Assembly (NCBI GenBank): GCA_934167135.1
Contig: CAKPKI010000001.1
Span: 1 to 51,042, forward strand
Length of the DNA stretch: 51,042 nt
Reading direction: 5' to 3'
Source: an uncultured Clostridia bacterium
Lineage (GTDB): Bacteria > Bacillota > Clostridia > TANB77 > CAG-508
Shown: positions 1-51,042 of the stretch, in pieces
How the letters are laid out: each line of letters starts with the position of its first letter
Numbering within the stretch: position 1 is the first letter of the stretch
Notes under the pieces: model-generated
What the model was told of the DNA's origin: nothing
Databases searched by the model: none
What the model saw: the letters and a program-made list of their open reading frames with translations, nothing else
Made by a program: the position numbers and the translations under genes

Positions 1-735
1 TTCTTCTATTTCTTTTTTATATCCATATTTTTCTAAAATAGGCTTGTAAAATTTCTCTTCTGCCTTTCTTCTTGCTTCCTTTGCCTCTAATATATTATCA
101 AAATACCCAAGAAAATAAGTTTTTTTCTTAAATTCAATTGTAGCCTTATATTTATTTCTATCCTTTTTAAAAGATACACCCCTAACTCCACTCGTGTTTG
201 CTTTAGATAATTTATTATTCAAATTATCTAATCTTGTACCTTCTTTTAAGATATTCTCTCTCTTGTACTCATTTCCTATTTGAGTATATGTTTTTGTTTG
301 ATTTCTTTTTACTTCTTCACAATTTTTTATTTTCCCTTGCCTTAGATATCTTCCGTTTATGACTACTTCTTGTCCACAATCACATTTGCATCTCCAATAA
401 TATTCTGCTTTATTAACTCCATTTTTATATTTTTTGTATTCTACCTTTTCAATTTTTATAACTTTAAGTTCATTTATCTTTTTACCTGTTAAATCAATAA
501 AATTCCTTTTTCTATTTTTTATTGCATTTTCTTTACATAAGCATCCACAACTTTTTGTTTTTCCTGATACTAAATCATTTCTAGCAATAGTTACTTTCTT
601 GCCACAATCACATCTACATAACCAATATCCTCTATCTCTATTCTTTCCTTTAGCATCTCTTTTATATTCTACTCTGTCAAATTTTATAACCGTTAATTTT
701 CCAAACTTTTTCCCAACTAAATCAGTAGTATTCAA
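1..735 (-). CDS. AP2-domain DNA-binding protein with two zinc-ribbon-like repeats (phage/MGE type). The 3' end runs off the window.
   Basis: Not in the ORF track. TTG start at 735 lies 5 nt after an AGGAGTG RBS, and the frame stays open to base 1 (245 codons). My translation gives LNTTDLVGKKFGKLTVIKFDRVEYKRDAKGKNRDRGYWLCRCDCGKKVTIARNDLVSGKTKSCGC, then a second repeat EYYWRCKCDCGQEVVINGRYLRQGKIKNC. It continues SGVRGVSFKKDRNKYKATIEFKKKTYFLGYFDNILEAKEARRKAEEKFY, which fits the AP2/integrase-type DNA-binding pattern. Confidence 0.6.
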   Translation of the reverse strand, partial: MNTTDLVGKKFGKLTVIKFDRVEYKRDAKGKNRDRGYWLCRCDCGKKVTIARNDLVSGKTKSCGCLCKENAIKNRKRNFIDLTGKKINELKVIKIEKVEYKKYKNGVNKAEYYWRCKCDCGQEVVINGRYLRQGKIKNCEEVKRNQTKTYTQIGNEYKRENILKEGTRLDNLNNKLSKANTSGVRGVSFKKDRNKYKATIEFKKKTYFLGYFDNILEAKEARRKAEEKFYKPILEKYGYKKEIEE

Positions 736-816
736 ATTATTCACTCCTATGTTTCTTAAATTTGCTCTATGTTAACTCTTAATCGAAGTTTATTCAAGTT
801 ATTTTTATACTTTTAT

Positions 817-1935
817 TTACATTTGAACAAATTCTTCCCAAGCAAATCCATCCCTACCAAAATGTCCATAGTTAGTAGTCTTAGAAAATATTGGTTCTCT
901 TAATTTTAAATATTCGATTATACCTTGTGGACTCAAGTCAAATCTTGCTTTAATTAATTTTATTATCATCCATTCTGGTACTTTATTTGTGTTAAAGCAA
1001 TCTATATAAATTGAGATTGGCTCTATTACTCCTATGCCATAAGAAAGTTGTATCTCACATTTTCTAGCAAGTCCATTTGCAACAACATTTTTTGCAATAT
1101 GCCTTAACATATATGAAGCAGACCTATCAACTTTTGTTCCATCTTTACCTGAAAAAGCCCCTCCGCCATGATGTGCTAATCCACCATATGTATCTACCAT
1201 AATTTTTCTACCAGTTAATCCTGTATCTGCTACAGCTCCACCTAAAACGAATCGTCCAGTCGGGTTTATATAAAACTTTGTTTCAATATCTATCATATCT
1301 GCAGGTACAACTGGAATTATTACTTTCTTAAATATATCCTTTTGTAATGTTTCAATATTAACATTTTCAAAATGCTGAGCAGATATTAATATTGTATCAA
1401 CTCTGAAAGGCTCATCATTTACATATTCAATCGTAACTTGAACTTTTCCATCTGATTTTAAATATGGTATTTCTCCATTTTTTCTTACTTCCGCTAATTT
1501 CCTTGACAATTTGTTTGCAATACTTATTGGATATGGCATATAATCCTCTGATTCATCAGTTGCATAGCCAAACATAATTCCTTGATCTCCTGCTCCTCCA
1601 TAATCAACACCTAATGCTATATCTTTACTTTGCTTTGTAATATTTACTTCAACTTCACAAGTTTTATAATCCATATTTGTTTTTGAATCTGTATAATCTA
1701 CTTCTTTTAATTTTTCTCTAACTATCTTTTCAATATCTATTATTGCATCCGAAGTAATTTGACCTGCAACAATTACTTTATCTTTTGATATAAGTGTTTC
1801 TACTGCAACCCTTGAATTCTTATCTTGTTCTAAACAAGCATCCAAAATAGAGTCAGATATAAAATCGCATACCTTATCAGGATGTCCTTCCGTTACTGAC
1901 TCACTTGTTAAATAATACTTTTTATACTTTGTCAT
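817..1935 (-). CDS. metK: S-adenosylmethionine synthetase (MetK), divergent short form
   Basis: Hallmark MetK motifs are present: SESVTEGHPDKVCD, GAGDQGIMFGYA, DTYGGLAHHGGGAFSGKDGTKVDRSASY and YGHFGR. At 372 aa it is shorter than typical MetK, and the flexible loop before GAGDQG is visibly shortened. Confidence 0.9.
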   Translation of the reverse strand: MTKYKKYYLTSESVTEGHPDKVCDFISDSILDACLEQDKNSRVAVETLISKDKVIVAGQITSDAIIDIEKIVREKLKEVDYTDSKTNMDYKTCEVEVNITKQSKDIALGVDYGGAGDQGIMFGYATDESEDYMPYPISIANKLSRKLAEVRKNGEIPYLKSDGKVQVTIEYVNDEPFRVDTILISAQHFENVNIETLQKDIFKKVIIPVVPADMIDIETKFYINPTGRFVLGGAVADTGLTGRKIMVDTYGGLAHHGGGAFSGKDGTKVDRSASYMLRHIAKNVVANGLARKCEIQLSYGIGVIEPISIYIDCFNTNKVPEWMIIKLIKARFDLSPQGIIEYLKLREPIFSKTTNYGHFGRDGFAWEEFVQM

Positions 1936-2085
1936 ATTTTGCTATAATTTCTCTCCTCTCTTTTATTCTAGTATAACTTCATGTCTTATTTCAGCTTTTA
2001 TTTTTTAACAACAACCTACTCGACTTTTTTTATACCTCTACTAATTATTTATTGTATATTTTATATTTAAATTTGTATAAAAATA

Positions 2086-2102
2086 GAGTAACTAAGTTAC
2101 TC
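2086..2102 (-). terminator. Short hairpin downstream of the XRE gene
   Basis: GAGTAAC-TAA-GTTACTC palindrome, followed on the minus strand by a T-rich run and located just after the stop at 2112. Confidence 0.35.
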
Positions 2103-2111
2103 CATTTAATC

Positions 2112-2618
2112 TTAATTTGATAATTGAATTTCATATTCCTCAATAATTTTTCTTATTTTGTAATAACATTCCTCTGATACTGCTTTTTCTTTATTAATCC
2201 ATGATAATATGCTCCTTCTATTAATTCCCGCTTTTCTCGCAAATTCATTTTTAGATATTCCACTTTTCTTAAAGAAATTAACTAATATTTTATCAGGTCC
2301 AGACATTAAAAATTCTACATAATCTGATAATATTGGTTTTTCAGAAAAATCAAGAACTTTTATTATTTTCTTTATCTTTTTTATATCTGTAACTTCAATT
2401 TCATTTAATTCATACCTTCTATATGTGTCTTCACTTACACCAATTTTTTCTCCAACTTGTCTTTGACTATAGCCCTTCAAGTTTCTAAAATATCTCATTT
2501 GATCTGCAAAGTCTGTTGTATTACTATTTAGAATTTTTTTAGGTGTTTTATCAACTTTTATTTTTAAATTATCTTCAATATTTTCTTTTTCTTTTATTTT
2601 TGAGAACAGTTCTGCCAT
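2112..2618 (-). CDS. XRE-family transcriptional regulator with two helix-turn-helix modules
   Basis: Two HTH_3-like segments: LKGYSQRQVGEKIGVSEDTYRRYE and SGISKNEFARKAGINRRSILSWI. The start is uncertain. I chose the internal ATG (MAELFSK...). An alternative ATG at 2693 overlaps the stop of the truncated permease as TGATG. The longer 2756 start in the ORF track overlaps the permease fragment. Confidence 0.65.
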   Translation of the reverse strand: MAELFSKIKEKENIEDNLKIKVDKTPKKILNSNTTDFADQMRYFRNLKGYSQRQVGEKIGVSEDTYRRYELNEIEVTDIKKIKKIIKVLDFSEKPILSDYVEFLMSGPDKILVNFFKKSGISKNEFARKAGINRRSILSWINKEKAVSEECYYKIRKIIEEYEIQLSN

Positions 2619-2692
2619 TACTTGTCCATCAATAAAACTGCTTTTTTCAGCTGTATTCAAGGCTTTGGCAGGTTTGCCACTATTTGTTGTCA

Positions 2693-3160
2693 TCAGACCA
2701 CCGTTGCAATTGATAACGCCATAACAATTATTGCTGGCATTCCAGCTCCTACCCAAATAATAATTACTGGTCCAAGTGCTATTTTAGGCAAACTATTTAA
2801 AACCACCAAAAAAGGTTCCGAAACTTTAGATATAAATGGCGACCACCAAAGTATTATTGCTATTATTACACCAGCAATGCTACCTAATCCAAAGCCAATT
2901 AATGTTTCCTCACATGTTATTTTTAAATGTTCTAATAAATTATTTGATGATAAATTCATAAATGTTTTTACTATTCTAGATGGTTGGCTGGCTATAAAAC
3001 TATCTATTATTCCTTTGCTTGCAAGAATCTCCCACAATGCTATAAAAGCTATAACTATAAATATTTGCGTAGTTAAAATTTTTATTTTCCTTATTTTTAT
3101 TTTTCTTAAATATTTTTTTCTATCATTGGAAATTATTTCTTTATTTTTCAAATCTATCAC
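2693..3160 (-). pseudogene. ABC transporter permease (NitT/TauT-like), N-terminal 155 aa only
   Basis: WEILASKGIIDSFIASQPSRIV...LVVLNSLPKIALGPVIIIWVGAGMPAIIVMALSIATVV matches the N-terminal two thirds of TauC/SsuC-type permeases. The frame stops after SIATVV, where roughly 100 more residues would be expected. Confidence 0.6.
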
Positions 3161-3214
3161 ATCACTTTCATTTTGACATTTGTATGTTTGCTATATTTTA
3201 TGTATATTTTTGTT

Positions 3215-3943
3215 TTAATGTGACAATTCATCATTTTCCCTTTGTTTCACCTTAAAATTAGACATATCAACTGGTTCGGGAGTAAATTTATATTTTTCCA
3301 TAAACGACTCTTTACTTCTATGGTCATCTAAAAGAACCTGTCCTAAATCATAAATATTAAATCTAGTATAAGTTTCCGCTTCTTTATCATTTTTTTCATA
3401 TATTTCAAAAATTTGTTCACCAATCTCATGAATAACAACAATAGGATACTTCAAAAAATCCATATTCAAATTAGAAGACTTTTTTAAAACTTTAGGAGAT
3501 TTGCTCAAAAATTCATAATCTAAAATAAGACTCGCTTCCCAATCTCTTGGTCTTTTACCCTTATCTATAGATTTAACCAACTCTTTTGTAACCGCTTGTA
3601 CTTCAATCTTTATTCCAGGTCTATCTCCTTTATTATATACAGCCAAAGTACCAACAAAAGGAGCCGAGAAATACTCTGGTGATACTCTATGTATTACAAA
3701 CTCCATATTCTTATCTTTTTGTTTTTGTTCTTTCATAAACTTTTTTAATTCTTTTTTATCAGAAAAAGTACCCTGTGGTAAATTCAATTCAGAACCAATT
3801 GTTCGTCCACCTCTTACTCTCCATAAATTACTCTTTTCTAATTGATTTTCATCCAAATTTTCAACTTTATCTACAAATAAACAGTCAACTGTTAAATCTG
3901 GAAAATTCTTTTGTAAAAACTTCAATCCATCTATTTTTCTCAT
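3215..3943 (-). CDS. Hypothetical protein (242 aa), last gene of the rSAM cluster
   Basis: Long ORF with GAAGGAGAATGAA before the ATG. Its start abuts the stop of the upstream 108-aa ORF. I recognise no family, and any resemblance to ATP-grasp-type folds is only an impression. Confidence 0.5.
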   Translation of the reverse strand: MRKIDGLKFLQKNFPDLTVDCLFVDKVENLDENQLEKSNLWRVRGGRTIGSELNLPQGTFSDKKELKKFMKEQKQKDKNMEFVIHRVSPEYFSAPFVGTLAVYNKGDRPGIKIEVQAVTKELVKSIDKGKRPRDWEASLILDYEFLSKSPKVLKKSSNLNMDFLKYPIVVIHEIGEQIFEIYEKNDKEAETYTRFNIYDLGQVLLDDHRSKESFMEKYKFTPEPVDMSNFKVKQRENDELSH

Positions 3944-3944
3944 T

Positions 3945-4271
3945 TCATTCTCCTTCTATTACATCAAAAAAATCATTCTTATTTGTTTCAGACAATATGT
4001 TCATACCATTCCACCAAAATGTGCCATCCACAAAATATCTTCCTGTTGGAAATTCCTTTTTTATATAATATTTATCGTATTTATTCAATTCTGATTTTGC
4101 TTCAACCTTCTCAATTCTATTTAAATTAAATTCATCAATTTTTCCATCTGGCATAATTACTCTATACTTTATCTGACCATTAACATCTTCATCTGAATTA
4201 TTACAAATTTTCATATGAAATGTTGTAAATAAATCAGTACCTTTTACTATTTTTTTTGGAAATATACTCAT
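3945..4271 (-). CDS. Hypothetical protein (108 aa)
   Basis: ORF with a strong RBS (AAAGGAGGATTAGA-ATG), tightly packed between the small peptide ORF and the 242-aa ORF. No family recognised. Confidence 0.5.
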   Translation of the reverse strand: MSIFPKKIVKGTDLFTTFHMKICNNSDEDVNGQIKYRVIMPDGKIDEFNLNRIEKVEAKSELNKYDKYYIKKEFPTGRYFVDGTFWWNGMNILSETNKNDFFDVIEGE

Positions 4272-4337
4272 TCTAATCCTCCTTTATTTCAAATAAAAAG
4301 ATGACAATCTATGACTGCCACCTTTTAGATAATTATT

Positions 4338-4445
4338 TTATCCACACATTCTACATGTTAGTATTTTTTTCTTATTATTTGTTTCATTTTTTACTTCATT
4401 TACTGGTTTGTTTTTTACCTCTGTTTTCATAACTTCTTTTTTCAT
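4338..4445 (-). CDS. Unannotated 35-aa peptide MKKEVMKTEVKNKPVNEVKNETNNKKKILTCRMCG (candidate rSAM substrate / RiPP precursor)
   Basis: Found by hand translation and too short for the ORF track. The ATG at 4445 is preceded by AAAGGAGC 5 nt upstream, and the ORF starts 69 nt after the rSAM/SPASM stop. It has a Lys/Glu/Asn-rich leader-like N-terminus and a Cys-x-x-Cys-Gly C-terminus. Confidence 0.4.
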   Translation of the reverse strand: MKKEVMKTEVKNKPVNEVKNETNNKKKILTCRMCG

Positions 4446-4513
4446 TTTGAGCTCCTTTCTAGGTAATAAACCTATTTAATTTATATGTATTGCAAAAACT
4501 GCAATATTAAAAA

Positions 4514-5500
4514 CTATAACAAACATAGTGGATCTTCTTCTAGTAATGATTTCTTTAATGCTAATGCTGTAGCCCTACAGCCTCCACATATCATTTTATA
4601 TGTACATTTTTGGCATTTTCCTTTTAAACTTTTTTTATATTCTTTTAGTGTAACAAATAGCTTGTTCTTTTCTAAGATTTCATCTAGCGATTTATTTTTA
4701 ATATTGTCAGCAAACATAGGTATATATGAACATGCACCAACATTTCCTTTAAAATCAATATATATAATTTCATCTCCAGCTTCACAACCAGCATAATACT
4801 CACTTGCTTCTTTTAAGTCTATTCCAAAAACCTCTGGAAATATTGGAATTAATAGTGGGTCACCTGTTCTAAATTTAATACCTAACTTTTTACATTCGTA
4901 TATTAATTCTTTAATTATATTTTTGTATTCTTCATTAGATATCATTAAATCTTCACTTGCATTTCCCGTTAATATTACTCTCCTTGTATTAAATTCCTCT
5001 GCACCATTTTGGCTAGCTAATCTTAGCACTTTTTTTGCATCTTCTATTGTGTCTTTGGTAAGTGTATATCTTATTGAAAACTTAATTCCATTTTCTTTTA
5101 AAATTGGTAATGTATCTATTACCTTTTGAAATGTTCCTTTTCTACCTCTAAATCTATCATGTGTTTCTTCCATTCCATCTATACTTATAGATAATCTTAC
5201 ATTTGAATATTTTGTTAGTTTTTCTGCTATTTGTTCATTTATAAGTGTACAATTTGTTGTTATTACTATGTCATCAAATTTTGTAGCATAATCCAATATA
5301 TCAAATAAATCTCTTCTTAAAAATGGTTCTCCTCCTGAAAGATTTAATTTTGTTGTACCACAGTAATATAATTGTGCTAATAAGCTTTTTGCTTGTTCTA
5401 ATGTTAATTCTTTTTCCTTTGTGTTTTTATCTAAAACTCTACAATGTTTGCAATTTAGATTACAGTCGTCATTTATATCCCATTGAGCGACCATAGGCAT
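4514..5500 (-). CDS. Radical SAM enzyme with a C-terminal SPASM-type auxiliary cluster domain
   Basis: CNLNCKHC (CX3CX2C) near the N-terminus, then LSGGEPFLR and THDRFRGRKGTF. The C-terminal Cys-rich segment is GACSYIP...KCQKCTYKMICGGCRA...PLC. Confidence 0.85.
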   Translation of the reverse strand: MPMVAQWDINDDCNLNCKHCRVLDKNTKEKELTLEQAKSLLAQLYYCGTTKLNLSGGEPFLRRDLFDILDYATKFDDIVITTNCTLINEQIAEKLTKYSNVRLSISIDGMEETHDRFRGRKGTFQKVIDTLPILKENGIKFSIRYTLTKDTIEDAKKVLRLASQNGAEEFNTRRVILTGNASEDLMISNEEYKNIIKELIYECKKLGIKFRTGDPLLIPIFPEVFGIDLKEASEYYAGCEAGDEIIYIDFKGNVGACSYIPMFADNIKNKSLDEILEKNKLFVTLKEYKKSLKGKCQKCTYKMICGGCRATALALKKSLLEEDPLCLL

Positions 5501-5557
5501 AATTTTCGCCTCCCTTTATTCCAGTTTTTACCATTTTATACCCATTTTTTAATTTTG

Positions 5558-6058
5558 TCAATATTTTCCATTAATTTTTTTCATTAAAATTTCAAATGCT
5601 TCTATGTGGCTTTTTTTGAACTCTCCATTACTACACAATTCTTTTATTTTATTTTCGGGAAACCAATAAACTTTATCAACTTCATCTTTTTGTAATTGCA
5701 TATTTTCTTTTTGGTAATCTTTTTTTAAATAATATAAATCATAAAAACATCTATCACTATCATCTCTAGTAGAATACATAAGTTCTAATTCTTGTGGTAA
5801 TGCTTCTACTCCTAATTCTTCTTTTATTTCAGTTATAATTCCTGTTAAACTATTTTCTCCAGATTTTGGGTGACCTGATGTTAATCCATATTTTCCACCC
5901 TTTTGTTTACTTCTCTTTTGTACTAATATTTCATTTTTAGAATTTTGTATTAATGCTAAAACTACCAATGTATAATAATTATCTGGCGTTTCTTGTTCTT
6001 TTAATATTGTAAATTTTGTATTTTCTTTATATCTGTTATATAAATCTCTTTTTTCCAT
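5558..6058 (-). CDS. NUDIX hydrolase
   Basis: Nudix box GHPKSGENSLTGIITEIKEELGV. The start is moved to the ATG preceded by GGAACGAGGTG (MEKRDLYNRY...). Confidence 0.8.
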   Translation of the reverse strand: MEKRDLYNRYKENTKFTILKEQETPDNYYTLVVLALIQNSKNEILVQKRSKQKGGKYGLTSGHPKSGENSLTGIITEIKEELGVEALPQELELMYSTRDDSDRCFYDLYYLKKDYQKENMQLQKDEVDKVYWFPENKIKELCSNGEFKKSHIEAFEILMKKINGKY

Positions 6059-6076
6059 TGTGACACCTCGTTCCTT

Positions 6077-6105
6077 ACTATAATACAATATACTGAAATT
6101 TTCAA
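6077..6105 (-). promoter_or_regulatory. Candidate sigma-A promoter for the NUDIX/rSAM genes
   Basis: On the minus strand: TTGAAA, 17 nt, TATAGT, shortly upstream of the NUDIX RBS. Confidence 0.3.
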
Positions 6106-6153
6106 TATTTATTATAAATTGTTTTAATATTTTTCCAGTTTTTTCTATTTTTA

Positions 6154-6182
6154 TTGACTTATTTTACCATTTTTTATATAAT
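6154..6182 (+). promoter_or_regulatory. Candidate sigma-A promoter for the MetRS-like gene
   Basis: TTGACT (6154-6159), 17 nt, TATAAT (6177-6182). The leader to the ATG is only about 95 nt. Confidence 0.45.
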
Positions 6183-6279
6183 ATGGTCATAACTTTTTAT
6201 ATTGTTACTATTTATTTATAGTAACTGTTGCAACCATATACTAATATTTTATACCATTTATAAAAAGGAGGTTAAGATT

Positions 6280-7683
6280 ATGAAACAAAATATTTTTATA
6301 GGCGGAGCATGGCCTTATGCTAATGGTCTACTTCATGTAGGTCACATTGCCTCACTTCTTCCAGGAGATGTTATTGCTAGATACTATCGTAAAAAAGGAG
6401 CAGATGTATTATATGTATCTGGAACTGATTCACATGGTACACCTATAACTTTAAGAGCTCAAAAAGAAAATTGCAATCCTATGAGCATAGTTAATCGGTA
6501 TCATAAAGAATTTTGCTATTGTTTTGATAAATTACAATTCTCATATGACAATTATACCTTAACATGTAATCCATATCATAAAGAGTTTGTAAAATCTTGT
6601 ATTCAGAAGATTTATGACAACGGATATATCTATTCAAAAGATGGACATCTTTACTGGAAACTTAGTAGTTTTCAAAAAGAAATAGAAGAGTTTGTCCATT
6701 TACATGAGGATACTTGGCGTTTTAATGCTATTAATGAATCAAAAAAATATTTAAAAGAAAAATTACATGACCGTGGTATTACACGCCAGTTAGAATGGGG
6801 AATTGATGTTCCTATTAAGGGCTTTGATGATAAAAAGATTTATGTTTGGATTGAGGCAGTTTTAGGATATATTTCAGCAGGAAAATACTTTTGTGAACAA
6901 CATAATTTAGATTGGAATGAATTTTACAAAAATTCAAATGTAAAATCTTATTTTATTCATGGAAAAGATAATATTCCTTTCCATACTATTATTTACCCAG
7001 CATTATTACTTTCTTTAAACGAAGGATATCACCTTCCAGATTACATGATTTCTAGTGAATATCTTAATGTAGATGATGAAAAGATTTCAAAAAGTCAAGG
7101 CAATGGTGTAACTGCTAGAGAACTTATTGAAAAATACAATTCAGATACTATTAGATATTACATGATTTCTCAAGCTCCAGAGCAAAAAGATTCTAATTTT
7201 AGTTATGATGTATTAATTCAACTTCATAACAAAAAATTGGTTGGTGAATATGGTAATTTTGTTAATCGCAATTTAGCTTTTTTAGTAAAAAAATTTGATG
7301 GTCTCATCCCTTATGGTATTATTGACGAAGAAGTAAAAAAACATATTTTAAACACTTATAAGACAGTAGGCAATTTGATTGAAACAGGTAATTTAAAAAA
7401 TGCTATATGCAAAATTCAGGAATTAGTACAATTTGCAAACAAATATTATGATGATAATACACCTTGGATTTATGTAAAAAAAGATATTGACATTTTTAAT
7501 AATATAACTTCCACTTGTATTGATTTAATTATTAATATTGCAAATTTATATGAACCATTTATTCCTGATTCATCACAAAAAGTGTTTAGCTTTTTTGGAA
7601 AGTCCAACTATAATTGGGAATATGTTTCTGTTAAGCCTTTAATTTATTTGCAAAATATTAGTGTTCTTTTTAATAGAATTTAA
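6280..7683 (+). CDS. metG: Methionyl-tRNA synthetase-like protein (467 aa) lacking the zinc-knuckle part of the connective peptide and the C-terminal tRNA-binding appendix
   Basis: WPYANGLLHVGH (HIGH motif), GTDSHGTPI, FSYDNY, YVWIEAVLGY, GKDNIPFHTIIYPALL, KISKSQG (KMSKS motif) and an anticodon-domain pattern NKYYDDNTPW. The start is set at the ATG after AAAAGGAGG, and the longer track ORF is a 5' extension. Confidence 0.85.
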   Translation: MKQNIFIGGAWPYANGLLHVGHIASLLPGDVIARYYRKKGADVLYVSGTDSHGTPITLRAQKENCNPMSIVNRYHKEFCYCFDKLQFSYDNYTLTCNPYHKEFVKSCIQKIYDNGYIYSKDGHLYWKLSSFQKEIEEFVHLHEDTWRFNAINESKKYLKEKLHDRGITRQLEWGIDVPIKGFDDKKIYVWIEAVLGYISAGKYFCEQHNLDWNEFYKNSNVKSYFIHGKDNIPFHTIIYPALLLSLNEGYHLPDYMISSEYLNVDDEKISKSQGNGVTARELIEKYNSDTIRYYMISQAPEQKDSNFSYDVLIQLHNKKLVGEYGNFVNRNLAFLVKKFDGLIPYGIIDEEVKKHILNTYKTVGNLIETGNLKNAICKIQELVQFANKYYDDNTPWIYVKKDIDIFNNITSTCIDLIINIANLYEPFIPDSSQKVFSFFGKSNYNWEYVSVKPLIYLQNISVLFNRI

Positions 7684-7698
7684 ATGGTTGTAACAAAT

Positions 7699-7733
7699 AA
7701 TCCCAACTGAAAACATTGTTTTTGGTTGGGATT
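7699..7733. terminator. Hairpin between the convergent metG-like gene and the ABC ATPase 3' fragment (bidirectional terminator candidate)
   Basis: AATCCCAAC..AAAACA-TT-GTTTTT..GTTGGGATT, with T/A-rich flanks. Confidence 0.55.
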
Positions 7734-7739
7734 AACATT

Positions 7740-7921
7740 TTAAATACTCTTTTCACCAAGTTCTTTCCACATTACATTAAAATATTCGCTAAATTTAGGA
7801 TTTTCTCTGCAATTTAATGGTGTTCTATTTTTCATTTCAAAATCAATATTGTGTATGTTTTTTACTGTAGCTGGTCTTTCTGATAATACAATGACTCTAT
7901 CTGACATACTTATTGCTTCTG
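7740..7921 (-). pseudogene. 3' fragment of the split ABC transporter ATP-binding gene (NitT/TauT-like)
   Basis: Hand translation gives (E)AISMSDRVIVLSERPATVKNIHNIDFEMKNRTPLNCRENPKFSEYFNVMWKELGEKSI*. This is the expected continuation of ...MVTHDISE found at 15000-15014. It is not in the ORF track. Confidence 0.8.
7916..7921. repeat. Left copy of the 6-bp core CTTCTG shared by both element/host junctions
   Basis: The same hexamer occurs at 14999-15004. Joining the flanks across one copy restores the codons GAT ATA TCA GAA GCA ATA AGT (DISEAIS). Confidence 0.7.
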
Positions 7922-7941
7922 GTTTATGTCAAAATAGACTG

Positions 7942-8421
7942 TCATTTTTTATAAATTTTCTTATTTATAATATAATCAACAAATATTGTTAGTTTGTTCT
8001 TTATTTCATCTGAATATGATAAGAAATTATAATTTAATGAGCCACAGATATATCCTAAATCCAGTATTTCATTTGAATTCAAATCAACTACAATTATTTC
8101 ATCTTTATTATCAAACATTCTACTATCTATTAGTTCTTCTGCATTAAAATTTATAAATTCTTTACCTTCAATATTTTCTTTAAAGATTATACTATCTTTT
8201 TTTACTAAAATATCTGCTTCATTGTCAGCGATATCCATAATTTCAAATTTAAAATAATCTATGTTTAATTCTCTTTTTAAATACGCTATTAATCTATCTT
8301 CAATAAAATCCTTTTTTTGGTACAAAATTTTTCTTATTCCTTGCAATTCTTCTTTAGCTTCTTTTAATTTTAATTCTGCATTTGATTCTATTTTTAATAG
8401 TTTTTGATATGATTGTATCAT
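7942..8421 (-). CDS. Hypothetical acidic protein (159 aa), last gene of the element cargo operon
   Basis: ORF only. It has a coiled-coil-like N-terminus and I recognise no family. Confidence 0.45.
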   Translation of the reverse strand: MIQSYQKLLKIESNAELKLKEAKEELQGIRKILYQKKDFIEDRLIAYLKRELNIDYFKFEIMDIADNEADILVKKDSIIFKENIEGKEFINFNAEELIDSRMFDNKDEIIVVDLNSNEILDLGYICGSLNYNFLSYSDEIKNKLTIFVDYIINKKIYKK

Positions 8422-8472
8422 TTGTTTTCCTTTCTTTGTTCTTTTTTGAACAAATTTGTATTAATAAACCTA

Positions 8473-9363
8473 TTATAAATTATAATATTGTTTTATTTTT
8501 TTTACTAATTCAAGTGTTGCCTTATTACACATGTTCTTTTTTAATGTTGCAATTCCCTCTTTCAATTCTGATAAGTCTAATTTTTGTATAATTTTTATAT
8601 TATCTTTAATATCGCTTAAATTTTCCGTATTGGTAAATCCAATCCCCATATCATTAAGTACAAGCCTTTTCATTATTGAGGAACTTGAAACTTCGTAATC
8701 AGCAGTTAAAGATATATTTTCTTTATTACAAAAATCATCCAATATTTTCTTTTTTGCTGATAACGATTTTGGCAATATCAATTTATGATTTTCAATCTCT
8801 TTAAAATCTTTAATTGGATTCTTTTCTAAATACTGCTTACTAGCAAAAAAGCTAAAACTTGAATCCTTTAATGGTATAATTTCAATATTTGAGTATTTTT
8901 TGTCTTTATATGGTAAATTTAATACAACTATATCTAATTCTCCATTTGCTAATTTCTGCATTAATACATCAGTTATTCCACTACCAATAGAAACTTCAAT
9001 ATCTGGATATTCTTTTATAAACTCTAAAAGTGGTTCAAATATTAAAGATGATAATAAAGAATTGCCTCCTCCTATTCTTATTTTTCCCTTTTCTAGATTA
9101 ATGTATTTCGAAAATATGTTTTCTGCATTATTCATAGTTTCTATACTATTTTTTATATATTCATATAAATTTTTACCTTCTTCTGTTAATTCTACACCAT
9201 TTTTGTTTCTGTAAAAAACTTTTCCTCCTAATATATTTTCAAGTTTTTGTATTGATTGTGTTATTGCTGATTGCGAAATATACATACTTTCAGCGGTTTT
9301 TGAAATATTTTTATATTTTACTACTTCATAAAATACCTTATATAATTCTAAATTTGTATTCAT
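8473..9363 (-). CDS. LysR-family transcriptional regulator
   Basis: N-terminal HTH LELYKVFYEVVKYKNISKTAESMYISQSAITQSIQKLE, plus a LysR substrate-binding-type C-terminus. The start is set at the ATG after GGAGGATAAG. Confidence 0.85.
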   Translation of the reverse strand: MNTNLELYKVFYEVVKYKNISKTAESMYISQSAITQSIQKLENILGGKVFYRNKNGVELTEEGKNLYEYIKNSIETMNNAENIFSKYINLEKGKIRIGGGNSLLSSLIFEPLLEFIKEYPDIEVSIGSGITDVLMQKLANGELDIVVLNLPYKDKKYSNIEIIPLKDSSFSFFASKQYLEKNPIKDFKEIENHKLILPKSLSAKKKILDDFCNKENISLTADYEVSSSSIMKRLVLNDMGIGFTNTENLSDIKDNIKIIQKLDLSELKEGIATLKKNMCNKATLELVKKIKQYYNL

Positions 9364-9377
9364 CTTATCCTCCAATA

Positions 9378-10859
9378 TTAATTTTTAGATATACCATCAT
9401 CTCGAGTTGTTGCATTTAATGATTTTTCTTGTTTTTTACTCTTTGTTTCTTCATTAGTTTCTTTTGGCAATTCTACTTGAAATGCTTTTTTTTCGTTTGA
9501 AATAGGTTCTGTTGGATATATTATATTAGATTTTATTGTATCATCTAAATATTTCATTTTTTCCTTGTTTTCTTTAATATTAGCAAATATCTTTTTTATT
9601 TTGGAAATTATTCCTTGTTCTTCTTTTATTGCTAATGCTTTTGTTTTGGTCTTTTTATCATTAAAGTATTGATTAATATTTATTCCATCTGCACCATCAA
9701 CAATTTTTCCTATGTCTTTTTCATTATTTGAATATATGCATGTAAAACCATTACCTGGCTGAAATGTAAATATTTTATTTGAGTCATAACTGTTAATTAT
9801 TGAGGCTAGTAACCAATGTGTCATTCTTCCTGATAAATACAAATTTTTGTTTTCTTTTATTTCTGGTAATACACATTTTTCATAATCCTCTAATGAATAT
9901 TGTTCTTTTGTAAGGTCAATATCCATAAAAAGATTTTCCTTATTTTCAATAATATTATAGGCTAAGCCCTCTGTTTGTTTTAAACCTTTTTTCTTAGGAA
10001 TTTCCTTTATTGGAATATATTCACTTTTTCTTGCGTCATATATACTTACATCTTTTGCCCCTTGTTGTTTTAATGCTTTACATATAGCCCCCAAAACAAA
10101 ATTCGCCCTAACTCCATTTATTTTTATAGGTTGGTTTGATTTTATTTTTGTTTGTATATTTTTATATATTTGTGGCAATGCCTCAGAAGTCCATTTTACT
10201 TTTTTTATTGCTGTTCCATCTTCTGTTATTAACTCTTTTCCATATCCTAGTTCAAACCCTAATTCTGTATCATCAATCATTGTTTCTTTAATATCTTTAT
10301 GTTGAATTTCATCTTTTTCTGCATATTTGCTCTTTTGAATAATATCTGATACTAACGATTCTATTACAGTTGATTTGTTCAAAAGTTCTCCTCTTTTTAG
10401 TCCTACTATTTTACCTTGTAAATATGGTTCTTTTGAATATATTTCTTCTTGTCCTTCTAATCTAGAATCTATACACCCTACACAGTCTAGTCCCAGTGAT
10501 TGCCCAAATTGTAACCATTCATTTTTCTTTTCTTCATTATTGCTTAATACTACAAAACTATCACAGTGTTGAAAAACTTGCTTATTTTCTTTTGAAATTA
10601 CTCCTCCAACATCAACTAATACTATTTCATTTGTTTGATTGTCTATTGCTTGGCATGCATTATTTATAAAACTATCAGTGAACTTTCCTTTTTTTCTTAC
10701 AATTTCTATTTCTTTTTGATTTTTGTTGTTGCTCCAAGTTCCCTCTCCATCAGGACATGCTCTGATAATTGTATAAGCATTTGTTGGCATTTTGTCAATT
10801 AAATTTGCTATAAATACAGTTTTGCCAGAATGAGGTGGCCCACAAAAAACTATCTTCAT
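9378..10859 (-). CDS. P-loop NTPase fused to two tandem Csx3-like domains and a Lys/Glu-rich tail (493 aa)
   Basis: Walker A GPPHSGKT and a Walker-B-like LVDVGG. Residues about 300-390 (FMDIDL...LPEIKENKNLYLSGRMTHWLLASIINSY..IFTFQPGNGFTCIYS..IGKIVD) resemble the Csx3 family pattern as I recall it from A. fulgidus Csx3 (LPE..ISGRGPIWL...VAVYDPRLG.VVV). Residues about 195-285 show a degenerate copy (KINGVRANFVLGAICKAL..VSIYDARKSEYIPI). Confidence 0.55.
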   Translation of the reverse strand: MKIVFCGPPHSGKTVFIANLIDKMPTNAYTIIRACPDGEGTWSNNKNQKEIEIVRKKGKFTDSFINNACQAIDNQTNEIVLVDVGGVISKENKQVFQHCDSFVVLSNNEEKKNEWLQFGQSLGLDCVGCIDSRLEGQEEIYSKEPYLQGKIVGLKRGELLNKSTVIESLVSDIIQKSKYAEKDEIQHKDIKETMIDDTELGFELGYGKELITEDGTAIKKVKWTSEALPQIYKNIQTKIKSNQPIKINGVRANFVLGAICKALKQQGAKDVSIYDARKSEYIPIKEIPKKKGLKQTEGLAYNIIENKENLFMDIDLTKEQYSLEDYEKCVLPEIKENKNLYLSGRMTHWLLASIINSYDSNKIFTFQPGNGFTCIYSNNEKDIGKIVDGADGININQYFNDKKTKTKALAIKEEQGIISKIKKIFANIKENKEKMKYLDDTIKSNIIYPTEPISNEKKAFQVELPKETNEETKSKKQEKSLNATTRDDGISKN

Positions 10860-10966
10860 TTGTTTCTCCTTTTATATTATAATTTTTTTATTTTTTCTAA
10901 CTATTTATAATATATAGAAAAAAATAAAAATAATCAAGTGGTTTCTTTTAAAATTAATGAAAATAT

Positions 10967-11207
10967 GTCACTGGTTAATGGTTTATTTTTAATTAATACA
11001 AAGAAATCCTTGAAATATAAGCTTTTTATTGCATTCCTCGGTTTATTACAAAATTTAAGAAATTCTAATTTGTTTTATGGGTCCTTTCCACTATCGTGAA
11101 CTCTTACCATAAAACTGCATAGAATTTCTAAAATTTTTCCATGCACATTCGTCATTTCATTCAAAGCTTATATTTCAAGGATTTCTTTTGAAAATTTTAT
11201 CAAAACC
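10967..11207 (+). repeat. Copy A of a roughly 240-bp nested-palindrome intergenic repeat (MITE-like)
   Basis: It has perfect 26-bp terminal inverted repeats, AAAGAAATCCTTGAAATATAAGCTTT (11000-11025) and its reverse complement (11163-11188). There are also inner inverted repeats (AAAATTTAAGAAATTCTA / TAGAATTTCTAAAATTTT and GTTTTATGG / CCATAAAAC). It is near-identical to the reverse complement of 22418-22659. Confidence 0.85.
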
Positions 11208-11284
11208 ATTATCCTGTAACAAAAATATTACTACTCTGAAAACAAACAGCTCTCTTTTCATAGTAGTAACATAAAAATTATTAT

Positions 11285-11950
11285 CTATTTCATATTTAAT
11301 TGCTTATTTAATTTATTAGTCAATATTTTTTGTCTAATCATATTTATAGCATATGCTACTATTGCAATCACACCATACAAAATCAATATATTTTTGATAT
11401 CTATATCTGTAGAATATTGAACTTTTGTTGGATTAATTTCATTAATTGCTTTATTTAGAATCATTTCATATCCAATATTTATAATAAAAGTAGAAACAGC
11501 TATTATCATAAAAGCAACTATTAATTCAATAATTACTTGTTTTTTTGAGGTCTTCTGGATTGCAACTATGTAGATTATAGTTCCTAATACAATGCCTATT
11601 ATCAATGTTAAAGAATATACTCGCATAATTCTGTTTGTTGAAAATATACTAATAAGTTTATATAAAGATATTCCTTCTGAAGGATAATCTTCTCCATATA
11701 ATTCTTTTTCTTCTTTTGCTTTTTTATCAATTTGTTCAGCCTGTTCTTGATAAGCTTTTCCAATTTCAATTAAAGTTTCAGAATCGCTGTCCAAACTATT
11801 TATTATTTCTAATTGAGTATTCTCATATACAGATGATAAAAACAAAGTCGTAGTTCCTATAAATACAGATATTATAACTGTATATAAAATTGTTACTAAT
11901 AGTTTTTTTATTGAAAATTTTTTGAATTCTATTTTCTTCATATCACTCAC
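11285..11950 (-). CDS. Membrane protein (about 4 TM) partnered with the LytTR regulator
   Basis: Hydrophobic segments are LLVTILYTVIISVFIGTTTLFL, SLTLIIGIVLGTIIYIVAI, IIELIVAFMIIAVSTFII and ILILYGVIAIVAYAI. Its start overlaps the LytTR gene stop by 8 nt. Confidence 0.6.
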   Translation of the reverse strand: MSDMKKIEFKKFSIKKLLVTILYTVIISVFIGTTTLFLSSVYENTQLEIINSLDSDSETLIEIGKAYQEQAEQIDKKAKEEKELYGEDYPSEGISLYKLISIFSTNRIMRVYSLTLIIGIVLGTIIYIVAIQKTSKKQVIIELIVAFMIIAVSTFIINIGYEMILNKAINEINPTKVQYSTDIDIKNILILYGVIAIVAYAINMIRQKILTNKLNKQLNMK

Positions 11951-12407
11951 TCCTATCTTTTAAAAATCTCATAATTTCTGTTGTTTTCCTTTTTGAAACA
12001 CTTTCTTCATTTCCATCTTTAAATTTAACTATTATCTTTCCAATGATACTCGTATTAAAGCATTTAACATGATTTATATTTATAATTGATGAATTAGATA
12101 TTCTAATAAAGTCCTTTGAAGGGAGTGCCTCTTCAAGATAATACAATTTTTCTTTTATTTTATAAACTCCGTCTTTTGTTTTACAAAAGTTATTTTTTTC
12201 TTCACTAAAAAACATTATTACATCTGATACATTAATTATAAAAATATCATTATTTTGCATAGCAATTATCTGTTTTATTGACTTAGAATTTTTTGATAAT
12301 AATTCATTTTCTAATTTTTGTACTTCTTCATTTTTTTCTGGTGCATTAATGCACACTTCTATGCTTTGAAATTCACTTGAAATATTAGTACATACTTTAA
12401 ATTCCAT
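11943..12407 (-). CDS. LytTR-domain DNA-binding protein (stand-alone, no receiver domain)
   Basis: The C-terminal half (YYLEEALPSKDFIRISNSSIININHVKCFN...GKIIVKFKDGNEESVSKRK) fits the LytTR domain pattern. Confidence 0.65.
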   Translation of the reverse strand: MEFKVCTNISSEFQSIEVCINAPEKNEEVQKLENELLSKNSKSIKQIIAMQNNDIFIINVSDVIMFFSEEKNNFCKTKDGVYKIKEKLYYLEEALPSKDFIRISNSSIININHVKCFNTSIIGKIIVKFKDGNEESVSKRKTTEIMRFLKDRSE

Positions 12408-12532
12408 TTTACACCTCCTGAAATTATTATAGCAATAATCATTTTCCTTTTCAATGTTTTGGTATTTTATTAAGATAACTGTATTGTTTTCTTAGACAAC
12501 TGTTATATACCAGTGCAAATAAGAAGAACTAC

Positions 12533-14080
12533 CTAGGTAATTCTGTTTAATTGCTTAAAATTGAAATATAAATCTACCTGTTTATCTTGATGTATCTCAA
12601 TTTTATTAATAATTACTTTCATAAATTCTGGTGTTAGTTCTTTTAACGCAAAAAATTCTTGTACAATACTTTTTATTTTTTCTGTATCATCTTGTTTTAA
12701 TTCTCCTTTTTGTTTTTTAATTTCTATGTATTCTTTTTCTTTTTGTTTTATTTCATCTCCAAATTTTTTCAATAATCTTTCATACATTTCTTCACTTATT
12801 TTATTGTTTAATTTGTCTATATACATTTGTTCAATATTATTATTTATCAATTTTATCTCGCTTTCTAATTTTTGAAGTATTTTTCCATAATCATATTTTG
12901 TCATTCCTCTTTTTACTTCTAATTCTATTTTTTCACTATCTATTTTTTGAAATAAATTTTTAATATAATTAATTATAATATCTTCTAAATTATTATAACT
13001 AAATCCATGTGATGTGCAAAGCCCTAATTTTGAATTTCTGCGATAATTATTGCATACCATATAATAATTACCGTTCTTTTTTCCTCTTACACCTATTTTA
13101 TGCTTACATTCGTAACAGAAAAGCAATCCATCTAGCAAAAACATATTCTTTTTTTCATTTCTATTGTAGCTCTGAACTATTACCATTTTTTGCACAACAT
13201 CAAATACTTTTTTATCTATTATTGGTTCATGTGTATTTTCTACAACAACCCATTTTTCTTCTGGATTTTGTCTGATTTTTCTATTTTTATAACTTATTCT
13301 ACTTCTTTTATTTTGCACTGTTGTGCCTATATAAACCTTGTTTTTTAATATATTTTTTACTGTTTTATTTTCCCAAAAAGTTTCTTTATTATATCTTGAT
13401 TTATTAGCTGTCGGAATATTGTTGCTATTTAAATAATCTCTTATTGTTCCAACTTGATTTCCATTAGATGCCATATTAAAAATGCTTCTTACAATTTTTG
13501 CCTCTTGCTCATAAATTATTAATTTATTTTTATCATTTGAATCTTTTATGTATCCAAGTGGCGTTTTTCCACCTACCCATTTTCCTTGTTTTTGCATAGT
13601 GTGCATTGCTGTTCTGATTTTTTTTGATAAGTCTTTTGAATACATATCATTTAATATTGATTTAAATGGTGCAATATCATTGTTGCCATTTGATGTTTCA
13701 AAAGTATCTATTCCATCTGTTACTGAAACATATCTTACATTATTTTCTGGGAACCATTTTTCTATATATTCTCCCGTTTCTATATAGTCACGACCTAAAC
13801 GAGATAAGTCTTTTGTTACAACCATATTAATTTTTCCGTTTTCTATATCTCTTATCATCCTTTGAAAATCTGGTCTATTAAAATTTGTCCCTGTAAAACC
13901 TTGATCTATATATGTATCTATTAATTTATAATTTTCCCCTAATTTTTGCACATATTCTGTTAGTAATGTTCTTTGATTTTTTATGCTTTCACTTTCATCA
14001 TATCCTCTGTCTACATCTTCTTTTGATAGTCTTATATAAATTGCTACTTTGTATGTCGTTTTCTCTTTTTGTTCAAGCAT
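12533..14080 (-). CDS. Large serine recombinase (integrase/resolvase family, 515 aa)
   Basis: The N-terminal resolvase catalytic domain is VAIYIRLSKED...SIKNQR...GFTGTNFNRPDFQRMI...VVTKDLSRLGRD. It is followed by the recombinase domain, a Cys-rich zinc-ribbon region (CYECKHK...CNNYRR...C) and a coiled-coil C-terminus. Confidence 0.9.
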   Translation of the reverse strand: MLEQKEKTTYKVAIYIRLSKEDVDRGYDESESIKNQRTLLTEYVQKLGENYKLIDTYIDQGFTGTNFNRPDFQRMIRDIENGKINMVVTKDLSRLGRDYIETGEYIEKWFPENNVRYVSVTDGIDTFETSNGNNDIAPFKSILNDMYSKDLSKKIRTAMHTMQKQGKWVGGKTPLGYIKDSNDKNKLIIYEQEAKIVRSIFNMASNGNQVGTIRDYLNSNNIPTANKSRYNKETFWENKTVKNILKNKVYIGTTVQNKRSRISYKNRKIRQNPEEKWVVVENTHEPIIDKKVFDVVQKMVIVQSYNRNEKKNMFLLDGLLFCYECKHKIGVRGKKNGNYYMVCNNYRRNSKLGLCTSHGFSYNNLEDIIINYIKNLFQKIDSEKIELEVKRGMTKYDYGKILQKLESEIKLINNNIEQMYIDKLNNKISEEMYERLLKKFGDEIKQKEKEYIEIKKQKGELKQDDTEKIKSIVQEFFALKELTPEFMKVIINKIEIHQDKQVDLYFNFKQLNRIT

Positions 14081-14092
14081 TTTGCCTCCTTT

Positions 14093-14203
14093 CTATGCTT
14101 GAATATTTTTCTTAAAAATATTCATTATTAAATGCTTTATTACTTCTTCTAATTCCTTACCTTTTTCATCAAAGTACATATTAATTTTGAAATTCTTATT
14201 CAT
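14093..14203 (-). CDS. Small ORF (36 aa, MNKNFKINMYFDEKGKELEEVIKHLIMNIFKKNIQA) immediately upstream of the recombinase
   Basis: Hand-found. RBS AGGGAGAGTGAG precedes the ATG at 14203. The stop TAG lies 10 nt before the recombinase ATG and next to its RBS, AAAGGAGG. Confidence 0.35.
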   Translation of the reverse strand: MNKNFKINMYFDEKGKELEEVIKHLIMNIFKKNIQA

Positions 14204-14368
14204 ATTAACTCACTCTCCCTATACTATATATACATCTATTTTCTTATAAAAATTCTCTTTTTTATTTAATTACTGGCAATTTTTTGGAATGCATCCCAAA
14301 ATCAGCTTATAAATAGTTCAAGGGTAGCTATGTGACAGCTTTTCGCTATCACACACCTACCCTAGTAA

Positions 14369-14830
14369 TTAAAATATGTTATCATTATATTTTACTAAAT
14401 TAATTGCCGAATCTAATGTTTCAGTGCAACATAATTTCCCTCGAATATCTACATATAATAAATCGCTAATATTAGACAAGCTTCTTGCTTGCTTAATATC
14501 ACTTATAACAATTTCTTTTTTAAAGTTCATATCTTTGTCAATTATTCTAATATCATAACATTTTCTTTTTGATTTGAATATCAAATATTTTACATTTTTA
14601 TTCTTCTGATGATGATCAAATTCTCCTAATCCTATATCAAAAACTAACTTATTATTTGTATTTCTATTCTCTATACTTGGAACTCTAATTAATTTTATTT
14701 CTTTAAAAATTTTACTTAAAAATACAGTTGATATTACATCATCTACATGAAATGTTCCTGAATGTGTAACAAAATTTGCTTTGTTATACTGCTTTGTTAT
14801 TTTTATATTTTTATACTTAAACATTTTCAT
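14369..14830 (-). CDS. Chimeric ORF with a MYG1-family (UPF0160) N-terminal about 75 aa followed by an unrelated C-terminus
   Basis: FVTHSGTFHVDDVISTVFL...LVFDIGLGEFDHHQ matches the MYG1 N-terminal metal-binding pattern. Similarity ends right after DHHQ, and full-length MYG1 proteins are about twice this size. The start is set at the ATG after AAGGTGAAG. Confidence 0.45.
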   Translation of the reverse strand: MKMFKYKNIKITKQYNKANFVTHSGTFHVDDVISTVFLSKIFKEIKLIRVPSIENRNTNNKLVFDIGLGEFDHHQKNKNVKYLIFKSKRKCYDIRIIDKDMNFKKEIVISDIKQARSLSNISDLLYVDIRGKLCCTETLDSAINLVKYNDNIF

Positions 14831-14998
14831 TATCTTCACCTTTTTCATTATATTACTATTAATTGCGTATTTCAATATACTTAATTTACCTTTCAAGATC
14901 TTTCACAACTACTATATTATGTAAATTTTATCAAAATCATTACATTTTCATCAAATTCAAATTGTTTTATCTAGCATACTGTCTACTTTGTAATCTAC

Positions 14999-15004
14999 CT
15001 TCTG
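14999..15004. repeat. Right copy of the 6-bp core CTTCTG
   Basis: See 7916-7921. Confidence 0.7.
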
Positions 15005-15569
15005 ATATATCATGTGTTACCATTAAAGCAGTAATATTTTCAGCTTTTAGAATCTTAAAAATATCTTCAGTAACCATTAATCTTGTTTGATAATCTAAAG
15101 CAGAAAATGCTTCATCAAGCAATAAAATTTTAGGACGAATTGCAAGAGTTCGTATTAATGCAACCCTTTGTCTCATTCCTCCAGACAATTGAGTTGGATA
15201 TTTATCTTTAAATTCATAAAGCCCATATTTTTTTAGCAATTCTTCCACATATTTTCTATTCTCTTGCGTATTCTCTTTTTGAATTTCCAATCCCAATAAT
15301 ACATTTTTATATATTGTTCTCCATTCTAAAAGATTATCTTTTTGTAACATATATCCTATTTTTCCATCTATGTAAATTTCTCCTGATGTTTTATTTTCTA
15401 GCCCTGATATTATTGACAATAATGTAGATTTTCCACAACCACTTGGTCCTATTATACTTATATATTCTCCTTCTTTTATATCAAAGCTGATATTCTTCAA
15501 CGCTTCTATTTCTCCATTTTGAGATTGATATGTTTTACAAATATTTTTTACTTCTAATATTTTTTTCAT
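14999..15569 (-). pseudogene. 5' fragment of the split ABC transporter ATP-binding gene (NitT/TauT-like)
   Basis: Walker A GPSGCGKST, Q-loop, signature LSGGMRQR, Walker B ILLLDEAFSALD and H-loop MVTHDISE. The frame then runs into element DNA (GRLQSRQYAR*). The start is at the ATG after GGAGGTATTGACT. Confidence 0.85.
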
Positions 15570-15632
15570 AGTCAATACCTCCATGTATATATCTTATGAA
15601 AAAAATAAGAATACGCCACATATAATACAATT

Positions 15633-15657
15633 TCCCCATCCAATTATTGGATGGGGA
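15633..15657 (-). terminator. Hairpin after the 141-aa ORF
   Basis: CCCCATCCAA-TTAT-TTGGATGGGG palindrome. The U-run on the minus strand is weak. Confidence 0.4.
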
Positions 15658-15683
15658 AAAGATTTTATTAAATGTTATTCTTT

Positions 15684-16106
15684 TTATATTGTTACTTTTT
15701 TAAGTTTAAATTTTCTATAGTAAGCCTTTATTTGACCTTGAAACAGTCCTCCAGTTGTATCTCTATCAGTCCCTTCATCAAATAAAACATATACATGATT
15801 TTTGTATTTGAATACATCATTATACGAATAGTTTTTACGTAAGTCAGCAAATCCTTCTTTGGATAATTCGGCATATCTAGCATACCAGTGGCCCGTTGTC
15901 TTGTATTCATATGAAAATTGCGGATTTATATTAGTGTAATAAATGAGTGTTGCCTCTTCGGCTTCTTCATCCATCTCCATCTCGCTCAATAAATCTTCAA
16001 TTTTTGACAACTTATTGTTTCTTATTGTCTCCCGTTCCTCATATTCCTTGTCAACTTCTTCCTTTAATTCTCTCAGCTCTGCATTTGATAATCCTTTTAC
16101 GTACAT
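15684..16106 (-). CDS. Hypothetical protein (141 aa)
   Basis: ORF with AAAGGAGCG before the internal ATG (MYVKGLSNAEL...). It has an acidic coiled-coil N-terminus and I recognise no family. Confidence 0.5.
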   Translation of the reverse strand: MYVKGLSNAELRELKEEVDKEYEERETIRNNKLSKIEDLLSEMEMDEEAEEATLIYYTNINPQFSYEYKTTGHWYARYAELSKEGFADLRKNYSYNDVFKYKNHVYVLFDEGTDRDTTGGLFQGQIKAYYRKFKLKKVTI

Positions 16107-16239
16107 ATTTTTCGCTCCTTTCAAAAAAACATTTAATAAAATCCCAAATTTTGCATACATATATTTATTGTATGCTACTCTATCCTCCTTTTTCTAAATT
16201 GCCTTAATCATAACATATTTTACGTAAAATTGCAAGTAT

Positions 16240-18126
16240 TTATTTTGATATTAAATTACAAACTAAATTACTAATTTCTGTTGGATTTTCAATAGGTAAG
16301 CCTTCAATCAATCTAGCTTGAGCATATAGAACTTTTGTATATTCTTTTAGATCGTCTTTATTATTCACATATAAGTCTTTAATCTTTTGAGCAATTGGAT
16401 GGTTTTCATTAATCTCTAAAATAGTTTGAGCCTTGATTTTTTCTTCATTATTAGGCATAGAATTAATAACTTTTTCCATCTTAACTGAAATTGCTCCTTC
16501 ACTTGTTAAACATACTGGATGATTTTTTAATTTATGTGTATATCTTACTTTGTCAACTTCTTCTCCTACCGCTTCTTTCATAAGTTCAAACATATCTTTG
16601 TTTTCATCATTTACTTTTTGAAGTTCTTCTTTTTCTTCTTTTGTTTCTAAATCAATATCATCTGCACATACATTTGCAAATTTCTTTTCTTTATATTCTT
16701 GTAATACCTGTATTACAAACTCATCAACATTTTCAGTTAAATACAATATTTCATATCCTTTATCTTTTACACCTTCAACTTGTGGCAACATATCAATTTT
16801 GTCAATAGATTCACCTGATGCATAATAAATAGTTGCTTGCCCTTCTTTTATTCTAGAAACATATTCATCTAATGTTACAAGTTTCTTTTCTGATGAAGAG
16901 TAGAACATTAATAAATCTTTTAATTTGTCTTTGTCCATTCCATAATTGTTATATGTTCCATACTTTAATTGAATGCCAAATGTATTGAAAAATTTTTCAT
17001 ATTCTTCTCTCTCATTTTTTAACATATTTTGTAGCTCTGATTTTATTTTGTTTTCAAGGTTTTTGGCTATAATTCTTAATTGTCTATCATGTTGTAACAT
17101 TTCTCTTGATATATTCAATGATAAGTCTGGACTATCTACTAATCCTTTTATAAATCCAAAATAATCAGGTAATAATTCGCTACATCTATCCATTATAAGT
17201 ACACCATTTGAATATAATTGTAAACCTTTTTCATATTCTTGTGAATAATAATCATATGGTAAATGTGATGGTATATATAGTAATGCATTATATGTGAATT
17301 GACCTTCTACTGATGAATGAATTACTTTTAATGGTGGCATGAAATCGTTGAATTTTTCTGTATAGAAACTATTATATTCTTCTTTTGTTACTTTGCTTTT
17401 TTCTTTTTTCCAGATTGGAATCATACTATTTATAGTTTCAGTTGCTATATGTGTTTCATATTCATTTTCTGTTCCTTCTTTTTTGTGTTGATGTTCTACA
17501 TCCATCTTTATTGGATATCTGATATAATCTGAATATCTTTTTATTAGCCCTTGTATTTTGTATTGGTCTAAGAATTCACTATATTTTTCGTCTTCATTAT
17601 CTTCTTTTATGTGCAATGTTATTGTTGTCCCAATCTCTTCTTTTTCACATGGTTCTATTGTGTATCCTTCTGCACCTGTTGATTCCCATCTATGTGCTTG
17701 AGCTTCATCAACTGACTTACTTTCAACAGTTACTTTGTCACTTACCATAAATGCAGAATAAAACCCAACCCCAAATTGGCCTATTATATCAATGTCTTCC
17801 TTTTTCTCATTTGCTTCTTTAAATGCTAATGAACCACTTTGAGCAATTGTTCCTAAATTGTTTTCAAGTTCTTGTTCTGTCATTCCACATCCATTGTCTT
17901 TTATTATTATTTTACGATTTTCCTTGTCAACCTCTATTTTTATTTCTAATTTTGATGTGTCTATATTCAAGTTTTTGTCTGTTAATGAACGATATGCTAG
18001 TTTGTCTATTGCATCACTTGCATTTGAAATTAGTTCTCTTAAAAATATTTCTTTGTTTGTATAAATTGAATTTATCATTAAATCTAGTAGTCTTTTTGAC
18101 TCTGCTTTAAATTGTTTTGTTTCCAT
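16240..18126 (-). CDS. htpG: Molecular chaperone HtpG (Hsp90 family)
   Basis: [51 protein letters not shown] and a length of 628 aa. Confidence 0.95.
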
Positions 18127-18218
18127 ATTAAAACACTCTCCTTTGATATTGCTATTATATATCTATATTTTAGCAATGTCAATAAGAGAGTGCTAGTTTT
18201 CACAAATTTTTCACAATT

Positions 18219-19553
18219 TTATAATCCCATAATAACTGTCGCAATATTAAAATACACTAATACAGAAAGAATATCAACAATAGTAGTAATTAATGGTGCT
18301 GCCATAATTGCAGGGTCTAATTTTAGTTTTTTTGCAAGTAAAGGCAATAAGCATCCAATTGACTTAGATAATATAACTGTAGTAGTTATACTTAGACCTA
18401 CTGTACATGCTAATTGTAAGTTTTTATATTGAGCAAAAATTCTTAAGCCATTAATAGTTGCTAATGATATTCCTACTATAACAGCTATTCTTATTTCTTT
18501 CCATAAAATTTTGAATACATCTTTTACTTCAAGTTCATCTGTTGCAAGACCACGAATTATAAGTGTTGAGCTTTGTGAACCACAATTTCCACCTGTATCC
18601 ATTAGCATTGGTAAAAATGCTACTAATAATGGAACTGCAGCAAATGCATTTTCATAATTTGTTATAATTGTTCCAGTTATTGCTGATGAAAGCATTAATA
18701 TTAATAACCATACAATTCTGTTTTTAGCATGTTTGAATACTGATGTTTCAAAATAGCTTTCTTCTGTTGGAGCCATAGCAGCCATTTTTTCAAAATCTTC
18801 CTCTGCTTCATCTTGTAATACATTAATAGCATCATCTACTGTTACTATACCTACTAATCTATTTTCATTGTCAACTACAGGTAATGCATATAAATCATAT
18901 TTATCAAATTTTTTTGCAACTTCTTCTTGATCTTCTAATGTGTTTACAGATATTATATTTGTTTCCATATTATCAGAAATCAATGTGTCTTCTTTTGACA
19001 ATAATAATTCTTTTATACTTATAATTCCTTGTAATTTCCTATTTTCATCTAATACATAACAAGTATATATTGTTTCTGAATCTGTTCCTATTTGGCGTAT
19101 TCTATCTAATGCTTGTTCTATTGTCATATTTTCCTTTAAATCTATAAACTCTGTTGTCATGATACTTCCAGCACTATCATCAGGATATTTTAATAGCTCA
19201 TTGATTATTTTTCTGTCATTTTTATCTACATTTCTTAAAATTCTTGTTACAACATTTGATGGCATTTCTTCTATTAAGTCTACTGTATCATCCATAAATA
19301 ATTCATCTAATATATTTTTTAACTCTGTATCTGTCAAGTCTTTTATTAATTTTTCTCTCATGTCTGTTTCCATATAAGAAAATGCCATACCGGCTTTTTC
19401 TTTTGATAGCAATCTAAAAAGAATAACAGCTTGTTCTTTGTCTAATTCATCTAATATCTCTGATATATCAGCACTTTTCATTTCTTTAAGTTCTTTTTTT
19501 AGTTGTGTAAATTGCTTATTTTCAATTAATTCTTTTATTTCTTCTATATTCAT
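18219..19553 (-). CDS. mgtE: Magnesium transporter MgtE (copy 1)
   Basis: MgtE N-domain, two CBS modules and a TM domain with GGNCGSQSSTLIIRGLA and LDPAIMAAPLITT. The start is at the ATG 7 nt after GGAGG. Confidence 0.9.
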   Translation of the reverse strand: MNIEEIKELIENKQFTQLKKELKEMKSADISEILDELDKEQAVILFRLLSKEKAGMAFSYMETDMREKLIKDLTDTELKNILDELFMDDTVDLIEEMPSNVVTRILRNVDKNDRKIINELLKYPDDSAGSIMTTEFIDLKENMTIEQALDRIRQIGTDSETIYTCYVLDENRKLQGIISIKELLLSKEDTLISDNMETNIISVNTLEDQEEVAKKFDKYDLYALPVVDNENRLVGIVTVDDAINVLQDEAEEDFEKMAAMAPTEESYFETSVFKHAKNRIVWLLILMLSSAITGTIITNYENAFAAVPLLVAFLPMLMDTGGNCGSQSSTLIIRGLATDELEVKDVFKILWKEIRIAVIVGISLATINGLRIFAQYKNLQLACTVGLSITTTVILSKSIGCLLPLLAKKLKLDPAIMAAPLITTIVDILSVLVYFNIATVIMGL

Positions 19554-19568
19554 TTTCACCCCTCCTTG

Positions 19569-20906
19569 CTAAAGTCCCATAACATGTGTTGCAACTTGGA
19601 AATAAACCAATATTGAACACACATCAACAACTGTTGTAATTAATGGTGCTGCCATAATTGCAGGGTCTAATTTTAATCTTTTAGCAAGTAGTGGTAATGT
19701 ACAACCTATTATTTTAGATACAAGTACTGTTGCTATTAATGTAATATTTAAAACAATTGCAAGTTGCATATTTTGATATTGAATCATTATTCTTATCATG
19801 TTTACAATTGCTAAAGCAATACCAACAACTATTGCCACTCTGATTTCTTTCCAAAGTACCCTAAATATGTCTTTTAATTTTATTTCATCTGTGGCAAGTC
19901 CACGGATTATAAGTGTTGAACTTTGTGAACCGCAATTTCCACCTGTTCCCATTATCATAGGAATAAACGCTACTAATATTGGTACTACAGCAAACGCATC
20001 TTCATATTTGGTTAATATGTTTCCTGTAAATGCTGATGATAACATTAATATCAATAGCCATAATATTCTGCTTTTTGCATGTTTAAATACTGATGTCTGA
20101 AAATATCCTTCTTCTGTTGGTGTTATAGCTGCCATCTTTTCAAAATCTTCTTCTACTTCATCTTGTAATACATTTATAGCATCATCTATTGTTATTATTC
20201 CAACTAGTCTATTTTCATGATCTACAACTGGTAGTGCATAATAGTCATATTTATCAAATTTTTTTGCAACTTCTTCTTGATCTTCTAATGTTTTTACAGA
20301 TATTATATTTGTTTCCATTAGAGTTCCTATCTTTGTTTCCTTTTTACTTAATAGAATGTCTTTTATATTTATAATACCTTTTAATATTCTTTCTGTGTTT
20401 AATACATAACAAGTATATATTGTTTCAGAATCTATTCCAATTTTTCTAACTCTTTTTAGTGCTTCTTCTGCTGTCATGTCTTCTTTTAAATCTATAAATT
20501 CTGTTGTCATTATGCTTCCTGCACTATCTTCTGGATATTTTAATAATTCATTGATTACCTTTCTGTCTTCATGTGGAATTGCCTTTAGTATTTTAGGAAT
20601 TATATTTGATGGCATTTCTTCTATTAAGTCTACTGTATCATCCATGAATAATTCATCTAATACATTTTTTAATTCTGTGTCTGTTAAATCTTGTATTAAT
20701 TTTTCTCTCATGTCTGATTCCATATGTGAAAATGTTTCTCCTGCTTTTTCTTTTTTTAATAGTCTAAATACTATTATTACACTTTCTTTGTTATCTAGTT
20801 CATCCAATATTTCTGATATATCTGCACTATTCATTTCTTCTAATTTACTTTTTAACATTGTAAATTTTTTGTTTTCTACTAATTCTTTTATTTCTTCTAT
20901 TTCCAT
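19569..20906 (-). CDS. mgtE: Magnesium transporter MgtE (copy 2, tandem paralog)
   Basis: Same architecture and motifs as copy 1. The start is at the ATG after AGGGGGAAAG (MEIEEIKELVENK). Confidence 0.9.
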   Translation of the reverse strand: MEIEEIKELVENKKFTMLKSKLEEMNSADISEILDELDNKESVIIVFRLLKKEKAGETFSHMESDMREKLIQDLTDTELKNVLDELFMDDTVDLIEEMPSNIIPKILKAIPHEDRKVINELLKYPEDSAGSIMTTEFIDLKEDMTAEEALKRVRKIGIDSETIYTCYVLNTERILKGIINIKDILLSKKETKIGTLMETNIISVKTLEDQEEVAKKFDKYDYYALPVVDHENRLVGIITIDDAINVLQDEVEEDFEKMAAITPTEEGYFQTSVFKHAKSRILWLLILMLSSAFTGNILTKYEDAFAVVPILVAFIPMIMGTGGNCGSQSSTLIIRGLATDEIKLKDIFRVLWKEIRVAIVVGIALAIVNMIRIMIQYQNMQLAIVLNITLIATVLVSKIIGCTLPLLAKRLKLDPAIMAAPLITTVVDVCSILVYFQVATHVMGL

Positions 20907-20968
20907 TTCTTTCCCCCTATCTATTTGAATAATTAAGAAATGGATTAAAAAATAATGTATCAAAAAAT

Positions 20969-21050
20969 GAGTAAAGAACTTTTCCTCACTTTATGATATA
21001 TCATAATTTTATCCATTTTCAGTTTTGGATTTTCTCGCGGTTCTTCACTC
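20969..21050 (-). promoter_or_regulatory. Structured leader / terminator-like element between tyrS and the mgtE pair
   Basis: On the minus strand, GAGTGAAGAAC ... GTTCTTTACTC (10 of 11 positions pair, one G-T mismatch) encloses about 60 nt. The enclosed region includes a perfect TTATGATATATCATAA palindrome, and the stem is followed by ATTTTTT. The decamer GTGAGGAAAA occurs twice. Confidence 0.35.
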
Positions 21051-21083
21051 ATTTTCCTCACACTCCTTTTATTTTATTATACT

Positions 21084-22307
21084 TTATTTTCTGCCTATAT
21101 AGTAGTTTTTCTTTCCTCTTTTTATAATTATATATGTATTATCTATAAACATATCATCTGTTATTGTTGTTGCTATATCTGTGACTTTTTCCCCATTTAT
21201 TGAGATTGCTCCACTTTGCGTAAATTCTCTTGCTTCTCTTTTGCTAGAAGCGGTTCCAATTTTAACTAGCATATCAATAATTCCTATATTACTTTCTACT
21301 TCTTTAATATCTTGTTCATCAAATAGGTCTGTAATATCTTGTTTTGTTAGGTTTTTGAATTCATTATTAAATAAATTTTGTGCTAACTTTTCTGCTCTTT
21401 CGTATTCTTCTTTTCCATGTAAAAATGTAATAATTTCCCTTGCTAGTGCTTTGTGTGCTTCTCTTAATTCTGGATGCTCTGCATTTTTCTTTGCATATTC
21501 TTCAATTTCTTCTTTTGATAAGAATGTATAGATTTTTAAGTAATCTATTACCATACTATCTTCTACATTTATAAAGAATTGATATAGTTTATAACTTGAT
21601 GTTTTGTTTTTATCTAACCATAGTGCATTTCCTTCACTTTTTCCGAATTTTTTTCCTTGTGAATCTGTAACTAATGGCATTGTAAATCCATATACTTCAT
21701 CTCCTGTTGACCTTCTTATTAAGTCTATTCCAGCTGTTATATTTCCCCATTGGTCAGAGCCAGCACATTGCAAGTCTACTCCTTTAACTTCATGTAAATG
21801 CTTAAAGTCTAATGCTTGTAATATCATATATGAAAATTCTGTATATGTAATTCCTGATTCTAGTCTTCTTCTTATTATGTCTTTGTCTAACATGTAATTT
21901 ATATTAAAATATTTTCCATAATCTCTTAAAAAATCTATTATATTTATATCTTGATACCAATCATTATTGTTTACAACTTCAAACCCAAATATTTTTTCTA
22001 CTTGTGCTTTTAAACTCTCAAAGTTGTGTTTTACTTGTTCTTTACTTATCATTGCTCTTTCTGTTGTAGGTCTTGGATCACCTATCATTCCTGTTCCTCC
22101 ACCTACTAAAAGTATCGGATTATGACCCGCTTCTTTTAACCTTTTTGATATTAAAAAACTTGATAAATGTCCAACATGTAAGCTATCTGCTGTTGGATCT
22201 GTTCCTATATAAAATGTTAGTCCTCCTTGGTTTAATTTTTTTTCTAATTCTGGACTTGATATATCTTTTATTAATCCTCTCCATTTTAATTCTTCCACTA
22301 ATGTCAT
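21084..22307 (-). CDS. tyrS: Tyrosyl-tRNA synthetase
   Basis: TDPTADSLHVGHL (HIGH motif), KFGKSEG (KMSKS motif) and a C-terminal S4-like domain. The start is at the ATG after GAAAGGAGC. Confidence 0.92.
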   Translation of the reverse strand: MTLVEELKWRGLIKDISSPELEKKLNQGGLTFYIGTDPTADSLHVGHLSSFLISKRLKEAGHNPILLVGGGTGMIGDPRPTTERAMISKEQVKHNFESLKAQVEKIFGFEVVNNNDWYQDINIIDFLRDYGKYFNINYMLDKDIIRRRLESGITYTEFSYMILQALDFKHLHEVKGVDLQCAGSDQWGNITAGIDLIRRSTGDEVYGFTMPLVTDSQGKKFGKSEGNALWLDKNKTSSYKLYQFFINVEDSMVIDYLKIYTFLSKEEIEEYAKKNAEHPELREAHKALAREIITFLHGKEEYERAEKLAQNLFNNEFKNLTKQDITDLFDEQDIKEVESNIGIIDMLVKIGTASSKREAREFTQSGAISINGEKVTDIATTITDDMFIDNTYIIIKRGKKNYYIGRK

Positions 22308-22344
22308 TGGTAGTGCTCCTTTCAAATTCGCTTAATTCTATTAT

Positions 22345-22373
22345 ATTATACCATATTTGTACTTTTTTGACAA
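22345..22373 (-). promoter_or_regulatory. Candidate sigma-A promoter of tyrS
   Basis: On the minus strand: TTGTCA, 17 nt, TATAAT, with a TG-extended -10. Confidence 0.45.
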
Positions 22374-22417
22374 TTATTTTTTTTATTTAAAAAGCAAAAA
22401 GTCGTTACTATATAATG

Positions 22418-22659
22418 GGTTTGATAAAATTTTTAAAAGAAATCCTTTGAAATATAAGCTTTGAATGAAATGACGAATGTGCATGGAAAAATTTTAGAAA
22501 TTCTATGCAGTTTTATGGTAAGAGTTCACGATAGTGGAAAGGACCCATAAAACAAATTAGAAGTTCTTAAATTTTGTAATAAACCGAGGAATGTAATAAA
22601 AAGCTTATATTTCAAAGGATTTCTTTGTATTATTTTAAAATAAACCGTTAACCAGTAAC
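22418..22659 (-). repeat. Copy B of the nested-palindrome repeat (inverted relative to copy A)
   Basis: Base-by-base comparison shows near identity to the reverse complement of 10967-11207, including the asymmetric centre TAAGAGTTCACGATAGTGGAAAGGAC. Confidence 0.85.
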
Positions 22660-22702
22660 AAAAAGTCTAGCATTTTACATATAAGCTAGACTTTTATTCA
22701 CA

Positions 22703-23134
22703 TTATTTTTGTTTTTCCTCCAGTTCCTTTATTTCTTCATACATCTCTTTTACTTTTCTTTTTTTATAATCACTTCCATTTCTATATGTAACACATTCTT
22801 CTAAAAAGCCTTCTGCATTCCAAATTATCTTCCGCTTACATACATCATAATCTTCATTATTTTCATCAAAATTTATCTGTTCTAACTCTTTTATAAGTTC
22901 TTTTATATGACTGTACCGCCATTCTATATCTCCAAAATTCATTATATCTAGGTATAGTATTATTGCTATAATAGATACTTCTAATACTAATAGCATATAA
23001 ATTTGAGCTAAAAAGACTAATCCTCCTGGAAATAATGATGGTCCTTTAATGATATAAATTCTAGTACAAATGATAGTTGCTACTGCTGTTACAAGGAACA
23101 TAATCATAATTGCTTTTTTCGTTTTAGCTAACAT
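22703..23134 (-). CDS. Small membrane protein, paralog 1 (2 TM plus a charged helical C-terminus)
   Basis: ORF. Paralogous to 23288-23764 (MLAKTKKAIMIMFLVT... against MMAKMERAIKLVFLVT...), with a shared EEC..Y motif. The start could alternatively be the GTG at 23140. Confidence 0.55.
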   Translation of the reverse strand: MLAKTKKAIMIMFLVTAVATIICTRIYIIKGPSLFPGGLVFLAQIYMLLVLEVSIIAIILYLDIMNFGDIEWRYSHIKELIKELEQINFDENNEDYDVCKRKIIWNAEGFLEECVTYRNGSDYKKRKVKEMYEEIKELEEKQK

Positions 23135-23287
23135 GGCCACTTTTTCCTCCTAAAATATTAATTTTAAAAAGCTTTTTTACAAAATAATGTTTTTGATTAA
23201 TTTCTATAAAGATTTTTTTCTATAGTGTAAAAAACAAAAGTCCAGTTTTTATAAACCAGACTCTCGTTCTCTGTTAGTAACCAAATA

Positions 23288-23764
23288 CTATTCGGTTACT
23301 ACATTTGGCATATTATTATTTTCTTCTTTTTTTGTTTCATCTAAAATATTTTTGATATTTGATGACATCCTTTGCACTTCTTTATGTTTGTATTTTCTGT
23401 CTCTTTCGTATGAATTACATTCTTCCATAAATTCTTCAGATTTTTTTATTATTTTCTGATTAAATACCGCCTTTTGGTATTTATTATTTTGTCTTTCATA
23501 TAGTATATCCGATTTTATATTTCGGATTTCCTTTATGTTTTCATACTTAGATTTTAATTCCTTAAAATCTTGTATATCCATATATTTTGCAATGCAGAAA
23601 ATCAACAATTCCACAATCACAAATAAATATGCAACTGAAAGGAACTTCATTCCTTCAAGAAATACCAAACTTCCTTGAACAATATATTCCTTTGTTAAGA
23701 AAAAAGTAATAATTACAGTTACCAAAAAAACCAACTTGATTGCTCTTTCCATTTTAGCCATCAT
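23288..23764 (-). CDS. Small membrane protein, paralog 2
   Basis: ORF with GGAGG 8 nt upstream. The two paralogs share an identical leader, TAAAATTAATATTTTAGGAGGAAAAG. Confidence 0.55.
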   Translation of the reverse strand: MMAKMERAIKLVFLVTVIITFFLTKEYIVQGSLVFLEGMKFLSVAYLFVIVELLIFCIAKYMDIQDFKELKSKYENIKEIRNIKSDILYERQNNKYQKAVFNQKIIKKSEEFMEECNSYERDRKYKHKEVQRMSSNIKNILDETKKEENNNMPNVVTE

Positions 23765-23891
23765 AGCCTTTTCCTCCTAAAATATTAATTTTACTTTGAG
23801 CACTCCTCATTCTGAAAAACGGAGTTGTTACTTGGTTACATAAATTATTATACCATACATTTTATTACATTTCAAGTAAAAATTAAATTTT

Positions 23892-24614
23892 TTATTTCAA
23901 TTCTTTCAATGCCTTTTCTGTAATCTTTTCTTTATCAAAAAATCTCGCTAAAAATATAATTAAAAATGTAAATGTAAATGTAATTAAATAAACCAAAATA
24001 CTTATTTTCCAATTTCCTTTAGAAAAATATTGTCCAACTATACTTGATGATATAATAGATGGAAATCTACAAAATGTTGCAATAAATATAAACTTTAATG
24101 GTTTTATTGGAAACAACGCTCCCAAATATGTTAATAAATCTTTCGGTGTTCCCACAACTGCAAAACATATTGCAAAAATATATTCAATATTTTTAGGATT
24201 TTGAAACACCTTACTATTTTCTATTTTACTTATTTTTTCTTCTCCAAAAGAATCATATATAAATTCTTTTCCAAATTTTCTAACTAACCAAAAAATTATT
24301 GTTGTTGTTAATGCTACAGAGAAAAATATAAATAATGTTCCACCAACAGCTCCGTAACACATTCCAGCTAAAATCTCCAAAGGCTCTCCTGGTAATACAA
24401 CTAAAAATATTTGTGCAAATTGCAATCCTAATAGTGCCAGAAATCCATATATTCCTGAATTATTTACTTTCTCTTTAAATGCAATTTGACCTTCATATGT
24501 TGAAAGATTTTTCATTACAGGAAATAAGTATATTGTCATTCCTATCATAGCAATTATAGTTAGTATGAGCATAATAATTTTTATTACCTTTATTTTTTTA
24601 TTTTTTTCTTTCAT
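23892..24614 (-). CDS. TVP38/TMEM64 (DedA-related) family membrane protein
   Basis: Multi-TM protein with a VLPGEPLEILAGMCYG motif typical of the SNARE-associated/TVP38 family. Confidence 0.65.
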   Translation of the reverse strand: MKEKNKKIKVIKIIMLILTIIAMIGMTIYLFPVMKNLSTYEGQIAFKEKVNNSGIYGFLALLGLQFAQIFLVVLPGEPLEILAGMCYGAVGGTLFIFFSVALTTTIIFWLVRKFGKEFIYDSFGEEKISKIENSKVFQNPKNIEYIFAICFAVVGTPKDLLTYLGALFPIKPLKFIFIATFCRFPSIISSSIVGQYFSKGNWKISILVYLITFTFTFLIIFLARFFDKEKITEKALKELK

Positions 24615-24627
24615 TTCTAGTCCCTTC

Positions 24628-25264
24628 TTATCTTTCTATATTTTCTATAATCCCCTTTGAAATTGCTTTTGCATAGTCTTCCAAGTATTTATCAAACAGT
24701 TCATTATCTTTTTCATCAGATATAAATCCTAATTCTATTAAACAACTTGGCATGCTAGTATTATTTAAAACATAATAATCAGTATCTTCACTTTTTATAG
24801 TTCCGTATTTTATCCCTCTATTATTTTGAATTTTAGTTTTGCTTAAATTATTTAATATATTTTCTGCAAGTTGAATATCTTTTTCATTCTTTTTACTATT
24901 TGCCCATATTTCTATTCCATTTCCGCTATCTGCACTATTTCTATGTATTGAAACAAATAAATCTGCTTTCTTTTTATTTGCTATTTTACATCGTTCTTGT
25001 AATGTAACATTTTTATCTTTTTCTCTAGTCATAATTACTTTTATATTGGCTTCTTCAAGATTTTCTTTTATCAATTCTGCAACTTTTAATGTGTCATCTT
25101 TTTCATATCTTTTATCATTTACTGCTCCAACATCTGTTCCTCCATGTCCGTGCATCAATACAGATAATAGTTCTCTTATTTTTATTTATCAAGCCTTTTA
25201 TTATTATAACACTAATTAATATAAAAACTACTATTATTATTAAAATTTTTACTTTTTTGTTCAT
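24628..25264 (-). pseudogene. N-acetylmuramoyl-L-alanine amidase (Amidase_3 type) with an apparent 1-nt frameshift between the signal anchor and the catalytic domain
   Basis: The catalytic frame reads HGHGGTDVGAV...SIHRNS...ELGFISD. The upstream frame reads MNKKVKILIIIVVFILISVIIIKGLINKNKRTIICIDA and then shifts. Removing one base near 25150 (GAT GCA C GGA CAT GGA) restores ...IICIDAGHGGTDVGA. Confidence 0.6.
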
Positions 25265-25281
25265 TCTTACCCTTCTTCATT

Positions 25282-27342
25282 TTAAATTTCTTTAAATTTC
25301 ATTCTAATTTTAAATAAATCTCCATCTAATATTAATTCAAACTTTCCGTTCTGTAATTCTGTTAAATTTTGTGCAATAGAAATTCCTAATCCACTACCTT
25401 CTGTTGTTCTCGATTTATCTCCTCTAACAAACCTTTGCATTAACTCTTCTGCTGAAATGTTAAGTTTATCTTTTGAGATGTTCTTTATTTCTATTGTTAC
25501 ATTTTGAACATCTGAATTTGAAACTTTTCCAATATTTTTTATGTCAATATATACTCGTGAATTTTCTAATGCATATTTTGCAATATTACTATATAGATTT
25601 TCTATAATTCTGTACATGTACCTACTATCTGCCATAATATTAATTTCATTATTATCAGTATTTATAATTGCTTCCAATCCATGTTTTTTAAATTTATCCT
25701 CAAATTCTCCTGTTGCCTGTTTTATTAGTTCAACTACATTTATTTTTTCTAGTTTTAAAGATATATTTCCTGTTGATATTTTTGAGGCTTCAACTAAATC
25801 TTCTGTAAGTTTTTTTAGCCTTTGTGACTTGTTGTCTAATATTTCTATATATTCTTCCGCTTTTTGATTTTGAATATTTTCTTTTCTTAATAAATCAACA
25901 TAATTAATAATTGATGTTAGTGGTGTTTTAATATCATGTGAGACATTTGTAATTAATTCTGCTTTCATTCTTTCACTTTTCATTCGTTCTTGAACAGCAT
26001 TTTCAAATCCATTTGAAATATCATTTAAGTATTTTACAGAACTTTTTAATGGCATTGAAAATTCATTTTGATTTAGCTCATTTTTGTTATTTCCATTATA
26101 TATTTCTTTTAATTTATTTTCTATTTGTGAGTATTCTTTTAAAACTTTTATAATTTTGTATATTCCAAAACATATAAATCCAATTACTATTATCGGAAAC
26201 GCATTACCAAATATAAGAGAAATTACTATCCATATAAAAATTGCTATACTGGTTGAAATTATAACCTTTGATGTTATATTTGCTGAATATGTAAGTGTTT
26301 CCCATATTTCTTTCATTTTATTGATTATTTGCTTGCAAATTTGTAACCACCATATCAAAATTTTTCCTGTTATAGATGTTCTAAAAAATTGTTTTGCTTT
26401 TATTCTTTTTATTATTGTTGTTATTATTATTGATGTACATATATATATTACAAAATATGCAGTTACTGCAACTGATGTTATTGCTTCATAATTATTTTCG
26501 ACAAATTCCAACATAATAAATGGTATGCAACTTATCAACATTCCTACAAATATTACTATTTCTATAGGAATATTGTCAAAACTATTTATTGCTACAGTAT
26601 CATTCCCAATAACCATTACTAAATATAAAATGAGTAGTATTGTTAATATTGAACTAACTGGAAATATTACATATGCATTATCATTTATAGGTTTTACTAT
26701 CTCTAAAAATTTTGATGTCATTTCTATTTCGGCTTTTTGGCTTAATTGTTCTTTATAAGAACTATATATTTCAAAATCATCTATATTTGCTGTAATATAT
26801 TCTATATAACGACCATCTGTAAGCATATTATCTGTTTTGTTAGTGTTTGTTGTATAATATGTAATTAAAAAATTATTTAAATATTTATCTCCATATTTTG
26901 AAATACTTTGAGAATCTGTTTGTATTTTTGTATCTATAATATTAACTTTTTTATTTTTATTTGATTCAATTGTTAAATCTATTTGCTTTTTTATTTCGTC
27001 AATTGTATTTTCATTTACATTTGTTATTGCTTTATTTTTATATATGATTAAAAAGTTTATATTTTCCATATTAAAATAGTCCTTATAATTGTATAATCTG
27101 TATATTTCAATTTCTCCATCTTTTATACTATCATATGAGCTATTATTATGTATCAACTCATCTGAAACATCTCTTAAAGACATCAAGTAATTATATGAAA
27201 ATCTCTCTGAATTGAAATATTTTTCTTCGTTAAAATATTCCGAATTTTTTATTACTATACATAAGATTGATAATATTAATGTAATTATTGTTATTGATAA
27301 TACAACATAACTAATTCCTATAAGGATTTTATTTGTTTTCAT
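25282..27342 (-). CDS. Sensor histidine kinase with a large N-terminal extracytoplasmic/multi-TM region (686 aa)
   Basis: H-box ITNVSHDIKTPLTSI and a HATPase_c domain with GSGLGISIAQ. Several TM segments precede the kinase core. Confidence 0.85.
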   Translation of the reverse strand: MKTNKILIGISYVVLSITIITLILSILCIVIKNSEYFNEEKYFNSERFSYNYLMSLRDVSDELIHNNSSYDSIKDGEIEIYRLYNYKDYFNMENINFLIIYKNKAITNVNENTIDEIKKQIDLTIESNKNKKVNIIDTKIQTDSQSISKYGDKYLNNFLITYYTTNTNKTDNMLTDGRYIEYITANIDDFEIYSSYKEQLSQKAEIEMTSKFLEIVKPINDNAYVIFPVSSILTILLILYLVMVIGNDTVAINSFDNIPIEIVIFVGMLISCIPFIMLEFVENNYEAITSVAVTAYFVIYICTSIIITTIIKRIKAKQFFRTSITGKILIWWLQICKQIINKMKEIWETLTYSANITSKVIISTSIAIFIWIVISLIFGNAFPIIVIGFICFGIYKIIKVLKEYSQIENKLKEIYNGNNKNELNQNEFSMPLKSSVKYLNDISNGFENAVQERMKSERMKAELITNVSHDIKTPLTSIINYVDLLRKENIQNQKAEEYIEILDNKSQRLKKLTEDLVEASKISTGNISLKLEKINVVELIKQATGEFEDKFKKHGLEAIINTDNNEINIMADSRYMYRIIENLYSNIAKYALENSRVYIDIKNIGKVSNSDVQNVTIEIKNISKDKLNISAEELMQRFVRGDKSRTTEGSGLGISIAQNLTELQNGKFELILDGDLFKIRMKFKEI

Positions 27343-27380
27343 TTTTACCTCCTACATATTTGAGAACGCTAATTTTCCGC

Positions 27381-28091
27381 TCACAATGCCTCGACTTTAT
27401 ATCCAATTCCCCAGATAACCTTTAAATATTTAGGTTCTTTAGGGTTTATTTCTATCTTTTCTCTTATGTGTCTTATATGTACTGCAATTATATTTTCTGC
27501 TGAATAACATTCTCCATCCCATACATTTGTATATATTTCTTCAATTGAAAATACTTTGCCTTTGTTTTTCGTTAGAAATTTTAATATGTTGTATTCAGTT
27601 GGTGTTAGTTTTACTTCTTTTCCCTCTACTATTACTTGTTTTAAGTCATCATTTATTATCAGTTCTCCATTTTGAATAATATTTACTTTTTCATTTTCAG
27701 AAGCGGATTTTTTTATTGAACTTCCTAATTTGGTATATCTTCTTATTAATGCATTTACTCTTGCTATTAATTCTATTGGATTAAATGGTTTGGTCACATA
27801 ATCATCAGCCCCAATATTTAACCCATTTATTTTGTCTATGTCTTCTGATTTTGCAGATAACATTATTACTGGTATATTTTTGTCTTTTCTTATTTCTTCA
27901 AGTGTTTCTATTCCATCTTTTTTTGGCATCATTATGTCTAATATTACTAATTGTATTTCATTTTGCTTTATTTTCTCTAATGCTTGTTCTCCATCATATG
28001 CTTTTATTATTTCATAGTTTTCTTTTCCTAAATATATTTCAATTGCTTTTACTATTTCCTTATCATCATCTACTACTAATATCTTATACAT
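27381..28091 (-). CDS. OmpR-family response regulator
   Basis: Receiver domain (ILVVDDD...LDIMMPKKDG...KP) and a winged-helix C-terminus (IWGIGYK). Confidence 0.9.
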   Translation of the reverse strand: MYKILVVDDDKEIVKAIEIYLGKENYEIIKAYDGEQALEKIKQNEIQLVILDIMMPKKDGIETLEEIRKDKNIPVIMLSAKSEDIDKINGLNIGADDYVTKPFNPIELIARVNALIRRYTKLGSSIKKSASENEKVNIIQNGELIINDDLKQVIVEGKEVKLTPTEYNILKFLTKNKGKVFSIEEIYTNVWDGECYSAENIIAVHIRHIREKIEINPKEPKYLKVIWGIGYKVEAL

Positions 28092-28223
28092 GTTTTTATC
28101 CCTTCCTTTTTCATTTTATATTATAACAGATTTTTATTAATAAAAAATAGAGAATTTATTAAGTTTTTATTAATTCACTAAAAATAGGAGAGAATCCAAA
28201 TTTAAGATTATCTCCTATCTGTT

Positions 28224-30839
28224 TTAAATATTATCATTCCTAATAGTCTCAATAATATTTTGCTTATTAATTTTATTCAAAGAATATCTCATAATAATAC
28301 CTACAATAACAACAATAAATATTACTGAAATTATAACAGCATTTGTTGGATAAACAAATTTTAAATTTTCTGTAGCTTGGCTTCCAATTGAAATTTTATA
28401 AATCCAATAAGAAATACCAGAACCTAAAGCAACTCCTATTATTAAAGACTTCACACCATAAAATACACTTTCCAAATTAATCATTTTATCAAACTCTTTT
28501 TTAGTCATACCAATTGATTTTAACATTGCAAATTCTTTACTTCTTAAATTCATATTTGTTGTTATTGTATTAAAAATATTTGTTACACCAATCAGTGTAA
28601 TTACAACAATAAATCCATATAAAAATATTGATATAAGAAGAACCATTCTATTTTGTTGTTCAGCTTCTTCGTTGTAATTTGTATAATTAAGTTTTATTCC
28701 TTCTTTTGCAAGTCTAGTTTCTTCTTCATCTAGTTTTTTACAAAATTCTTCTGCATTACTTGCATTTACATATGCACTATAACAACCGTAATCTTTTAAT
28801 TTATCCATAAGTTCATCACTTATTAAAAATGTTCCGGAAAAAGTATATCTATTTGCATCTAAAGGACTTTGGTCTGAAATTTTAGCTATTTTTAGGTTTA
28901 CTTCTTCATTTCCTACTGTTATACCTTTTACAACATCATTTTCTTTAAAATTAAATGGAATCATCCTTTCTGATTTTTTGTTTTCATCACTATATTCATA
29001 AATACTGGAATCATCACAATAAATAATAGCATCTTTACAATTATCATATTTTGCGCCAATTTTTTTCACATAATCTCTATATGCTTTATCTCCTATTGAA
29101 GTGATTGAAATAGTCATGGCTTCATCTATTGAAGCCGAATAGCTCTCTTTATAATAATTTTTAAATTCCTCTGTTGCAAATTGCTCTATGTTGCATTTAT
29201 CCAATGATAATGTTCTCATTATTGCATATTTATCTACATTGGAATTTTCCATAAGTTTTTGGTAATACTCATAAGTGTTTTTTGCACTATTTTCATCATT
29301 TTTTTGATAGTCTGAGTAACTTGAATAAATAGTAACATTATAATCCATTTCTTTATAATAAATTCCTGTCATTCCAAAAGCATAATTCAAAAAAGTGCTT
29401 AAAGATATAAATACTGTAATACTTACTACAAGTGAAATAACAGTAGTTCTATATTTCTTTTTGTTTCTTTTTAAATTTTTATATGCAATTTCTCCACCAA
29501 TTCCAAATATTTTTGAAACTAATTTTGGGCATTTAATTTTCTTTGATTTTATTTTTATATCAGTATTGCTTCTGATTGCATCTATTGGTGATATCTTTGC
29601 TGCTCTTCTAGCAGAAAATATACAAGATAAATAAATTGTTACAAATCCTAAAGCTATACTTATTATAACTGCCCAATATGGCATACTAAATACAAATTCA
29701 ACTTCATTTGTAAATACGCTTTTTCCAACTAATTCAGTTGAAACTCTCATTAAAATAAATGTTGCTAATACTCCACAAAGTATTCCTATTGGTATTGATA
29801 TTAAACCTAAAAGCATTCCCTCAAATAGTACATTTTTCTTAATCTGTTTTTTAGTTGCACCTATACTTGACAACATGCCATATTGTTTCATTTTCTCTGT
29901 TATAGAAATTGCAAAACTGTTCCTTATTACAAATACACTAGAAATAATTATTATTCCAATTACTATTCCGGCTAAAGAATACAACATTTGTAATGTTCCA
30001 CTATCTCTTGTAACTCCAGACCATCTTAACAACTCTGAATTTGTAGTAGAATTTGCATCTGTTAATTGTTTTTCAATATCTTTAGTAATATTATAAGAAT
30101 CTCTGATGTTTTTGTATTTTACAGCAATATTTACTGGTAATTTTTTATCTACATTATCTAACAAAGTAATAACTGTATATCCAGGTGCACTATAATCTTC
30201 TATTTCCATATTTGGTCTTTCTATAATACCAACTATTGTAAATTCTCTTGATTGAGTTACTTCTAAGTGTTCTGCAACATAGTCTTCTTCCCCTTCATCT
30301 TTTGAATTATTATATGGATTGTTTTGTTTTAACTCTTCTCCATCCTCAGTTAATCTTTTTCCTATATTTAATGTTAATTTGTCTCCAACATTATAATATG
30401 TAACTCCTCCATTTGACTCTAAATGTTTAGGAATTACTATCTCGTTAGAGTTTTCTGGTATTCTTCCTTCTGCAAGTTTTAATCCCCAATCATTTAATGC
30501 ATCCTTATCAAATGCTGTCAAATATAAATATGGTTTATATTCATTTTGAACTTTTTCAAGTTTGGAATAGCCAATTCCTTGTGTAATAAATGTACTTTTT
30601 ACATTTCTGTTTTCTAATATATATTTTTGTTCATTTGGCTTAACATCAAAAAATACTGCATGATAATCTCCATCAGATTCTTTTGCATGTTGTATAAGTG
30701 TTTGTTGAAAGCTTGAAAATACTCCTGCTACTGCACATATCAATGCAGTTGACATTATAATTCCCATACATGTTGCAATTGTTCTTTTGATATTTAATTT
30801 TAGACTTCTTATTGTAAAATTATTTAAAACATTTTTCAT
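28224..30839 (-). CDS. ABC transporter permease with two FtsX-type domains (871 aa)
   Basis: Large protein with two 4-TM FtsX-like modules separated by a long soluble region. Its start overlaps the upstream ATPase gene by 20 nt. Confidence 0.8.
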   Translation of the reverse strand: MKNVLNNFTIRSLKLNIKRTIATCMGIIMSTALICAVAGVFSSFQQTLIQHAKESDGDYHAVFFDVKPNEQKYILENRNVKSTFITQGIGYSKLEKVQNEYKPYLYLTAFDKDALNDWGLKLAEGRIPENSNEIVIPKHLESNGGVTYYNVGDKLTLNIGKRLTEDGEELKQNNPYNNSKDEGEEDYVAEHLEVTQSREFTIVGIIERPNMEIEDYSAPGYTVITLLDNVDKKLPVNIAVKYKNIRDSYNITKDIEKQLTDANSTTNSELLRWSGVTRDSGTLQMLYSLAGIVIGIIIISSVFVIRNSFAISITEKMKQYGMLSSIGATKKQIKKNVLFEGMLLGLISIPIGILCGVLATFILMRVSTELVGKSVFTNEVEFVFSMPYWAVIISIALGFVTIYLSCIFSARRAAKISPIDAIRSNTDIKIKSKKIKCPKLVSKIFGIGGEIAYKNLKRNKKKYRTTVISLVVSITVFISLSTFLNYAFGMTGIYYKEMDYNVTIYSSYSDYQKNDENSAKNTYEYYQKLMENSNVDKYAIMRTLSLDKCNIEQFATEEFKNYYKESYSASIDEAMTISITSIGDKAYRDYVKKIGAKYDNCKDAIIYCDDSSIYEYSDENKKSERMIPFNFKENDVVKGITVGNEEVNLKIAKISDQSPLDANRYTFSGTFLISDELMDKLKDYGCYSAYVNASNAEEFCKKLDEEETRLAKEGIKLNYTNYNEEAEQQNRMVLLISIFLYGFIVVITLIGVTNIFNTITTNMNLRSKEFAMLKSIGMTKKEFDKMINLESVFYGVKSLIIGVALGSGISYWIYKISIGSQATENLKFVYPTNAVIISVIFIVVIVGIIMRYSLNKINKQNIIETIRNDNI

Positions 30840-31503
30840 CTTTTATAATCCTCCCATCATCTATTGTTATAACTCTATCTGCCTCTAATGCTATTTTTTC
30901 ATCATGTGTGATAACAATAACAGTTTGATTATATTTTTTATTAGATAGTCTTAATAAAGAAATAATCTCTTCTGATGATTTGCTATCTAGATTTCCTGTT
31001 GGCTCATCTGCTAACATAATTGCTGGATTATTTATTATAGCTCTACCTATTGAAACTCTTTGCTGTTGTCCACCTGAAAGTTCATTTGGAAGATGTTTTC
31101 TTCTATTTTCTAATTTCAATGTTTTTAGCATTTCATCCAATTTTTCTTGTTTTACTTCTTTTCCATCTAAATTACATGGTAATGTAATATTTTCTTCTAC
31201 ATTTAATATTGGAATCAAATTATAAAATTGATATATTAACCCTACTTGTCTTCTTCTAAAAATAGCAAGTTGTTCATCATTTAATTTATAAATATCTTGA
31301 CCATCTATAAAAACTCTTCCACTTGTTGGTCTGTCTACCCCTCCAAGTAAATGTAATAATGTTGATTTTCCGCTTCCAGATGCTCCTACTATTGCAACAA
31401 ATTCTCCCTTTTCTACTGAAAATGATATATTGTTTACTGCTTTTACTTCGTTTTCTCCTTTTCCATAAATTTTGTTTAAATTTTCAACTTTTAAAATTTC
31501 CAT
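30820..31503 (-). CDS. ABC transporter ATP-binding protein (MacB/LolD-like)
   Basis: GASGSGKSTLL, LSGGQQQRVSIGRA and MLADEPTGNLD. Confidence 0.92.
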   Translation of the reverse strand: MEILKVENLNKIYGKGENEVKAVNNISFSVEKGEFVAIVGASGSGKSTLLHLLGGVDRPTSGRVFIDGQDIYKLNDEQLAIFRRRQVGLIYQFYNLIPILNVEENITLPCNLDGKEVKQEKLDEMLKTLKLENRRKHLPNELSGGQQQRVSIGRAIINNPAIMLADEPTGNLDSKSSEEIISLLRLSNKKYNQTVIVITHDEKIALEADRVITIDDGRIIKDEKCFK

Positions 31504-31606
31504 ATCTTTATTTTCCTTTCCTCATTATTTAATTATATATTAATATTTGAATGTGACTCTAAAGTGACTCTACCCAAAAAAAGATTCAGTATTATTACCG
31601 AATCTT

Positions 31607-32194
31607 TTATATATAACTCTTTTTATTGTTCATCATTGCTATTACATCTTTAAATTTAGGATTATTTCTCTTACTATATTTTTTTAGTAGTCCTCTATAT
31701 TCTAGATTAAGTCCTTCTAATTTTTTGAAATCTTCTGGTTTTATTATCTTTGGTAGCTCTGCTACATTTTTTACACCAGCTGATTTTAAAACATGTTTTA
31801 CAAATTCAGCACAGTAAAAATTGTTTTTTCTTTTTATCTTCTTTTTTATACTAACACATGCAAGTCCTAATATGTTAAAACTATATTTTTGTTTATTTTC
31901 TTCAAAATACTTAATAATTTTCACTAATCTATTATATTGTTCATCTTTAATACTTAATGAATATATCTCTGTTCTAGTATTTTTAAATCTTTTAAATGTT
32001 CCATACTTTATATTTTCATGGACAAATCCTCCCCAAAAGGGATTATATGGATTTAGCCTACCAAAACTATACATTTCTTCCAATTCTTCATCTAATGATA
32101 AAGATATGTGTGAAAATTCGTCTTTAGTATAATATTTAATTATTGTTGATAATGCTGTTCCTGTGTGTGTTAATACAATATAAACTTTTTTCAA
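31607..32194 (-). CDS. Putative permuted papain-like (YiiX/NlpC-P60-related) protein
   Basis: The call rests only on the order of the SHISLS and FYCAEFV motifs, which resembles permuted papain-fold amidases. Confidence 0.35.
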   Translation of the reverse strand: MKKVYIVLTHTGTALSTIIKYYTKDEFSHISLSLDEELEEMYSFGRLNPYNPFWGGFVHENIKYGTFKRFKNTRTEIYSLSIKDEQYNRLVKIIKYFEENKQKYSFNILGLACVSIKKKIKRKNNFYCAEFVKHVLKSAGVKNVAELPKIIKPEDFKKLEGLNLEYRGLLKKYSKRNNPKFKDVIAMMNNKKSYI

Positions 32195-32209
32195 TTTTAG
32201 GCTTCCTTT

Positions 32210-33016
32210 CTATTGTGTTTTTAGATATTGTATATATTCCTCTAAGCACATATTTAATTCATTCATTTTTTTGGCATGTTCTACTCCTACATATCTCCAA
32301 TGCCATGATTCGTATGATATTTTTGTAATATCTTCTTTATCCTTAGGATATCTTAAAACAAACCCATAGTTTTCGGCATTTTTTTGTAACCATTTAAATC
32401 CATCTAATTGTTCAAATTTATTATCTACCATATTAAAATCAACTGCCAATCCTAAATTGTGGTCACTTGAACCTGGTTTGTTTATATATTCATTTGTTAA
32501 TTCTTCTGCTTCTTCTTGCGTTTTTCCTTGTTGTAAATATTTTTTTACACTATTATCATATAATTCTTTTTGCCTTGCTACACTTCTATATGCAGATTGT
32601 ACCCATATATTTGTTATGCCATCTTTTTTCATTTGATTCATCATCTTATTTAGGTCATCTATTGCTCTTGCATCAAACTGTCTTGTTTTATCTATATCTT
32701 CAACTTCAACTGTAAAATTTTCTGGTAATAAGTTCTCATAATTGGCAAGTCTTAATCTCCAATCTGTTATTTCTTTTTCAGGTTGTTGTGTTTGCTCATT
32801 TTCTTCTTGTTTGTCATTTTTTTGATTAGTCGTTTCTATAGGCTGGTTTGTTGAAGTTTCTATAGTCTTTTTATTGTTTGCTTTTTTTACAATTAATACA
32901 ATACATATAACTACAATAATTACTAACATAAATATTTTTCGTTTATTTAATTTTTTAGTAGTTTTTCGTTTGTTCTTTATAGCATGATGCTTTCCTTTTG
33001 TTTTTCTTCTACTCAT
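32210..33016 (-). CDS. D-alanyl-D-alanine carboxypeptidase, VanY/peptidase M15B family, membrane-anchored
   Basis: SAYRSVARQ, PGSSDHNLGLAVDF and ESWHWRYVG motifs, with an N-terminal TM anchor. Confidence 0.85.
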   Translation of the reverse strand: MSRRKTKGKHHAIKNKRKTTKKLNKRKIFMLVIIVVICIVLIVKKANNKKTIETSTNQPIETTNQKNDKQEENEQTQQPEKEITDWRLRLANYENLLPENFTVEVEDIDKTRQFDARAIDDLNKMMNQMKKDGITNIWVQSAYRSVARQKELYDNSVKKYLQQGKTQEEAEELTNEYINKPGSSDHNLGLAVDFNMVDNKFEQLDGFKWLQKNAENYGFVLRYPKDKEDITKISYESWHWRYVGVEHAKKMNELNMCLEEYIQYLKTQ

Positions 33017-33095
33017 TTTCCATCATCCTTTTTTTCTTGTAAACCTTATTCTTTTTATATTTTACTATACCATTCTTAAAAATGCAATACCATCA

Positions 33096-34316
33096 TTACC
33101 TTGTAACCATATATTTTATTTCAAATGTTGTTCCTTTTCCAAGTTCAGAATAGCAAATAATATATCCATTATCTTTTTCAACAATACTTTTTGCAAGTGC
33201 CAAACCAATTCCAACACTATTATTACTAGAATTTTTACCTTTATAAAAGCGTTCAAAAATATGTTTCAAATCCTTTAAATCAATTCCATCACCTTCATCT
33301 TTTATAATAATTTTAGTGTAAAAGTTATTTTGTTCATAATCTATATAAATATTTTTATTTTCTGGAGTATGTTCAATACAATTTTTAACTATATTAGTAA
33401 TCGCTTCTAATTGCCAATTATAATCTCCCATAAAAGATACATCTTTTTCATTATCTTTGATGATTATATTTTGTTGCTTTATATCTAATGGAATAGAAAG
33501 ATTTTGAATTACATTATCTATTAATTCTTTTACTTTAATTTTCTTTACATTAAATACTGCTATATTAGAATCTAGTTTCGATAATTTTAGTAGTGAAATA
33601 ACCAACCAATTAATCCATTCTATTTGTCTGCATATTTCTCGAATAAATCCCTGTTTTGTACATTCATCCATTTGTGGATTTTCTCTTATATTATCTAACA
33701 TTATTGAGATTGATGTTAATGGTGTTTTTAACTGATGAGATATATTTTCTAATGATTGCTGTAATATTTCTTTATCTTTATAAGAATTTTCAGCTTGTTC
33801 TTTAAGCATTACAGTTATTTTATATAATTCGTTAGTTAAATCACTTAACTCTCCTTCTGTATTTTCTTCTATTTTTAAACTATAATTCTTTTGGCTAATT
33901 TGATTTATATAATCTATAATTGTTTGTATTTTTTTCTTTCGTCTATTTTCATACATAATTATTATTACAAATATAATCACAATTAAGCTCAATATACCAA
34001 TTATATTAATTATTATAATCTCATATTTTTGATTTTGTAATTTAGCAATTGCATGCGAATTATTTACATTTATTCCATATTTACTTAAAATTTCTTTTCC
34101 ATTTTTAATGTTGTTACTACCATTTAATATCTTAATTATCTCGTCATCATTTATATTAGGGTATTTCTCAATTATTTCGCCTAAAATATTTGCAATAATC
34201 TCATTTTCTTTGTTCTGATATTTTTTATTTATTTTAGAAATTGCTATGTAATTAACAATTCCACTTAATATTGATATTAGCAAAATTAATATGATTGTTT
34301 TTTTTATTTCTTTCAT
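33096..34316 (-). CDS. Sensor histidine kinase (VanS-like size and layout)
   Basis: H-box ISHQLKTPLTSI and a HATPase_c domain with GIGLALAKS. It overlaps the response regulator gene by 4 nt. Confidence 0.85.
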   Translation of the reverse strand: MKEIKKTIILILLISILSGIVNYIAISKINKKYQNKENEIIANILGEIIEKYPNINDDEIIKILNGSNNIKNGKEILSKYGINVNNSHAIAKLQNQKYEIIIINIIGILSLIVIIFVIIIMYENRRKKKIQTIIDYINQISQKNYSLKIEENTEGELSDLTNELYKITVMLKEQAENSYKDKEILQQSLENISHQLKTPLTSISIMLDNIRENPQMDECTKQGFIREICRQIEWINWLVISLLKLSKLDSNIAVFNVKKIKVKELIDNVIQNLSIPLDIKQQNIIIKDNEKDVSFMGDYNWQLEAITNIVKNCIEHTPENKNIYIDYEQNNFYTKIIIKDEGDGIDLKDLKHIFERFYKGKNSSNNSVGIGLALAKSIVEKDNGYIICYSELGKGTTFEIKYMVTR

Positions 34317-34990
34317 TGTTGAATCACCTTATATCCTATTCCTCTAACAGTTTGAATAACTTTTCCATCTTTATCATCTAATTTGTTTCTTATCCTTTTT
34401 ATATATACTGTAAGTGTATTATCATTTACAAAATTTCCTGCAATGTCCCATATTTTATCTAAAATTTGTTGTCTTGTTACTAAAATATCTTTATTAGTAA
34501 CAAGCATATATAATATTTTATATTCTAAACTAGTAAATACTATTTTTTTGCCATCTTTATATACTTCTGCTTTTTCATTATTAATAATTATATTTCCACA
34601 TTTTATTTCATTTTCCTTAACTTCTTGACGATAATATCTTCTTAAAACACTTTTAATTCTCGATATTAATTCCTTTGTTCTAAATGGTTTTATAACATAA
34701 TCATCAGCTCCCATGTCTAAGCCCTTTACAACATCTGTTTCGTCATCTTTTGCTGTTAAAAATATAACTGGTGTTTCTTCTCTATTTTTTATATATTGAC
34801 ATATTTCATATCCATTGCCATCTGGCAAAGCTATATCTAACAAATATAATTCAAATTTTTCTTTCTGAATTTTAGATATTGCCATAACTATGTTTTCTGC
34901 TGTTTCTACTTTAAAATCGGCTTGTTCTAATGAATACTTTAATCCTTTTGCAATTATTTCATTGTCTTCTATTAATAATATTTTTTGCAT
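34313..34990 (-). CDS. OmpR-family response regulator
   Basis: ILLIEDNE...LDIALPDGNG...KPF and VRGIGYK. The start is at the ATG after GGGAAGTGA. Confidence 0.9.
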   Translation of the reverse strand: MQKILLIEDNEIIAKGLKYSLEQADFKVETAENIVMAISKIQKEKFELYLLDIALPDGNGYEICQYIKNREETPVIFLTAKDDETDVVKGLDMGADDYVIKPFRTKELISRIKSVLRRYYRQEVKENEIKCGNIIINNEKAEVYKDGKKIVFTSLEYKILYMLVTNKDILVTRQQILDKIWDIAGNFVNDNTLTVYIKRIRNKLDDKDGKVIQTVRGIGYKVIQQ

Positions 34991-35119
34991 ATCATCACTT
35001 CCCAATTTTATTATACATTGTTTTTGTAAAATTGCAAATTTTTTTTAATAATACTTTCACTTTTGTTCATTTTGGTATATAATCTATTTTGTATTTTAAA
35101 TGAAAGGATTTTGCAAAAG

Positions 35120-35470
35120 ATGGAACATTGGAGTGTTGATGATTATAAAAATTTCACAAATAATAAAACAAAAAAAACTAAATATAGGGCTAATAAAACA
35201 TCTATAGATGGTCATACTTTCGATAGTCAAAAAGAAGCTGATTATTATTGTCAATTAAAACTAAGATTACAAGCAAAAGAAATTAATGGTTTTTGTTTAC
35301 AACCAACATTTATGCTTGCACCAGGTTTAAAGTATAAAGCTGATTTTATAGTCTTTAATTCTGATAATACCTATGATGTAATAGATGTAAAAGGTGTTAA
35401 AACCAAGGAATATATTGCCAAAAAGAAGGTTTTTGAAGATAAGTATAATATGAGAATCACTGAAATATAA
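35120..35470 (+). CDS. DUF1064-family protein (phage-associated nuclease-like fold)
   Basis: KYRANKTSIDGHTFDSQKEADYY...YKADFIVF...DVKGVKT pattern. The start is at the ATG after GAAAGGA. Confidence 0.6.
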   Translation: MEHWSVDDYKNFTNNKTKKTKYRANKTSIDGHTFDSQKEADYYCQLKLRLQAKEINGFCLQPTFMLAPGLKYKADFIVFNSDNTYDVIDVKGVKTKEYIAKKKVFEDKYNMRITEI

Positions 35471-35473
35471 AAA

Positions 35474-35496
35474 ATGCATCTTATCAAAAGATGCAT
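35474..35496. terminator. Bidirectional terminator between the DUF1064 gene and dgkA
   Basis: ATGCATCTT-ATCAA-AAGATGCAT, flanked by an A-run and a T-run. Confidence 0.7.
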
Positions 35497-35499
35497 TTT

Positions 35500-35865
35500 T
35501 TATATAATTTTAGGTATAAATATTATAGCTCCTATTATTGCAGAACCAATTGCCAATGTTAATACTGCTCCAGCCGAAATATCTTTAGCAAGCTTAGCAT
35601 ATGGATTTTTCTGTGGACTTATCATATCTACAACTGTTTCTATTGCAGTATTAAATAATTCAGCTGAAATTACCATTACAATTGCTATAACTATAATACA
35701 CCACTCAATTTTATTTAGTTTAAAAAATATCCCTAAGGCAATGACTATAATCATTGCCATTATGTGTATTTTCATATTTCTTTCTGTCTTAAAAGATGAT
35801 ATAAAACCTTCTATTGCATATTTAAAGCTATTTATCATTTTTTTATATTCTTGTTTTGGATTCAT
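35500..35865 (-). CDS. dgkA: Diacylglycerol/undecaprenol kinase (DgkA family)
   Basis: 121-aa 3-TM protein with FKYAIEGF...ERNMKIH...ELFNTAIE...AKDISAGAV. Confidence 0.85.
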   Translation of the reverse strand: MNPKQEYKKMINSFKYAIEGFISSFKTERNMKIHIMAMIIVIALGIFFKLNKIEWCIIVIAIVMVISAELFNTAIETVVDMISPQKNPYAKLAKDISAGAVLTLAIGSAIIGAIIFIPKII

Positions 35866-35880
35866 ATGTTCTCCTTAAAA

Positions 35881-37071
35881 CTATTTTATTAATCTTTCTG
35901 TCTCTTTTGCAATCATAAGTTCTTCGTTTGTAGGAATTACATAAACTTTGATTTTAGAATCTGGAGTAGAAATTTCTTTTTCTTCTCCTCTCATATTGTT
36001 TGCTTCTACATCAATATTAACTCCCATAAATTCAAGTTTTTCACAAATTCCTTTTCTGATATTTATTTGGTTTTCTCCAATTCCTCCTGTAAATACTATG
36101 TAATCTACTCCATTCATTGCAATTGCATATTTTGCTATATATGAAGCTATTTCATATTTAAATTTTTCTATTGCAATTGCAGCACTTTCACTATCACCAT
36201 AAGAAGCTAATTCTATTTCTCTAAAATCTGGTGCTAATTCTGATATAGCTTGAAGTCCTGATTTTTTATTTAGTATATCTTCTGTTTGGTCAGGCGTTAA
36301 TCCTTCTTTTCTCATTATAAATGTTACAACAGATGGATCAAGGTCACCTGAACGAGTTACCATTGGAATTCCTCCAAGTGGTGTTAATCCCATACTTGTA
36401 TCTAAAGATTTTCCATCTTTTACAGCACATATACTTGAACCTTGTCCTATATGACATGTAACAATTTTTAAATCTTTAACATCTTTTTTTACAATTTCAG
36501 CTAATCTTTGAGAAACATACATATGAGAAGTTCCATGAGCACCATATTTTCTTACTCCGTATTTTTCATAATATTCATATGGGATTGGATATATGTATTT
36601 TTCTTTTGGCATTGTTTGATGAAATGTAGTATCAAATACTGCTACCATTGGCTTTCCTGGCATAACATTCATACATGCTTTCATTCCTAATATTGCTGCT
36701 GGGTTATGTAATGGTGCAAATATTCCACATTCACTTATTTGTTCCATAACTTTTTCATTTATTACTGCTGATTCTTTGAATATTTCTCCTCCATGTACAA
36801 CTCTATGACCAATTGCTTCAATTTCATCTAAACTATCAATAACTTTATATTTTGGGTTAGTAAATTGTTCAAGTGTAAATTCTATTGCTTCTTTGTGGTC
36901 ATATGCTGGTTTTTTGATTTTAACTTTTTGACCATTTACTTTATGTGTTATAAAAGCCTCTGCTTCTCCTATTCTCTCATATTTTCCAGAAGCTAGAACT
37001 TCTTCTGTTTCCATATTTATTAATTGATATTTTAGTGATGAGCTACCACAATTTAATACTAATATTTTCAT
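35881..37071 (-). CDS. ackA: Acetate kinase (copy 2 in the operon)
   Basis: MKILVLNCGSSSLKYQL, GHRVVHGG, HGTSH and TGGIGEN. Confidence 0.9.
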   Translation of the reverse strand: MKILVLNCGSSSLKYQLINMETEEVLASGKYERIGEAEAFITHKVNGQKVKIKKPAYDHKEAIEFTLEQFTNPKYKVIDSLDEIEAIGHRVVHGGEIFKESAVINEKVMEQISECGIFAPLHNPAAILGMKACMNVMPGKPMVAVFDTTFHQTMPKEKYIYPIPYEYYEKYGVRKYGAHGTSHMYVSQRLAEIVKKDVKDLKIVTCHIGQGSSICAVKDGKSLDTSMGLTPLGGIPMVTRSGDLDPSVVTFIMRKEGLTPDQTEDILNKKSGLQAISELAPDFREIELASYGDSESAAIAIEKFKYEIASYIAKYAIAMNGVDYIVFTGGIGENQINIRKGICEKLEFMGVNIDVEANNMRGEEKEISTPDSKIKVYVIPTNEELMIAKETERLIK

Positions 37072-37092
37072 TTTTTTATTATTCCTTTCCTT

Positions 37093-38286
37093 TTAATTTT
37101 TTACAATTTCTTCTGTTTCTTTGGCAATCATTAGTTCCTCATTTGTTGGAACTACAAAAACTTTTACTTTTGAGTTTGGAGATGAAATTTCTGCTTCCTC
37201 TCCTTTTATTATATTTTCCTTTCCTGATATTTCTACACCCAATACTTCAAGATACTTGCATATTTCACTCCTAGAATAAGGCGATTTTTCTCCAACACCA
37301 GCAGTAAATGTTATTACATCTATTCCACTCATTGCCACTGCACATTTTGCAATATATCCAGCTATTGAGTAATGATAAACATCTAATGCTAATTTTGCAA
37401 GTTTTCCACCTGCTAATGCTTCTGCTTCTATATCTCTAAAATCAACAGAAACCATGGATGTACCAAATACACCTGATTCTTTATTTAAAATATTTTCCAT
37501 TTCATCAGGACTTAAATTCTCTTTTTTCATTAAAAATGTTATAACTGATGGATCTAAATCTCCTGAACGAGTTCCCATTGGAATTCCTCCAAGTGGTGTT
37601 AATCCCATACTAGTTTCTACTGATTCACCATTCTTTATAGCACATATACTTGCTCCTTGTCCTAAATGACAATTTACAATTTTTAATTCTTTAATGTCTT
37701 TTCCTATTATTTCTGCTACTCTATTTGCTACATACTGGTGTGAGGTACCATGAAATCCATATTTTCTTACATGATATTTTTTATAAAATTCATATGGAAT
37801 TGGATATATGTATTTTTCCTTTGATATCGTTTGATGAAATGCGGTATCAAATACTGCCACCATAGGTTTATTAGGTATAACTTTTTTACATGCTTCTATT
37901 CCTAAAACTGCTGATGGGTTATGCAATGGTGCTAATTCTCGTGTATTTTTAATTTCTTCTATTACTTCATCTGTTATTAGAACTGCATTTTTAAATTTTT
38001 CTCCTCCATGTACAACTCTGTGCCCAATTGCATCTAGTTCATCTAAACTTTTAAATATTCCATAAACTTCATTTGTTAATCTTTCCATTACAAATTGTAT
38101 GGCTTTTTCATGATTTTTTACAGGATGTTCAAATTTGTGTTTTTCTCCATTTACTTTATGTCTTAAAAAAGAACCAGCTTGACCTACTCTTTCGTAATTT
38201 CCTTTTACAAGCATTTCTCCTGTATCTGAATCTATAACTTGGTATTTTAAAGATGAACTGCCTGAATTTAATACTAATATCTTCAT
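37093..38286 (-). CDS. ackA: Acetate/propionate kinase family (copy 1 in the operon)
   Basis: MKILVLNSGSSSLKYQV, GHRVVHGG, HGTSH and TAGVGEK. Paralog of 35881-37071. Confidence 0.88.
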   Translation of the reverse strand: MKILVLNSGSSSLKYQVIDSDTGEMLVKGNYERVGQAGSFLRHKVNGEKHKFEHPVKNHEKAIQFVMERLTNEVYGIFKSLDELDAIGHRVVHGGEKFKNAVLITDEVIEEIKNTRELAPLHNPSAVLGIEACKKVIPNKPMVAVFDTAFHQTISKEKYIYPIPYEFYKKYHVRKYGFHGTSHQYVANRVAEIIGKDIKELKIVNCHLGQGASICAIKNGESVETSMGLTPLGGIPMGTRSGDLDPSVITFLMKKENLSPDEMENILNKESGVFGTSMVSVDFRDIEAEALAGGKLAKLALDVYHYSIAGYIAKCAVAMSGIDVITFTAGVGEKSPYSRSEICKYLEVLGVEISGKENIIKGEEAEISSPNSKVKVFVVPTNEELMIAKETEEIVKN

Positions 38287-38308
38287 ACTATCCCTCCCAG
38301 GTTTTATT

Positions 38309-39307
38309 TTATTTTTGTTGTGCTTGAACTGCTGTTATTGCAACTACTCCAGCTACATCAACACTACTGCATCCTCTTGATAAGTCGTTTACAGGTTTTG
38401 CAATTCCTTGACAAAGTGGTCCATATGCTTCTGCTTTTGCTAGTCTTTGAACTAGTTTATATCCTATGTTTCCAGCTCCTAAATCTGGAAATACTAATAC
38501 ATTTGCCTGACCTTTTAAAGGACTTCCTTTTGCTTTAAATTCTGCAACTTCTGGAATTATTGCTGCATCTAATTGTAATTCTCCATCAACTAATAAATTA
38601 GGTTCTTTTTCTTTTACTAATTTTGTTGCTTCAATAACTTTTTCTGTTGATGCAGAATGTGCACTTCCATATGTTGAATATGATAACATTGCTACTTTAG
38701 GTTGTTTTCCTACTAATTGCTCAAAACTTTTGCTTGATGAAATTGCTATTTCTGAAAGTTTTTCTGAATCTGGTTCTTCATTCAGTCCGCTATCTGCAAA
38801 TATAAATGTTCCATTTTCTCCATATTGACAGTCTGGTACTACCATTACAAAAAATGCTGATACTAATTTTGTTCCTGGTGCTGTTTTTAGTATTTGTAAT
38901 GCTGGTCTTAATGTGTCTGATGTTGAGTGTGCTGCTCCTGATACAAGCCCGTCTGCTTCGTCTAATTTTACCATCATCATTCCAAAGTATACAGGTTCTA
39001 ATACTAACTGATTAGCTTGTTCTTCTGTCATTCCTTTTGCTTTTCTTAATTCATAAAGTGCTTTTGCATATTTTTTTGTTTTTTCTGATTTTGCTGGGTC
39101 TACAATTTCGGTTCCACTAATATCTATATTTTTTTCTTTAGATAACTTTTTGACTTCTTCTTCATTACCTATTAATATTACTTTTGCATATCCTTCTTCT
39201 TTTACTATTTTTGCTGCTTCTAATATTCTTATGTCTGTTGCTTCTGGTAATACTATTGTTTTTATTGATTGTTTTGCTCTTTGTTTTATTTGTTCTATGA
39301 ATGACAT
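38309..39307 (-). CDS. pta: Phosphate acetyltransferase
   Basis: IVLPEATDIRILEAA..., GLVSGAAHSTSDTLRPALQ and SRGCS. The start is at the ATG after AAGAAAGGAAATG. Confidence 0.9.
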   Translation of the reverse strand: MSFIEQIKQRAKQSIKTIVLPEATDIRILEAAKIVKEEGYAKVILIGNEEEVKKLSKEKNIDISGTEIVDPAKSEKTKKYAKALYELRKAKGMTEEQANQLVLEPVYFGMMMVKLDEADGLVSGAAHSTSDTLRPALQILKTAPGTKLVSAFFVMVVPDCQYGENGTFIFADSGLNEEPDSEKLSEIAISSSKSFEQLVGKQPKVAMLSYSTYGSAHSASTEKVIEATKLVKEKEPNLLVDGELQLDAAIIPEVAEFKAKGSPLKGQANVLVFPDLGAGNIGYKLVQRLAKAEAYGPLCQGIAKPVNDLSRGCSSVDVAGVVAITAVQAQQK

Positions 39308-39431
39308 ATTTATCATTTCCTTTCTTGTTTTTTTCACCCTTACTATATCATATTTTACACAAAAACACAATATATTTCGACTATAAATATAAAACTCTAG
39401 TATAGGCTAATTATTTATTATAATTCATACT

Positions 39432-39518
39432 AAGAAATCATTAAAATAAATTAGAATTTCTTAAATTTTGTAATAAACCGAGGAATGTAATGAAAAACTT
39501 ATATTTTAATGATTTCTT
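39432..39518 (-). repeat. Copy C, a miniature (about 87 bp) derivative of the nested-palindrome repeat
   Basis: It matches the 22556-22630 part of copy B (TTCTTAAATTTTGTAATAAACCGAGGAATGTAAT). It has its own 17-bp terminal inverted repeats, AAGAAATCATTAAAATA / TATTTTAATGATTTCTT. Confidence 0.7.
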
Positions 39519-39554
39519 GTAAAAAGTAACTAATAATACATTATCTTATAATAA

Positions 39555-39579
39555 AACTCCCATATATTATAAGGGAGTT
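39555..39579 (-). terminator. Terminator of gerQ
   Basis: AACTCCC-loop-GGGAGTT followed by a T-run on the minus strand. Confidence 0.6.
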
Positions 39580-39584
39580 ACTGT

Positions 39585-39959
39585 TTAAAAGTTTGGTATA
39601 CCTGGTCCTGGATAATATCTATTATTCATCATGTTTGCATTCATCGTTCCATAAAAGCCTGTAGTAGATATCGTAATAAATTTAATTGCATAAATATCAC
39701 AATAAACTAAACTATCATTTTCAAATGAACGTAATAATATGTAGCTTGCACCTACATCTTCAAGAATTCCTATTCTATCTGTCATTGTATTAGTTCCAAT
39801 TAAAAATTCTACTCTCATTAGTTTACCTATTTGTTCTCTTAAAAATGCTGGTGTATATATAGGATTTGTTAATATTTCTGGAGAATTTTGGTCTATGTTT
39901 ATGTTTCTGTTTTCTACTTTAACTTCTCTTTTGTCTTGGCTTTCTTCCATATTTGCCAT
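39585..39959 (-). CDS. gerQ: Spore coat protein GerQ-like
   Basis: Located immediately downstream of a cwlJ-like gene, as in Bacillus. The central pattern LMRVEFLIGTNTMTDRIGILEDVGASYILLRS...YCDIYAIKFI fits the GerQ family. Confidence 0.6.
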   Translation of the reverse strand: MANMEESQDKREVKVENRNINIDQNSPEILTNPIYTPAFLREQIGKLMRVEFLIGTNTMTDRIGILEDVGASYILLRSFENDSLVYCDIYAIKFITISTTGFYGTMNANMMNNRYYPGPGIPNF

Positions 39960-39986
39960 TATTAAACACACTTCCTTTCTCTAATT

Positions 39987-40433
39987 TTAGGTTTGTGCAT
40001 ATTTAGAAGTAGGTCTGTAGAAACAATGATTTCCATATCTAGTATGAAGGGTTCCTGAACCATTACTTGGAAATACTGAACCACAGGTTGGTCTAAATGG
40101 ATTTAAATACCACAAACATTCTCCTATTTCATTAAGCGTGTTTCCTGACAATGCCCAATCAGCTATTTGATAATGTATATCTGTCGGATTCATATTGTAA
40201 ATTGTTTGTGGATTATATGCTCCATTTATTGTTTCTCTTACACAATCAAATTGCCCTGGTTGGAAAATTATATTTCTTATGTTTCCACCTTGAGATACTC
40301 TTGAATATTCCCCTTCTGATGTTCTTACTCTATTCATAACAACTGTTAGCACTGCTTTCATTCCATTGTCTCCTTCACCACCAGCTTCGCATTGTGCAAT
40401 TCTTGCTAATAATTCTCTTTCTGAATATGCCAC
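39987..40433 (-). CDS. cwlJ: Spore cortex-lytic cell wall hydrolase CwlJ/SleB family
   Basis: LLARIAQCEAGGEG..GMKAVLTVVMNRV...QPGQFDCV (Hydrolase_2 pattern). GTG start after AGAGGTGAT. Confidence 0.8.
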   Translation of the reverse strand: MAYSERELLARIAQCEAGGEGDNGMKAVLTVVMNRVRTSEGEYSRVSQGGNIRNIIFQPGQFDCVRETINGAYNPQTIYNMNPTDIHYQIADWALSGNTLNEIGECLWYLNPFRPTCGSVFPSNGSGTLHTRYGNHCFYRPTSKYAQT

Positions 40434-40570
40434 TTTTATCACCTCTTGTTTAATAATATGCATTAGTTTTAAAAGTGTGCACTTTTTTCTTTTCTCATAA
40501 TCTGATTTTTTGTTATATCATATTTTTCAAAATACTTAAAACTGTGATTTTGTAGTAATAATTAGGAAAA

Positions 40571-40602
40571 CCCCCTAGAACAAGTATACTTGTTCTAGGG
40601 GG
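40571..40602 (-). terminator. Strong GC-rich terminator after the 107-aa ORF
   Basis: Perfect 32-nt palindrome CCCCCTAGAACAAGTA/TACTTGTTCTAGGGGG, followed by TTTTCC on the minus strand. Confidence 0.75.
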
Positions 40603-40610
40603 TGGAAAAA

Positions 40611-40934
40611 TTACATCTCTTCAGCAAGTTCTTTGATAAAGAACTTAACATCAGATTCGATTCCTGCACTACGCATTCCTTCTAAAATCTGTTGTTTCAC
40701 TGGATGTCTTTCTTCCTCTTTTACTGTAAGAGGTTTGAAAGACGGTACTACTGACGATTGCATAGCAATTTCATTATACAGATTTTCTGTATTTTTCTTT
40801 ACTTTTACAATTACAATACCCTTTACCAGCATTTCGTACCCTGCCATAACAGGATTGATACCTGTTTCCCGTACGATTGCTCTTGCCTTTGATGTTAATC
40901 CTGGATAGTCCTTTACTCTAATAATATTTTCCAT
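40611..40934 (-). CDS. Stand-alone Spo0A-C-terminal-domain-like protein (107 aa)
   Basis: GINPVMAGYEMLVKGIVIV...LYNEIA and the C-terminal DVKFFIKELAEEM loosely parallel the Spo0A DNA-binding domain (GVPAHIKGYLYLREAI...LYPDIA...EFIAMVADKL). The gene is visibly less AT-rich than its surroundings. Confidence 0.35.
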   Translation of the reverse strand: MENIIRVKDYPGLTSKARAIVRETGINPVMAGYEMLVKGIVIVKVKKNTENLYNEIAMQSSVVPSFKPLTVKEEERHPVKQQILEGMRSAGIESDVKFFIKELAEEM

Positions 40935-41098
40935 ATTCTTTCCTCCTCGTGGGTCATTTATAATCCCACTAGTATATAATTTTTTGTGTCAAAATTATAA
41001 TAACATATTTCCTAATATTTGTCAAGTGTTATGTAAATTTTTATTTGATATTTATTTAACTATATTTATTATATTGTAATATTTTTTATCTTAATCAC

Positions 41099-41569
41099 TT
41101 AAAAGAATATCATATATGTTAATAATGCTAACACTCTGATTTTTGTTAAATCCTCTTTCATAAATACATCTGTTGTATCATTTTCTGGTTTTTCGTCAAC
41201 TATATTTATCTCATAAGCTTTTACATCTTGTATTTTGAAATATGTTTCAAAATTTTTCACTTCATTTGCTCTTAAATTTCCTATATCTAAATAGTTTGTT
41301 CCTAACAAATTACCACTATCAGCATACAAGTCTATTTTTAAATATTTTCCGCTTAAATCATTTTCTTCACTATTAGCTACTGTTCCTATTACTCTACCAT
41401 TTACTTTTGTAGCTTCAGCACTTTTTATTGTTATTTGTTTAGCAATATCTCCTTTGTTTTTTATATCTTTATATGTTGAATTTACTCCATAATATATTAA
41501 AATATCAGATAATATCCAAAATAATATTAACCAAATTGCATATTTGACAAATGTTTTTAAAGTACTCAT
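41099..41569 (-). CDS. Membrane-anchored protein, possibly FxLYD-domain
   Basis: N-terminal TM segment followed by a beta-rich region with KIDLYADSGNLLG, resembling FxLYD-domain proteins. Confidence 0.4.
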   Translation of the reverse strand: MSTLKTFVKYAIWLILFWILSDILIYYGVNSTYKDIKNKGDIAKQITIKSAEATKVNGRVIGTVANSEENDLSGKYLKIDLYADSGNLLGTNYLDIGNLRANEVKNFETYFKIQDVKAYEINIVDEKPENDTTDVFMKEDLTKIRVLALLTYMIFF

Positions 41570-41673
41570 ATTTTACCTCCATCCCTTTTTCCTCTTAATT
41601 ATACAATATTTTTACTATAATAGCAAGTTTTTTATGATACTCAATTTGTTACCCATGCTGGGCATACTACAAA

Positions 41674-41699
41674 AAAAGTTCCCTATATAGGAAACTTTT
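41674..41699 (-). terminator. Terminator of the GGDEF gene
   Basis: On the minus strand: AAAAGTTTCC-TATATA-GGGAACTTTTTTT. Confidence 0.5.
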
Positions 41700-41705
41700 C
41701 TAACA

Positions 41706-42828
41706 TTATTTATTTTTTGACTTTCTTTTTTCTTTATACTGATACATGTTTTCATCAGCTTTAATCCTGACACTCCTTATATCAGTATCTTCCAATGGAT
41801 TATATATTGCAAATCCATAGGAGACATGTGGCAATTCTTTTATTTCCTGCCTTTTTGCCATTAAGGCTTTCGTAAAATTAGAATTAATTTTTTCTATTTC
41901 ATTAATTTTCTTTTCTAATATTACTGCAAACTCGTCTCCTCCAATCCGATAACACCATCCATATTTTACATATTGATTTTTTAGTATTTCCGCTATAATA
42001 CTGAGCATTTCATCTCCAACTAAATGTCCCAGATTATCATTAATGCTTTTAAAATTATCAGCATCAAATATTATAAGAGCAAACTCTCTCTTATGTTTTC
42101 TACAAAAAAATAAATTATAACTATTACGATCTAACAATTTTGTTAAATCATCTTCTCCTTGTTTCAATTCTTTATAATAAATATATACATATATTACAAA
42201 AGTCGACACAGTAAACCAAATTATATTGGTTTCTGGATTAGCTATCTGCATAAGCATTCCAAAAATAAAAAATAATAAAATTGCCCAAAAATTAGGTTTA
42301 TTACTACTTTGGTAATATTTACTTAATTTCATTATTTGTGAAAACATATATGCTACCAAGATAAGAAGAGTAATAACAACTTCCTCTATGGTATGTGTTT
42401 TTAGAATCTATATAATATATATCCAACACTAATAAAACTATTGCTTCAAAAATACAGATTATAATAACCGCAAAAATATTTTTTGTTTTTTCTTTTTTGG
42501 TACTATTATTTCTATCTTCCATTATTCGTGGAGAACATATCATTGGCAAGCTTGGTAAAATAATAAGCTCTATAAATTTTACTATTTTATGTAAATTTAT
42601 ATTTAAAACATATATATTATCAAACTTATTTTCATCTAACTCCAAAGAGATCCAACTACATATAATTCCTATAATAATTCCTATTGAGATTATGCTAAAT
42701 CCAATATTTTTCCGTTTATTGTTTCTCGAAGACAAGTTAACTACTAAAAACACCATTATTACTGCTAATTCCATCATTGCTAATACTGAATAATATTCCA
42801 TATGCTTTCCTCCTAATGTATTATCCAA
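41706..42828 (-). pseudogene. Membrane-bound diguanylate cyclase (GGDEF) split into two ORFs by an apparent frameshift at an A5 tract
   Basis: The downstream ORF carries LIIFDADNFKSINDNLGHLVGD and RIGGDEF. The upstream 169-aa ORF consists only of TM helices. The GGDEF frame is open back to 42407 and reads ILKTHTIEEVVITLLILVAYMF, so a 1-nt change in TTTTT (42398-42402) would fuse the two ORFs. Confidence 0.6.
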
Positions 42829-42974
42829 AAAATAAATAATGCATACTTAAAATTTTTTAAGTATTATTAAAATATTATCTTAAGTATTATACAACTTTTT
42901 ATATATTTTTTCAATACCAATCCCAGCTTTTTTCCAATTTTTGTTACTGATTAATGGATTATTTGTTCGCAGTT

Positions 42975-44168
42975 TTAAAATCTAACAATTTTATTATATG
43001 TATCTATTGCAAAATTATCAGTCATCCCAGAAATATAATAAATAATACCCTTAGAAAAAGATTTCTCATCTTCTATATTTATTATACTTTCATTTTTCTT
43101 AGTTGTTTGCCTTTCTAAATTCCAATAGCTTTCTAACCATTCCATAAAATTTCCTATAACTTCTGGATATATTTTTTTTATTTTTTTCATTTTATATAAA
43201 GTATTTTTTCCATCATATGTACTTTTTAAAGTAAAATATATTTCATTTAACAATATATTAAAATATCGTATGGCTGGTTTTAATTTGTTTGCCTTATATA
43301 TATGTTTATAATTAAATTCTTTTATTTCATTTAACAAGTTAAATGTTTCTTCTGAAAAACATAATCCTTTTTCTGGTGATGAATTTTGGCATAAATCCCA
43401 TATTAAATGATTTATTATTACAGTATTATTTATAACTTCTTTTGAATTAAGTATTTTATATAATTCTTTTAACTTTTCATCTAATATCCCTAAAGTTATT
43501 GCATCTTCTATATCTCTACCTAGATATGATATTTTGTCAGCTATTTTTACAACACAACCTTCCCAAGTATATGGAGAATATTGATTAGGATATTTGTAAT
43601 CATTTAAATCTATAAATTCTTCTCGTGGTTTTAGGCAATTTTCGTCAATTTCTCCACAGTGTGAAATAATCCCATCTCTAACTGCATATGTTAAATTTAG
43701 ATTTTGTTGATTTTTATTTATGTCTTCTAATAGTTCTATTTTGTCAACAAATTCCAAACCATTTCTTTCATGCCAGAATTTTTCGCCAATATCTCTTTCA
43801 GAAATTTGTGATAATATTCTTTCTCCCTCATGTCCAAATGGACTATGACCTATATCATGCCCTGTTGCAATTGCTTTTGTTAATTCTGTATTTAATCCCA
43901 AATATTTCGCAATTGTATAACTTACTGATTCTACATGCATTACATGTTCAATCCTTGTGCATATATGGTCATTTTCTGGAGAGAAAAAAACTTGAGTTTT
44001 ATGTTTCATTCTTCTATATGCATTACAATGTAAGATTCTATTATAATCTCTTTCAAATTCTGAGCGTATATCATTTTCTCTTTTATAAATTTTTTTTTCT
44101 CTTTTTATGATATTTTCCCACTTTGGATTGTTTTTGTTTGCAGAATATTTTTCAAATTCATTTCTCAT
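42975..44168 (-). CDS. dgt: dGTPase-family HD-domain triphosphohydrolase
   Basis: RSEFERDYNRILHCNAYRRMKHKTQVF, TRIEHVMHV and GHDIGHSPFGHEGE. Confidence 0.85.
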   Translation of the reverse strand: MRNEFEKYSANKNNPKWENIIKREKKIYKRENDIRSEFERDYNRILHCNAYRRMKHKTQVFFSPENDHICTRIEHVMHVESVSYTIAKYLGLNTELTKAIATGHDIGHSPFGHEGERILSQISERDIGEKFWHERNGLEFVDKIELLEDINKNQQNLNLTYAVRDGIISHCGEIDENCLKPREEFIDLNDYKYPNQYSPYTWEGCVVKIADKISYLGRDIEDAITLGILDEKLKELYKILNSKEVINNTVIINHLIWDLCQNSSPEKGLCFSEETFNLLNEIKEFNYKHIYKANKLKPAIRYFNILLNEIYFTLKSTYDGKNTLYKMKKIKKIYPEVIGNFMEWLESYWNLERQTTKKNESIINIEDEKSFSKGIIYYISGMTDNFAIDTYNKIVRF

Positions 44169-44185
44169 CCTTTGTTTCCTTTCTA

Positions 44186-46204
44186 TTAAAACAATGTTTT
44201 AATTTTACTAATCAAATAATGACTTCCACCTAAATCTCTGCCATTTTCTACCATACTTACAACTAATAGTTGATTGTCATTATCGTCTGTTGTAAAACAG
44301 TTAAACCAACCTAATACATCTGCTTGAGCATCTTTTGAAGCTTTTAATTCCGCCGTTCCAGTCTTTCCAGCAATTGTTCTGCCTTGTACTTTCATGTCAT
44401 TTGCAGTTCCTTCTGGATTTTCTACAACTTGAATTAAATCTTCTTTTATTATATCTGCTGATTCTTTACTAAATGCATTTTCAACTAAATATTCTACTGT
44501 ATTAATGTTTTTTGATTCTATATATGGTTTTATCATATTTCCTTCATTTGCAAATGCAGAATATATTGATGCCATATGTATAGGGTTTACCAAAATTTCT
44601 CCTTGTCCATATCCACTATCAGCTAATGTTTTTTCATTTGGTATATCTATTTTATTTGCATATTGAGATTTTGATGTTGTTAATCCAAAATCTATATTTT
44701 CGTTAAATTTAATTTTATCTAATCCATCAGTAAAGTTCTTTTTTCCTATTTTTAATATGGCTTGTGCAAAATATATATTATCTGAATGTATTAATGCATT
44801 TTTTAAATTTTTAGGTCCATCATATGCAGTAAGTGTTGTTATATCATATTCTCCCCAACCATCTTTTTTCCAACTTAATCCACTATATTGGAAAGTATCT
44901 TCTGTGCTTAATGTTCCTGTTGTTAATCCAATTGCTCCTGTTATAGGTTTAAATGTTGAGCCTGGACAATAACTTTGTAAATATCTTGTAAGCATTGGAT
45001 TTTTTTCATTATTTTTTATATTATTCCATTCATCATCACTCATTCCTAATGCAAAGCTATTGGGATTATATGATGGTGTGCTTACAAGAGCCAATAGTTC
45101 ACCCGTTTTTGGTTGCATTACAACGAAAAATCCTTCATCATTTTTTAATTCATTATATAGCTTTGTCTGAATAGTAGAATCTATTGTTAATTTTATTGTT
45201 TCTCCATTTTGAACATCAATTTTTGCAATATCTGTTTTTCTTTTTCCATCTTCACCTTCTATATATATTTCTACTCCATCTTTTCCTTTTAATCTTTCTT
45301 CATATTGTTTTTCTAGTCCTGTTTTACCAATTACACTTGTTGCGGTGTATCCCTTGCCCTTATTTTCTTCTAATTCTTCAGCAGTTATTGTCTGTACATA
45401 TCCTATTAGTTGTGCAGATGCTTCTCCCAAAGGATATGTTCTCCCTTGTGCTGTTGTTATTTTTATCCCAGGAATTTGAAGTAATTGTTCTTTTAGTTCT
45501 GTAGCATCCATGGCTATTTTTTTAACAGGTACAAATGAATCATCTTTTACCCATGTTGCTGATAAACTTTTGTTTATTGAATCTGCTGTTGTTCCTAATA
45601 AATTTGCTACTTTTTCTATGTCGCCTTCTTTGTTGTCACTAAGTTTGCCTGGTACTATTCCTACTGATGATACAGAGCCTTGCTCTGCTAATACTTGCCC
45701 ATTTTTATCAGTAATTGACCCTCTTTCGGCTGATATTGTTTTTATTCTTACTTTATCGTTACTTCCTAATGTTGGGAATATTAAACTAGAGTTCCAATTT
45801 ATTAAATATCCTCTTTCTTTATCTTTTGTTAATCGTACTGTATTATCAAATTTAATTTCTCCCGCATCTGTATTCATTGTTTGATTATATACAATTTTAG
45901 TTGTTGTTGAATTTTCTTCTTCTACAGATGTTATTTGAATTTTCATATCTTCCATTTCTATTCCATCATAGATATTTTTGTTTCTTGAAACAAAATCTTC
46001 TTGTGATATTTGTGATTTTGAATCATTTGTTAACATACTGTACATTTCTTCATATTTTTGTTTGTTAATGTAATCTATGTATGTTTGCCATACTCCCTCT
46101 GGTTTATTTTTGTTTTTATTTAATACTACTGCTGCTATTGTACATACAATCGTTGCTATTACTACGATCGCTACTATTATCCACATTATACTTTTCTTTT
46201 TCAT
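44186..46204 (-). CDS. Class B penicillin-binding protein with a MecA-type N-terminal domain
   Basis: N-terminal TM anchor plus an NTF2-like region, and transpeptidase motifs STFK (GSTFKP), SDN (HSDNIYF) and KTGT (GKTGTAE). Confidence 0.88.
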   Translation of the reverse strand: MKKKSIMWIIVAIVVIATIVCTIAAVVLNKNKNKPEGVWQTYIDYINKQKYEEMYSMLTNDSKSQISQEDFVSRNKNIYDGIEMEDMKIQITSVEEENSTTTKIVYNQTMNTDAGEIKFDNTVRLTKDKERGYLINWNSSLIFPTLGSNDKVRIKTISAERGSITDKNGQVLAEQGSVSSVGIVPGKLSDNKEGDIEKVANLLGTTADSINKSLSATWVKDDSFVPVKKIAMDATELKEQLLQIPGIKITTAQGRTYPLGEASAQLIGYVQTITAEELEENKGKGYTATSVIGKTGLEKQYEERLKGKDGVEIYIEGEDGKRKTDIAKIDVQNGETIKLTIDSTIQTKLYNELKNDEGFFVVMQPKTGELLALVSTPSYNPNSFALGMSDDEWNNIKNNEKNPMLTRYLQSYCPGSTFKPITGAIGLTTGTLSTEDTFQYSGLSWKKDGWGEYDITTLTAYDGPKNLKNALIHSDNIYFAQAILKIGKKNFTDGLDKIKFNENIDFGLTTSKSQYANKIDIPNEKTLADSGYGQGEILVNPIHMASIYSAFANEGNMIKPYIESKNINTVEYLVENAFSKESADIIKEDLIQVVENPEGTANDMKVQGRTIAGKTGTAELKASKDAQADVLGWFNCFTTDDNDNQLLVVSMVENGRDLGGSHYLISKIKTLF

Positions 46205-46353
46205 TTTTTCCTCCTTTTAAGTTTTATTCTTTTGAATATTTTCGTAATTGAATTTTATCATACTTTATTTTTATATTCAATTGTTTAAATATATTTTTAT
46301 GGTAAAAGTTATTACTATCTAATAATTTTGATAAAATTTTCATTAGTAAAAAA

Positions 46354-46385
46354 TAACCAATAAGGTCTAAACCCTATTGGTTATT
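46354..46385 (-). terminator. Terminator of rny
   Basis: ATAACCAATA...TATTGGTTAT hairpin directly after the stop, followed by TTTTT on the minus strand. Confidence 0.65.
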
Positions 46386-46387
46386 TT

Positions 46388-47929
46388 TTATTTTGCATAA
46401 TCTACTACTCTAGTTTCTCTAATAATATTTACTTTTATTTGACCTGGATAATCCATTTCATCTTCAATTCTCTTTGAAACATCTCTTGCAAGCAATGTCA
46501 TTTGATCATCTGAAATTTTTTCTGGTTTCACTATTATTCTAACTTCACGACCAGCTTGTATTGCAAATGATTTTTCAACACCTTCAAATGAATCTGCAAT
46601 TGTTTCTAGGTTTTCTAGTCTTTTTATGTATGCTTCTAATGTTTCTCTTCTTGCTCCTGGTCTTGATGCAGATATTGCATCAGCTGCTTGTACTAGTACA
46701 GCTTCTAATGTCTGTGGTTCTACATCTCCATGATGTGCTTCTACAGCATTTATTACTAATGGATTTTCTTTAAATTTTTTTAATATATCCACACCTATTT
46801 CTACATGTGTTCCTTCCATATCATGGTCTAAAGCTTTTCCAATATCATGTAACAATCCAGCTCTGCGTGCAAGTTTAGTATCTAATCCAAGTTCCTCTGC
46901 CATTATTCTTGCTAAGTTTGAAACTTCTATTGAGTGGTTTAAAACATTTTGTCCATAACTTGTTCTGTATTTTAACTTTCCTATTAGCTTAATAAGTTCT
47001 GGATTTAGTCCTATTACTCCTGTTTCTAATATTGCTCTTTCTCCTTCTGATTTTATAGTTTCCATTAATTCTTCTTTTGCCTTTTCTACCATTTCTTCTA
47101 TTTTTGCTGGATGAATTCTTCCATCATCTATTAATTTTTCAAGTGCAATTCTTGCTACTTCTCTTCTTAATGGATCAAAACCTGATAGTATTACTGCTTC
47201 TGGTGTATCATCTATTATTAAATCAATTCCTGTAAGTGTTTCTAGTGCTCTTATATTTCTACCTTCTCTACCAATAATTCTTCCTTTTATGTCATCTGAT
47301 GGAAGTGGGACTATTGATACTGTTGTTTCTGCTGAGTGGTCTGCTGCACATTTTTGAATTGCATAACTTATTGTTTCTTTTGCATTCTTTTTAGCTTCTT
47401 CCTTAGCTTTTTGTTCTAGTTCTCTAATTAGCGTTGCTTTTTCTGTTGTTATTTCTTGCTCTACTTTTCTTAGTAATTGTTTTTTGGCTTCTTCACTTGT
47501 TAAGTTTGCAACTTTTTGAAGGACTTCAAATTGCTCTGTTTTTAAAGCTTCAATTTCTTTTTCTTTTTCTTTTAATTCATGTTCTTCTTTTTCTAATTCT
47601 TTTTCTTTCTTTTCAAAATTGTCAGAACGTCTTTCTAAGTTTTCTTCTTTTTGTATTATTCTGCTTTCTTGTTTTTGAACTTCGCCTCTTCTTTCTTTAA
47701 TCTCCTTATCTAATTCGTTCCTAGCATTCATTATTTCTTCTTTTGCTTTGATAATTTCTTCTTTTTTTAAATTCTCTGCTTCTATTTTTGCTAGTTCTAC
47801 TAATCTTTTTGCTTCTTCTTCAGCACTTCCTATTTTAGATTCAGCAATTTTTTTTCTTATTACCATTCCTACTGGTATTCCTATTGCTAATGAGATTAAG
47901 ATAGTGGCTACTATGATTAAAATATTCAT
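46388..47929 (-). CDS. rny: Ribonuclease Y
   Basis: N-terminal TM segment, a long coiled coil, a KH domain ([15 protein letters not shown]) and an HD domain (LLHDIGKA). Confidence 0.95.
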
Positions 47930-48060
47930 AGTTATACACCTCTTTCTTATTTAATTTTCAATGTTCGAATAAATATATCCTTTTTTTATTTTTCTTCTTA
48001 TATATTTTTTCAACCTATTATATTTTATAATTATTATTGTAAACTGTCAAGTGCTTTTGA

Positions 48061-49116
48061 CTAAATTTGTATATAACCATCAAATTTTTCTTGCTCATGT
48101 AAGCTAAATTGAGTAAACATTTTCTTTACATCTTCTAGTTGTTGAATTTGAGCTTTGTCTGCATTTCTTTCTTCCATCAATCTTCTTATCTCATTATATT
48201 CTTTCATATTGTTTGCTTGCTGTTCTTTTAGATACATAACATTTGATTCATATTGTAATTTTTTAAAAACTTCAATCTTATTTTTTCCATCTACTAATTG
48301 TGGGATAAATTTTTCTTCTGCTGTTCCTCTTCTATAAGTATGTAGTTTATATAAATCTATACCTTGCATTATTTTTGACATTGCATCATAAGAATCATTA
48401 TGTCTTGCCAAACTTGTTAATTTCGCTTCACCTTTCATCTTTGGATCTCTTATATCTTCTTCATATCTTTTATGTATAGAAAAAGCACTTGGTAAATTTC
48501 CTACTGCAAGTCCAAAATAGTTTATATCATATTGATAATCTTGAAGCATTTTCTTATTTACTCCTATCATTCCTTGTGATGTTGATGGTGCACATTCTAA
48601 AAGAATATCATAACCATTTTCCATAGCATACATATTTATATCATTTGCATGATCATATGAATCAATTCCTGTTAATGCTCCAAAATGTGCTGGATCCTCT
48701 TCAAATAATTTATCTACATCTGTTCTAAATTTCTTAAAATGGTCTGAATTTATTATTACTGATTTTGGATTTTTTCTTAATACCAATTCTCTTAATCTTG
48801 ATTTTCCAGCACCAGTTTGTGCCAATAAAATATTTGCTTTTGGGTTTAACGATTTTTCCTTTCCCGAAAATACAAATCTTACAATTTTTAAAAATGTTAT
48901 AAAATAATCTTTATCAGATAATCTATTGTTTAACATTCTTTGCCCTAGTTCATAATTAATACTACTAGATATTTCTGGTTCAGCTCTTCTTGAAGTATAC
49001 TCAAATAATTTTTGAGGTGTTTCTGGTAAATCATCTAAAAAATCTTGATTTAATTCTAATAAAGCTTGTTCTAGGGCACTTTCATCTAATTTTCTTCTAA
49101 TATCATTTTTTTGCAT
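48061..49116 (-). CDS. Zeta-toxin-family P-loop kinase with an extra N-terminal region of about 90 aa
   Basis: Walker A AQTGAGKS, followed by INSDHFKKF, DILLECAP and SIHKRYEED, in the order typical of zeta/PezT kinases. Confidence 0.6.
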   Translation of the reverse strand: MQKNDIRRKLDESALEQALLELNQDFLDDLPETPQKLFEYTSRRAEPEISSSINYELGQRMLNNRLSDKDYFITFLKIVRFVFSGKEKSLNPKANILLAQTGAGKSRLRELVLRKNPKSVIINSDHFKKFRTDVDKLFEEDPAHFGALTGIDSYDHANDINMYAMENGYDILLECAPSTSQGMIGVNKKMLQDYQYDINYFGLAVGNLPSAFSIHKRYEEDIRDPKMKGEAKLTSLARHNDSYDAMSKIMQGIDLYKLHTYRRGTAEEKFIPQLVDGKNKIEVFKKLQYESNVMYLKEQQANNMKEYNEIRRLMEERNADKAQIQQLEDVKKMFTQFSLHEQEKFDGYIQI

Positions 49117-49337
49117 TATATTGTCCCTTTCTTTCTCTCATCAAGTATTTTTTTTATAATTCTTCCATTATTCATATATATTTCGTGTTGCATTTTTTCT
49201 AAAACTTCAAGTTTTGCTTTATATATGTTATTTTCTTTTGCTTCTTTACAAACAGCATACTTGTTTGTTATATTTGCTATTTCATTTACTACTATATCTA
49301 AAGCTATTTCAACGTCCTCTTCCATATTTTCCTCCAT
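49116..49337 (-). CDS. Small acidic protein (73 aa), candidate cognate antitoxin
   Basis: Its stop overlaps the zeta-like start. Size, acidity and position fit an epsilon-like partner, but there is no recognisable sequence motif. Confidence 0.4.
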   Translation of the reverse strand: MEENMEEDVEIALDIVVNEIANITNKYAVCKEAKENNIYKAKLEVLEKMQHEIYMNNGRIIKKILDERKKGTI

Positions 49338-50140
49338 TATACTATTTCAAAAGTTTCTAAATCATAGGGTACAAATACATTACCTTTATAATATTTTTTA
49401 GCATCTTCAGTAAATATTTGCTTTCTGTGTTCTAAATTTTTATCAGTTGAATGTGATAAGATTATATTTTTTATATGTAATCTTTCTGCCATTTCTGCAA
49501 CAAATTTTACTGTACTATGATGATGTCTTTCTATGGGGTTGTACTCTTCTGCTTCTTTTCCTGCCATATAAGCATCTGAAAATATCCATTCACAATCTTT
49601 TAAGTATTTTTCTGTTTTAACATTACATACTTCATCTCCTAAGAAAACAAATTGTTTTTTAGGCAAATAATTCATAATAAAACCAAATTGTTTTACTTTG
49701 AATGCATTTAAATCAATAAATGTAACATCATTATCTAAAATTTTTACTTTATCACCATCCTCTACCACATTTAGCTTTATCATTGTTCCTACATGTTTTA
49801 AAAGTCCTACTGGTATTAATGCTTCAGACATTTGCTTTATTGCATTAATAACTAAATCATTTCCATATATATTTAGTGGTATTTCATATCCTCTATTATA
49901 ATATCTTACATATTCACGTATTATCCATATAACACCTAGTATATGGTCTATATGTGTATGTGATATAAATATATTTTTTATTTTTTTCATTTCTATATTA
50001 GTATCTTTTAGGTTGTTTATTATTCCATTTCCACCACCTGTATCTACCAAGAAATATTCATCATTTTTTTCTAGTGCAAAACATGTATTATAGCATTCTG
50101 TAACAGAACCATGACCTGTCCCCAACATAATTATTTTCAT
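49337..50140 (-). CDS. MBL-fold metallo-hydrolase
   Basis: HTHIDH motif and ILSH. The start is at the ATG after AAAAAGGAG (MKIIMLGTGHG). Its stop overlaps the next start as TAATG. Confidence 0.8.
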   Translation of the reverse strand: MKIIMLGTGHGSVTECYNTCFALEKNDEYFLVDTGGGNGIINNLKDTNIEMKKIKNIFISHTHIDHILGVIWIIREYVRYYNRGYEIPLNIYGNDLVINAIKQMSEALIPVGLLKHVGTMIKLNVVEDGDKVKILDNDVTFIDLNAFKVKQFGFIMNYLPKKQFVFLGDEVCNVKTEKYLKDCEWIFSDAYMAGKEAEEYNPIERHHHSTVKFVAEMAERLHIKNIILSHSTDKNLEHRKQIFTEDAKKYYKGNVFVPYDLETFEIV

Positions 50141-50217
50141 AGTCTTCAATCTCCTTTTTGGTATAATTTTAAACATTGTAGATACTATCATATTATGTTG
50201 AAATAAGCAATATTTTA

Positions 50218-50877
50218 TTATATATTTTTAAGTGAAATCATTTTGTCATCAAACTTACTAATCATTTTTGCACAATTAACCAATTCTTTTGAAGTTTTTT
50301 TGTTAACTTCATTCTCTGTTTTATACTTTATTTTATGTTCAAAACTTGCCCAGAAATCCATTGCAAGTGTTCTTATTTGTATCTCACATTTTACATATAT
50401 AGTCTTTTGTGACAATTTTACAGGTACTTCAACAATCATATGATAACTTGAATATCCACTTGGCTTTGGATTTGTAACATAATCTTTTTCCTTTAATATA
50501 TGCACATCTGGTATTTGTTTAATTAAATCTTTAACAAAAAATATATCATCTTTTAGTGTACAAACAATTCTCATTCCTGCAATATCATTAATTTTTTCTA
50601 TTAAATTAAAATATGTCTTTTTATACTTTTTCTTTTCCATTTTTTTAACTATACTTTTAGGTTCTTTTATTCTTGTGTCAACATGGTCTATTAAATCATA
50701 ATTATACATTATCTTAAACTCTTCTTTAATTATATTCATTTGTAATTCCAATTGTTTTAATGCAGATTTATAAAAAAACATGAGCTTGTCAAATGGTTCT
50801 TCTTTAACATTTAATTTTTCCTCCTTATTTTCCAAGAAATTTTCAATTATAGTTAATTCATTTTCCCTCATATCCAA
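50218..50877 (-). CDS. Small alarmone synthetase (RelQ/RelP-type GTP pyrophosphokinase)
   Basis: RIKEPKSIVKKM, DIAGMRIVC, SGYSSYHMIV and EIQIRTLAMDFWASFEHKIKYK. Confidence 0.85.
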   Translation of the reverse strand: MDMRENELTIIENFLENKEEKLNVKEEPFDKLMFFYKSALKQLELQMNIIKEEFKIMYNYDLIDHVDTRIKEPKSIVKKMEKKKYKKTYFNLIEKINDIAGMRIVCTLKDDIFFVKDLIKQIPDVHILKEKDYVTNPKPSGYSSYHMIVEVPVKLSQKTIYVKCEIQIRTLAMDFWASFEHKIKYKTENEVNKKTSKELVNCAKMISKFDDKMISLKNI

Positions 50878-51042
50878 ACTCCTTCCATCTTTTGCTTGGT
50901 ATTTTTGTACAGTTAGTTTATATGTATTTTGTTATGAAATTATTCCTTGTTTGTGTTTTTTGTGTGAATTGTTGAAATTATATTTTTTTATTGATATAAT
51001 TCAGTAAAATAAAAAAATAAGGAGGAATTGATATGTCTACAC

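Follow-up and report, generated by a model that had tools for sequence, protein, structure and literature searches.

A conserved radical SAM/SPASM gene module with a short precursor-like peptide, a candidate RiPP-like operon of uncultured gut Clostridia

Does a radical SAM (rSAM) enzyme with a SPASM domain act on the product of the 35-aa open reading frame that lies beside it, or do this enzyme and its neighbours serve a pathway in which that peptide is not a substrate? The question is raised by a locus in the window, a stretch of 51,042 nucleotides from an uncultured Clostridia bacterium, and it is of general interest since radical SAM/SPASM peptide systems are a main source of new enzyme chemistry. 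A first-pass annotation had read the locus as a candidate RiPP-like cluster of five minus-strand ORFs, all of which lie where it had placed them (Table 1). They are tightly packed in the order Nudix-rSAM-peptide-(p108)-p242, the ATG of p242 lying one base past the p108 stop. Significant Pfam matches were found for the Nudix and rSAM proteins, and none for the peptide, p108 or p242, which also had no significant match in NCBIfam or PADLOC. Full-text literature searches found no description of such a system. The module is recurrent in uncultured gut Clostridia, yet its components are nameless beyond generic domains.

Table 1. Features of the module, with positions in the window
Feature	Position	Strand	Basis
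Nudix hydrolase, 166 aa from ATG	5558..6058	-	Pfam NUDIX
Promoter-like site TTGACA-17-TAAAAT, immediately 5' of rSAM	5533..5561	-	11/12 consensus matches
Radical SAM/SPASM enzyme, 328 aa, without N-terminal extension	4514..5500	-	Pfam, Cys motifs
Precursor-like peptide gene, 35 aa	4338..4445	-	Conserved ORF with RBS
Stable hairpin followed by a U-run, right after the peptide stop	4296..4326	-	RNA folding
p108, small cytoplasmic protein, predicted Ig-like β-sandwich	3945..4271	-	AF2 and Foldseek
p242, 242-aa orphan-family protein, predicted ATP-grasp fold	3215..3943	-	AF2 and Foldseek

A peptide gene embedded in a conserved module

The peptide, MKKEVMKTEVKNKPVNEVKNETNNKKKILTCRMCG, is preceded by the RBS AAAGGAGC 7 nt upstream of its ATG. 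In each of the 27 syntenic genomes spanning this interval, an equivalent ORF with an RBS comes next after rSAM, public gene callers likewise call the 35-aa ORF, and matches to the DNA motif in metagenomes lie inside the same cluster in 44 of 44 cases. The 35-aa ORF is a real gene, and the co-conservation of a precursor with its putative modifying enzyme that characterizes RiPP systems is found here in the genome loci and the metagenome loci alike. A 30-nt degenerate form of the motif occurs once in the window and in none of 100 shuffles, so that its presence greatly exceeds what chance would give, and on contigs long enough to tell it never appears without rSAM and p242. It had no matches in viral contigs, and a phage origin of the peptide was rejected on that account.

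The peptide combines a variable, K/E/N-rich N-terminus with a C-terminal core, which in the window reads KKILTCRMCG. Among 36 distinct peptides of 14-36 aa there are nevertheless just 6 core variants, and the last ten residues follow the nearly invariant consensus [K/E]K[I/L][I/L/V/M]TC[R/C]MCG-stop, the exact position of the stop being conserved along with the ten consecutive residues. The core codons for Thr, Cys, Gly, Lys and Ile vary synonymously. A lack of amino-acid conservation in syntenic loci, which the first-pass annotation had named as evidence against its reading, was not seen: the small ORF is conserved at this level wherever the interval is covered, in 27 of 27 loci, and the pattern of substitution indicates that the last ten residues are under strong selection at that level while the N-terminus drifts. 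The latter can shrink to four residues: the L010 type of locus encodes a 14-aa peptide, MDDKKKIVTCRMCG, with its own RBS, and recognition must therefore lie in the core. The peptide had been described as Cys-terminal; its C-terminal end does contain cysteines, at -5 and -2, and the last residue is Gly. Every peptide has two Cys except that of locus L026, which has three, and the two conserved ones would be available in the core as thioether donors.

The hairpin after the peptide stop has an MFE of -14.9 kcal/mol (z = -5.1). With too few G-C pairs, it escaped a simple terminator scan. Hairpins of other sequence occupy the same place in the 7 further loci tested (z -2.3 to -5.5), so that the element is conserved in structure and not in sequence. 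It begins 0-15 nt past the stop, near enough for a terminating ribosome to influence it. The L010 type has no hairpin and retains the peptide. The promoter-like site is a consensus match only, in a region no richer in such sites than its shuffles.

The module was seen in no organisms other than uncultured, AT-rich gut Clostridia, which came from samples of human, mouse and rabbit. The first-pass annotation had named heme or cofactor operons as the place where homologs of the rSAM enzyme might instead be found. They were never found there: across 29 species-representative genomes these homologs (58-92% identity) always lie within the same module, in 29 of 29 cases. In distant species the flanking genes are different and unrelated, and the module is retained. 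Both rSAM and p242 surpass the adjacent MetRS in conservation: between the window and locus L003 identities are 91%, 90% and 78%, respectively. MetRS was considered as a possible resistance copy. It adjoins the module within the close subclade and also, in a rearranged order, in L024; in L010-L023, L026, L086 and L087 it does not, and the window has no second MetRS gene. In L096 a 'MetRS-like' gene, only 23% identical, stands beside a p242-like gene. The adjacency of MetK in the window was dismissed because MetK sits on an inserted element. Neither the conserved genes of the module nor the flanks examined contained a recognisable exporter, leader peptidase or other protease, or immunity gene.

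The enzymes and their partners

The rSAM protein matches Pfam Radical_SAM (PF04055; 93.7 bits, cut-off 29.5), SPASM (PF13186; 28.4 bits, cut-off 21.5) and, above its cut-off, Fer4_12 (29.3 bits). Its CxxxCxxC motif (C13/C17/C20) and seven SPASM cysteines (C239, C257, C296, C299, C305, C308 and C326) are invariant in 15 orthologs, and on these matches and motifs it is assigned to the Radical SAM superfamily and the SPASM subfamily. Finer placement gave no name, since none of the 25 best-scoring NCBIfam models is matched at its curated cut-off. The highest scores (bits/cut-off) are those of AhbD (214.5/500), TIGR04053 (208.6/395) and NirJ2 (193/500), with a further model of the AhbD/NirJ group at 162/515; peptide-maturase models follow with WgkB 151/650, StsB 116/625, PapB 103/340, AlbA 90/850 and SkfB 81/300, and the cofactor maturases MftC and PqqE reach 121/265 and 84/381. 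As every best-scoring curated model, AhbD, NirJ, MftC and PqqE included, falls below its cut-off, the earlier description of the enzyme as uncharacterised is fair. By sequence, the closest solved structures are SkfB (6efn, 1e-19) and CteB (5wgg, 7e-12), both thioether-forming peptide maturases.

An RRE, the PqqD-like RiPP recognition element in fused or stand-alone form, is common in RiPP systems, though not obligatory. The rSAM enzyme has no RRE or other N-terminal peptide-recognition domain: its CxxxCxxC motif begins at residue 13, and its alignments to RRE-bearing maturases begin only at profile position 111 of AlbA, 100 of StsB and 103 of SkfB, about 100 residues into these profiles, from which we conclude that the domain is absent. 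Nor does the module encode a stand-alone RRE protein. The AF2 model of p108 (pLDDT 89) is all-β and resembles Ig/FnIII-like domains, among them the Ig-like domain of AlkC and RbmA, in Foldseek searches (TM about 0.7); as this predicted fold is not a winged helix, p108 would not be an RRE. With only 80 homologs in 5.8 billion proteins, and missing from 9 of 27 loci, p108 is an optional accessory of predicted Ig-like fold. It had been left without a family, which holds for Pfam and NCBIfam and no longer for its predicted fold.

The same can be said of p242, whose family is still without a name by sequence and which now has a predicted fold. Its AF2 model (pLDDT 82) retrieved ATP-grasp enzymes exclusively among the 50 PDB matches listed by Foldseek (probability 1.0, E 1e-5 to 5e-4, TM 0.4-0.5), including Ddl, tubulin-tyrosine ligase, MdnC and PurK. 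On fold alone, we predict that p242 is an enzyme of the ATP-grasp type. The family comprises 170 homologs, with 49 representatives among 1.84 billion clusters, and distant members (P0336, P0338 and P0350) carry a fused PEP-utilizer (PF00391), the phosphohistidine swivel domain typical of the PPDK group that includes PEP synthase and rifampin phosphotransferase; these fusions lend indirect support to ATP-grasp membership. A search of PDB sequences with the family profile returned noise only, and hhalign gave no significant match when a broadened p242 alignment was compared with one of 2 PPDK_N sequences (probability 0.2). A match to ArdA (E 0.007, below the cut-off) was taken as noise. Known ATP-grasp enzymes that act on peptides or carrier proteins (graspetide ligases such as MdnC, LysX/LysW, RimK, tubulin-tyrosine ligase), several of which act on a protein C-terminus, and the ATP-grasp domain of the PPDK group resemble p242 in predicted fold; p242 differs in having no membership at the sequence level and at about 220 aa would be a minimal domain, and the window's protein lacks the swivel domain of the PPDK group. 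The gene is present in every locus covering its position, and the family recurs elsewhere beside rSAM, YcaO and Nudix genes.

The ORF of the Nudix protein, taken mechanically, runs from a TTG (5558-6088); public gene callers begin it instead with an ATG at 6058, the likelier start. The protein matches Pfam NUDIX (PF00293, 48.9 bits) above the cut-off, and no substrate-specific NCBIfam subfamily does so, the best being YfcD (36.5/152 bits). Its Nudix box, Gx5Ex7[R/T]ExxEExG, is kept in orthologs, R often being replaced by T, and on this motif the protein is classed with the Nudix hydrolases (box Gx5Ex7REUxEExGU). The first-pass annotation had listed the gene merely as a neighbour. It adjoins rSAM in 27 of the 28 genome loci covering that side, abuts or overlaps the rSAM start in L086 and L087, and stands at the opposite end of the module in L026; it appears to belong to the module, travelling with it despite changed gene order and flanks.

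Weighing the alternatives

The alternative that survives best is a small-molecule or nucleotide pathway, in which rSAM, p242 and Nudix would act on a tetrapyrrole, a nucleotide or another metabolite, and the small ORF, not itself a substrate, would encode a micro-protein that binds metal or acts in redox through CxxC, serve as a carrier or scaffold, or regulate as a leader or arrest peptide the read-through of the hairpin into p108-p242. We consider it unlikely. The best profile matches of the rSAM enzyme, to the tetrapyrrole enzymes AhbD and NirJ2, do count against a peptide maturase, and the resemblance to AhbD/NirJ and TIGR04053 extends to full-length alignment, size and domain layout; the AhbD and NirJ scores, however, are under half of the family cut-offs, no tetrapyrrole gene turned up among the neighbours with Pfam annotation, the surroundings being Nudix, peptide and p242 with varied housekeeping flanks, and the module, unlike AhbD/NirJ systems, has a strictly co-conserved peptide gene. 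A heme/AhbD reading was rejected on these scores and this context. The trio of rSAM, p242-like and Nudix genes recurs in L038 and L092 with no recognised peptide gene, and in L094 a p242-like gene lies amid nucleotide-handling genes (PRK kinase, HIT, PHP, PARG), so that p242 and Nudix might act on a nucleotide and not on the peptide. The closeness of the hairpin to the peptide stop would suit a leader, but a leader needs only its regulatory codons, whereas here ten residues and the stop position are conserved, the L010 type keeps the peptide without the hairpin, and the peptide motif keeps the company of rSAM and p242 on all contigs long enough to tell.

Sactipeptide and ranthipeptide bacteriocins are common in gut Firmicutes, and an ordinary antimicrobial cluster of this kind would account for the hosts, for a Cys-containing peptide next to a SPASM enzyme and for SkfB and CteB as closest solved relatives. 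We regard it as very unlikely. An exporter, a leader peptidase or an immunity gene was recognised neither in the module nor as a conserved neighbour; the core, unlike the leader, does not vary between species; the enzymes exceed MetRS in conservation; rSAM lacks an RRE; and the named sacti- and ranthipeptide maturase models among its matches all score far below cut-off. That the locus serves anti-phage defence, its rSAM being viperin-like and partnered by the Nudix and ATP-grasp-fold proteins, is highly improbable: PADLOC pVip models (74.6 bits) and the candidate defence Nudix model PDC-S07 do match, but only over generic parts, the core of rSAM (residues 5-198) and the fold common to Nudix proteins, p108 and p242 have no PADLOC match, cross-species conservation is strong, unlike that of typical defence islands, and viperins are not known to have a SPASM domain or a partner peptide.

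The module resembles the systems SkfB-SkfA, CteB-CteA/SCIFF, PapB-PapA and NxxcB in having, in a firmicute, a SPASM rSAM beside a short Cys-containing peptide, and by this analogy thioether formation is the most plausible chemistry. It differs from them in lacking RRE, transporter and protease, in its ATP-grasp-fold and Nudix partners, and in its peptide, with two Cys in an invariant C-terminal decapeptide behind a variable, dispensable leader; the SCIFF precursor, of about 45 aa, has six Cys. Most RiPPs show the reverse pattern of leader and core, which counts against a RiPP reading. In this respect the peptide is closer, by analogy, to the cofactor precursors of mycofactocin (MftA/MftC) and PQQ (PqqA/PqqE) than to bacteriocins: these too are very short, with C-terminal or core residues invariant across species, and belong to housekeeping-like systems with a SPASM rSAM without fused RRE and no export machinery. 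Unlike them, the module has no separate RRE protein (MftB/PqqD); its core ends in CRMCG and not GVY, and MftB/D/E/F partner genes are absent, as are an E-x3-Y motif and the other PQQ pathway genes (PqqB/C/D).

A proposed pathway and its meaning

Together, synteny in 29 genomes and the peptide's presence in 27 of 27 loci uphold the first-pass reading of an rSAM-peptide cluster, and the module is probably a lineage-restricted, RiPP-like operon whose product is a peptide made by the ribosome and modified post-translationally. We infer that the rSAM enzyme modifies the Cys-containing C-terminal core, and the chemistry of every step is inferred likewise. The enzyme would bind the core directly, without an RRE, and use a 5'-deoxyadenosyl radical to modify it, most likely by forming one or two thioether cross-links from Cys. 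T-x3-C in the core, for instance, is spaced comparably to the Cys-X3-Asp/Glu and Asn-x-x-Cys motifs of PapB- and NxxcB-type maturases. p242 would then spend ATP on the peptide, either by activating the α-carboxylate of the C-terminal Gly, the sole carboxylate of the invariant core, so that it could cyclise onto Lys, Thr or Cys or be ligated to an amine, or by acting as a kinase, for instance on Thr. Graspetides join Asp/Glu acceptors to Thr/Ser/Lys donors by ω-ester or ω-amide bonds; with both Asp and Glu missing from the core KKI(I/L)TCRMCG, the chemistry of that class is not possible as such. The Nudix protein may handle a nucleotide- or diphosphate-linked intermediate or by-product, and a housekeeping protease could cut after the invariant Lys to release an octapeptide of about 0.9 kDa. 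A physiological product, such as a signal or a cofactor-like, redox or metal-binding molecule, is more likely than a bacteriocin, because the core is invariant, the enzymes are better conserved than MetRS and genes for export, proteolysis and immunity were not recognised in the module or the flanks examined.

A more far-reaching and doubtful version holds that the operon makes, in place of a plain cross-linked peptide, a new kind of peptide-derived or peptide-scaffolded molecule, a radical-modified thiol core I-I/L-T-C-R-M-C-G whose Gly carboxylate is ATP-activated by a previously unrecognised ATP-grasp family. Activation might then close an agr-like five-residue C-R-M-C-G thiolactone or lactam ring, or the carboxylate might acquire a nucleotide or amine group for subsequent processing by Nudix. 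If this were true, small-genome gut Clostridia would share, throughout the clade, a product serving as cofactor, as redox or metal carrier, or as signal, and the trio in the unrelated clusters L038 and L092 would mark a wider, undescribed biosynthetic logic.

The module looks like an undescribed modified-peptide pathway, and the orphan p242 family now has a predicted fold and a genomic context. With a putative substrate peptide of 14-35 aa, the hypothesis is cheap to test directly, and the cofactor-like conservation of the core and the enzymes hints at a physiological role in organisms that have never been grown.

Gene organization and the conserved peptide core

The arrangement proposed by the first-pass annotation, with minus-strand genes for a Nudix protein, a radical SAM/SPASM enzyme (rSAM), a 35-aa peptide and the proteins p108 (108 aa) and p242 (242 aa), was accurate as judged by ORF coordinates and Pfam domains (Table). 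The window is AT-rich, with a G+C content of 24-30%.

Coordinates of the module genes and of other features in the window and compared loci
Locus	Feature	Position	Strand	Basis or remark
Window	Nudix	ATG 6058, stop 5558	minus	ORF scan; Pfam NUDIX
Window	rSAM/SPASM	4514-5500	minus	ORF scan; Pfam Radical_SAM + Fer4_12 + SPASM
Window	35-aa peptide ORF	4338-4445	minus	ORF scan; AAAGGAGC upstream
Window	p108	3945-4271	minus	ORF scan
Window	p242	3215-3943	minus	ORF scan; start one base past p108 stop
Window	MetRS	6202-7683
Window	SsuC-like permease	2693-3160		truncated at 155 aa
Window	HTH_3 gene	2112-2756
Window	MetK	817-1935
Window	contig end	1-816		only short low-complexity ORFs
Window	LysR regulator	8473-9375
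Window	P-loop-like protein	9378-10859		493 aa
Window	membrane protein + LytTR-domain protein	11285-12407
Window	large serine recombinase	12533-14080		515 aa; Resolvase/Recombinase/Zn_ribbon_recom
L024	decayed MetRS	2173-3775		frameshifted
L024	intact MetRS	7435-9183		582 aa
L005	split permease region	9392-12622		C-terminus resumes 12335-12622
L005	insert protein	10527-12275		582 aa
L038	p242-like cluster	1233-10683
L092	p242-like cluster	2555-8484
L040	p242-like gene and YcaO gene	860-2899
L094	p242-like neighbourhood	4477-10415

An rSAM ortholog alignment, run against bacterial and archaeal genomes at one per species, yielded 29 true loci, all in MAGs of uncultured gut Clostridia and with rSAM identities of 58-92%; eight weak matches in Nitrospirota/Deferrisomatales were unrelated. 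The interval after rSAM is covered in 27 loci, and each of them carries a short ORF there, preceded by a good Shine-Dalgarno sequence. The encoded peptides, of 14-36 aa, have K/E/N-rich N-termini that differ in sequence and length, and all end in the core [K/E]K[I/L][I/L/V/M]TC[R/C]MCG (KKILTCRMCG in the window), immediately followed by the stop codon. The codons of invariant residues vary synonymously (Thr ACA/ACT/ACG, Cys TGT/TGC, Gly GGA/GGT/GGC, Lys AAA/AAG, Ile ATA/ATT), and selection consequently acts on the amino-acid sequence. Furthermore, when the core was searched as a degenerate 30-nt pattern, it was found in 44 metagenome contigs, all 44 with the same cluster around the match, in no viral contig, and in the window only at the expected site. 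These observations bear out the earlier proposal that the small ORF is a real gene, conserved at the amino-acid level in syntenic loci. In loci of the L010 type the peptide apparently has just 14 aa (MDDKKKIVTCRMCG) and its own RBS, so that recognition must be of the core and not of a leader. In the window and at seven further loci that were tested, the peptide stop codon is followed by a stable hairpin plus U-run; the stems are unrelated in sequence.

The neighbourhood is also conserved among the rSAM-homolog loci: tblastn with the window proteins recovered the order Nudix-rSAM-peptide-(p108)-p242 in all of them, except that in L026 (rSAM identity 58%) the Nudix gene is relocated beyond the far side of p242, yet within the module. 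p108 is absent in 9 of 27 loci, and in distant species the flanks are wholly different (ribosomal protein genes, a giant adhesin, a Laminin_G protein), with the Nudix gene abutting or overlapping the rSAM start. Consequently, the conserved unit consists of Nudix, rSAM, peptide and p242. Between close species rSAM and p242 are about 91% and about 90% identical, respectively, against about 78% for the adjacent MetRS. This MetRS gene adjoins the module in the close subclade, and L024 carries both a decayed copy between Nudix and rSAM and a second, intact one (44% identical) just downstream of p242; the proximity of MetRS may be coincidental synteny, or may reflect a synthetase that is duplicated or resistant.

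The radical SAM enzyme, p242 and p108

Invariant cysteines of rSAM in the ortholog alignment are C13, C17 and C20, plus seven more in the SPASM region. Its description as uncharacterised held against the subfamily models, since none of the best 25 NCBIfam matches reached its curated cut-off (bits/cut-off: AhbD 214.5/500, TIGR04053 208.6/395, NirJ2 193/500, WgkB 151/650, MftC 121/265, PapB 103/340, PqqE 84/381). By sequence, the solved structures nearest to it are those of SkfB and CteB, two peptide maturases that form thioethers. AlbA, StsB and SkfB carry an N-terminal RiPP recognition element, whereas alignments of the window enzyme to these maturases start at its residue 1-9 and at profile positions 100-111, and the recognition domain is therefore absent.

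Pfam gave nothing significant for the peptide, p108 or p242, and to that extent the two larger proteins remain of unknown family, as first annotated, but structure prediction suggests a fold for each. The p242 family is very small: a set of 5.8 billion proteins contained 170 matches, and exhaustive HMM searching across 1.84 billion clusters gave 49 representatives. Residues R44, E52, R131, R133, D134, D207 and R209 are invariant in the family. Among the PDB matches listed for its AF2 model (pLDDT 82) there were only ATP-grasp enzymes, including D-Ala-D-Ala ligases, tubulin-tyrosine ligase, the graspetide macrocyclase MdnC and PurK. In three distant homologs a p242-like domain is fused to a PEP-utilizer phosphohistidine domain, an arrangement typical of the PEP synthase / PPDK / rifampin phosphotransferase group. 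At the sequence level, p242 showed no significant link to PPDK_N or to a protein of solved structure, so that the predicted ATP-grasp assignment applies at the level of the fold. The p108 model is a confident all-β sandwich, Ig/FnIII-like, and this protein has only 80 homologs.

Neighbourhoods of the p242 family and flanking elements

At L038 and L092, p242-like genes occur with two to three rSAM genes, PEP-utilizer and PPDK_N proteins and Nudix. These clusters are uncharacterised, belong to higher-GC organisms and include a p242-like ATP-grasp + PEP-utilizer fusion; no precursor peptide was recognised in them. L038 additionally has genes for a class-II aaRS-like protein (337 aa) and an MccF-like Peptidase_S66, and an adjacent GlyRS. 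At L040, a gene for YcaO, a family of peptide backbone-modifying enzymes, lies immediately downstream of the p242-like gene, and at L096 and L041 the latter accompanies an HDAC-like gene and a PPDK_N+PEP-utilizer gene. At L094 the p242-like gene is placed between a PRK/AAA_18 kinase and a set made up of a B12-binding radical SAM, an AAA_15/HIT protein, a PHP phosphoesterase and a PARG-like macrodomain; this setting is nucleotide-centred, possibly reflecting defence or nucleoside chemistry. Recurrence of rSAM and Nudix with the p242 family supports Nudix as a functional partner in the module, and is also compatible with p242 and Nudix acting on a nucleotide moiety.

Downstream of the module lie the truncated ABC permease gene and, past it, HTH_3 and MetK. 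The latter two are 97-100% identical in L075, L042, L066 and L085, where the module proteins show 9-42% divergence; this suggests that they lie on an inserted element that spread recently and carries a SAM synthetase. In L005 another insertion interrupts this permease gene, and its protein product, judged by eye, resembles a serine recombinase. On the other side, the protein with an N-terminal P-loop-like motif (GPPHSGKT) and no Pfam match on record lies between the LysR regulator and the LytTR pair; the large serine recombinase upstream of this pair may belong to another integrated element.

A proposed pathway

A RiPP-like pathway is the most economical explanation of the observed gene content, conservation, folds and motifs, from which we infer its steps. 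The SPASM enzyme would modify the Cys-containing C-terminal core, thioether formation being the default guess, and p242 would then carry out an ATP-dependent step. Since the C-terminal Gly provides the sole carboxylate of the invariant core and is fixed right before the stop, its activation by p242 for cyclisation or ligation is attractive; Thr phosphorylation would be an alternative.

The main rival, to which we give perhaps one chance in a handful, assumes a small-molecule substrate for the enzymes, with the peptide as a carrier, metal-binding micro-protein or regulatory leader. An ordinary bacteriocin cluster is a good deal less probable, because no gene could be recognised as one for a transporter, a protease or immunity, the core is invariant across species and the enzymes are highly conserved; for the same reasons, a physiological molecule fits better as the product of the RiPP-like pathway. 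A defence system is the least credible of these readings, and very improbable.

Full-text literature searches found no published description of the core motif or of this gene combination. We place the module among rSAM/SPASM RiPP-like systems; its set of partners is unusual and its conservation cofactor-like.

Follow-up and report, generated by a model that had tools for sequence, protein, structure and literature searches.

A 7,083-bp segment within an ABC ATPase gene of an uncultured gut Clostridia bacterium: a probable small integrative element with a TndX/TnpX-like serine recombinase

In a 51,042-nucleotide stretch of a contig from an uncultured Clostridia bacterium (hereafter the window), the gene for an ABC transporter ATPase is split by a segment of 7,083 bp, counted as one core plus the DNA between both cores. 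We propose, with a probability of about 0.88, that this segment is an integrative element, small and of a non-phage kind, whose insertion was catalysed by the large serine recombinase (LSR) that it encodes, an enzyme of the TndX/TnpX-like type with few targets. The element does not represent a new kind; it is a well-resolved case of a known one and belongs to a family that is widespread in gut Clostridia: the same ends and core are found at 80 loci in GTDB species genomes and 6 in metagenomes, in metagenome-assembled genomes (MAGs) of gut Clostridia, and the LSRs of the family are 65-97% identical to that of the window. A preliminary description of this DNA had attributed the insertion to a large serine integrase, which is supported by our analyses, but the element is neither a one-off nor of the phage type; it is TndX/TnpX-like, with at least three look-alike targets. 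The features discussed below are listed in Table 1.

Table 1. Positions of the element's parts, the split ATPase gene and the truncated permease gene in the window
Feature	Position	Strand	Description
Truncated partner permease gene	2696..3151	-	Residues 1-152 of 266
ATPase 3' part	7740..7915	-	AISMSDRVIVLSERPATVKN...EKSI; stop codon 7740-7742
attR	7916..7942	-	Right arm ACAGTCTATTTTGACATAAAC, then core CAGAAG (7921..7916)
Cargo: 159-aa ORF	7942..8421	-	No family match
Cargo: LysR-family transcriptional regulator, 300 aa	8473..9375	-	
Cargo: AAA-Csx3 fusion protein, 493 aa	9378..10859	-	P-loop ATPase + Csx3/Crn3-like domain
Palindromic MITE-like repeat, 200 nt	10995..11195	.	Inside the element
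Cargo: 221-aa protein	11285..11950	-	Overlaps end of LytTR gene; no family match
Cargo: LytTR-domain DNA-binding protein, 154 aa	11943..12407	-	
Large serine recombinase (LSR), 515 aa	12533..14080	-	Resolvase + Recombinase + Zn ribbon, weak DUF4368
Conserved 36-aa ORF	14093..14203	-	MNKNFKINMYFDEKGKELEEVIKHLIMNIFKKNIQA; just upstream of LSR gene
Conserved hairpin	14321..14364	-	TAGGGTAGGTGTGTGATAG...CTGTCACATAGCTACCCT; upstream edge of conserved recombinase module
175-aa ORF	14369..14896	-	MYG1/UPF0160-family cargo gene, truncated remnant
attL	14978..15004	-	Core CAGAAG (15004..14999), then left arm GTAGATTACAAAGTAGACAGT
ATPase 5' part	14999..15569	-	Walker A to H-loop, ...VTHDISE

All coordinates and sequences of the preliminary description proved to be accurate. 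Read on the minus strand, the ATPase gene continues as far as ...ALMVTHDISE; its frame then extends through 10 codons of foreign sequence (GRLQSRQYAR*) to a stop at 14967 inside the element, and the continuation of the gene lies in a hidden frame of the window (7915..7740). CTTCTG, which is CAGAAG on the gene strand, is found at both junctions (7916-7921 and 14999-15004), and the joined flanks read GAT ATA TCA GAA GCA ATA AGT, in frame and with no base gained or lost. The rebuilt ATPase consists of 253 amino acids (aa); counted from the ATG at 15569 it has 248 aa, the same length as the intact homologues, and an alternative ATG is located upstream, at 15584. These homologues are 92-95% identical to the rebuilt protein, whose match to the NCBIfam SaoA ATPase profile extends from position 2 to position 237 of 248, continuously through the junction. 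The exact attB that had been predicted from the joined flanks, CATGATATAT-CAGAAG-CAATAAGTATGTCAGA, is found empty in the intact gene of six syntenic contigs of related genomes, which share the gene order HtpG ... ATPase ... MetRS/NUDIX/radical SAM ... permease. The insertion is conservative, and when the ATPase halves are aligned to the empty site they overlap by no more than 12 nt. The window is a MAG contig, and among related contigs at least L010, a possible chimera, links the attL of an ATPase gene to the attR of a ZIP gene. Even so, it is extremely improbable that the ATPase pieces are separate genes or that the junctions result from mis-assembly: three or more samples independently yielded assemblies with the same junctions and element, and the pieces join into the exact sequence of the orthologue. 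This exact element is present in ERZ28614492, ERZ28614118 and ERZ4560644. Scanning the window for Rfam families and tRNAs gave no matches, so the insertion has not targeted an RNA gene, and no known RNA is part of the element. As the ATPase is truncated directly after its switch histidine, the gene is off while the element stays in place. The exact sequence of the truncated 200-aa product is on record in nine public contigs.

At its edges the element has two 21-bp arms that flank the 6-bp core CAGAAG and together form a conserved quasi-palindrome. For the inverted repeat that had been noted at the ends, the match itself stands (15 of 21 positions), but in the window alone it does not rise above chance: a scan of this 24% G+C DNA returned 956 inverted pairs, and the terminal repeat is outside the 25 longest. 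Its significance comes from its recurrence: dozens of independent elements have the same arms, identically placed at their junctions. The attP-like look of the ends was likewise borne out, as the attP that we reconstructed is quasi-palindromic, with arms that are conserved throughout the family; the family consensus attP is ACTGtCTAtTTTnanATCAAC-CAGAAG-GtAgATTcCAAAGTAGACAgt, with the dyad centre on GA. The attL and attR cores differ at two loci (L088 and L090; CAGAAG and CAGAGG, respectively), which places the exchange 5' of core position 5 and excludes positions 5-6, leaving positions 1-4 as candidates. Judged from these sequences, crossover probably takes place at the central GA of the core, and we infer the crossover dinucleotide to be GA at 15002-15001 in attL and GA at 7919-7918 in attR. 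The repaired attB sequence would contain GATATATCAGAAGCAATAAGT, and the attP joint of the circular form, as reconstructed, is expected to contain GACATAAACCAGAAGGTAGATTAC. The element is not distinct in base composition (24.4% versus 26.6% G+C).

The LSR is complete and its gene is intact. It contains the N-terminal resolvase catalytic domain (PF00239, E = 5.8e-24) and, in the C-terminal half, the Recombinase domain (PF07508, E = 4.1e-26) and a zinc beta-ribbon domain (PF13408, E = 6.2e-12), while the match to DUF4368 (PF14287, E = 2.2e-4) scores 21.8 bits, under the Pfam cut-off of 25. The catalytic serine is found in YIRLSKED, which aligns with YERLSRDD of TnpX, and SRLGR is conserved. The best solved relative is the catalytic domain of TnpX (2mhc, E = 1.6e-25) and the second best SprA/YokA of SPbeta (E = 1.3e-23); TndX is among the best annotated plasmid matches, with 34.7-36.9% identity (34.7% over 498 residues, E = 6e-93). 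The top NCBIfam models, CcrC, CcrB and XisF, all score far under their cut-offs. Pairwise matches thus place the LSR, as far as they can be read, with the TndX/TnpX-like 'transposase' subfamily.

Among PHROG families, the LSR matches phrog_95 'integrase' and a DNA invertase, and LSRs with 30-35% identity are found in human-gut 'Bacteriophage sp.' records. Along with signs of some decay, namely the truncation of the MYG1 gene and the entry of the MITE-like repeat, these matches would fit what is left of a prophage, or of a conjugative or mobilisable element, now stranded with a unidirectional phage-type integrase that needs a separate directionality factor or helpers. Such an origin is, however, highly improbable, given that the closest characterised relatives of the LSR are the transposon recombinases TnpX and TndX, that an intact family member can be only 2.4 kb long and that no structural, replication, relaxase or coupling-protein families turned up in the window's cargo. 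No structural, packaging or lysis genes were found in the element, where the LSR's own PHROG matches are the only ones with an assigned phage function and those of the LytTR and LysR cargo proteins are to 'unknown function' or 'other' only. In the 8 ORFs of the window's element, and likewise in the 25 most frequent cargo families from a set of 23 elements, no relaxase or mobilisation family was found. Moreover, the family is missing from IMG/VR, in which an attL control pattern returned no matches; the family junctions are absent from that collection, which therefore lacks the family altogether.

The element is best compared with the clostridial transposons. TndX of Tn5397, a conjugative transposon of Clostridioides difficile, belongs to the same broad LSR subfamily; it requires a central GA and prefers conserved coding sequence, which in Tn5397 is that of Fic-domain codons (PMC4430133), and the insertion of Tn5397 is likewise conservative and gene-interrupting. 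In contrast, Tn5397 is 21 kb long and conjugative, while the element of the window is 7 kb long and without conjugation genes, and the two differ in their end sequences as well as in their targets, which in the window's family are codons of the ABC ATPase H-loop and of HxxPEG in ZIP transporters. The window's element also has its conserved 36-aa ORF upstream of the recombinase gene. Tn4451 and Tn4453, mobilisable transposons of Clostridium perfringens and C. difficile, respectively, are likewise small, at about 6 kb, and move by way of a circular form. Tn4451 has catP as well as a mobilisation gene with oriT, whereas no relaxase was found in the element of the window; the recombinase TnpX is larger, at about 700 aa, and is looser in target choice than the LSR family described here. 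Neither TnpX nor TndX needs accessory factors for integration or excision, and TnpX alone suffices for excision and insertion (PMC2475636). Precise LSR insertion within a gene or at its end, with excision restoring the sequence, is also known for SPbeta (SprA) in spsM, skin (SpoIVCA) in sigK, A118 in comK and SCCmec (Ccr) in rlmH. These are, however, phages, phage relics or resistance cassettes, each of which has one dedicated site and a directionality factor apart from the recombinase, while the element of the window is tiny, with variable cargo and several sites in its family.

Three classes of targets are shared by closely related LSRs. Class A is formed by the H-loop codons of the ABC ATPase, HDISE/A (CAT GAT ATA TCA GAA G/CA), and classes B and C by the codons for HxxPEG in two genes of ZIP transporters; the motif common to the ATPase and ZIP sites is CAYGAYATAYCAGAAGsnAT. 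The LSRs that use classes A, B and C are 89-97% identical to each other, target classes are interleaved when the LSRs are clustered, and in one MAG two LSRs that are 97% identical serve different targets (L029 in the ATPase gene, L034 in a ZIP gene). Some MAGs, OV788638.1 for example, contain two copies of the element. Further single cases are another target at L040 and one at L083-85 with another core. The DUF4368/TndX-like clade is known to be multi-targeting, DUF4368 being found in 63% of the multi-targeting clade, in which LSRs of at least 90% identity use different target gene families that share a fairly long motif (Durrant et al., 2022; PMC10083194). The window's family does likewise with three to five target classes. 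[quoted passage not shown] At L007, the LSR DNA is 90.8% conserved versus 76.2% for the host flank, which indicates horizontal spread.

The family spreads across species with small, variable cargo and sits in conserved catalytic-motif codons of transporter genes, a strategy like that proposed for TndX and Fic domains. We regard it as unlikely that it represents an undescribed group of minimal autonomous LSR transposons with a 36-aa partner, whose recognition would have evolved onto catalytic-motif codons (HDISE of the ABC ATPase H-loop and HxxPEG of ZIP transporters) and which would act as reversible import switches and shuttle defence and regulatory cargo (RhuM, AAA-Csx3) among gut Clostridia; were recognition of catalytic motifs true, a landing site would be available in almost any host. 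The recombinase, consensus attP and three natural attB variants together make a fully resolved natural LSR system of uncultured gut Clostridia. This set, with three attB variants accepted by one enzyme type, is useful for studying the site tolerance of serine integrases, and the LSRs, with their defined 30-nt motif, are candidate genome-engineering enzymes. The finding also marks ATPase and ZIP 'pseudogenes' in MAG annotations as insertion artefacts instead of true gene loss.

Family members range from a 2.4-kb element with the LSR module only and no cargo to elements with about 8 kb of cargo. Just upstream of the LSR gene, the conserved 36-aa ORF is a candidate accessory factor of a family without a name: across 60 loci its per-site differences are 0.21, 0.12 and 0.31 at the first, second and third codon positions, respectively, it matches neither Pfam nor NCBIfam, and all 247 of its 247 database relatives are unnamed and without a Pfam domain. 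It may resemble small proteins of the TnpW type, and an unannotated 46-aa ORF upstream of tndX looks vaguely similar by eye. The truncated MYG1/UPF0160 gene has a full-length counterpart (317 aa) in the related element of L021. The AAA-Csx3 protein is identified by PADLOC (E = 1.7e-44 to 1.7e-48), with weak matches in other profile searches. The window's copy is without the promoter-like spacer of about 75 nt that separates the small ORF from the LSR gene in other elements, and 4.6 kb of cargo lies between its LSR stop codon and attR, compared with about 50 bp in others; for these reasons of sequence, the activity of this copy is uncertain.

In the proposed mechanism, LSR dimers would bind attP at the joint of the circular form and the look-alike site on the chromosome, both strands would be cut at the central GA of the core with a 2-nt stagger, and subunit rotation followed by religation would yield attL and attR. 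Like TnpX and TndX, the LSR is probably also able to excise its element, perhaps assisted by the product of the conserved upstream 36-aa ORF. No match to the exact repaired ATPase of the window's lineage was found among about 15 billion proteins, and thus there is no sign of excision in that lineage. The circular joint, searched for with a pattern that matches 18 of 25 reconstructed attPs, was found neither in JGI metagenomes (searched without a positive control) nor in IMG/VR nor in 1.56 Mb of the loci analysed.

Excision would rebuild the exact gene, the recurrent targets are all transporter genes that are hit at catalytic-motif codons, a conserved small ORF stands beside the LSR gene in the 60 loci, and the hosts possess the sporulation-associated families Spo0A_C, SspH and Coat_F. 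All of this could suggest a regulated gene switch, similar to skin and SPbeta or to active lysogeny, in which conditional excision rebuilds the ATPase and ZIP genes and the 36-aa ORF encodes the directionality factor. Yet the targets, an ABC importer ATPase and ZIP transporters, include no sporulation genes, whereas a skin-like element interrupts a gene that the terminally differentiated mother cell requires; excision products are not on record; and occupancy is patchy among strains and species and cargo highly variable, as for a selfish element. In the window, moreover, a rebuilt ATPase would restore no transporter, as only a truncated gene is left of the partner permease and the contig has no gene for the binding protein of this transporter. 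We therefore consider a switch very unlikely and favour the small integrative element with its own few-target LSR. With the transporter's permease gene truncated and its binding-protein gene missing from the contig, the functional relevance of the window's copy may have been lost. The operon of this NMT1-type ABC importer is intact in L001 and L099. An element-type junction was looked for at the permease breakpoint, and none is there.

A sister species is polymorphic for the insertion, L099 being empty and L102-L104 occupied, with flanks that are 96-99% identical. For the window's own lineage, the occupied form alone is on record, and since a host MITE-like repeat is found inside the element and the permease gene is truncated, the insertion looks old or fixed there. 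A second copy of the MITE-like repeat, 97.5% identical to the first, is located outside the element at 22429-22631.

The element that splits the ABC-type ATPase gene of the window is a TndX/TnpX-like serine-recombinase transposon, and its family is widespread in gut Clostridia and inserts into a few look-alike targets. The element measures 7,083 bp, counted as the inter-core DNA plus one core. The 5' part of the gene encodes the Walker A, signature, Walker B and H-loop motifs up to ...ALMVTHDISE, beyond which the reading frame picks up 10 foreign codons before it stops. Joining the two flanks restores an open frame of 253 aa (248 aa counted from the second ATG) that matches ABC_tran of Pfam (E 3.9e-33), and the SaoA ATPase model of NCBIfam spans the junction, covering positions 2-237 of the 248. 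The preliminary description of a gene split with CTTCTG at both junctions is borne out by the coordinates, the frames and the rejoined ATPase.

Features of the split ATPase gene and of the inserted element
Feature	Position	Strand	Remarks
ATPase gene, 5' part	start 15569, alternative ATG 15584	minus	reading frame
ATPase gene, 3' part	7915..7740	minus	reading frame, AISMSDRVIVLSERPATVKN...EKSI*
Core CTTCTG (gene strand CAGAAG)	7916-7921 and 14999-15004		both junctions
Large serine recombinase (LSR), 515-aa ORF	12533-14080	minus	Resolvase, Recombinase, zinc-ribbon domains
Small ORF	14093-14203		just upstream of LSR gene; MNKNFKINMYFDEKGKELEEVIKHLIMNIFKKNIQA
AAA-Csx3 fusion protein (cargo)	9378-10859	minus	PADLOC E 1.7e-44 to 1.7e-48
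MYG1-family gene (cargo)			truncated
LytTR regulator (cargo)			gene overlaps 221-aa ORF without family match
LysR regulator (cargo)			
159-aa ORF (cargo)			

Intact homologues of the joined ATPase number in the thousands in a protein search, the best being 248 aa long and 92-95% identical. Two of the best are encoded on contigs syntenic with the window (L001-L006), in the order HtpG, a variable slot, ATPase, MetRS (in some), NUDIX, radical SAM, two small genes, permease, binding protein and HisRS. All six contigs carry the empty site CATGATATAT-CAGAAG-CAATAAGTATGTCAGA, which exactly matches the two flanks of the window with a single core copy between them, and on which the two window segments share an overlap of just 12 nt. 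The insertion was therefore conservative, as had been proposed from the sequence, and the empty sites that were to be sought in related genomes do exist. The element sits in the H-loop codons of the ATPase gene, and the central GA of CAGAAG is its most likely point of insertion.

Among solved structures, the LSR finds its best match in the TnpX catalytic domain (2mhc; E 1.6e-25), with which its serine motif aligns, and the next best in SprA/YokA of SPbeta. TndX is among its best matches on annotated plasmids (34.7-36.9% identity), its PHROGs matches are to 'integrase' and 'DNA invertase' families only, and a DUF4368 match is present below threshold. LSRs 65-93% identical to that of the window were found at 80 loci in genomes of GTDB species, nearly all of them MAGs from the gut of humans or animals that carry the label uncultured Clostridia or Clostridium sp., and metagenome contigs add six loci. 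The element ends are alike in almost every locus with a readable junction: attL reads target-left, CAGAAG and GTAGATTnCAAAGTAGACAGT, and attR reads ACTGyCTAyTTTnnnATCAAC, CAGAAG and target-right. The attP consensus forms a quasi-palindrome whose arms are 21 nt long and whose dyad centre lies on the mid-core GA, in agreement with the attP-like inverted repeat first recognized around the core. Two elements have CAGAGG at attR and CAGAAG at attL, and strand exchange therefore lies 5' of core position 5, which is consistent with exchange at GA. With LSR domains, shared ends and core, and empty sites in agreement, the original reading as a serine-recombinase insertion holds, and the element is an unusually well-documented case of an already known sort of transposon. 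At one locus (L064, about 9991-10040) the LSR gene adjoins the opposite, left-type element end.

Three target classes are recurrent: class A (about 20 loci, the window included) is the ABC ATPase, interrupted at VTHDISE|AISMSD; class B (about 32 loci) is a ZIP-family transporter, interrupted at ICxHDIPE|GISMAVPMKNGG; and class C (about 15 loci) is another ZIP protein, with the break at TLHNIPE|GMAVGV. Once rebuilt, the class B and C genes encode full-length ZIP proteins, and the sites of all three classes share the DNA likeness CAYGAYATAYCAGAAGsnAT..ATG. L040 represents a single-case target (...SRDIPE|), and an LSR sub-lineage of 75% identity (L083-85) uses another target and, as its core, CATCTG or CATCAG. 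LSR relatedness does not predict target class, as all three classes are intermixed among LSRs 93-97% identical; one MAG holds both a class A and a class B element (L029 and L034) with LSRs 97% identical, and several other MAGs also hold two copies. Such target use agrees with the multi-targeting, DUF4368-rich, TndX-like LSR clade of Durrant et al. (PMC10083194), and the probable crossover at a central GA and the conserved coding target match TndX, which uses a central GA and favours conserved coding sequence (PMC4430133). In L010 (positions 277-5097), one element is bounded by an ATPase-type attL and a ZIP-type attR, and the arrangement is either an assembly chimera of two copies or a real rearrangement by inter-element recombination in one genome. 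L056 has two attR-like junctions in a row, at 5206 and 7477, and behind each lies the 3' part of a ZIP gene; an in-frame stop in the second points to a target that is duplicated or a relic.

Main-clade elements carry their cargo upstream of the LSR gene, whose end is 43-58 bp from attR. Element sizes range from 2.4 kb (L037, the LSR module alone) to about 10.8 kb. Unusually, the element of the window has 4.6 kb of cargo on the other side, from the LSR stop codon to attR; genes downstream of the LSR occur also in a few more distant relatives. Most cargo is unique to single elements; the sole recurrent cargo gene is RhuM (PADLOC candidate-defence family PDC-S05), in about 10 of 23 elements. Among the cargo of the window's element, no family of relaxase, replication or phage structural proteins was found. 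Its AAA-Csx3 protein, of a CRISPR type III-associated ring-nuclease family, is stand-alone, and Tandem Repeats Finder detected no CRISPR-like array in the 51-kb window. Upstream of the LytTR gene, the direct repeats ACAGTTGTCT and ACAGTTATCT (about 12473-12503, minus strand; starts 21 nt apart) could be binding boxes of the LytTR regulator.

The small ORF (32-48 aa across the family) accompanies the LSR gene in 60 loci, and even the most distant LSR clades have it. Its differences per site at codon positions 1, 2 and 3 are 0.21, 0.12 and 0.31, mostly at third positions as coding sequence would show. It has no match in Pfam or NCBIfam and 247 database relatives, all unnamed; by inference it is a candidate for an accessory or directionality role. 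On an Enterococcus faecium plasmid (L105), tndX is preceded at a distance of about 100 nt by an unannotated 46-aa ORF (1264-1404), whose C-terminal half, LQHLIKRLIKNEV, is by eye loosely like GLIKHLIINILKK of the family's small ORF. In relatives such as L007 and L008, a promoter-like spacer of ~75 nt with TTGAGC...GATATAAT separates the small ORF from the LSR start codon; the window's element is without it (14081-14092), and L015, L021 and L037 have an extra insert of about 140 nt in this gap.

Between hosts, LSR DNA is more conserved than host flank (90.8% vs 76.2% identity for L007), which indicates that the LSR family has spread horizontally. The intact ATPase P0247 and the truncated ATPase P0243, both of a sister species, do not differ across their 192 shared residues, and their contigs, with flanks 96-99% identical, comprise one empty site and three sites with a RhuM-carrying element; presence of the element is thus polymorphic within that species. 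The window lineage differs: at least three samples have this element, with identical proteins, in one and the same position. Its truncated ATPase product occurs on 9 contigs, and its exact repaired ATPase is absent among about 15 billion proteins. The attP joint was not found in JGI metagenomes (searched with no positive control), IMG/VR (which lacks the family) or the fetched loci, a result of limited value. A MITE-like host repeat inside the element, the absent promoter-like spacer and the shortened permease gene also set this lineage apart, and in it the insertion may be old or fixed.

A MITE-like nested palindrome of ~200 nt, with perfect terminal arms of 26 nt and predicted to fold at -60 to -68 kcal/mol, lies at 10995-11195 (intergenic, within the element), with further positions at 22429-22631 and 39442-39518. 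The copy at 22429-22631, outside the element and 11 kb away, is 97.5% identical to the one within, and L001 and L040 hold partial copies.

The host neighbourhood also varies. The permease partner of the split ATPase (2696-3151, minus strand) is truncated to residues 1-152 of 266, and the window lacks the genes for the binding protein and HisRS that come next in relatives, with an HTH protein and SAM synthetase in their place; no element-type junction was found at the breakpoint. A short-form MetRS gene (6202-7683, plus strand) lies just outside attR, convergent with the ATPase gene. It is present at the empty site of L001 (10790-12193) and absent in L003-L006 and L099, and a related element (L041) carries two MetRS paralogues, 47-64% identical, as cargo. 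In the variable slot between HtpG and ATPase, the window has a 158-aa orphan ORF (15684-16160, minus strand); L001 and L099 encode a 629-aa MerR/TraG-like coupling-protein homologue there, and L003-L005 have GNAT and Sua5-like genes.

Follow-up and report, generated by a model that had tools for sequence, protein, structure and literature searches.

The gene at positions 9,378 to 10,859 of the window, by which is meant the whole 51,042-nucleotide stretch of DNA analysed, encodes a protein in which an N-terminal P-loop NTPase is followed by two tandem Csx3-fold domains, which constitute a built-in and asymmetric pseudo-dimer. Judged by its profile matches the gene is a member of C3a67 'AAA-Csx3', a catalogued family of type III CRISPR accessory proteins. 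On balance, and with modest confidence, the protein is read here as a representative of that family which lies outside CRISPR loci and works as a ligand-gated NTP switch with Csx3 as its sensor. Ring-nuclease activity, which the earlier note on this DNA had attributed to the tandem domains, is doubtful since the catalytic histidines are missing from both. What is new here is the context, namely a gut-Clostridia cassette carried on serine-recombinase elements without cas genes.

Domain organisation

The open reading frame is complete, encodes 493 amino acids and lies on the minus strand (as do all features given below) exactly where it had first been placed. Four parts were distinguished: the N-terminal P-loop NTPase (residues 1-182; positions 10,314 to 10,859), a middle Csx3-like domain (residues ~193-290; 9,990 to 10,283), a C-terminal Csx3 domain (residues ~296-390; 9,690 to 9,974) and a tail (residues 391-493 and the stop codon; 9,378 to 9,689). 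The tail, delimited from the alignment and the lengths of relatives, is rich in K and E, is little conserved and is missing from the ~385-aa CRISPR-linked relatives. An AlphaFold model of residues 1-400 reached a pLDDT of 94.8 and a pTM of 0.91. Within the close clade, whose members share 55-70% identity, many invariant positions are spread over all three domains of the alignment. A scan of the window for promoters and terminators gave counts not above those for shuffled sequence.

The NTPase domain

The Walker A motif GPPHSGKT (residues 7-14; 10,818 to 10,841) and a Walker B or G3-like motif, LVDVGG (residues 81-86; 10,602 to 10,619), were read directly from the translation, and the domain as a whole was recognised by PADLOC, by Foldseek and by comparison of its profile with PDB sequences. 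The PADLOC model for Csx3-associated NTPases, PDLC01515, matched residues 1-171 at E=1.7e-48, in agreement with the first reading of this region, and a further PADLOC Csx3-NTPase model matched at E=4e-40. Among 48 diverse relatives of 22-73% identity, G7, G12, K13, G85 and G86 do not vary and D83 hardly varies.

The closest solved folds for residues 1-182 are SIMIBI NTPases. ParA, MinD, HypB, BchL, SRP54, FtsY and MeaB made up the second tier of Foldseek matches, with probabilities of ~1.0, yet with E values of only 1e-3 to 2e-2 and TM scores of 0.3-0.5. The NTPase profile gave weak matches in which the stretch from Walker A to DxGG was aligned with FtsY, SRP54 and UreG (for FtsY, positions 3-99, E=0.004). 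Walker A is combined with an hhhD-x-G-G motif, which aligns with the DTAGR of FtsY; unlike the SIMIBI class, the domain has no deviant Walker A signature lysine and no recognisable NKxD guanine-specificity motif, and its likeness to ParA/MinD, HypB/UreG and SRP54/FtsY is one of fold level only. On these weak structural and profile matches the domain may be described as SIMIBI-like (ParA/MinD/HypB/SRP). SIMIBI NTPases are typically nucleotide-dependent dimers, and the placement would set this NTPase with dimerisation-dependent switches rather than with AAA+ unfoldases. An AAA+ identity, despite the 'AAA' of the family name, was considered and rejected, as the domain measures only ~180 aa and shows no helical lid in the model. 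The AAA-type matches in Pfam were below threshold and mostly confined to the P-loop, the longest (AAA_18 and RNA_helicase) covering residues 3-83. No AAA+ protein occurred among the best 50 Foldseek matches, in which all matches at E<=1e-3 were AfCsx3.

In a widespread sister lineage the gene is frameshifted exactly at the Walker B motif, so the NTPase is perhaps not essential, or some hosts may carry a cassette in decay.

Two tandem Csx3 domains

The Csx3 signature that had been noticed at about residues 300-390, including LSGRMTHWL at residues 342-350 and FTFQPGNGFTCIYS at residues 364-377 of the translation, was borne out by fold and profile. A family profile of residues 296-395 aligned with AfCsx3, the Crn3/Csx3 ring nuclease of Archaeoglobus fulgidus, in hhalign at 99.4% probability (E=8e-22), and in a Foldseek search the best PDB matches of the AlphaFold model were the AfCsx3 structures 3wzg and 6yud (TM 0.82, rmsd 1.9 A), so that the structural comparison proposed for this protein came out in favour of Csx3. 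The corresponding profile searches gave a divided result: family profiles scored far above chance, while the single sequence was only borderline, reaching 20.5 bits against Pfam PF09620 over residues 321-377 (cutoff 21) and 17 bits against TIGR02579 (cutoff 55.4), and thus falling short of the curated thresholds for the Csx3/Crn3 family.

The suggestion of a degenerate duplicate at about residues 195-285 also held up. The middle-domain profile aligned with that of the C-terminal domain at 94.5% (E=7.5e-8) and with AfCsx3 at 94% (E=1.5e-7), with N-domain controls below 0.5% in hhalign, and in the AlphaFold model both domains follow the same strand-strand-helix-strand-helix-strand-strand order. 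Together with the conservation of the region, these comparisons of profiles and predicted secondary structure support the view that the middle domain is a diverged duplicate of the Csx3 domain.

Ligand-contact and catalytic residues

AfCsx3, whose chains measure ~100 aa, forms homodimers that stack into filaments, and it requires Mn2+; its cleavage of cA4 needs H60, D69, R71 and H80, H57 is also conserved, and its active site is composite, with the D69 face of one dimer meeting the H60 face of the next (PMC7371418). At the positions of H57, H60, D69, R71 and H80 (hhalign, residue table), the C-terminal domain has N356, D359, Q367, G369 and N378, and the middle domain has K261, K264, D275, R277 and I287. 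The middle domain thus keeps Y274-D275-x-R277 in line with Y68-D69-x-R71 of AfCsx3, with D275 present in 25 of the 25 close relatives and 41 of the 48 distant ones, and has N-G-V/I in place of an S-G-R loop. The C-terminal domain has S343-G344-R345 in line with S44-G45-R46, the cA4-contact loop of AfCsx3; in the broad family the loop is conserved in 43 (S), 47 (G) and 42 (R/K) of 48 members. Together with W349, these S-G-R and D-x-R ligand-contact residues are kept across a family of 554 clusters.

The protein resembles AfCsx3 (AF1864; 3WZG, 6YUD) in the fold of its C-terminal domain, in the S-G-R loop and W50, and in the Y-D-x-R of its middle domain. It differs in being made of two fused, diverged copies, each with only part of the D69 face, the cA4-binding side of AfCsx3 on which both the D-x-R of the middle domain and the S-G-R of the C-terminal domain lie. 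Neither domain retains the Mn-site histidines of the opposite face: no histidine was found at the H57, H60 or H80 positions in either, nor in any of the 25 close relatives. The loss was considered as a marker of an orphan clade and rejected, as 40 of 48 diverse family members, the Cas6b-adjacent P0130 among them, also have no such histidines.

With no catalytic histidine and only D-x-R and S-G-R left, the protein looks like an asymmetric ligand sensor. From this residue pattern the ability to cut cA4 has probably been lost, and the cOA-sensing NTPase that the earlier note had offered as its alternative fits the pattern better. The residue losses count against the AfCsx3 mechanism only; other catalysis, or cleavage within a hetero-complex, may still occur.

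Family and known relatives

The PADLOC model PDLC01059 (C3a67 'AAA-Csx3') matched residues 3-360 over model positions 7-346 of 382 (E=1.7e-44). The architecture had been thought uncharacterised, which holds for its biochemistry and not for its existence: besides having a PADLOC model, the fusion was catalogued in 2018 by Shah et al. as type III accessory cluster 67, with the proposal that its ATPase is allosterically regulated by cOA (PMC6546367), and reviews list a Csx3-fused ATPase 'of unknown function'. The family comprises 554 clusters at 50% identity, many of them full-length and colinear over residues 1-388. The neighbours of distant members include Cas6b/WYL and Cas_NE0113 genes, in support of an origin of the family in CRISPR systems, and relatives that retain the histidines adjoin genes of bpMoxR-VWA conflict systems.

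The protein shares with C3a67 an NTPase placed N-terminal to Csx3 and the same invariant Walker motifs. Unlike C3a67 as defined, that is adjacent to type III cas genes, the present clade has no cas gene or array beside its gene; it also carries an extra tail of ~100 aa and sits in a cassette with LysR, 160-aa and tandem-Csx3 genes on serine-recombinase elements. The published description of C3a67 includes neither a second Csx3-like domain nor the SIMIBI nature of the NTPase (PMC6546367). A homologous NTPase, with 27-32% identity over residues 1-180 and E values down to 6e-22, is likewise fused to Csx3 in the cyanobacterial Csx3-AAA proteins (cluster 35; slr7080 on Synechocystis pSYSA), but these proteins belong to a different phylum and have their domains in reverse order, and slr7080 adjoins a plasmid III-B CRISPR locus whereas the gene in the window has no CRISPR nearby. 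These cyanobacterial genes, through their NTPase domain, were the only plasmid matches found. No homologue was found in 50,697 phage records, and none in BFVD at E<=1e-3.

The conserved cassette and its mobile setting

Across a large gut-Clostridia clade the AAA-Csx3 gene is accompanied by a LysR-type regulator and a clade-specific protein of 160 aa. In the window the regulator (8,473 to 9,375; Pfam HTH_1 and LysR_substrate) follows directly; such LysR genes begin 3 to 15 nt past the stop codon of the NTPase-Csx3 gene and adjoin it in every close-clade locus that reaches beyond the gene. The third gene (7,942 to 8,421) encodes a strictly co-occurring partner of 159 aa, for which 216 homologues were found, all of ~160 aa and many on contigs equal in size to those of AAA-Csx3 matches. 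This protein has no known fold: it matched nothing in Pfam, PADLOC or NCBIfam, and its model (pLDDT 89.7) gave no Foldseek match in the PDB below E=1. PADLOC recognised no other component of the cassette.

Relatives usually encode, in addition, a tandem-Csx3 protein that stands alone, keeps the histidines and contains two Cas_csx3 stretches (E=9e-13); this gene is absent from the 51-kb window. Aligned by eye, its first domain has HTVH at H57 and H60 and its second has SGRGP together with ITHS at H80. On that reading by eye, the NTPase-Csx3 protein and the tandem-Csx3 partner appear to keep complementary halves of the AfCsx3 site. In the longer partners (L021, L007) a 2H phosphoesterase was suspected in the N-terminal extension from two HxT motifs seen by eye; Pfam, NCBIfam and a PDB phmmer search gave no support, and the idea stands as no more than a lead.

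On the other side of the gene lie a predicted membrane protein of 221 aa (11,285 to 11,950) and a LytTR DNA-binding protein (11,943 to 12,407; Pfam LytTR, E=1.6e-18), a pair specific to the lineage of the window, followed by a large serine recombinase of 515 aa (12,533 to 14,080; Pfam Resolvase, Recombinase and Zn_ribbon_recom) 1.7 kb upstream of the NTPase-Csx3 gene. The recombinase adjoins a MYG1/UPF0160 gene of which the first 76 codons are present (14,603 to 14,830; Pfam MYG1_exonuc, positions 3-66 of the 318 in the model) and whose reading breaks off after DHHQK, and this break is a possible element junction. Intact MYG1 homologues of 302 aa lie beside the cassette in two relatives (L005 and L007), and a PHP phosphoesterase gene does so in a third (L009). 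The C-terminal part of MYG1 is not in the 51-kb window, and for that reason the second junction was not found there.

That the gene is cargo of an integrative element in this window, as previously claimed, is therefore plausible: the association with a mobile element stands on the recombinase and on the elements of relatives, while the limits of the element itself could not be drawn in the window. Among relatives, this cassette is plainly carried by serine-recombinase elements, by which a Peptidase_S11 gene is interrupted. One such locus (L022) is a compact two-recombinase element with the cassette as essentially its sole cargo, and in other relatives the cassette is found on recombinase or integrase elements. 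ToxN and RelA_SpoT genes lie near the cassette in a further locus (L013).

The earlier note's report of no cas gene and no array was confirmed for the full 51 kb, in which no CRISPR array, tRNA or Rfam match was found and no cas family was recognised among the genes. The close-clade loci likewise show no cas gene or array in the ~10 kb that flank the gene on each side, or in a shorter stretch where contigs are short. Neither the cassette nor the window encodes a signal generator (Cas10, CD-NTase or mCpol), and hence the ligand could differ from a cOA. A scan of a genome collection returned only five close loci, a number that does not allow statistics on co-occurrence with cas10.

Possible roles of the protein

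In the explanation that we consider best, the Csx3 module would sense a cyclic or linear oligoadenylate-type ligand and would not by itself act as a ring nuclease. Driven by the ligand, this module would stack or dimerise and so place two NTPase domains next to each other, making the protein a ligand-gated NTP switch. In the gut-Clostridia clade the gene would have moved out of CRISPR loci into a mobile operon with LysR and the 160-aa protein. The histidine-retaining partner could provide the missing half-site in most relatives; as it is absent from the window, the copy found here would most likely only sense or sequester ligand, with signalling through the NTPase. The locus and its relatives offer testable handles on the Csx3-fused NTPase as a covalent pseudo-dimer sensor with asymmetric half-sites, in a very abundant gut-Clostridia clade where the protein is used away from CRISPR loci, as part of a four-gene cassette that minimal integrative elements move. 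Binding or destruction of cyclic oligoadenylates by the cassette would make it a novel kind of modulator of cOA immunity, borne by elements of the human gut microbiome; should it bind another ligand, the Csx3 fold would have been recruited to a different signal.

An anti-defence role, in which the element blunts the cOA immunity of its host (type III CRISPR or CBASS) by means of a cA4 sponge or of a composite ring-nuclease site to which this protein, stacked head-to-tail with the histidine-bearing partner, would contribute the D/R half, is unlikely but is the best placed of the alternatives. Ring nucleases of viruses and plasmids are known to act as anti-CRISPRs, and the presence of the cassette on integrative elements, of which it can be nearly the only cargo, leaves an anti-CRISPR reading some standing. 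The complementary halves kept by the two cassette proteins, set against the composite site of AfCsx3, and the phosphoesterase genes beside relatives' cassettes also speak for it. However, the window has no histidine-bearing partner and its MYG1 is truncated, so that only the sponge role would be left in this genome; an invariant NTPase has no evident use in a sponge or a nuclease; and the lack of homologues in phage records and BFVD is matched by a published survey of 28,114 phages in which no Crn3 occurred. The analogy with AcrIII-1 (DUF1874) extends only to the proposed role of a cA4-directed protein on a mobile element. Pfam and Foldseek indicate no relationship in sequence or fold, and AcrIII-1 is a phage- or virus-borne, fast and metal-independent nuclease, unlike the present protein, which has neither phage relatives nor the Csx3 catalytic residues.

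Less probable again is a stand-alone or trans-acting defence effector carried by the element as beneficial cargo, in which a cOA-activated NTPase would harm or arrest the cell or turn on a LysR regulon once a cyclase from another part of the genome becomes active. Such a role is in line with the type III accessory status by which the family was defined and with the allosteric control of its ATPase by cOA that Shah et al. proposed, and the family has the appearance of a sensor-effector because most members, CRISPR-adjacent P0130 included, have no histidines; the ToxN and RelA_SpoT genes of L013 and the bpMoxR-VWA neighbours of histidine-retaining relatives are also in keeping with it. Against this, a toxic effector domain cannot be recognised, no known fold matches the 160-aa partner, none of the 21-kb close-clade loci contains a cyclase, nothing further in the cassette is found by PADLOC, and a frameshift at Walker B in a common lineage would be unexpected under selection.

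Similarly doubtful is a combined scheme, that of a mobile 'oligoadenylate module' independent of CRISPR, in which the histidine-less NTPase-(Csx3)2 protein and the histidine-bearing protein would each bring one half of the composite Csx3 active site. Around cA4 the two would stack into a hetero-oligomer that serves, gated by NTP and controlled by LysR, as ring nuclease or sensor, with which a minimal serine-recombinase element could detect and switch off type III CRISPR or CBASS signalling of its host; a pure sensor or sponge would persist where, as in this genome, the partner has been lost.

Least probable is an exapted or decaying remnant, in which a pseudo-dimer that no longer binds oligoadenylates would serve element-specific regulation with LysR (e.g. 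of excision or maintenance) or be drifting to loss: lost catalytic residues, a missing partner and truncated MYG1 in the window, a frameshifted sister lineage and the tight coupling to a transcription factor could be taken to suggest it, but the reading frame in the window is intact, conservation at 55-70% identity is strong in all three domains throughout the clade, and S-G-R, D-x-R and W349, as residues of ligand contact, persist across the family of 554 clusters.

Domain architecture and fold

All of the motifs quoted in the earlier note are present in the 493-aa AAA-Csx3 protein encoded on the minus strand at 9378-10859: the translation reads Walker A GPPHSGKT at residues 7-14, LVDVGG at 81-86, LSGRMTHWL at 342-350 and FTFQPGNGFTCIYS at 364-377. 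Single-sequence searches gave a borderline match to the curated Csx3 model of Pfam (PF09620, 20.5 bits against a cutoff of 21), 17 bits against a cutoff of 55.4 for TIGR02579, and a PDB match to AF1864, the Csx3/Crn3 ring nuclease of Archaeoglobus fulgidus (AfCsx3), at E ~0.7. PADLOC models, which were built from CRISPR-accessory surveys, matched with very high significance as Csx3-associated NTPase (residues 1-171, E=1.7e-48), 'C3a67 AAA-Csx3' (residues 3-360, E=1.7e-44) and 'Csx3-AAA' (E=4e-40). With residues 1-400 as query, an exhaustive search recovered 554 clusters of relatives (50% identity); many are ~385-aa proteins colinear across residues 1-388.

The AlphaFold model, computed from an alignment of 48 sequences of 22-73% identity, had a mean pLDDT of 94.8 and a pTM of 0.91. 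All 11 of its Foldseek matches in the PDB at E<=1e-3 were A. fulgidus Csx3/Crn3 (3WZG, 3WZI, 3WZH, 6YUD, 6VJG), with a target-normalised TM of up to 0.82 and an rmsd of 1.9 Å over 93 columns. Profile-profile comparison of the family aligned residues 296-395 with AfCsx3 (99.4%, E=8e-22, 86 columns), residues 190-295 with AfCsx3 (94%, E=1.5e-7) and the two segments with each other (94.5%, E=7.5e-8); N-domain controls stayed below 0.5%. The observation made in the earlier note is correct, far beyond chance level. Since the middle and C-terminal domains of the model also have the same strand-strand-helix-strand-helix-strand-strand order, these scores support its description of a degenerate duplicate forming a built-in pseudo-dimer.

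The remaining high-probability Foldseek matches were all SIMIBI-class proteins (ParA/delta, MinD, HypB, BchL, BcsQ, Etk/Wzc, SRP54/FtsY, MeaB), and no AAA+ protein was among the high-probability PDB matches. The N-domain profile aligned weakly with PDB sequences, the longest alignments being with FtsY, SRP54 and UreG, from Walker A to 'vLvDvGGR'. The NTPase domain comprises ~180 aa without a lid and has D-x-G-G as Walker B. Because these fold and profile matches are SIMIBI-class with no AAA+, the 'AAA' label of the literature appears to be a misnomer; judged by the model, AAA is the wrong class and the domain is predicted to be SIMIBI-like instead.

Two such families were included among the type III accessory proteins of Shah et al. 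(2018; PMC6546367), namely cluster 35 ('Csx3-AAA', cyanobacteria) and cluster 67 ('C3a67, AAA-Csx3', Caur_2269), with the proposal that cOA acts via the Csx3 domain as an allosteric regulator of the ATPase. As the architecture was thus already catalogued, the protein is not of a new kind; the earlier supposition that it was uncharacterised holds for the ATPase domain, which later reviews and papers still describe in that way. Deletion of slr7080, the Csx3-AAA gene on the Synechocystis plasmid pSYSA, left plasmid interference unaffected. The interpretation in the earlier note was right in part. New here are the explicit description of a tandem-Csx3 pseudo-dimer with complementary half-sites, the putative SIMIBI assignment, and a large CRISPR-independent clade with a conserved LysR/160-aa/tandem-Csx3 cassette on minimal serine-recombinase elements.

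Catalytic and ligand-binding residues

Cleavage of cA4 by AfCsx3 is abolished by H60A and D69A and strongly reduced by R71A and H80A; H57 and H60 are likely Mn2+ ligands, S44, G45, R46, I49 and R71 contact cA4, and the active site is composite, with the D69 face of one dimer meeting the H60 face of the next (PMC7371418). Mapped through hhalign alignments, the C-terminal domain keeps S343-G344-R345 and W349, and its counterparts of H57, H60, D69, R71 and H80 are N356, D359, Q367, G369 and N378, respectively. The middle domain keeps D275 and R277 (25/25 and 24/25 of the close clade of gut Clostridia, respectively; D in 41/48 of the broad family at the former position), has K261 and K264 where AfCsx3 has histidines, and carries N-G-V in place of S-G-R. 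With the motifs half-kept in the two domains, the pseudo-dimer therefore has each ligand-face element once and zero metal-site histidines. The same condition was found in 40/48 diverse family members, one of them Cas6b-adjacent; 'HHP' occurs in the middle domain of 8/48, most of which have the C-domain histidines too. Both Walker motifs are all but invariant across the 48-sequence alignment.

Judged by the residue pattern, the Csx3 module is more probably a sensor than a ring nuclease acting on its own. Ring-nuclease function, as suggested earlier, is probably wrong for the window copy, in which the catalytic histidines are gone from both Csx3 domains. The NTPase is concluded to be the putative conserved output of the protein.

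Conserved cassette and mobile elements

Close relatives (55-73% identity, ~495 aa) are plentiful, coming from gut metagenomes (human, pig and others) and from MAGs of 'uncultured Clostridia'. A LysR-type regulator gene directly follows in all close-clade loci extending beyond the AAA-Csx3 gene (8473-9375 in the window, beginning 3-15 nt beyond the stop codon), and a 160-aa gene follows LysR wherever the contig reaches that far (159-aa ORF, 7942-8421). The latter family has 216 members, all ~160 aa, many of them on contigs matching AAA-Csx3 contigs in length.

In most relatives a fourth gene is present, whose product is a stand-alone tandem-Csx3 protein, 233-244 aa long or, if extended at the N terminus, 379-388 aa. 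This protein has two Cas_csx3 stretches (E=9e-13) and aligns with residues ~195-386 of the window protein. By eye, HTVH in its domain 1 aligns with H57 and H60, and domain 2 carries SGRGP and ITHS, the latter aligned with H80; this histidine half-site appears to be the half missing from the NTPase fusion. The window has no copy of the partner gene. Longer partners (L021 12977-14143; L007 12968-14107) have a ~150-aa extension with two H-x-T motifs (MHITFKF, PHITVSL); a resemblance to 2H phosphoesterases, seen by eye, found no support in Pfam, NCBIfam and PDB sequence searches.

Upstream of the AAA-Csx3 gene lie, in order, genes for a 221-aa multi-pass membrane protein and a LytTR DNA-binding protein (11285-12407, minus strand), a 515-aa large serine recombinase (12533-14080) and, beside it, the first 76 codons only of a MYG1/UPF0160 (DHH-like phosphoesterase) gene (14603-14830, minus strand). 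The LytTR and membrane-protein genes overlap by 8 nt, and the pair was found in the lineage of the window only. An intact 302-aa MYG1 lies beside the cassette in two related MAGs (L005 12901-13809; L007 14415-15323), which hints at a functional link or else a common insertion site.

A compact element (~8 kb; L022 5864-14828) has two serine recombinases and the four cassette genes as essentially its sole cargo, and splits a Peptidase_S11 (D-Ala-D-Ala carboxypeptidase) gene, an arrangement that recalls the intervening elements interrupting sporulation genes of Firmicutes. L009-L012 hold a bigger version of this insertion, and the L021 cassette adjoins RepA_N and integrase genes. No cas gene or array was found in the close-clade loci examined (including L005, L007, L009-L012, L021 and L022). 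Gene annotation and an array search bore out the earlier statement that the 51-kb window has neither; it also has no tRNA or Rfam match.

A sister lineage (L013 9739-10017 and 10001-11233; proteins P0093-P0120) has a 1-nt insertion exactly within the Walker B codons, turning VDVGG into VDVGR followed by a stop, so that the gene is split into two ORFs of 92 and 410 aa. Since dozens of independent contigs carry the insertion, it is a genuine trait of the lineage, not a sequencing error.

More distant family members adjoin Cas6b and WYL genes or a Cas_NE0113-GerE gene, consistent with the definition of the family as a type III accessory. The His-retaining members P0162 and P0198 adjoin bpMoxR (AAA_5) and VWA genes (L027 2310-8082; L029 103-5011), a further non-CRISPR context of the NTPase-Csx3 family.

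Possible mechanism

Given the folds, motif conservation, residue losses, cassette conservation and absence of cas genes, we lean somewhat towards the AAA-Csx3 protein being a ligand-gated SIMIBI-type NTP switch. We infer that the asymmetric Csx3 pseudo-dimer would take up a cA4-like oligoadenylate, that ligand-dependent stacking or dimerisation would be coupled to the NTPase, and that output would pass through LysR and the 160-aa protein, the partners encoded in the same operon.

It is unlikely, though worth weighing, that the protein is instead an anti-cOA device of the element, as a sponge or as one of the two halves that, with the His-bearing partner, would make up a hetero-composite ring nuclease. 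Searches of 50,697 phage records and of BFVD yielded no AAA-Csx3 relative, and plasmid matches were to cyanobacterial Csx3-AAA genes only, via the NTPase domain. A published survey (28,114 phage genomes) turned up AcrIII-1, Csx20 and Csx16 and no Crn3. Slightly less probable is a cOA-activated defence effector acting in trans. That the protein is an exapted or decaying remnant is improbable, though the Walker B split of the widespread sister lineage speaks for it, as do the truncated MYG1 and the loss of the partner gene in the window.

Other genes in the window

Apart from the NTP-switch candidate and its neighbours, the window encodes housekeeping functions (HtpG, two MgtE genes, TyrRS, two-component systems, ABC/FtsX transporters, PTA, two acetate kinases, GGDEF, HD protein, PBP, RNase Y, MetK and a MetRS-like gene). 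The MetRS-like aminoacyl-tRNA synthetase gene (6202-7683, plus strand; tRNA-synt_1g, E=1e-101) lies immediately downstream of the cassette, on the opposite strand from nearly all other genes, with NUDIX, radical-SAM and MetK genes close by. In L001, DUF3560, which is common on mobile elements, occurs just past the start of the window; in view of this and of the placement of the MetRS-like gene, the mobile region may reach further left. Near the right end (48061-50877, minus strand) three genes are grouped: one for a Zeta toxin, one for a protein of metallo-beta-lactamase fold, whose identical copy in L026 matches Pfam Anti-Pycsar_Apyc1, and one for a small RelA_SpoT synthetase. The acetate kinase genes are a tandem duplicate (396 and 397 aa; 35881-38286, minus strand), and the MgtE magnesium-transporter paralogues are likewise in tandem (446 and 464 aa; 18219-20963, minus strand).

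Follow-up and report, generated by a model that had tools for sequence, protein, structure and literature searches.

The dispersed intergenic repeat described here is very probably a non-autonomous DNA transposon, namely a MITE belonging to the ISBst12-like, single-ORF type within the IS66 family, and this assignment includes its layered interior. The family is real and abundant, and it is a known kind of element whose core is nested and unusually conserved. We place it with the IS66/ISBst12 type because its termini (18-27 bases) and its 8-bp duplication match those of an IS66-family insertion sequence (IS). The window, i.e. the whole stretch of 51,042 nucleotides that was analysed, corresponds to contig C1 of the host genome (labelled G000), a draft assembly of 1.8 Mb in 211 contigs with 27% GC, rated 86% complete.

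A first-pass annotation of the window had described three intergenic, non-coding copies of a repeat folding into a long nested hairpin, and had likened their behaviour to that of MITEs. All three copies are present: the 18-nt loop motif that it had singled out has three exact occurrences in the window, for 0 expected. Copies A and B are, as it had stated, nearly identical in reverse orientation; aligned as inverted repeats of each other they share 93-95% identity, and their cores are 97.8% identical. The start of copy A at 10967 and the end of copy B at 22659 had been placed correctly, but copy A ends at 11220, 13 nt beyond the annotated end, and copy B starts at 22404. The third copy exists, but as a deletion derivative and not as a full copy. 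The copies and their immediate bounds are:

10959..10966, unstranded: left 8-bp target-site duplication of copy A (7/8 match to 11221-11228)
10967..11220, plus strand: copy A, a full MITE of 254 bp whose arms are ordered X - core - Y' (termini, target duplication, alignment with 14 other full copies)
11221..11228, unstranded: right 8-bp target-site duplication of copy A (7/8 match to 10959-10966)
22404..22659, minus strand: copy B, full 256-bp MITE (8/8 target duplication, 22396-22403 and 22660-22667)
39400..39530, minus strand: copy C, situated upstream of pta, a 131-bp derivative with an internal deletion
46311..46349, plus strand: possible fourth relic, a solo Y-type arm made of terminal repeat and linker (resembles the arms of copies A and B at 76-78%)

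Copy C retains the left half of the core, with decayed arms and its target duplication gone. The solo arm at 46311..46349 adjoins a terminator hairpin, and its resemblance to the arms weakly suggests that it may be what is left of a fourth copy. Copies A, B and C were all confirmed to lie in intergenic DNA, among genes that include tyrS (21084-22325, minus strand), pta (38309-39370, minus strand), ackA, a LytTR regulator and a large serine recombinase. The insertion point of copy B is the U-tract of the terminator hairpin that belongs to the gene at 22703-23140. Inspection of the alignment also bore out the absence of coding capacity, as the 254-bp element contains only chance ORFs of at most 26 aa that are broken by indels in other copies.

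Several other features of the window were recorded. The large serine recombinase gene (12533-14080, with Resolvase, Recombinase and zinc-ribbon domains) adjoins the LytTR regulator gene (11943-12407) and lies 1.3 kb from copy A. Two tandem paralogous ORFs, 18219-19559 and 19569-20963, are 75-81% identical in DNA (window 18219-20963), and the acetate kinase gene (37093-38286) is preceded by a paralogous stretch that is about 69-79% identical (window 36257-38286). In many Firmicutes tyrS is T-box regulated. The Rfam scan found no T-box leader in the window, and the start codon of tyrS lies only 79 nt downstream of copy B (gap 22326-22403); control of this tyrS may differ from the T-box type or may have been displaced.

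A genome-wide blastn census with a search for target-site duplications had been proposed in the first-pass annotation. With copy A as query, blastn returned about 83 family loci in the host genome, some 15 of them full length, and many of the copies are located at contig ends, where they break the contigs. When the 15 full copies were aligned together with their flanks, similarity ended at the GTAAC-type termini and the flanks were unrelated; with about 83 dispersed loci, the family consists of discrete units and not of parts of a larger duplication. Pairing of the 18-nt terminal motif showed that full copies are uniformly 252-256 bp long, with termini GTTAC...GTAAC and 18-nt terminal inverted repeats at both ends. 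Direct target duplications of 8 bp flank all nine of the cleanly bounded copies (six match at 8/8 and three at 7/8 positions); for random 8-mers taken at the same spacing in the host genome, the probability of a match of at least 7/8 is 0.0017. Identical termini with perfect 8-bp duplications were also found in another genus (genome G219), and several congeners carry dozens of family copies. The median gap from the upstream stop codon to the element is 37 nt (98 copies, many genomes). Two types of arm, X and Y, flank the asymmetric core and yield two isomers, X-core-Y' and Y-core-X', each of which is a subfamily. Short forms of 51-160 bp are internal deletions, and some of them keep perfect 8-bp duplications. 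The properties by which bacterial MITEs are recognised thus occur together here: 254 bp of non-coding sequence, terminal repeats, a fixed 8-bp duplication, dispersed copies by the dozen and termini shared with an IS of the IS66 family. The earlier comparison with MITEs was therefore well founded.

Some divergent and partial matches were also noted. Genome G043, of the same genus, contains 58 matches to the element, mostly of 71-87% identity (e.g. C12:12330-12676 and C2:72504-72821), and in some of them the right half of the core has an apparent extra insert of ~95 bp; their level of sequence identity suggests a diverged subfamily. On contig C27 of the host genome, an 84-bp core fragment (G000:C27:2995-3078) comprises only the helices and the apex and is 100% identical to copy A. 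It is located inside a contig, devoid of arms and closing stem, and either a recent partial copy or a chimera of the assembly could explain it. Phage and plasmid collections gave no match to the element.

The first-pass annotation had suggested that a cognate transposase with matching ends might be found, for example of the IS200/IS605 or IS630 type. A partner with matching ends does exist, but it belongs to the IS66 family. Searching the host genome for IS66-type DDE domains retrieved one, in a decayed element on contig C88 (L108 80-1443). This element comprises a coiled-coil ORF (409-669), a C-terminal DDE ORF (836-1294) whose product matches PF03050 with an E value of 1e-5, and a diverged left end; its right end is the same as that of the MITE, the terminus that matches the MITE terminal motif lying ~130 bp past the DDE fragment. 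An intact IS of 1954 bp was found in the same-genus genome G055 (L114 1404-3357), to which the C88 element aligns in two blocks with an internal gap between them. The intact IS ends in perfect terminal repeats that do not differ from the MITE termini, and a direct repeat of 8 bp lies at its flanks. Its sole ORF of at least 100 aa encodes 535 aa and matches PF03050 (DDE_Tnp_IS66) over 276 residues (E 4e-20), and accessory TnpA/TnpB genes are absent. A DDE_Tnp_IS66 domain, an 8-bp duplication and a single ORF are the marks of the ISBst12 group, and all of them are seen in this IS. In ISDge4, a member of this group within the IS66 family, one ORF is likewise associated with an 8-bp direct repeat and termini of the GTGACT/GTAACT type (PMC12898284). 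The ends of copy A that correspond to the IS are:

10967..10984, plus strand: left-hand 18-nt terminal inverted repeat of copy A (agrees with the ends of the IS66-type IS in L114 and L108)
11203..11220, minus strand: right terminal inverted repeat of copy A, which with the adjoining linker matches the left end of the IS (27 nt, 89%, blastn)

The Y arm of the MITE therefore shares 27 nt at 89% with the IS left end, and the X arm ~18 nt. Neither the interior nor the core of the MITE resembles the IS interior, in which the loop motifs are absent, and the element is thus not a simple deletion derivative of the IS. In the host genome (86% complete) no intact transposase gene for the element was found, only the decayed copy on C88. 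Genome G055, which contains the intact IS, has no copy of the MITE core, so that we infer mobilisation in trans from the shared ends only. At L114 3310-3357 the right terminal repeat of the IS is accompanied by a tandem second copy, 30 bp inward of the outer one.

Other candidate partners in the host genome were rejected. The ISL3 element on contig C162 lacks the MITE termini; its transposase gene (G000:C162:1828-2598) is apparently intact, with a 434-aa open frame, and is unrelated to the repeat. An IS256-type match was below threshold, and pairs of termini 0.4-6 kb apart enclose ordinary genes and no transposase.

We propose that the transposase of such an IS would bind the shared termini and move the element in trans, with cuts staggered by 8 bp and mostly in AT-rich intergenic DNA just past terminators. 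The outer arms would derive from the IS ends and would enclose a 26-bp hairpin; a separate unit of 115 bp would have been inserted into the 11-nt loop of this hairpin, the loop being duplicated thereby, and deletion within the hairpin would have given rise to the short forms (51-160 bp). No precise empty insertion site was recovered: three congeners have no copy upstream of tyrS, and the upstream sequence is not alignable there. Metagenome contigs scanned for empty sites gave no match at all and are hence uninformative.

Folded on either strand, copy A forms a very long hairpin (-71 to -80 kcal/mol, z about -10). The nested architecture given in the first-pass annotation was recovered: the outer stem measures 26 bp, the inner stems 17 and 9 bp and the apex 26 nt, and a large asymmetric internal loop separates the outer from the inner stems. 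From the outside to the inside and back, its layers are:

11000..11025, plus strand: 5' arm of the closing stem, 26 bp (fold)
11026..11036, plus strand: left copy of an 11-nt direct repeat, read as the duplicated hairpin loop and containing part of the annotated motif (identity to the right copy)
11037..11151, plus strand: inner unit, 115 bp, with non-complementary ends, 17-bp and 9-bp helices and 26-nt apex (alignments A1-A4)
11152..11162, plus strand: right copy of the 11-nt direct repeat (identity to the left copy)
11163..11188, plus strand: 3' arm of the closing stem, 26 bp (fold, covariation)

The conserved, unpaired internal loop had been taken as a sign of recognition by a protein or an RNA. 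A simpler anatomy would account for it: the internal loop is made up of both copies of the 11-nt repeat and of the non-complementary ends of the inner unit, and the annotated motif runs from the last part of the left repeat copy into the left end of the unit. The two copies of the repeat (9/11 identical in copy A, 10/11 in the family consensus) directly abut both arms of the 26-bp stem, and contig C9 of the host genome carries the same arms and stem around a single 11-nt loop, the inner unit being absent. The conserved loop is therefore best read as a junction scar left by a 115-bp unit lying within a duplicated 11-nt hairpin loop, and the simplest reading is that the unit entered the loop and duplicated it. 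Against this layered origin, the 11-nt repeat represents one ancestral event (roughly p 0.003 by our own estimate) and the unit-less form on C9 is equally explained by deletion between the two repeats. The ends of the unit are conserved across genera and may possibly be recognised by some protein, e.g. a second transposase.

The statement that the repeat matches no named ncRNA family held in Rfam scans, which returned 0 hits in the window at the gathering score and, for copy A at E values up to 10, only noise (best E 0.33). A reading of the large central bubble as resembling 6S RNA was ruled out: the element does not match the 6S model and the genome has its own 6S RNA at C62:379-570 (87 bits).

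We then examined how the inner unit is conserved and distributed. An exact-pattern scan of one genome per species located it at over 100 loci in no fewer than 13 MAG species; the pattern lies within the apex, whose columns are therefore biased. Over 50 modelled pairs in 33 full copies, 97.9% are paired, and 17 pairs show compensatory changes, whereas shuffles gave 6.8 such pairs and slid controls no more than 7; in the closing stem of these 33 copies, compensatory changes affect 14 of the 22 modelled pairs. Mismatches of the G-U and of the A-C kind occur with equal frequency (about 17 each), so neither strand is favoured. A diverged family present in genomes G001 and G014 has both helices and both loop motifs in common with the MITE core; its apex contains an additional 17-nt hairpin, and its closing stem is another one. 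Between these two diverged families, and among several genera, the closing stem and the apex vary whereas loop motifs and helices are kept. Of 121 genomes of the order, 20 contain the core according to covariance model R1, built from both families, and 7 of the 25 genera sampled are represented; the model scores 211 bits on copy A at 11004-11184. In other genomes the inner unit is placed in many unrelated closing stems; the last bases of its left flank are mostly TTC, and those of the unit are ATTC. In nine orthologous insertion pairs the core is 95.4% identical, versus 86.7% for the flanks and about 85% for the arms, i.e. it evolves about three times more slowly than arms and flanks. Where the neighbouring genes are co-directional, the core shares their orientation in a ratio of 51:22 (60:27 including G219, p about 5e-4, the copies not being fully independent).

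The loci in G001 and G014 deserve a separate description. There (L140-L144, e.g. L144 97-347 and L140 123-378), each copy of the inner unit is closed by a long inverted repeat (32-62 bp, 94-98% complementary) whose outer 20-35 bp are locus-specific, unique in the genome and common only to the orthologous locus of the sister species. The outer flanks of these copies are inverted and not direct repeats. Such long palindromes could result from arm-to-arm copying or from insertion into pre-existing palindromes; the locus-specific arms were not found in 200 other genomes of the genus, and no empty hairpin was recovered.

The slow core of the nine orthologous pairs is unexpected for a purely selfish, neutrally decaying relic and speaks against the IS66-type MITE reading. 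Tentatively, the inner unit may be an independent conserved module of the gut Clostridia of this order, either a functional RNA or single-stranded DNA motif or a loop-targeting mobile element, which would have settled repeatedly in different hairpins, among them IS66-type MITEs and long locus-specific palindromes; some protein would recognise the unpaired, invariant ends of the unit. Each of the two natures that such a module might have can be weighed against the data.

That the core is a functional structured RNA riding on the MITE, for instance a cis-acting element of 3'-UTRs or the vicinity of terminators or a small RNA, with the internal-loop nucleotides serving as recognition sites for a protein or an RNA, appears unlikely. 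The nearly complete pairing and the excess of compensatory changes over shuffled controls, the persistence of loop motifs and helices across families and genera while closing stem and apex vary, the slow evolution of the core in orthologous copies, the bias towards co-orientation, also seen with G219 included, and the position some 37 nt after the upstream stop codon all speak for such an RNA. However, the same core is found dozens of times per genome between transposon ends and target duplications, the balance of G-U and A-C mismatches favours neither strand, and no Rfam family matches. Neither a promoter nor a terminator signal was found above chance in the element, and single-copy instances of the core have no conserved gene neighbours. 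Arm-to-arm copying and gene conversion among near-identical copies would also give rise to compensatory changes and to a slow core. Genes of Firmicutes are mostly co-oriented with replication, and the orientation bias could come from the direction of replication.

It is more doubtful still that the 115-bp unit is a second mobile element targeting single-stranded hairpin loops, be it a derivative of the IS200/IS605 kind or a DDE element making 11-bp duplications, with its non-complementary ends as the sites of its own transposase. The asymmetric ends, which form no terminal inverted repeat, the position of the unit exactly in a hairpin loop whose 11 nt are duplicated on either side, its many unrelated closing stems across genomes and the TTC and ATTC endings of left flank and unit point in this direction, and the orientation bias applies here too. 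On the other hand, the host genome has no Y1_Tnp gene, only a weak, sub-threshold match to a TnpB-type zinc ribbon, and the core model found no similarity to the unit near eight Y1 (IS200/IS605) loci of the same bacterial family. No long element bounded by the ends of the unit exists in the host genome, and in several lineages the unit is flanked by inverted and not by direct repeats. IS200/IS605 elements, moreover, are not known to make target duplications.

Finally, it is extremely improbable that the copies were left behind by a larger segmental duplication or produced by the assembly, as might be thought from the many copies at contig ends and from the 84-bp fragment on C27 identical to copy A: similarity stops exactly at the termini, the unrelated flanks carry 8-bp direct repeats and the same element with its own duplications recurs in many independent assemblies, so that sharp boundaries and target duplications refute this view.

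With the repeat taken as an IS66-type MITE, the likeliest explanation for the maintenance of stem pairing is DNA-level copying from arm to arm or selection for the hairpin; an RNA role is possible. The conserved core may be under selection as RNA or as single-stranded DNA; templated arm copying, gene conversion among many similar copies and a replication-linked insertion bias also explain the data.

These results document an abundant MITE lineage of the IS66/ISBst12 type in uncultured gut Clostridia with small, low-GC genomes. The family explains much of the fragmentation of the assemblies of the host and of related gut Clostridia, as many contigs end inside a copy, and masking it is advisable in gene callers and in screens for ncRNAs. 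Located just past terminators and before housekeeping genes such as tyrS and pta, its copies could alter gene expression. The layered anatomy, together with an inner unit that evolves slowly and covaries across genera, makes the family a test case for DNA-level arm copying versus a second transposase versus a function at the RNA level.

Among known systems, the IS200/IS605-derived PATEs resemble the inner unit alone, by its asymmetric ends, its richness in hairpins and its orientation bias. Unlike them, the element as a whole ends in inverted repeats and is bordered by 8-bp duplications, by which its identification as a PATE was ruled out, and no link to a Y1 transposase was found. The Correia (NEMIS) repeats of Neisseria and the ERIC repeats of enterobacteria are comparable as abundant intergenic palindromic MITEs that form long hairpins near gene ends and exist in full and internally deleted forms, but they belong to another host phylum, differ in target duplication (TA for Correia), show no sequence similarity to the element and have partner transposases that are unknown or different. 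The bcr1 repeat of the Bacillus cereus group (Okstad 2004; Klevan 2007; PMC3184786) is, like the element, a dispersed, MITE-like intergenic repeat of Firmicutes with target duplications and a fold kept by compensatory changes. It is about 155 bp long, makes 5-bp duplications, folds into a cruciform-like structure of two hairpins, is transcribed, has no known link to IS66 and shares no sequence similarity with the element. The literature searched contained no described IS66-family MITE in Clostridia. Most similar are the MITEs derived from insertion sequences of the ISBst12 group (e.g. the single-ORF ISBst12 and ISDge4; PMC12898284), with which the element shares the 8-bp duplication, the GTNAC-type termini and a one-ORF DDE_Tnp_IS66 partner, although its exact terminal sequence differs from that of the published members. 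Like a MITE of an ISBst12-group IS, it is small and non-coding and has only the terminal 18-27 nt in common with the IS; unlike the MITEs of this group, it carries as its interior an unrelated nested hairpin module instead of a deletion remnant of the IS.
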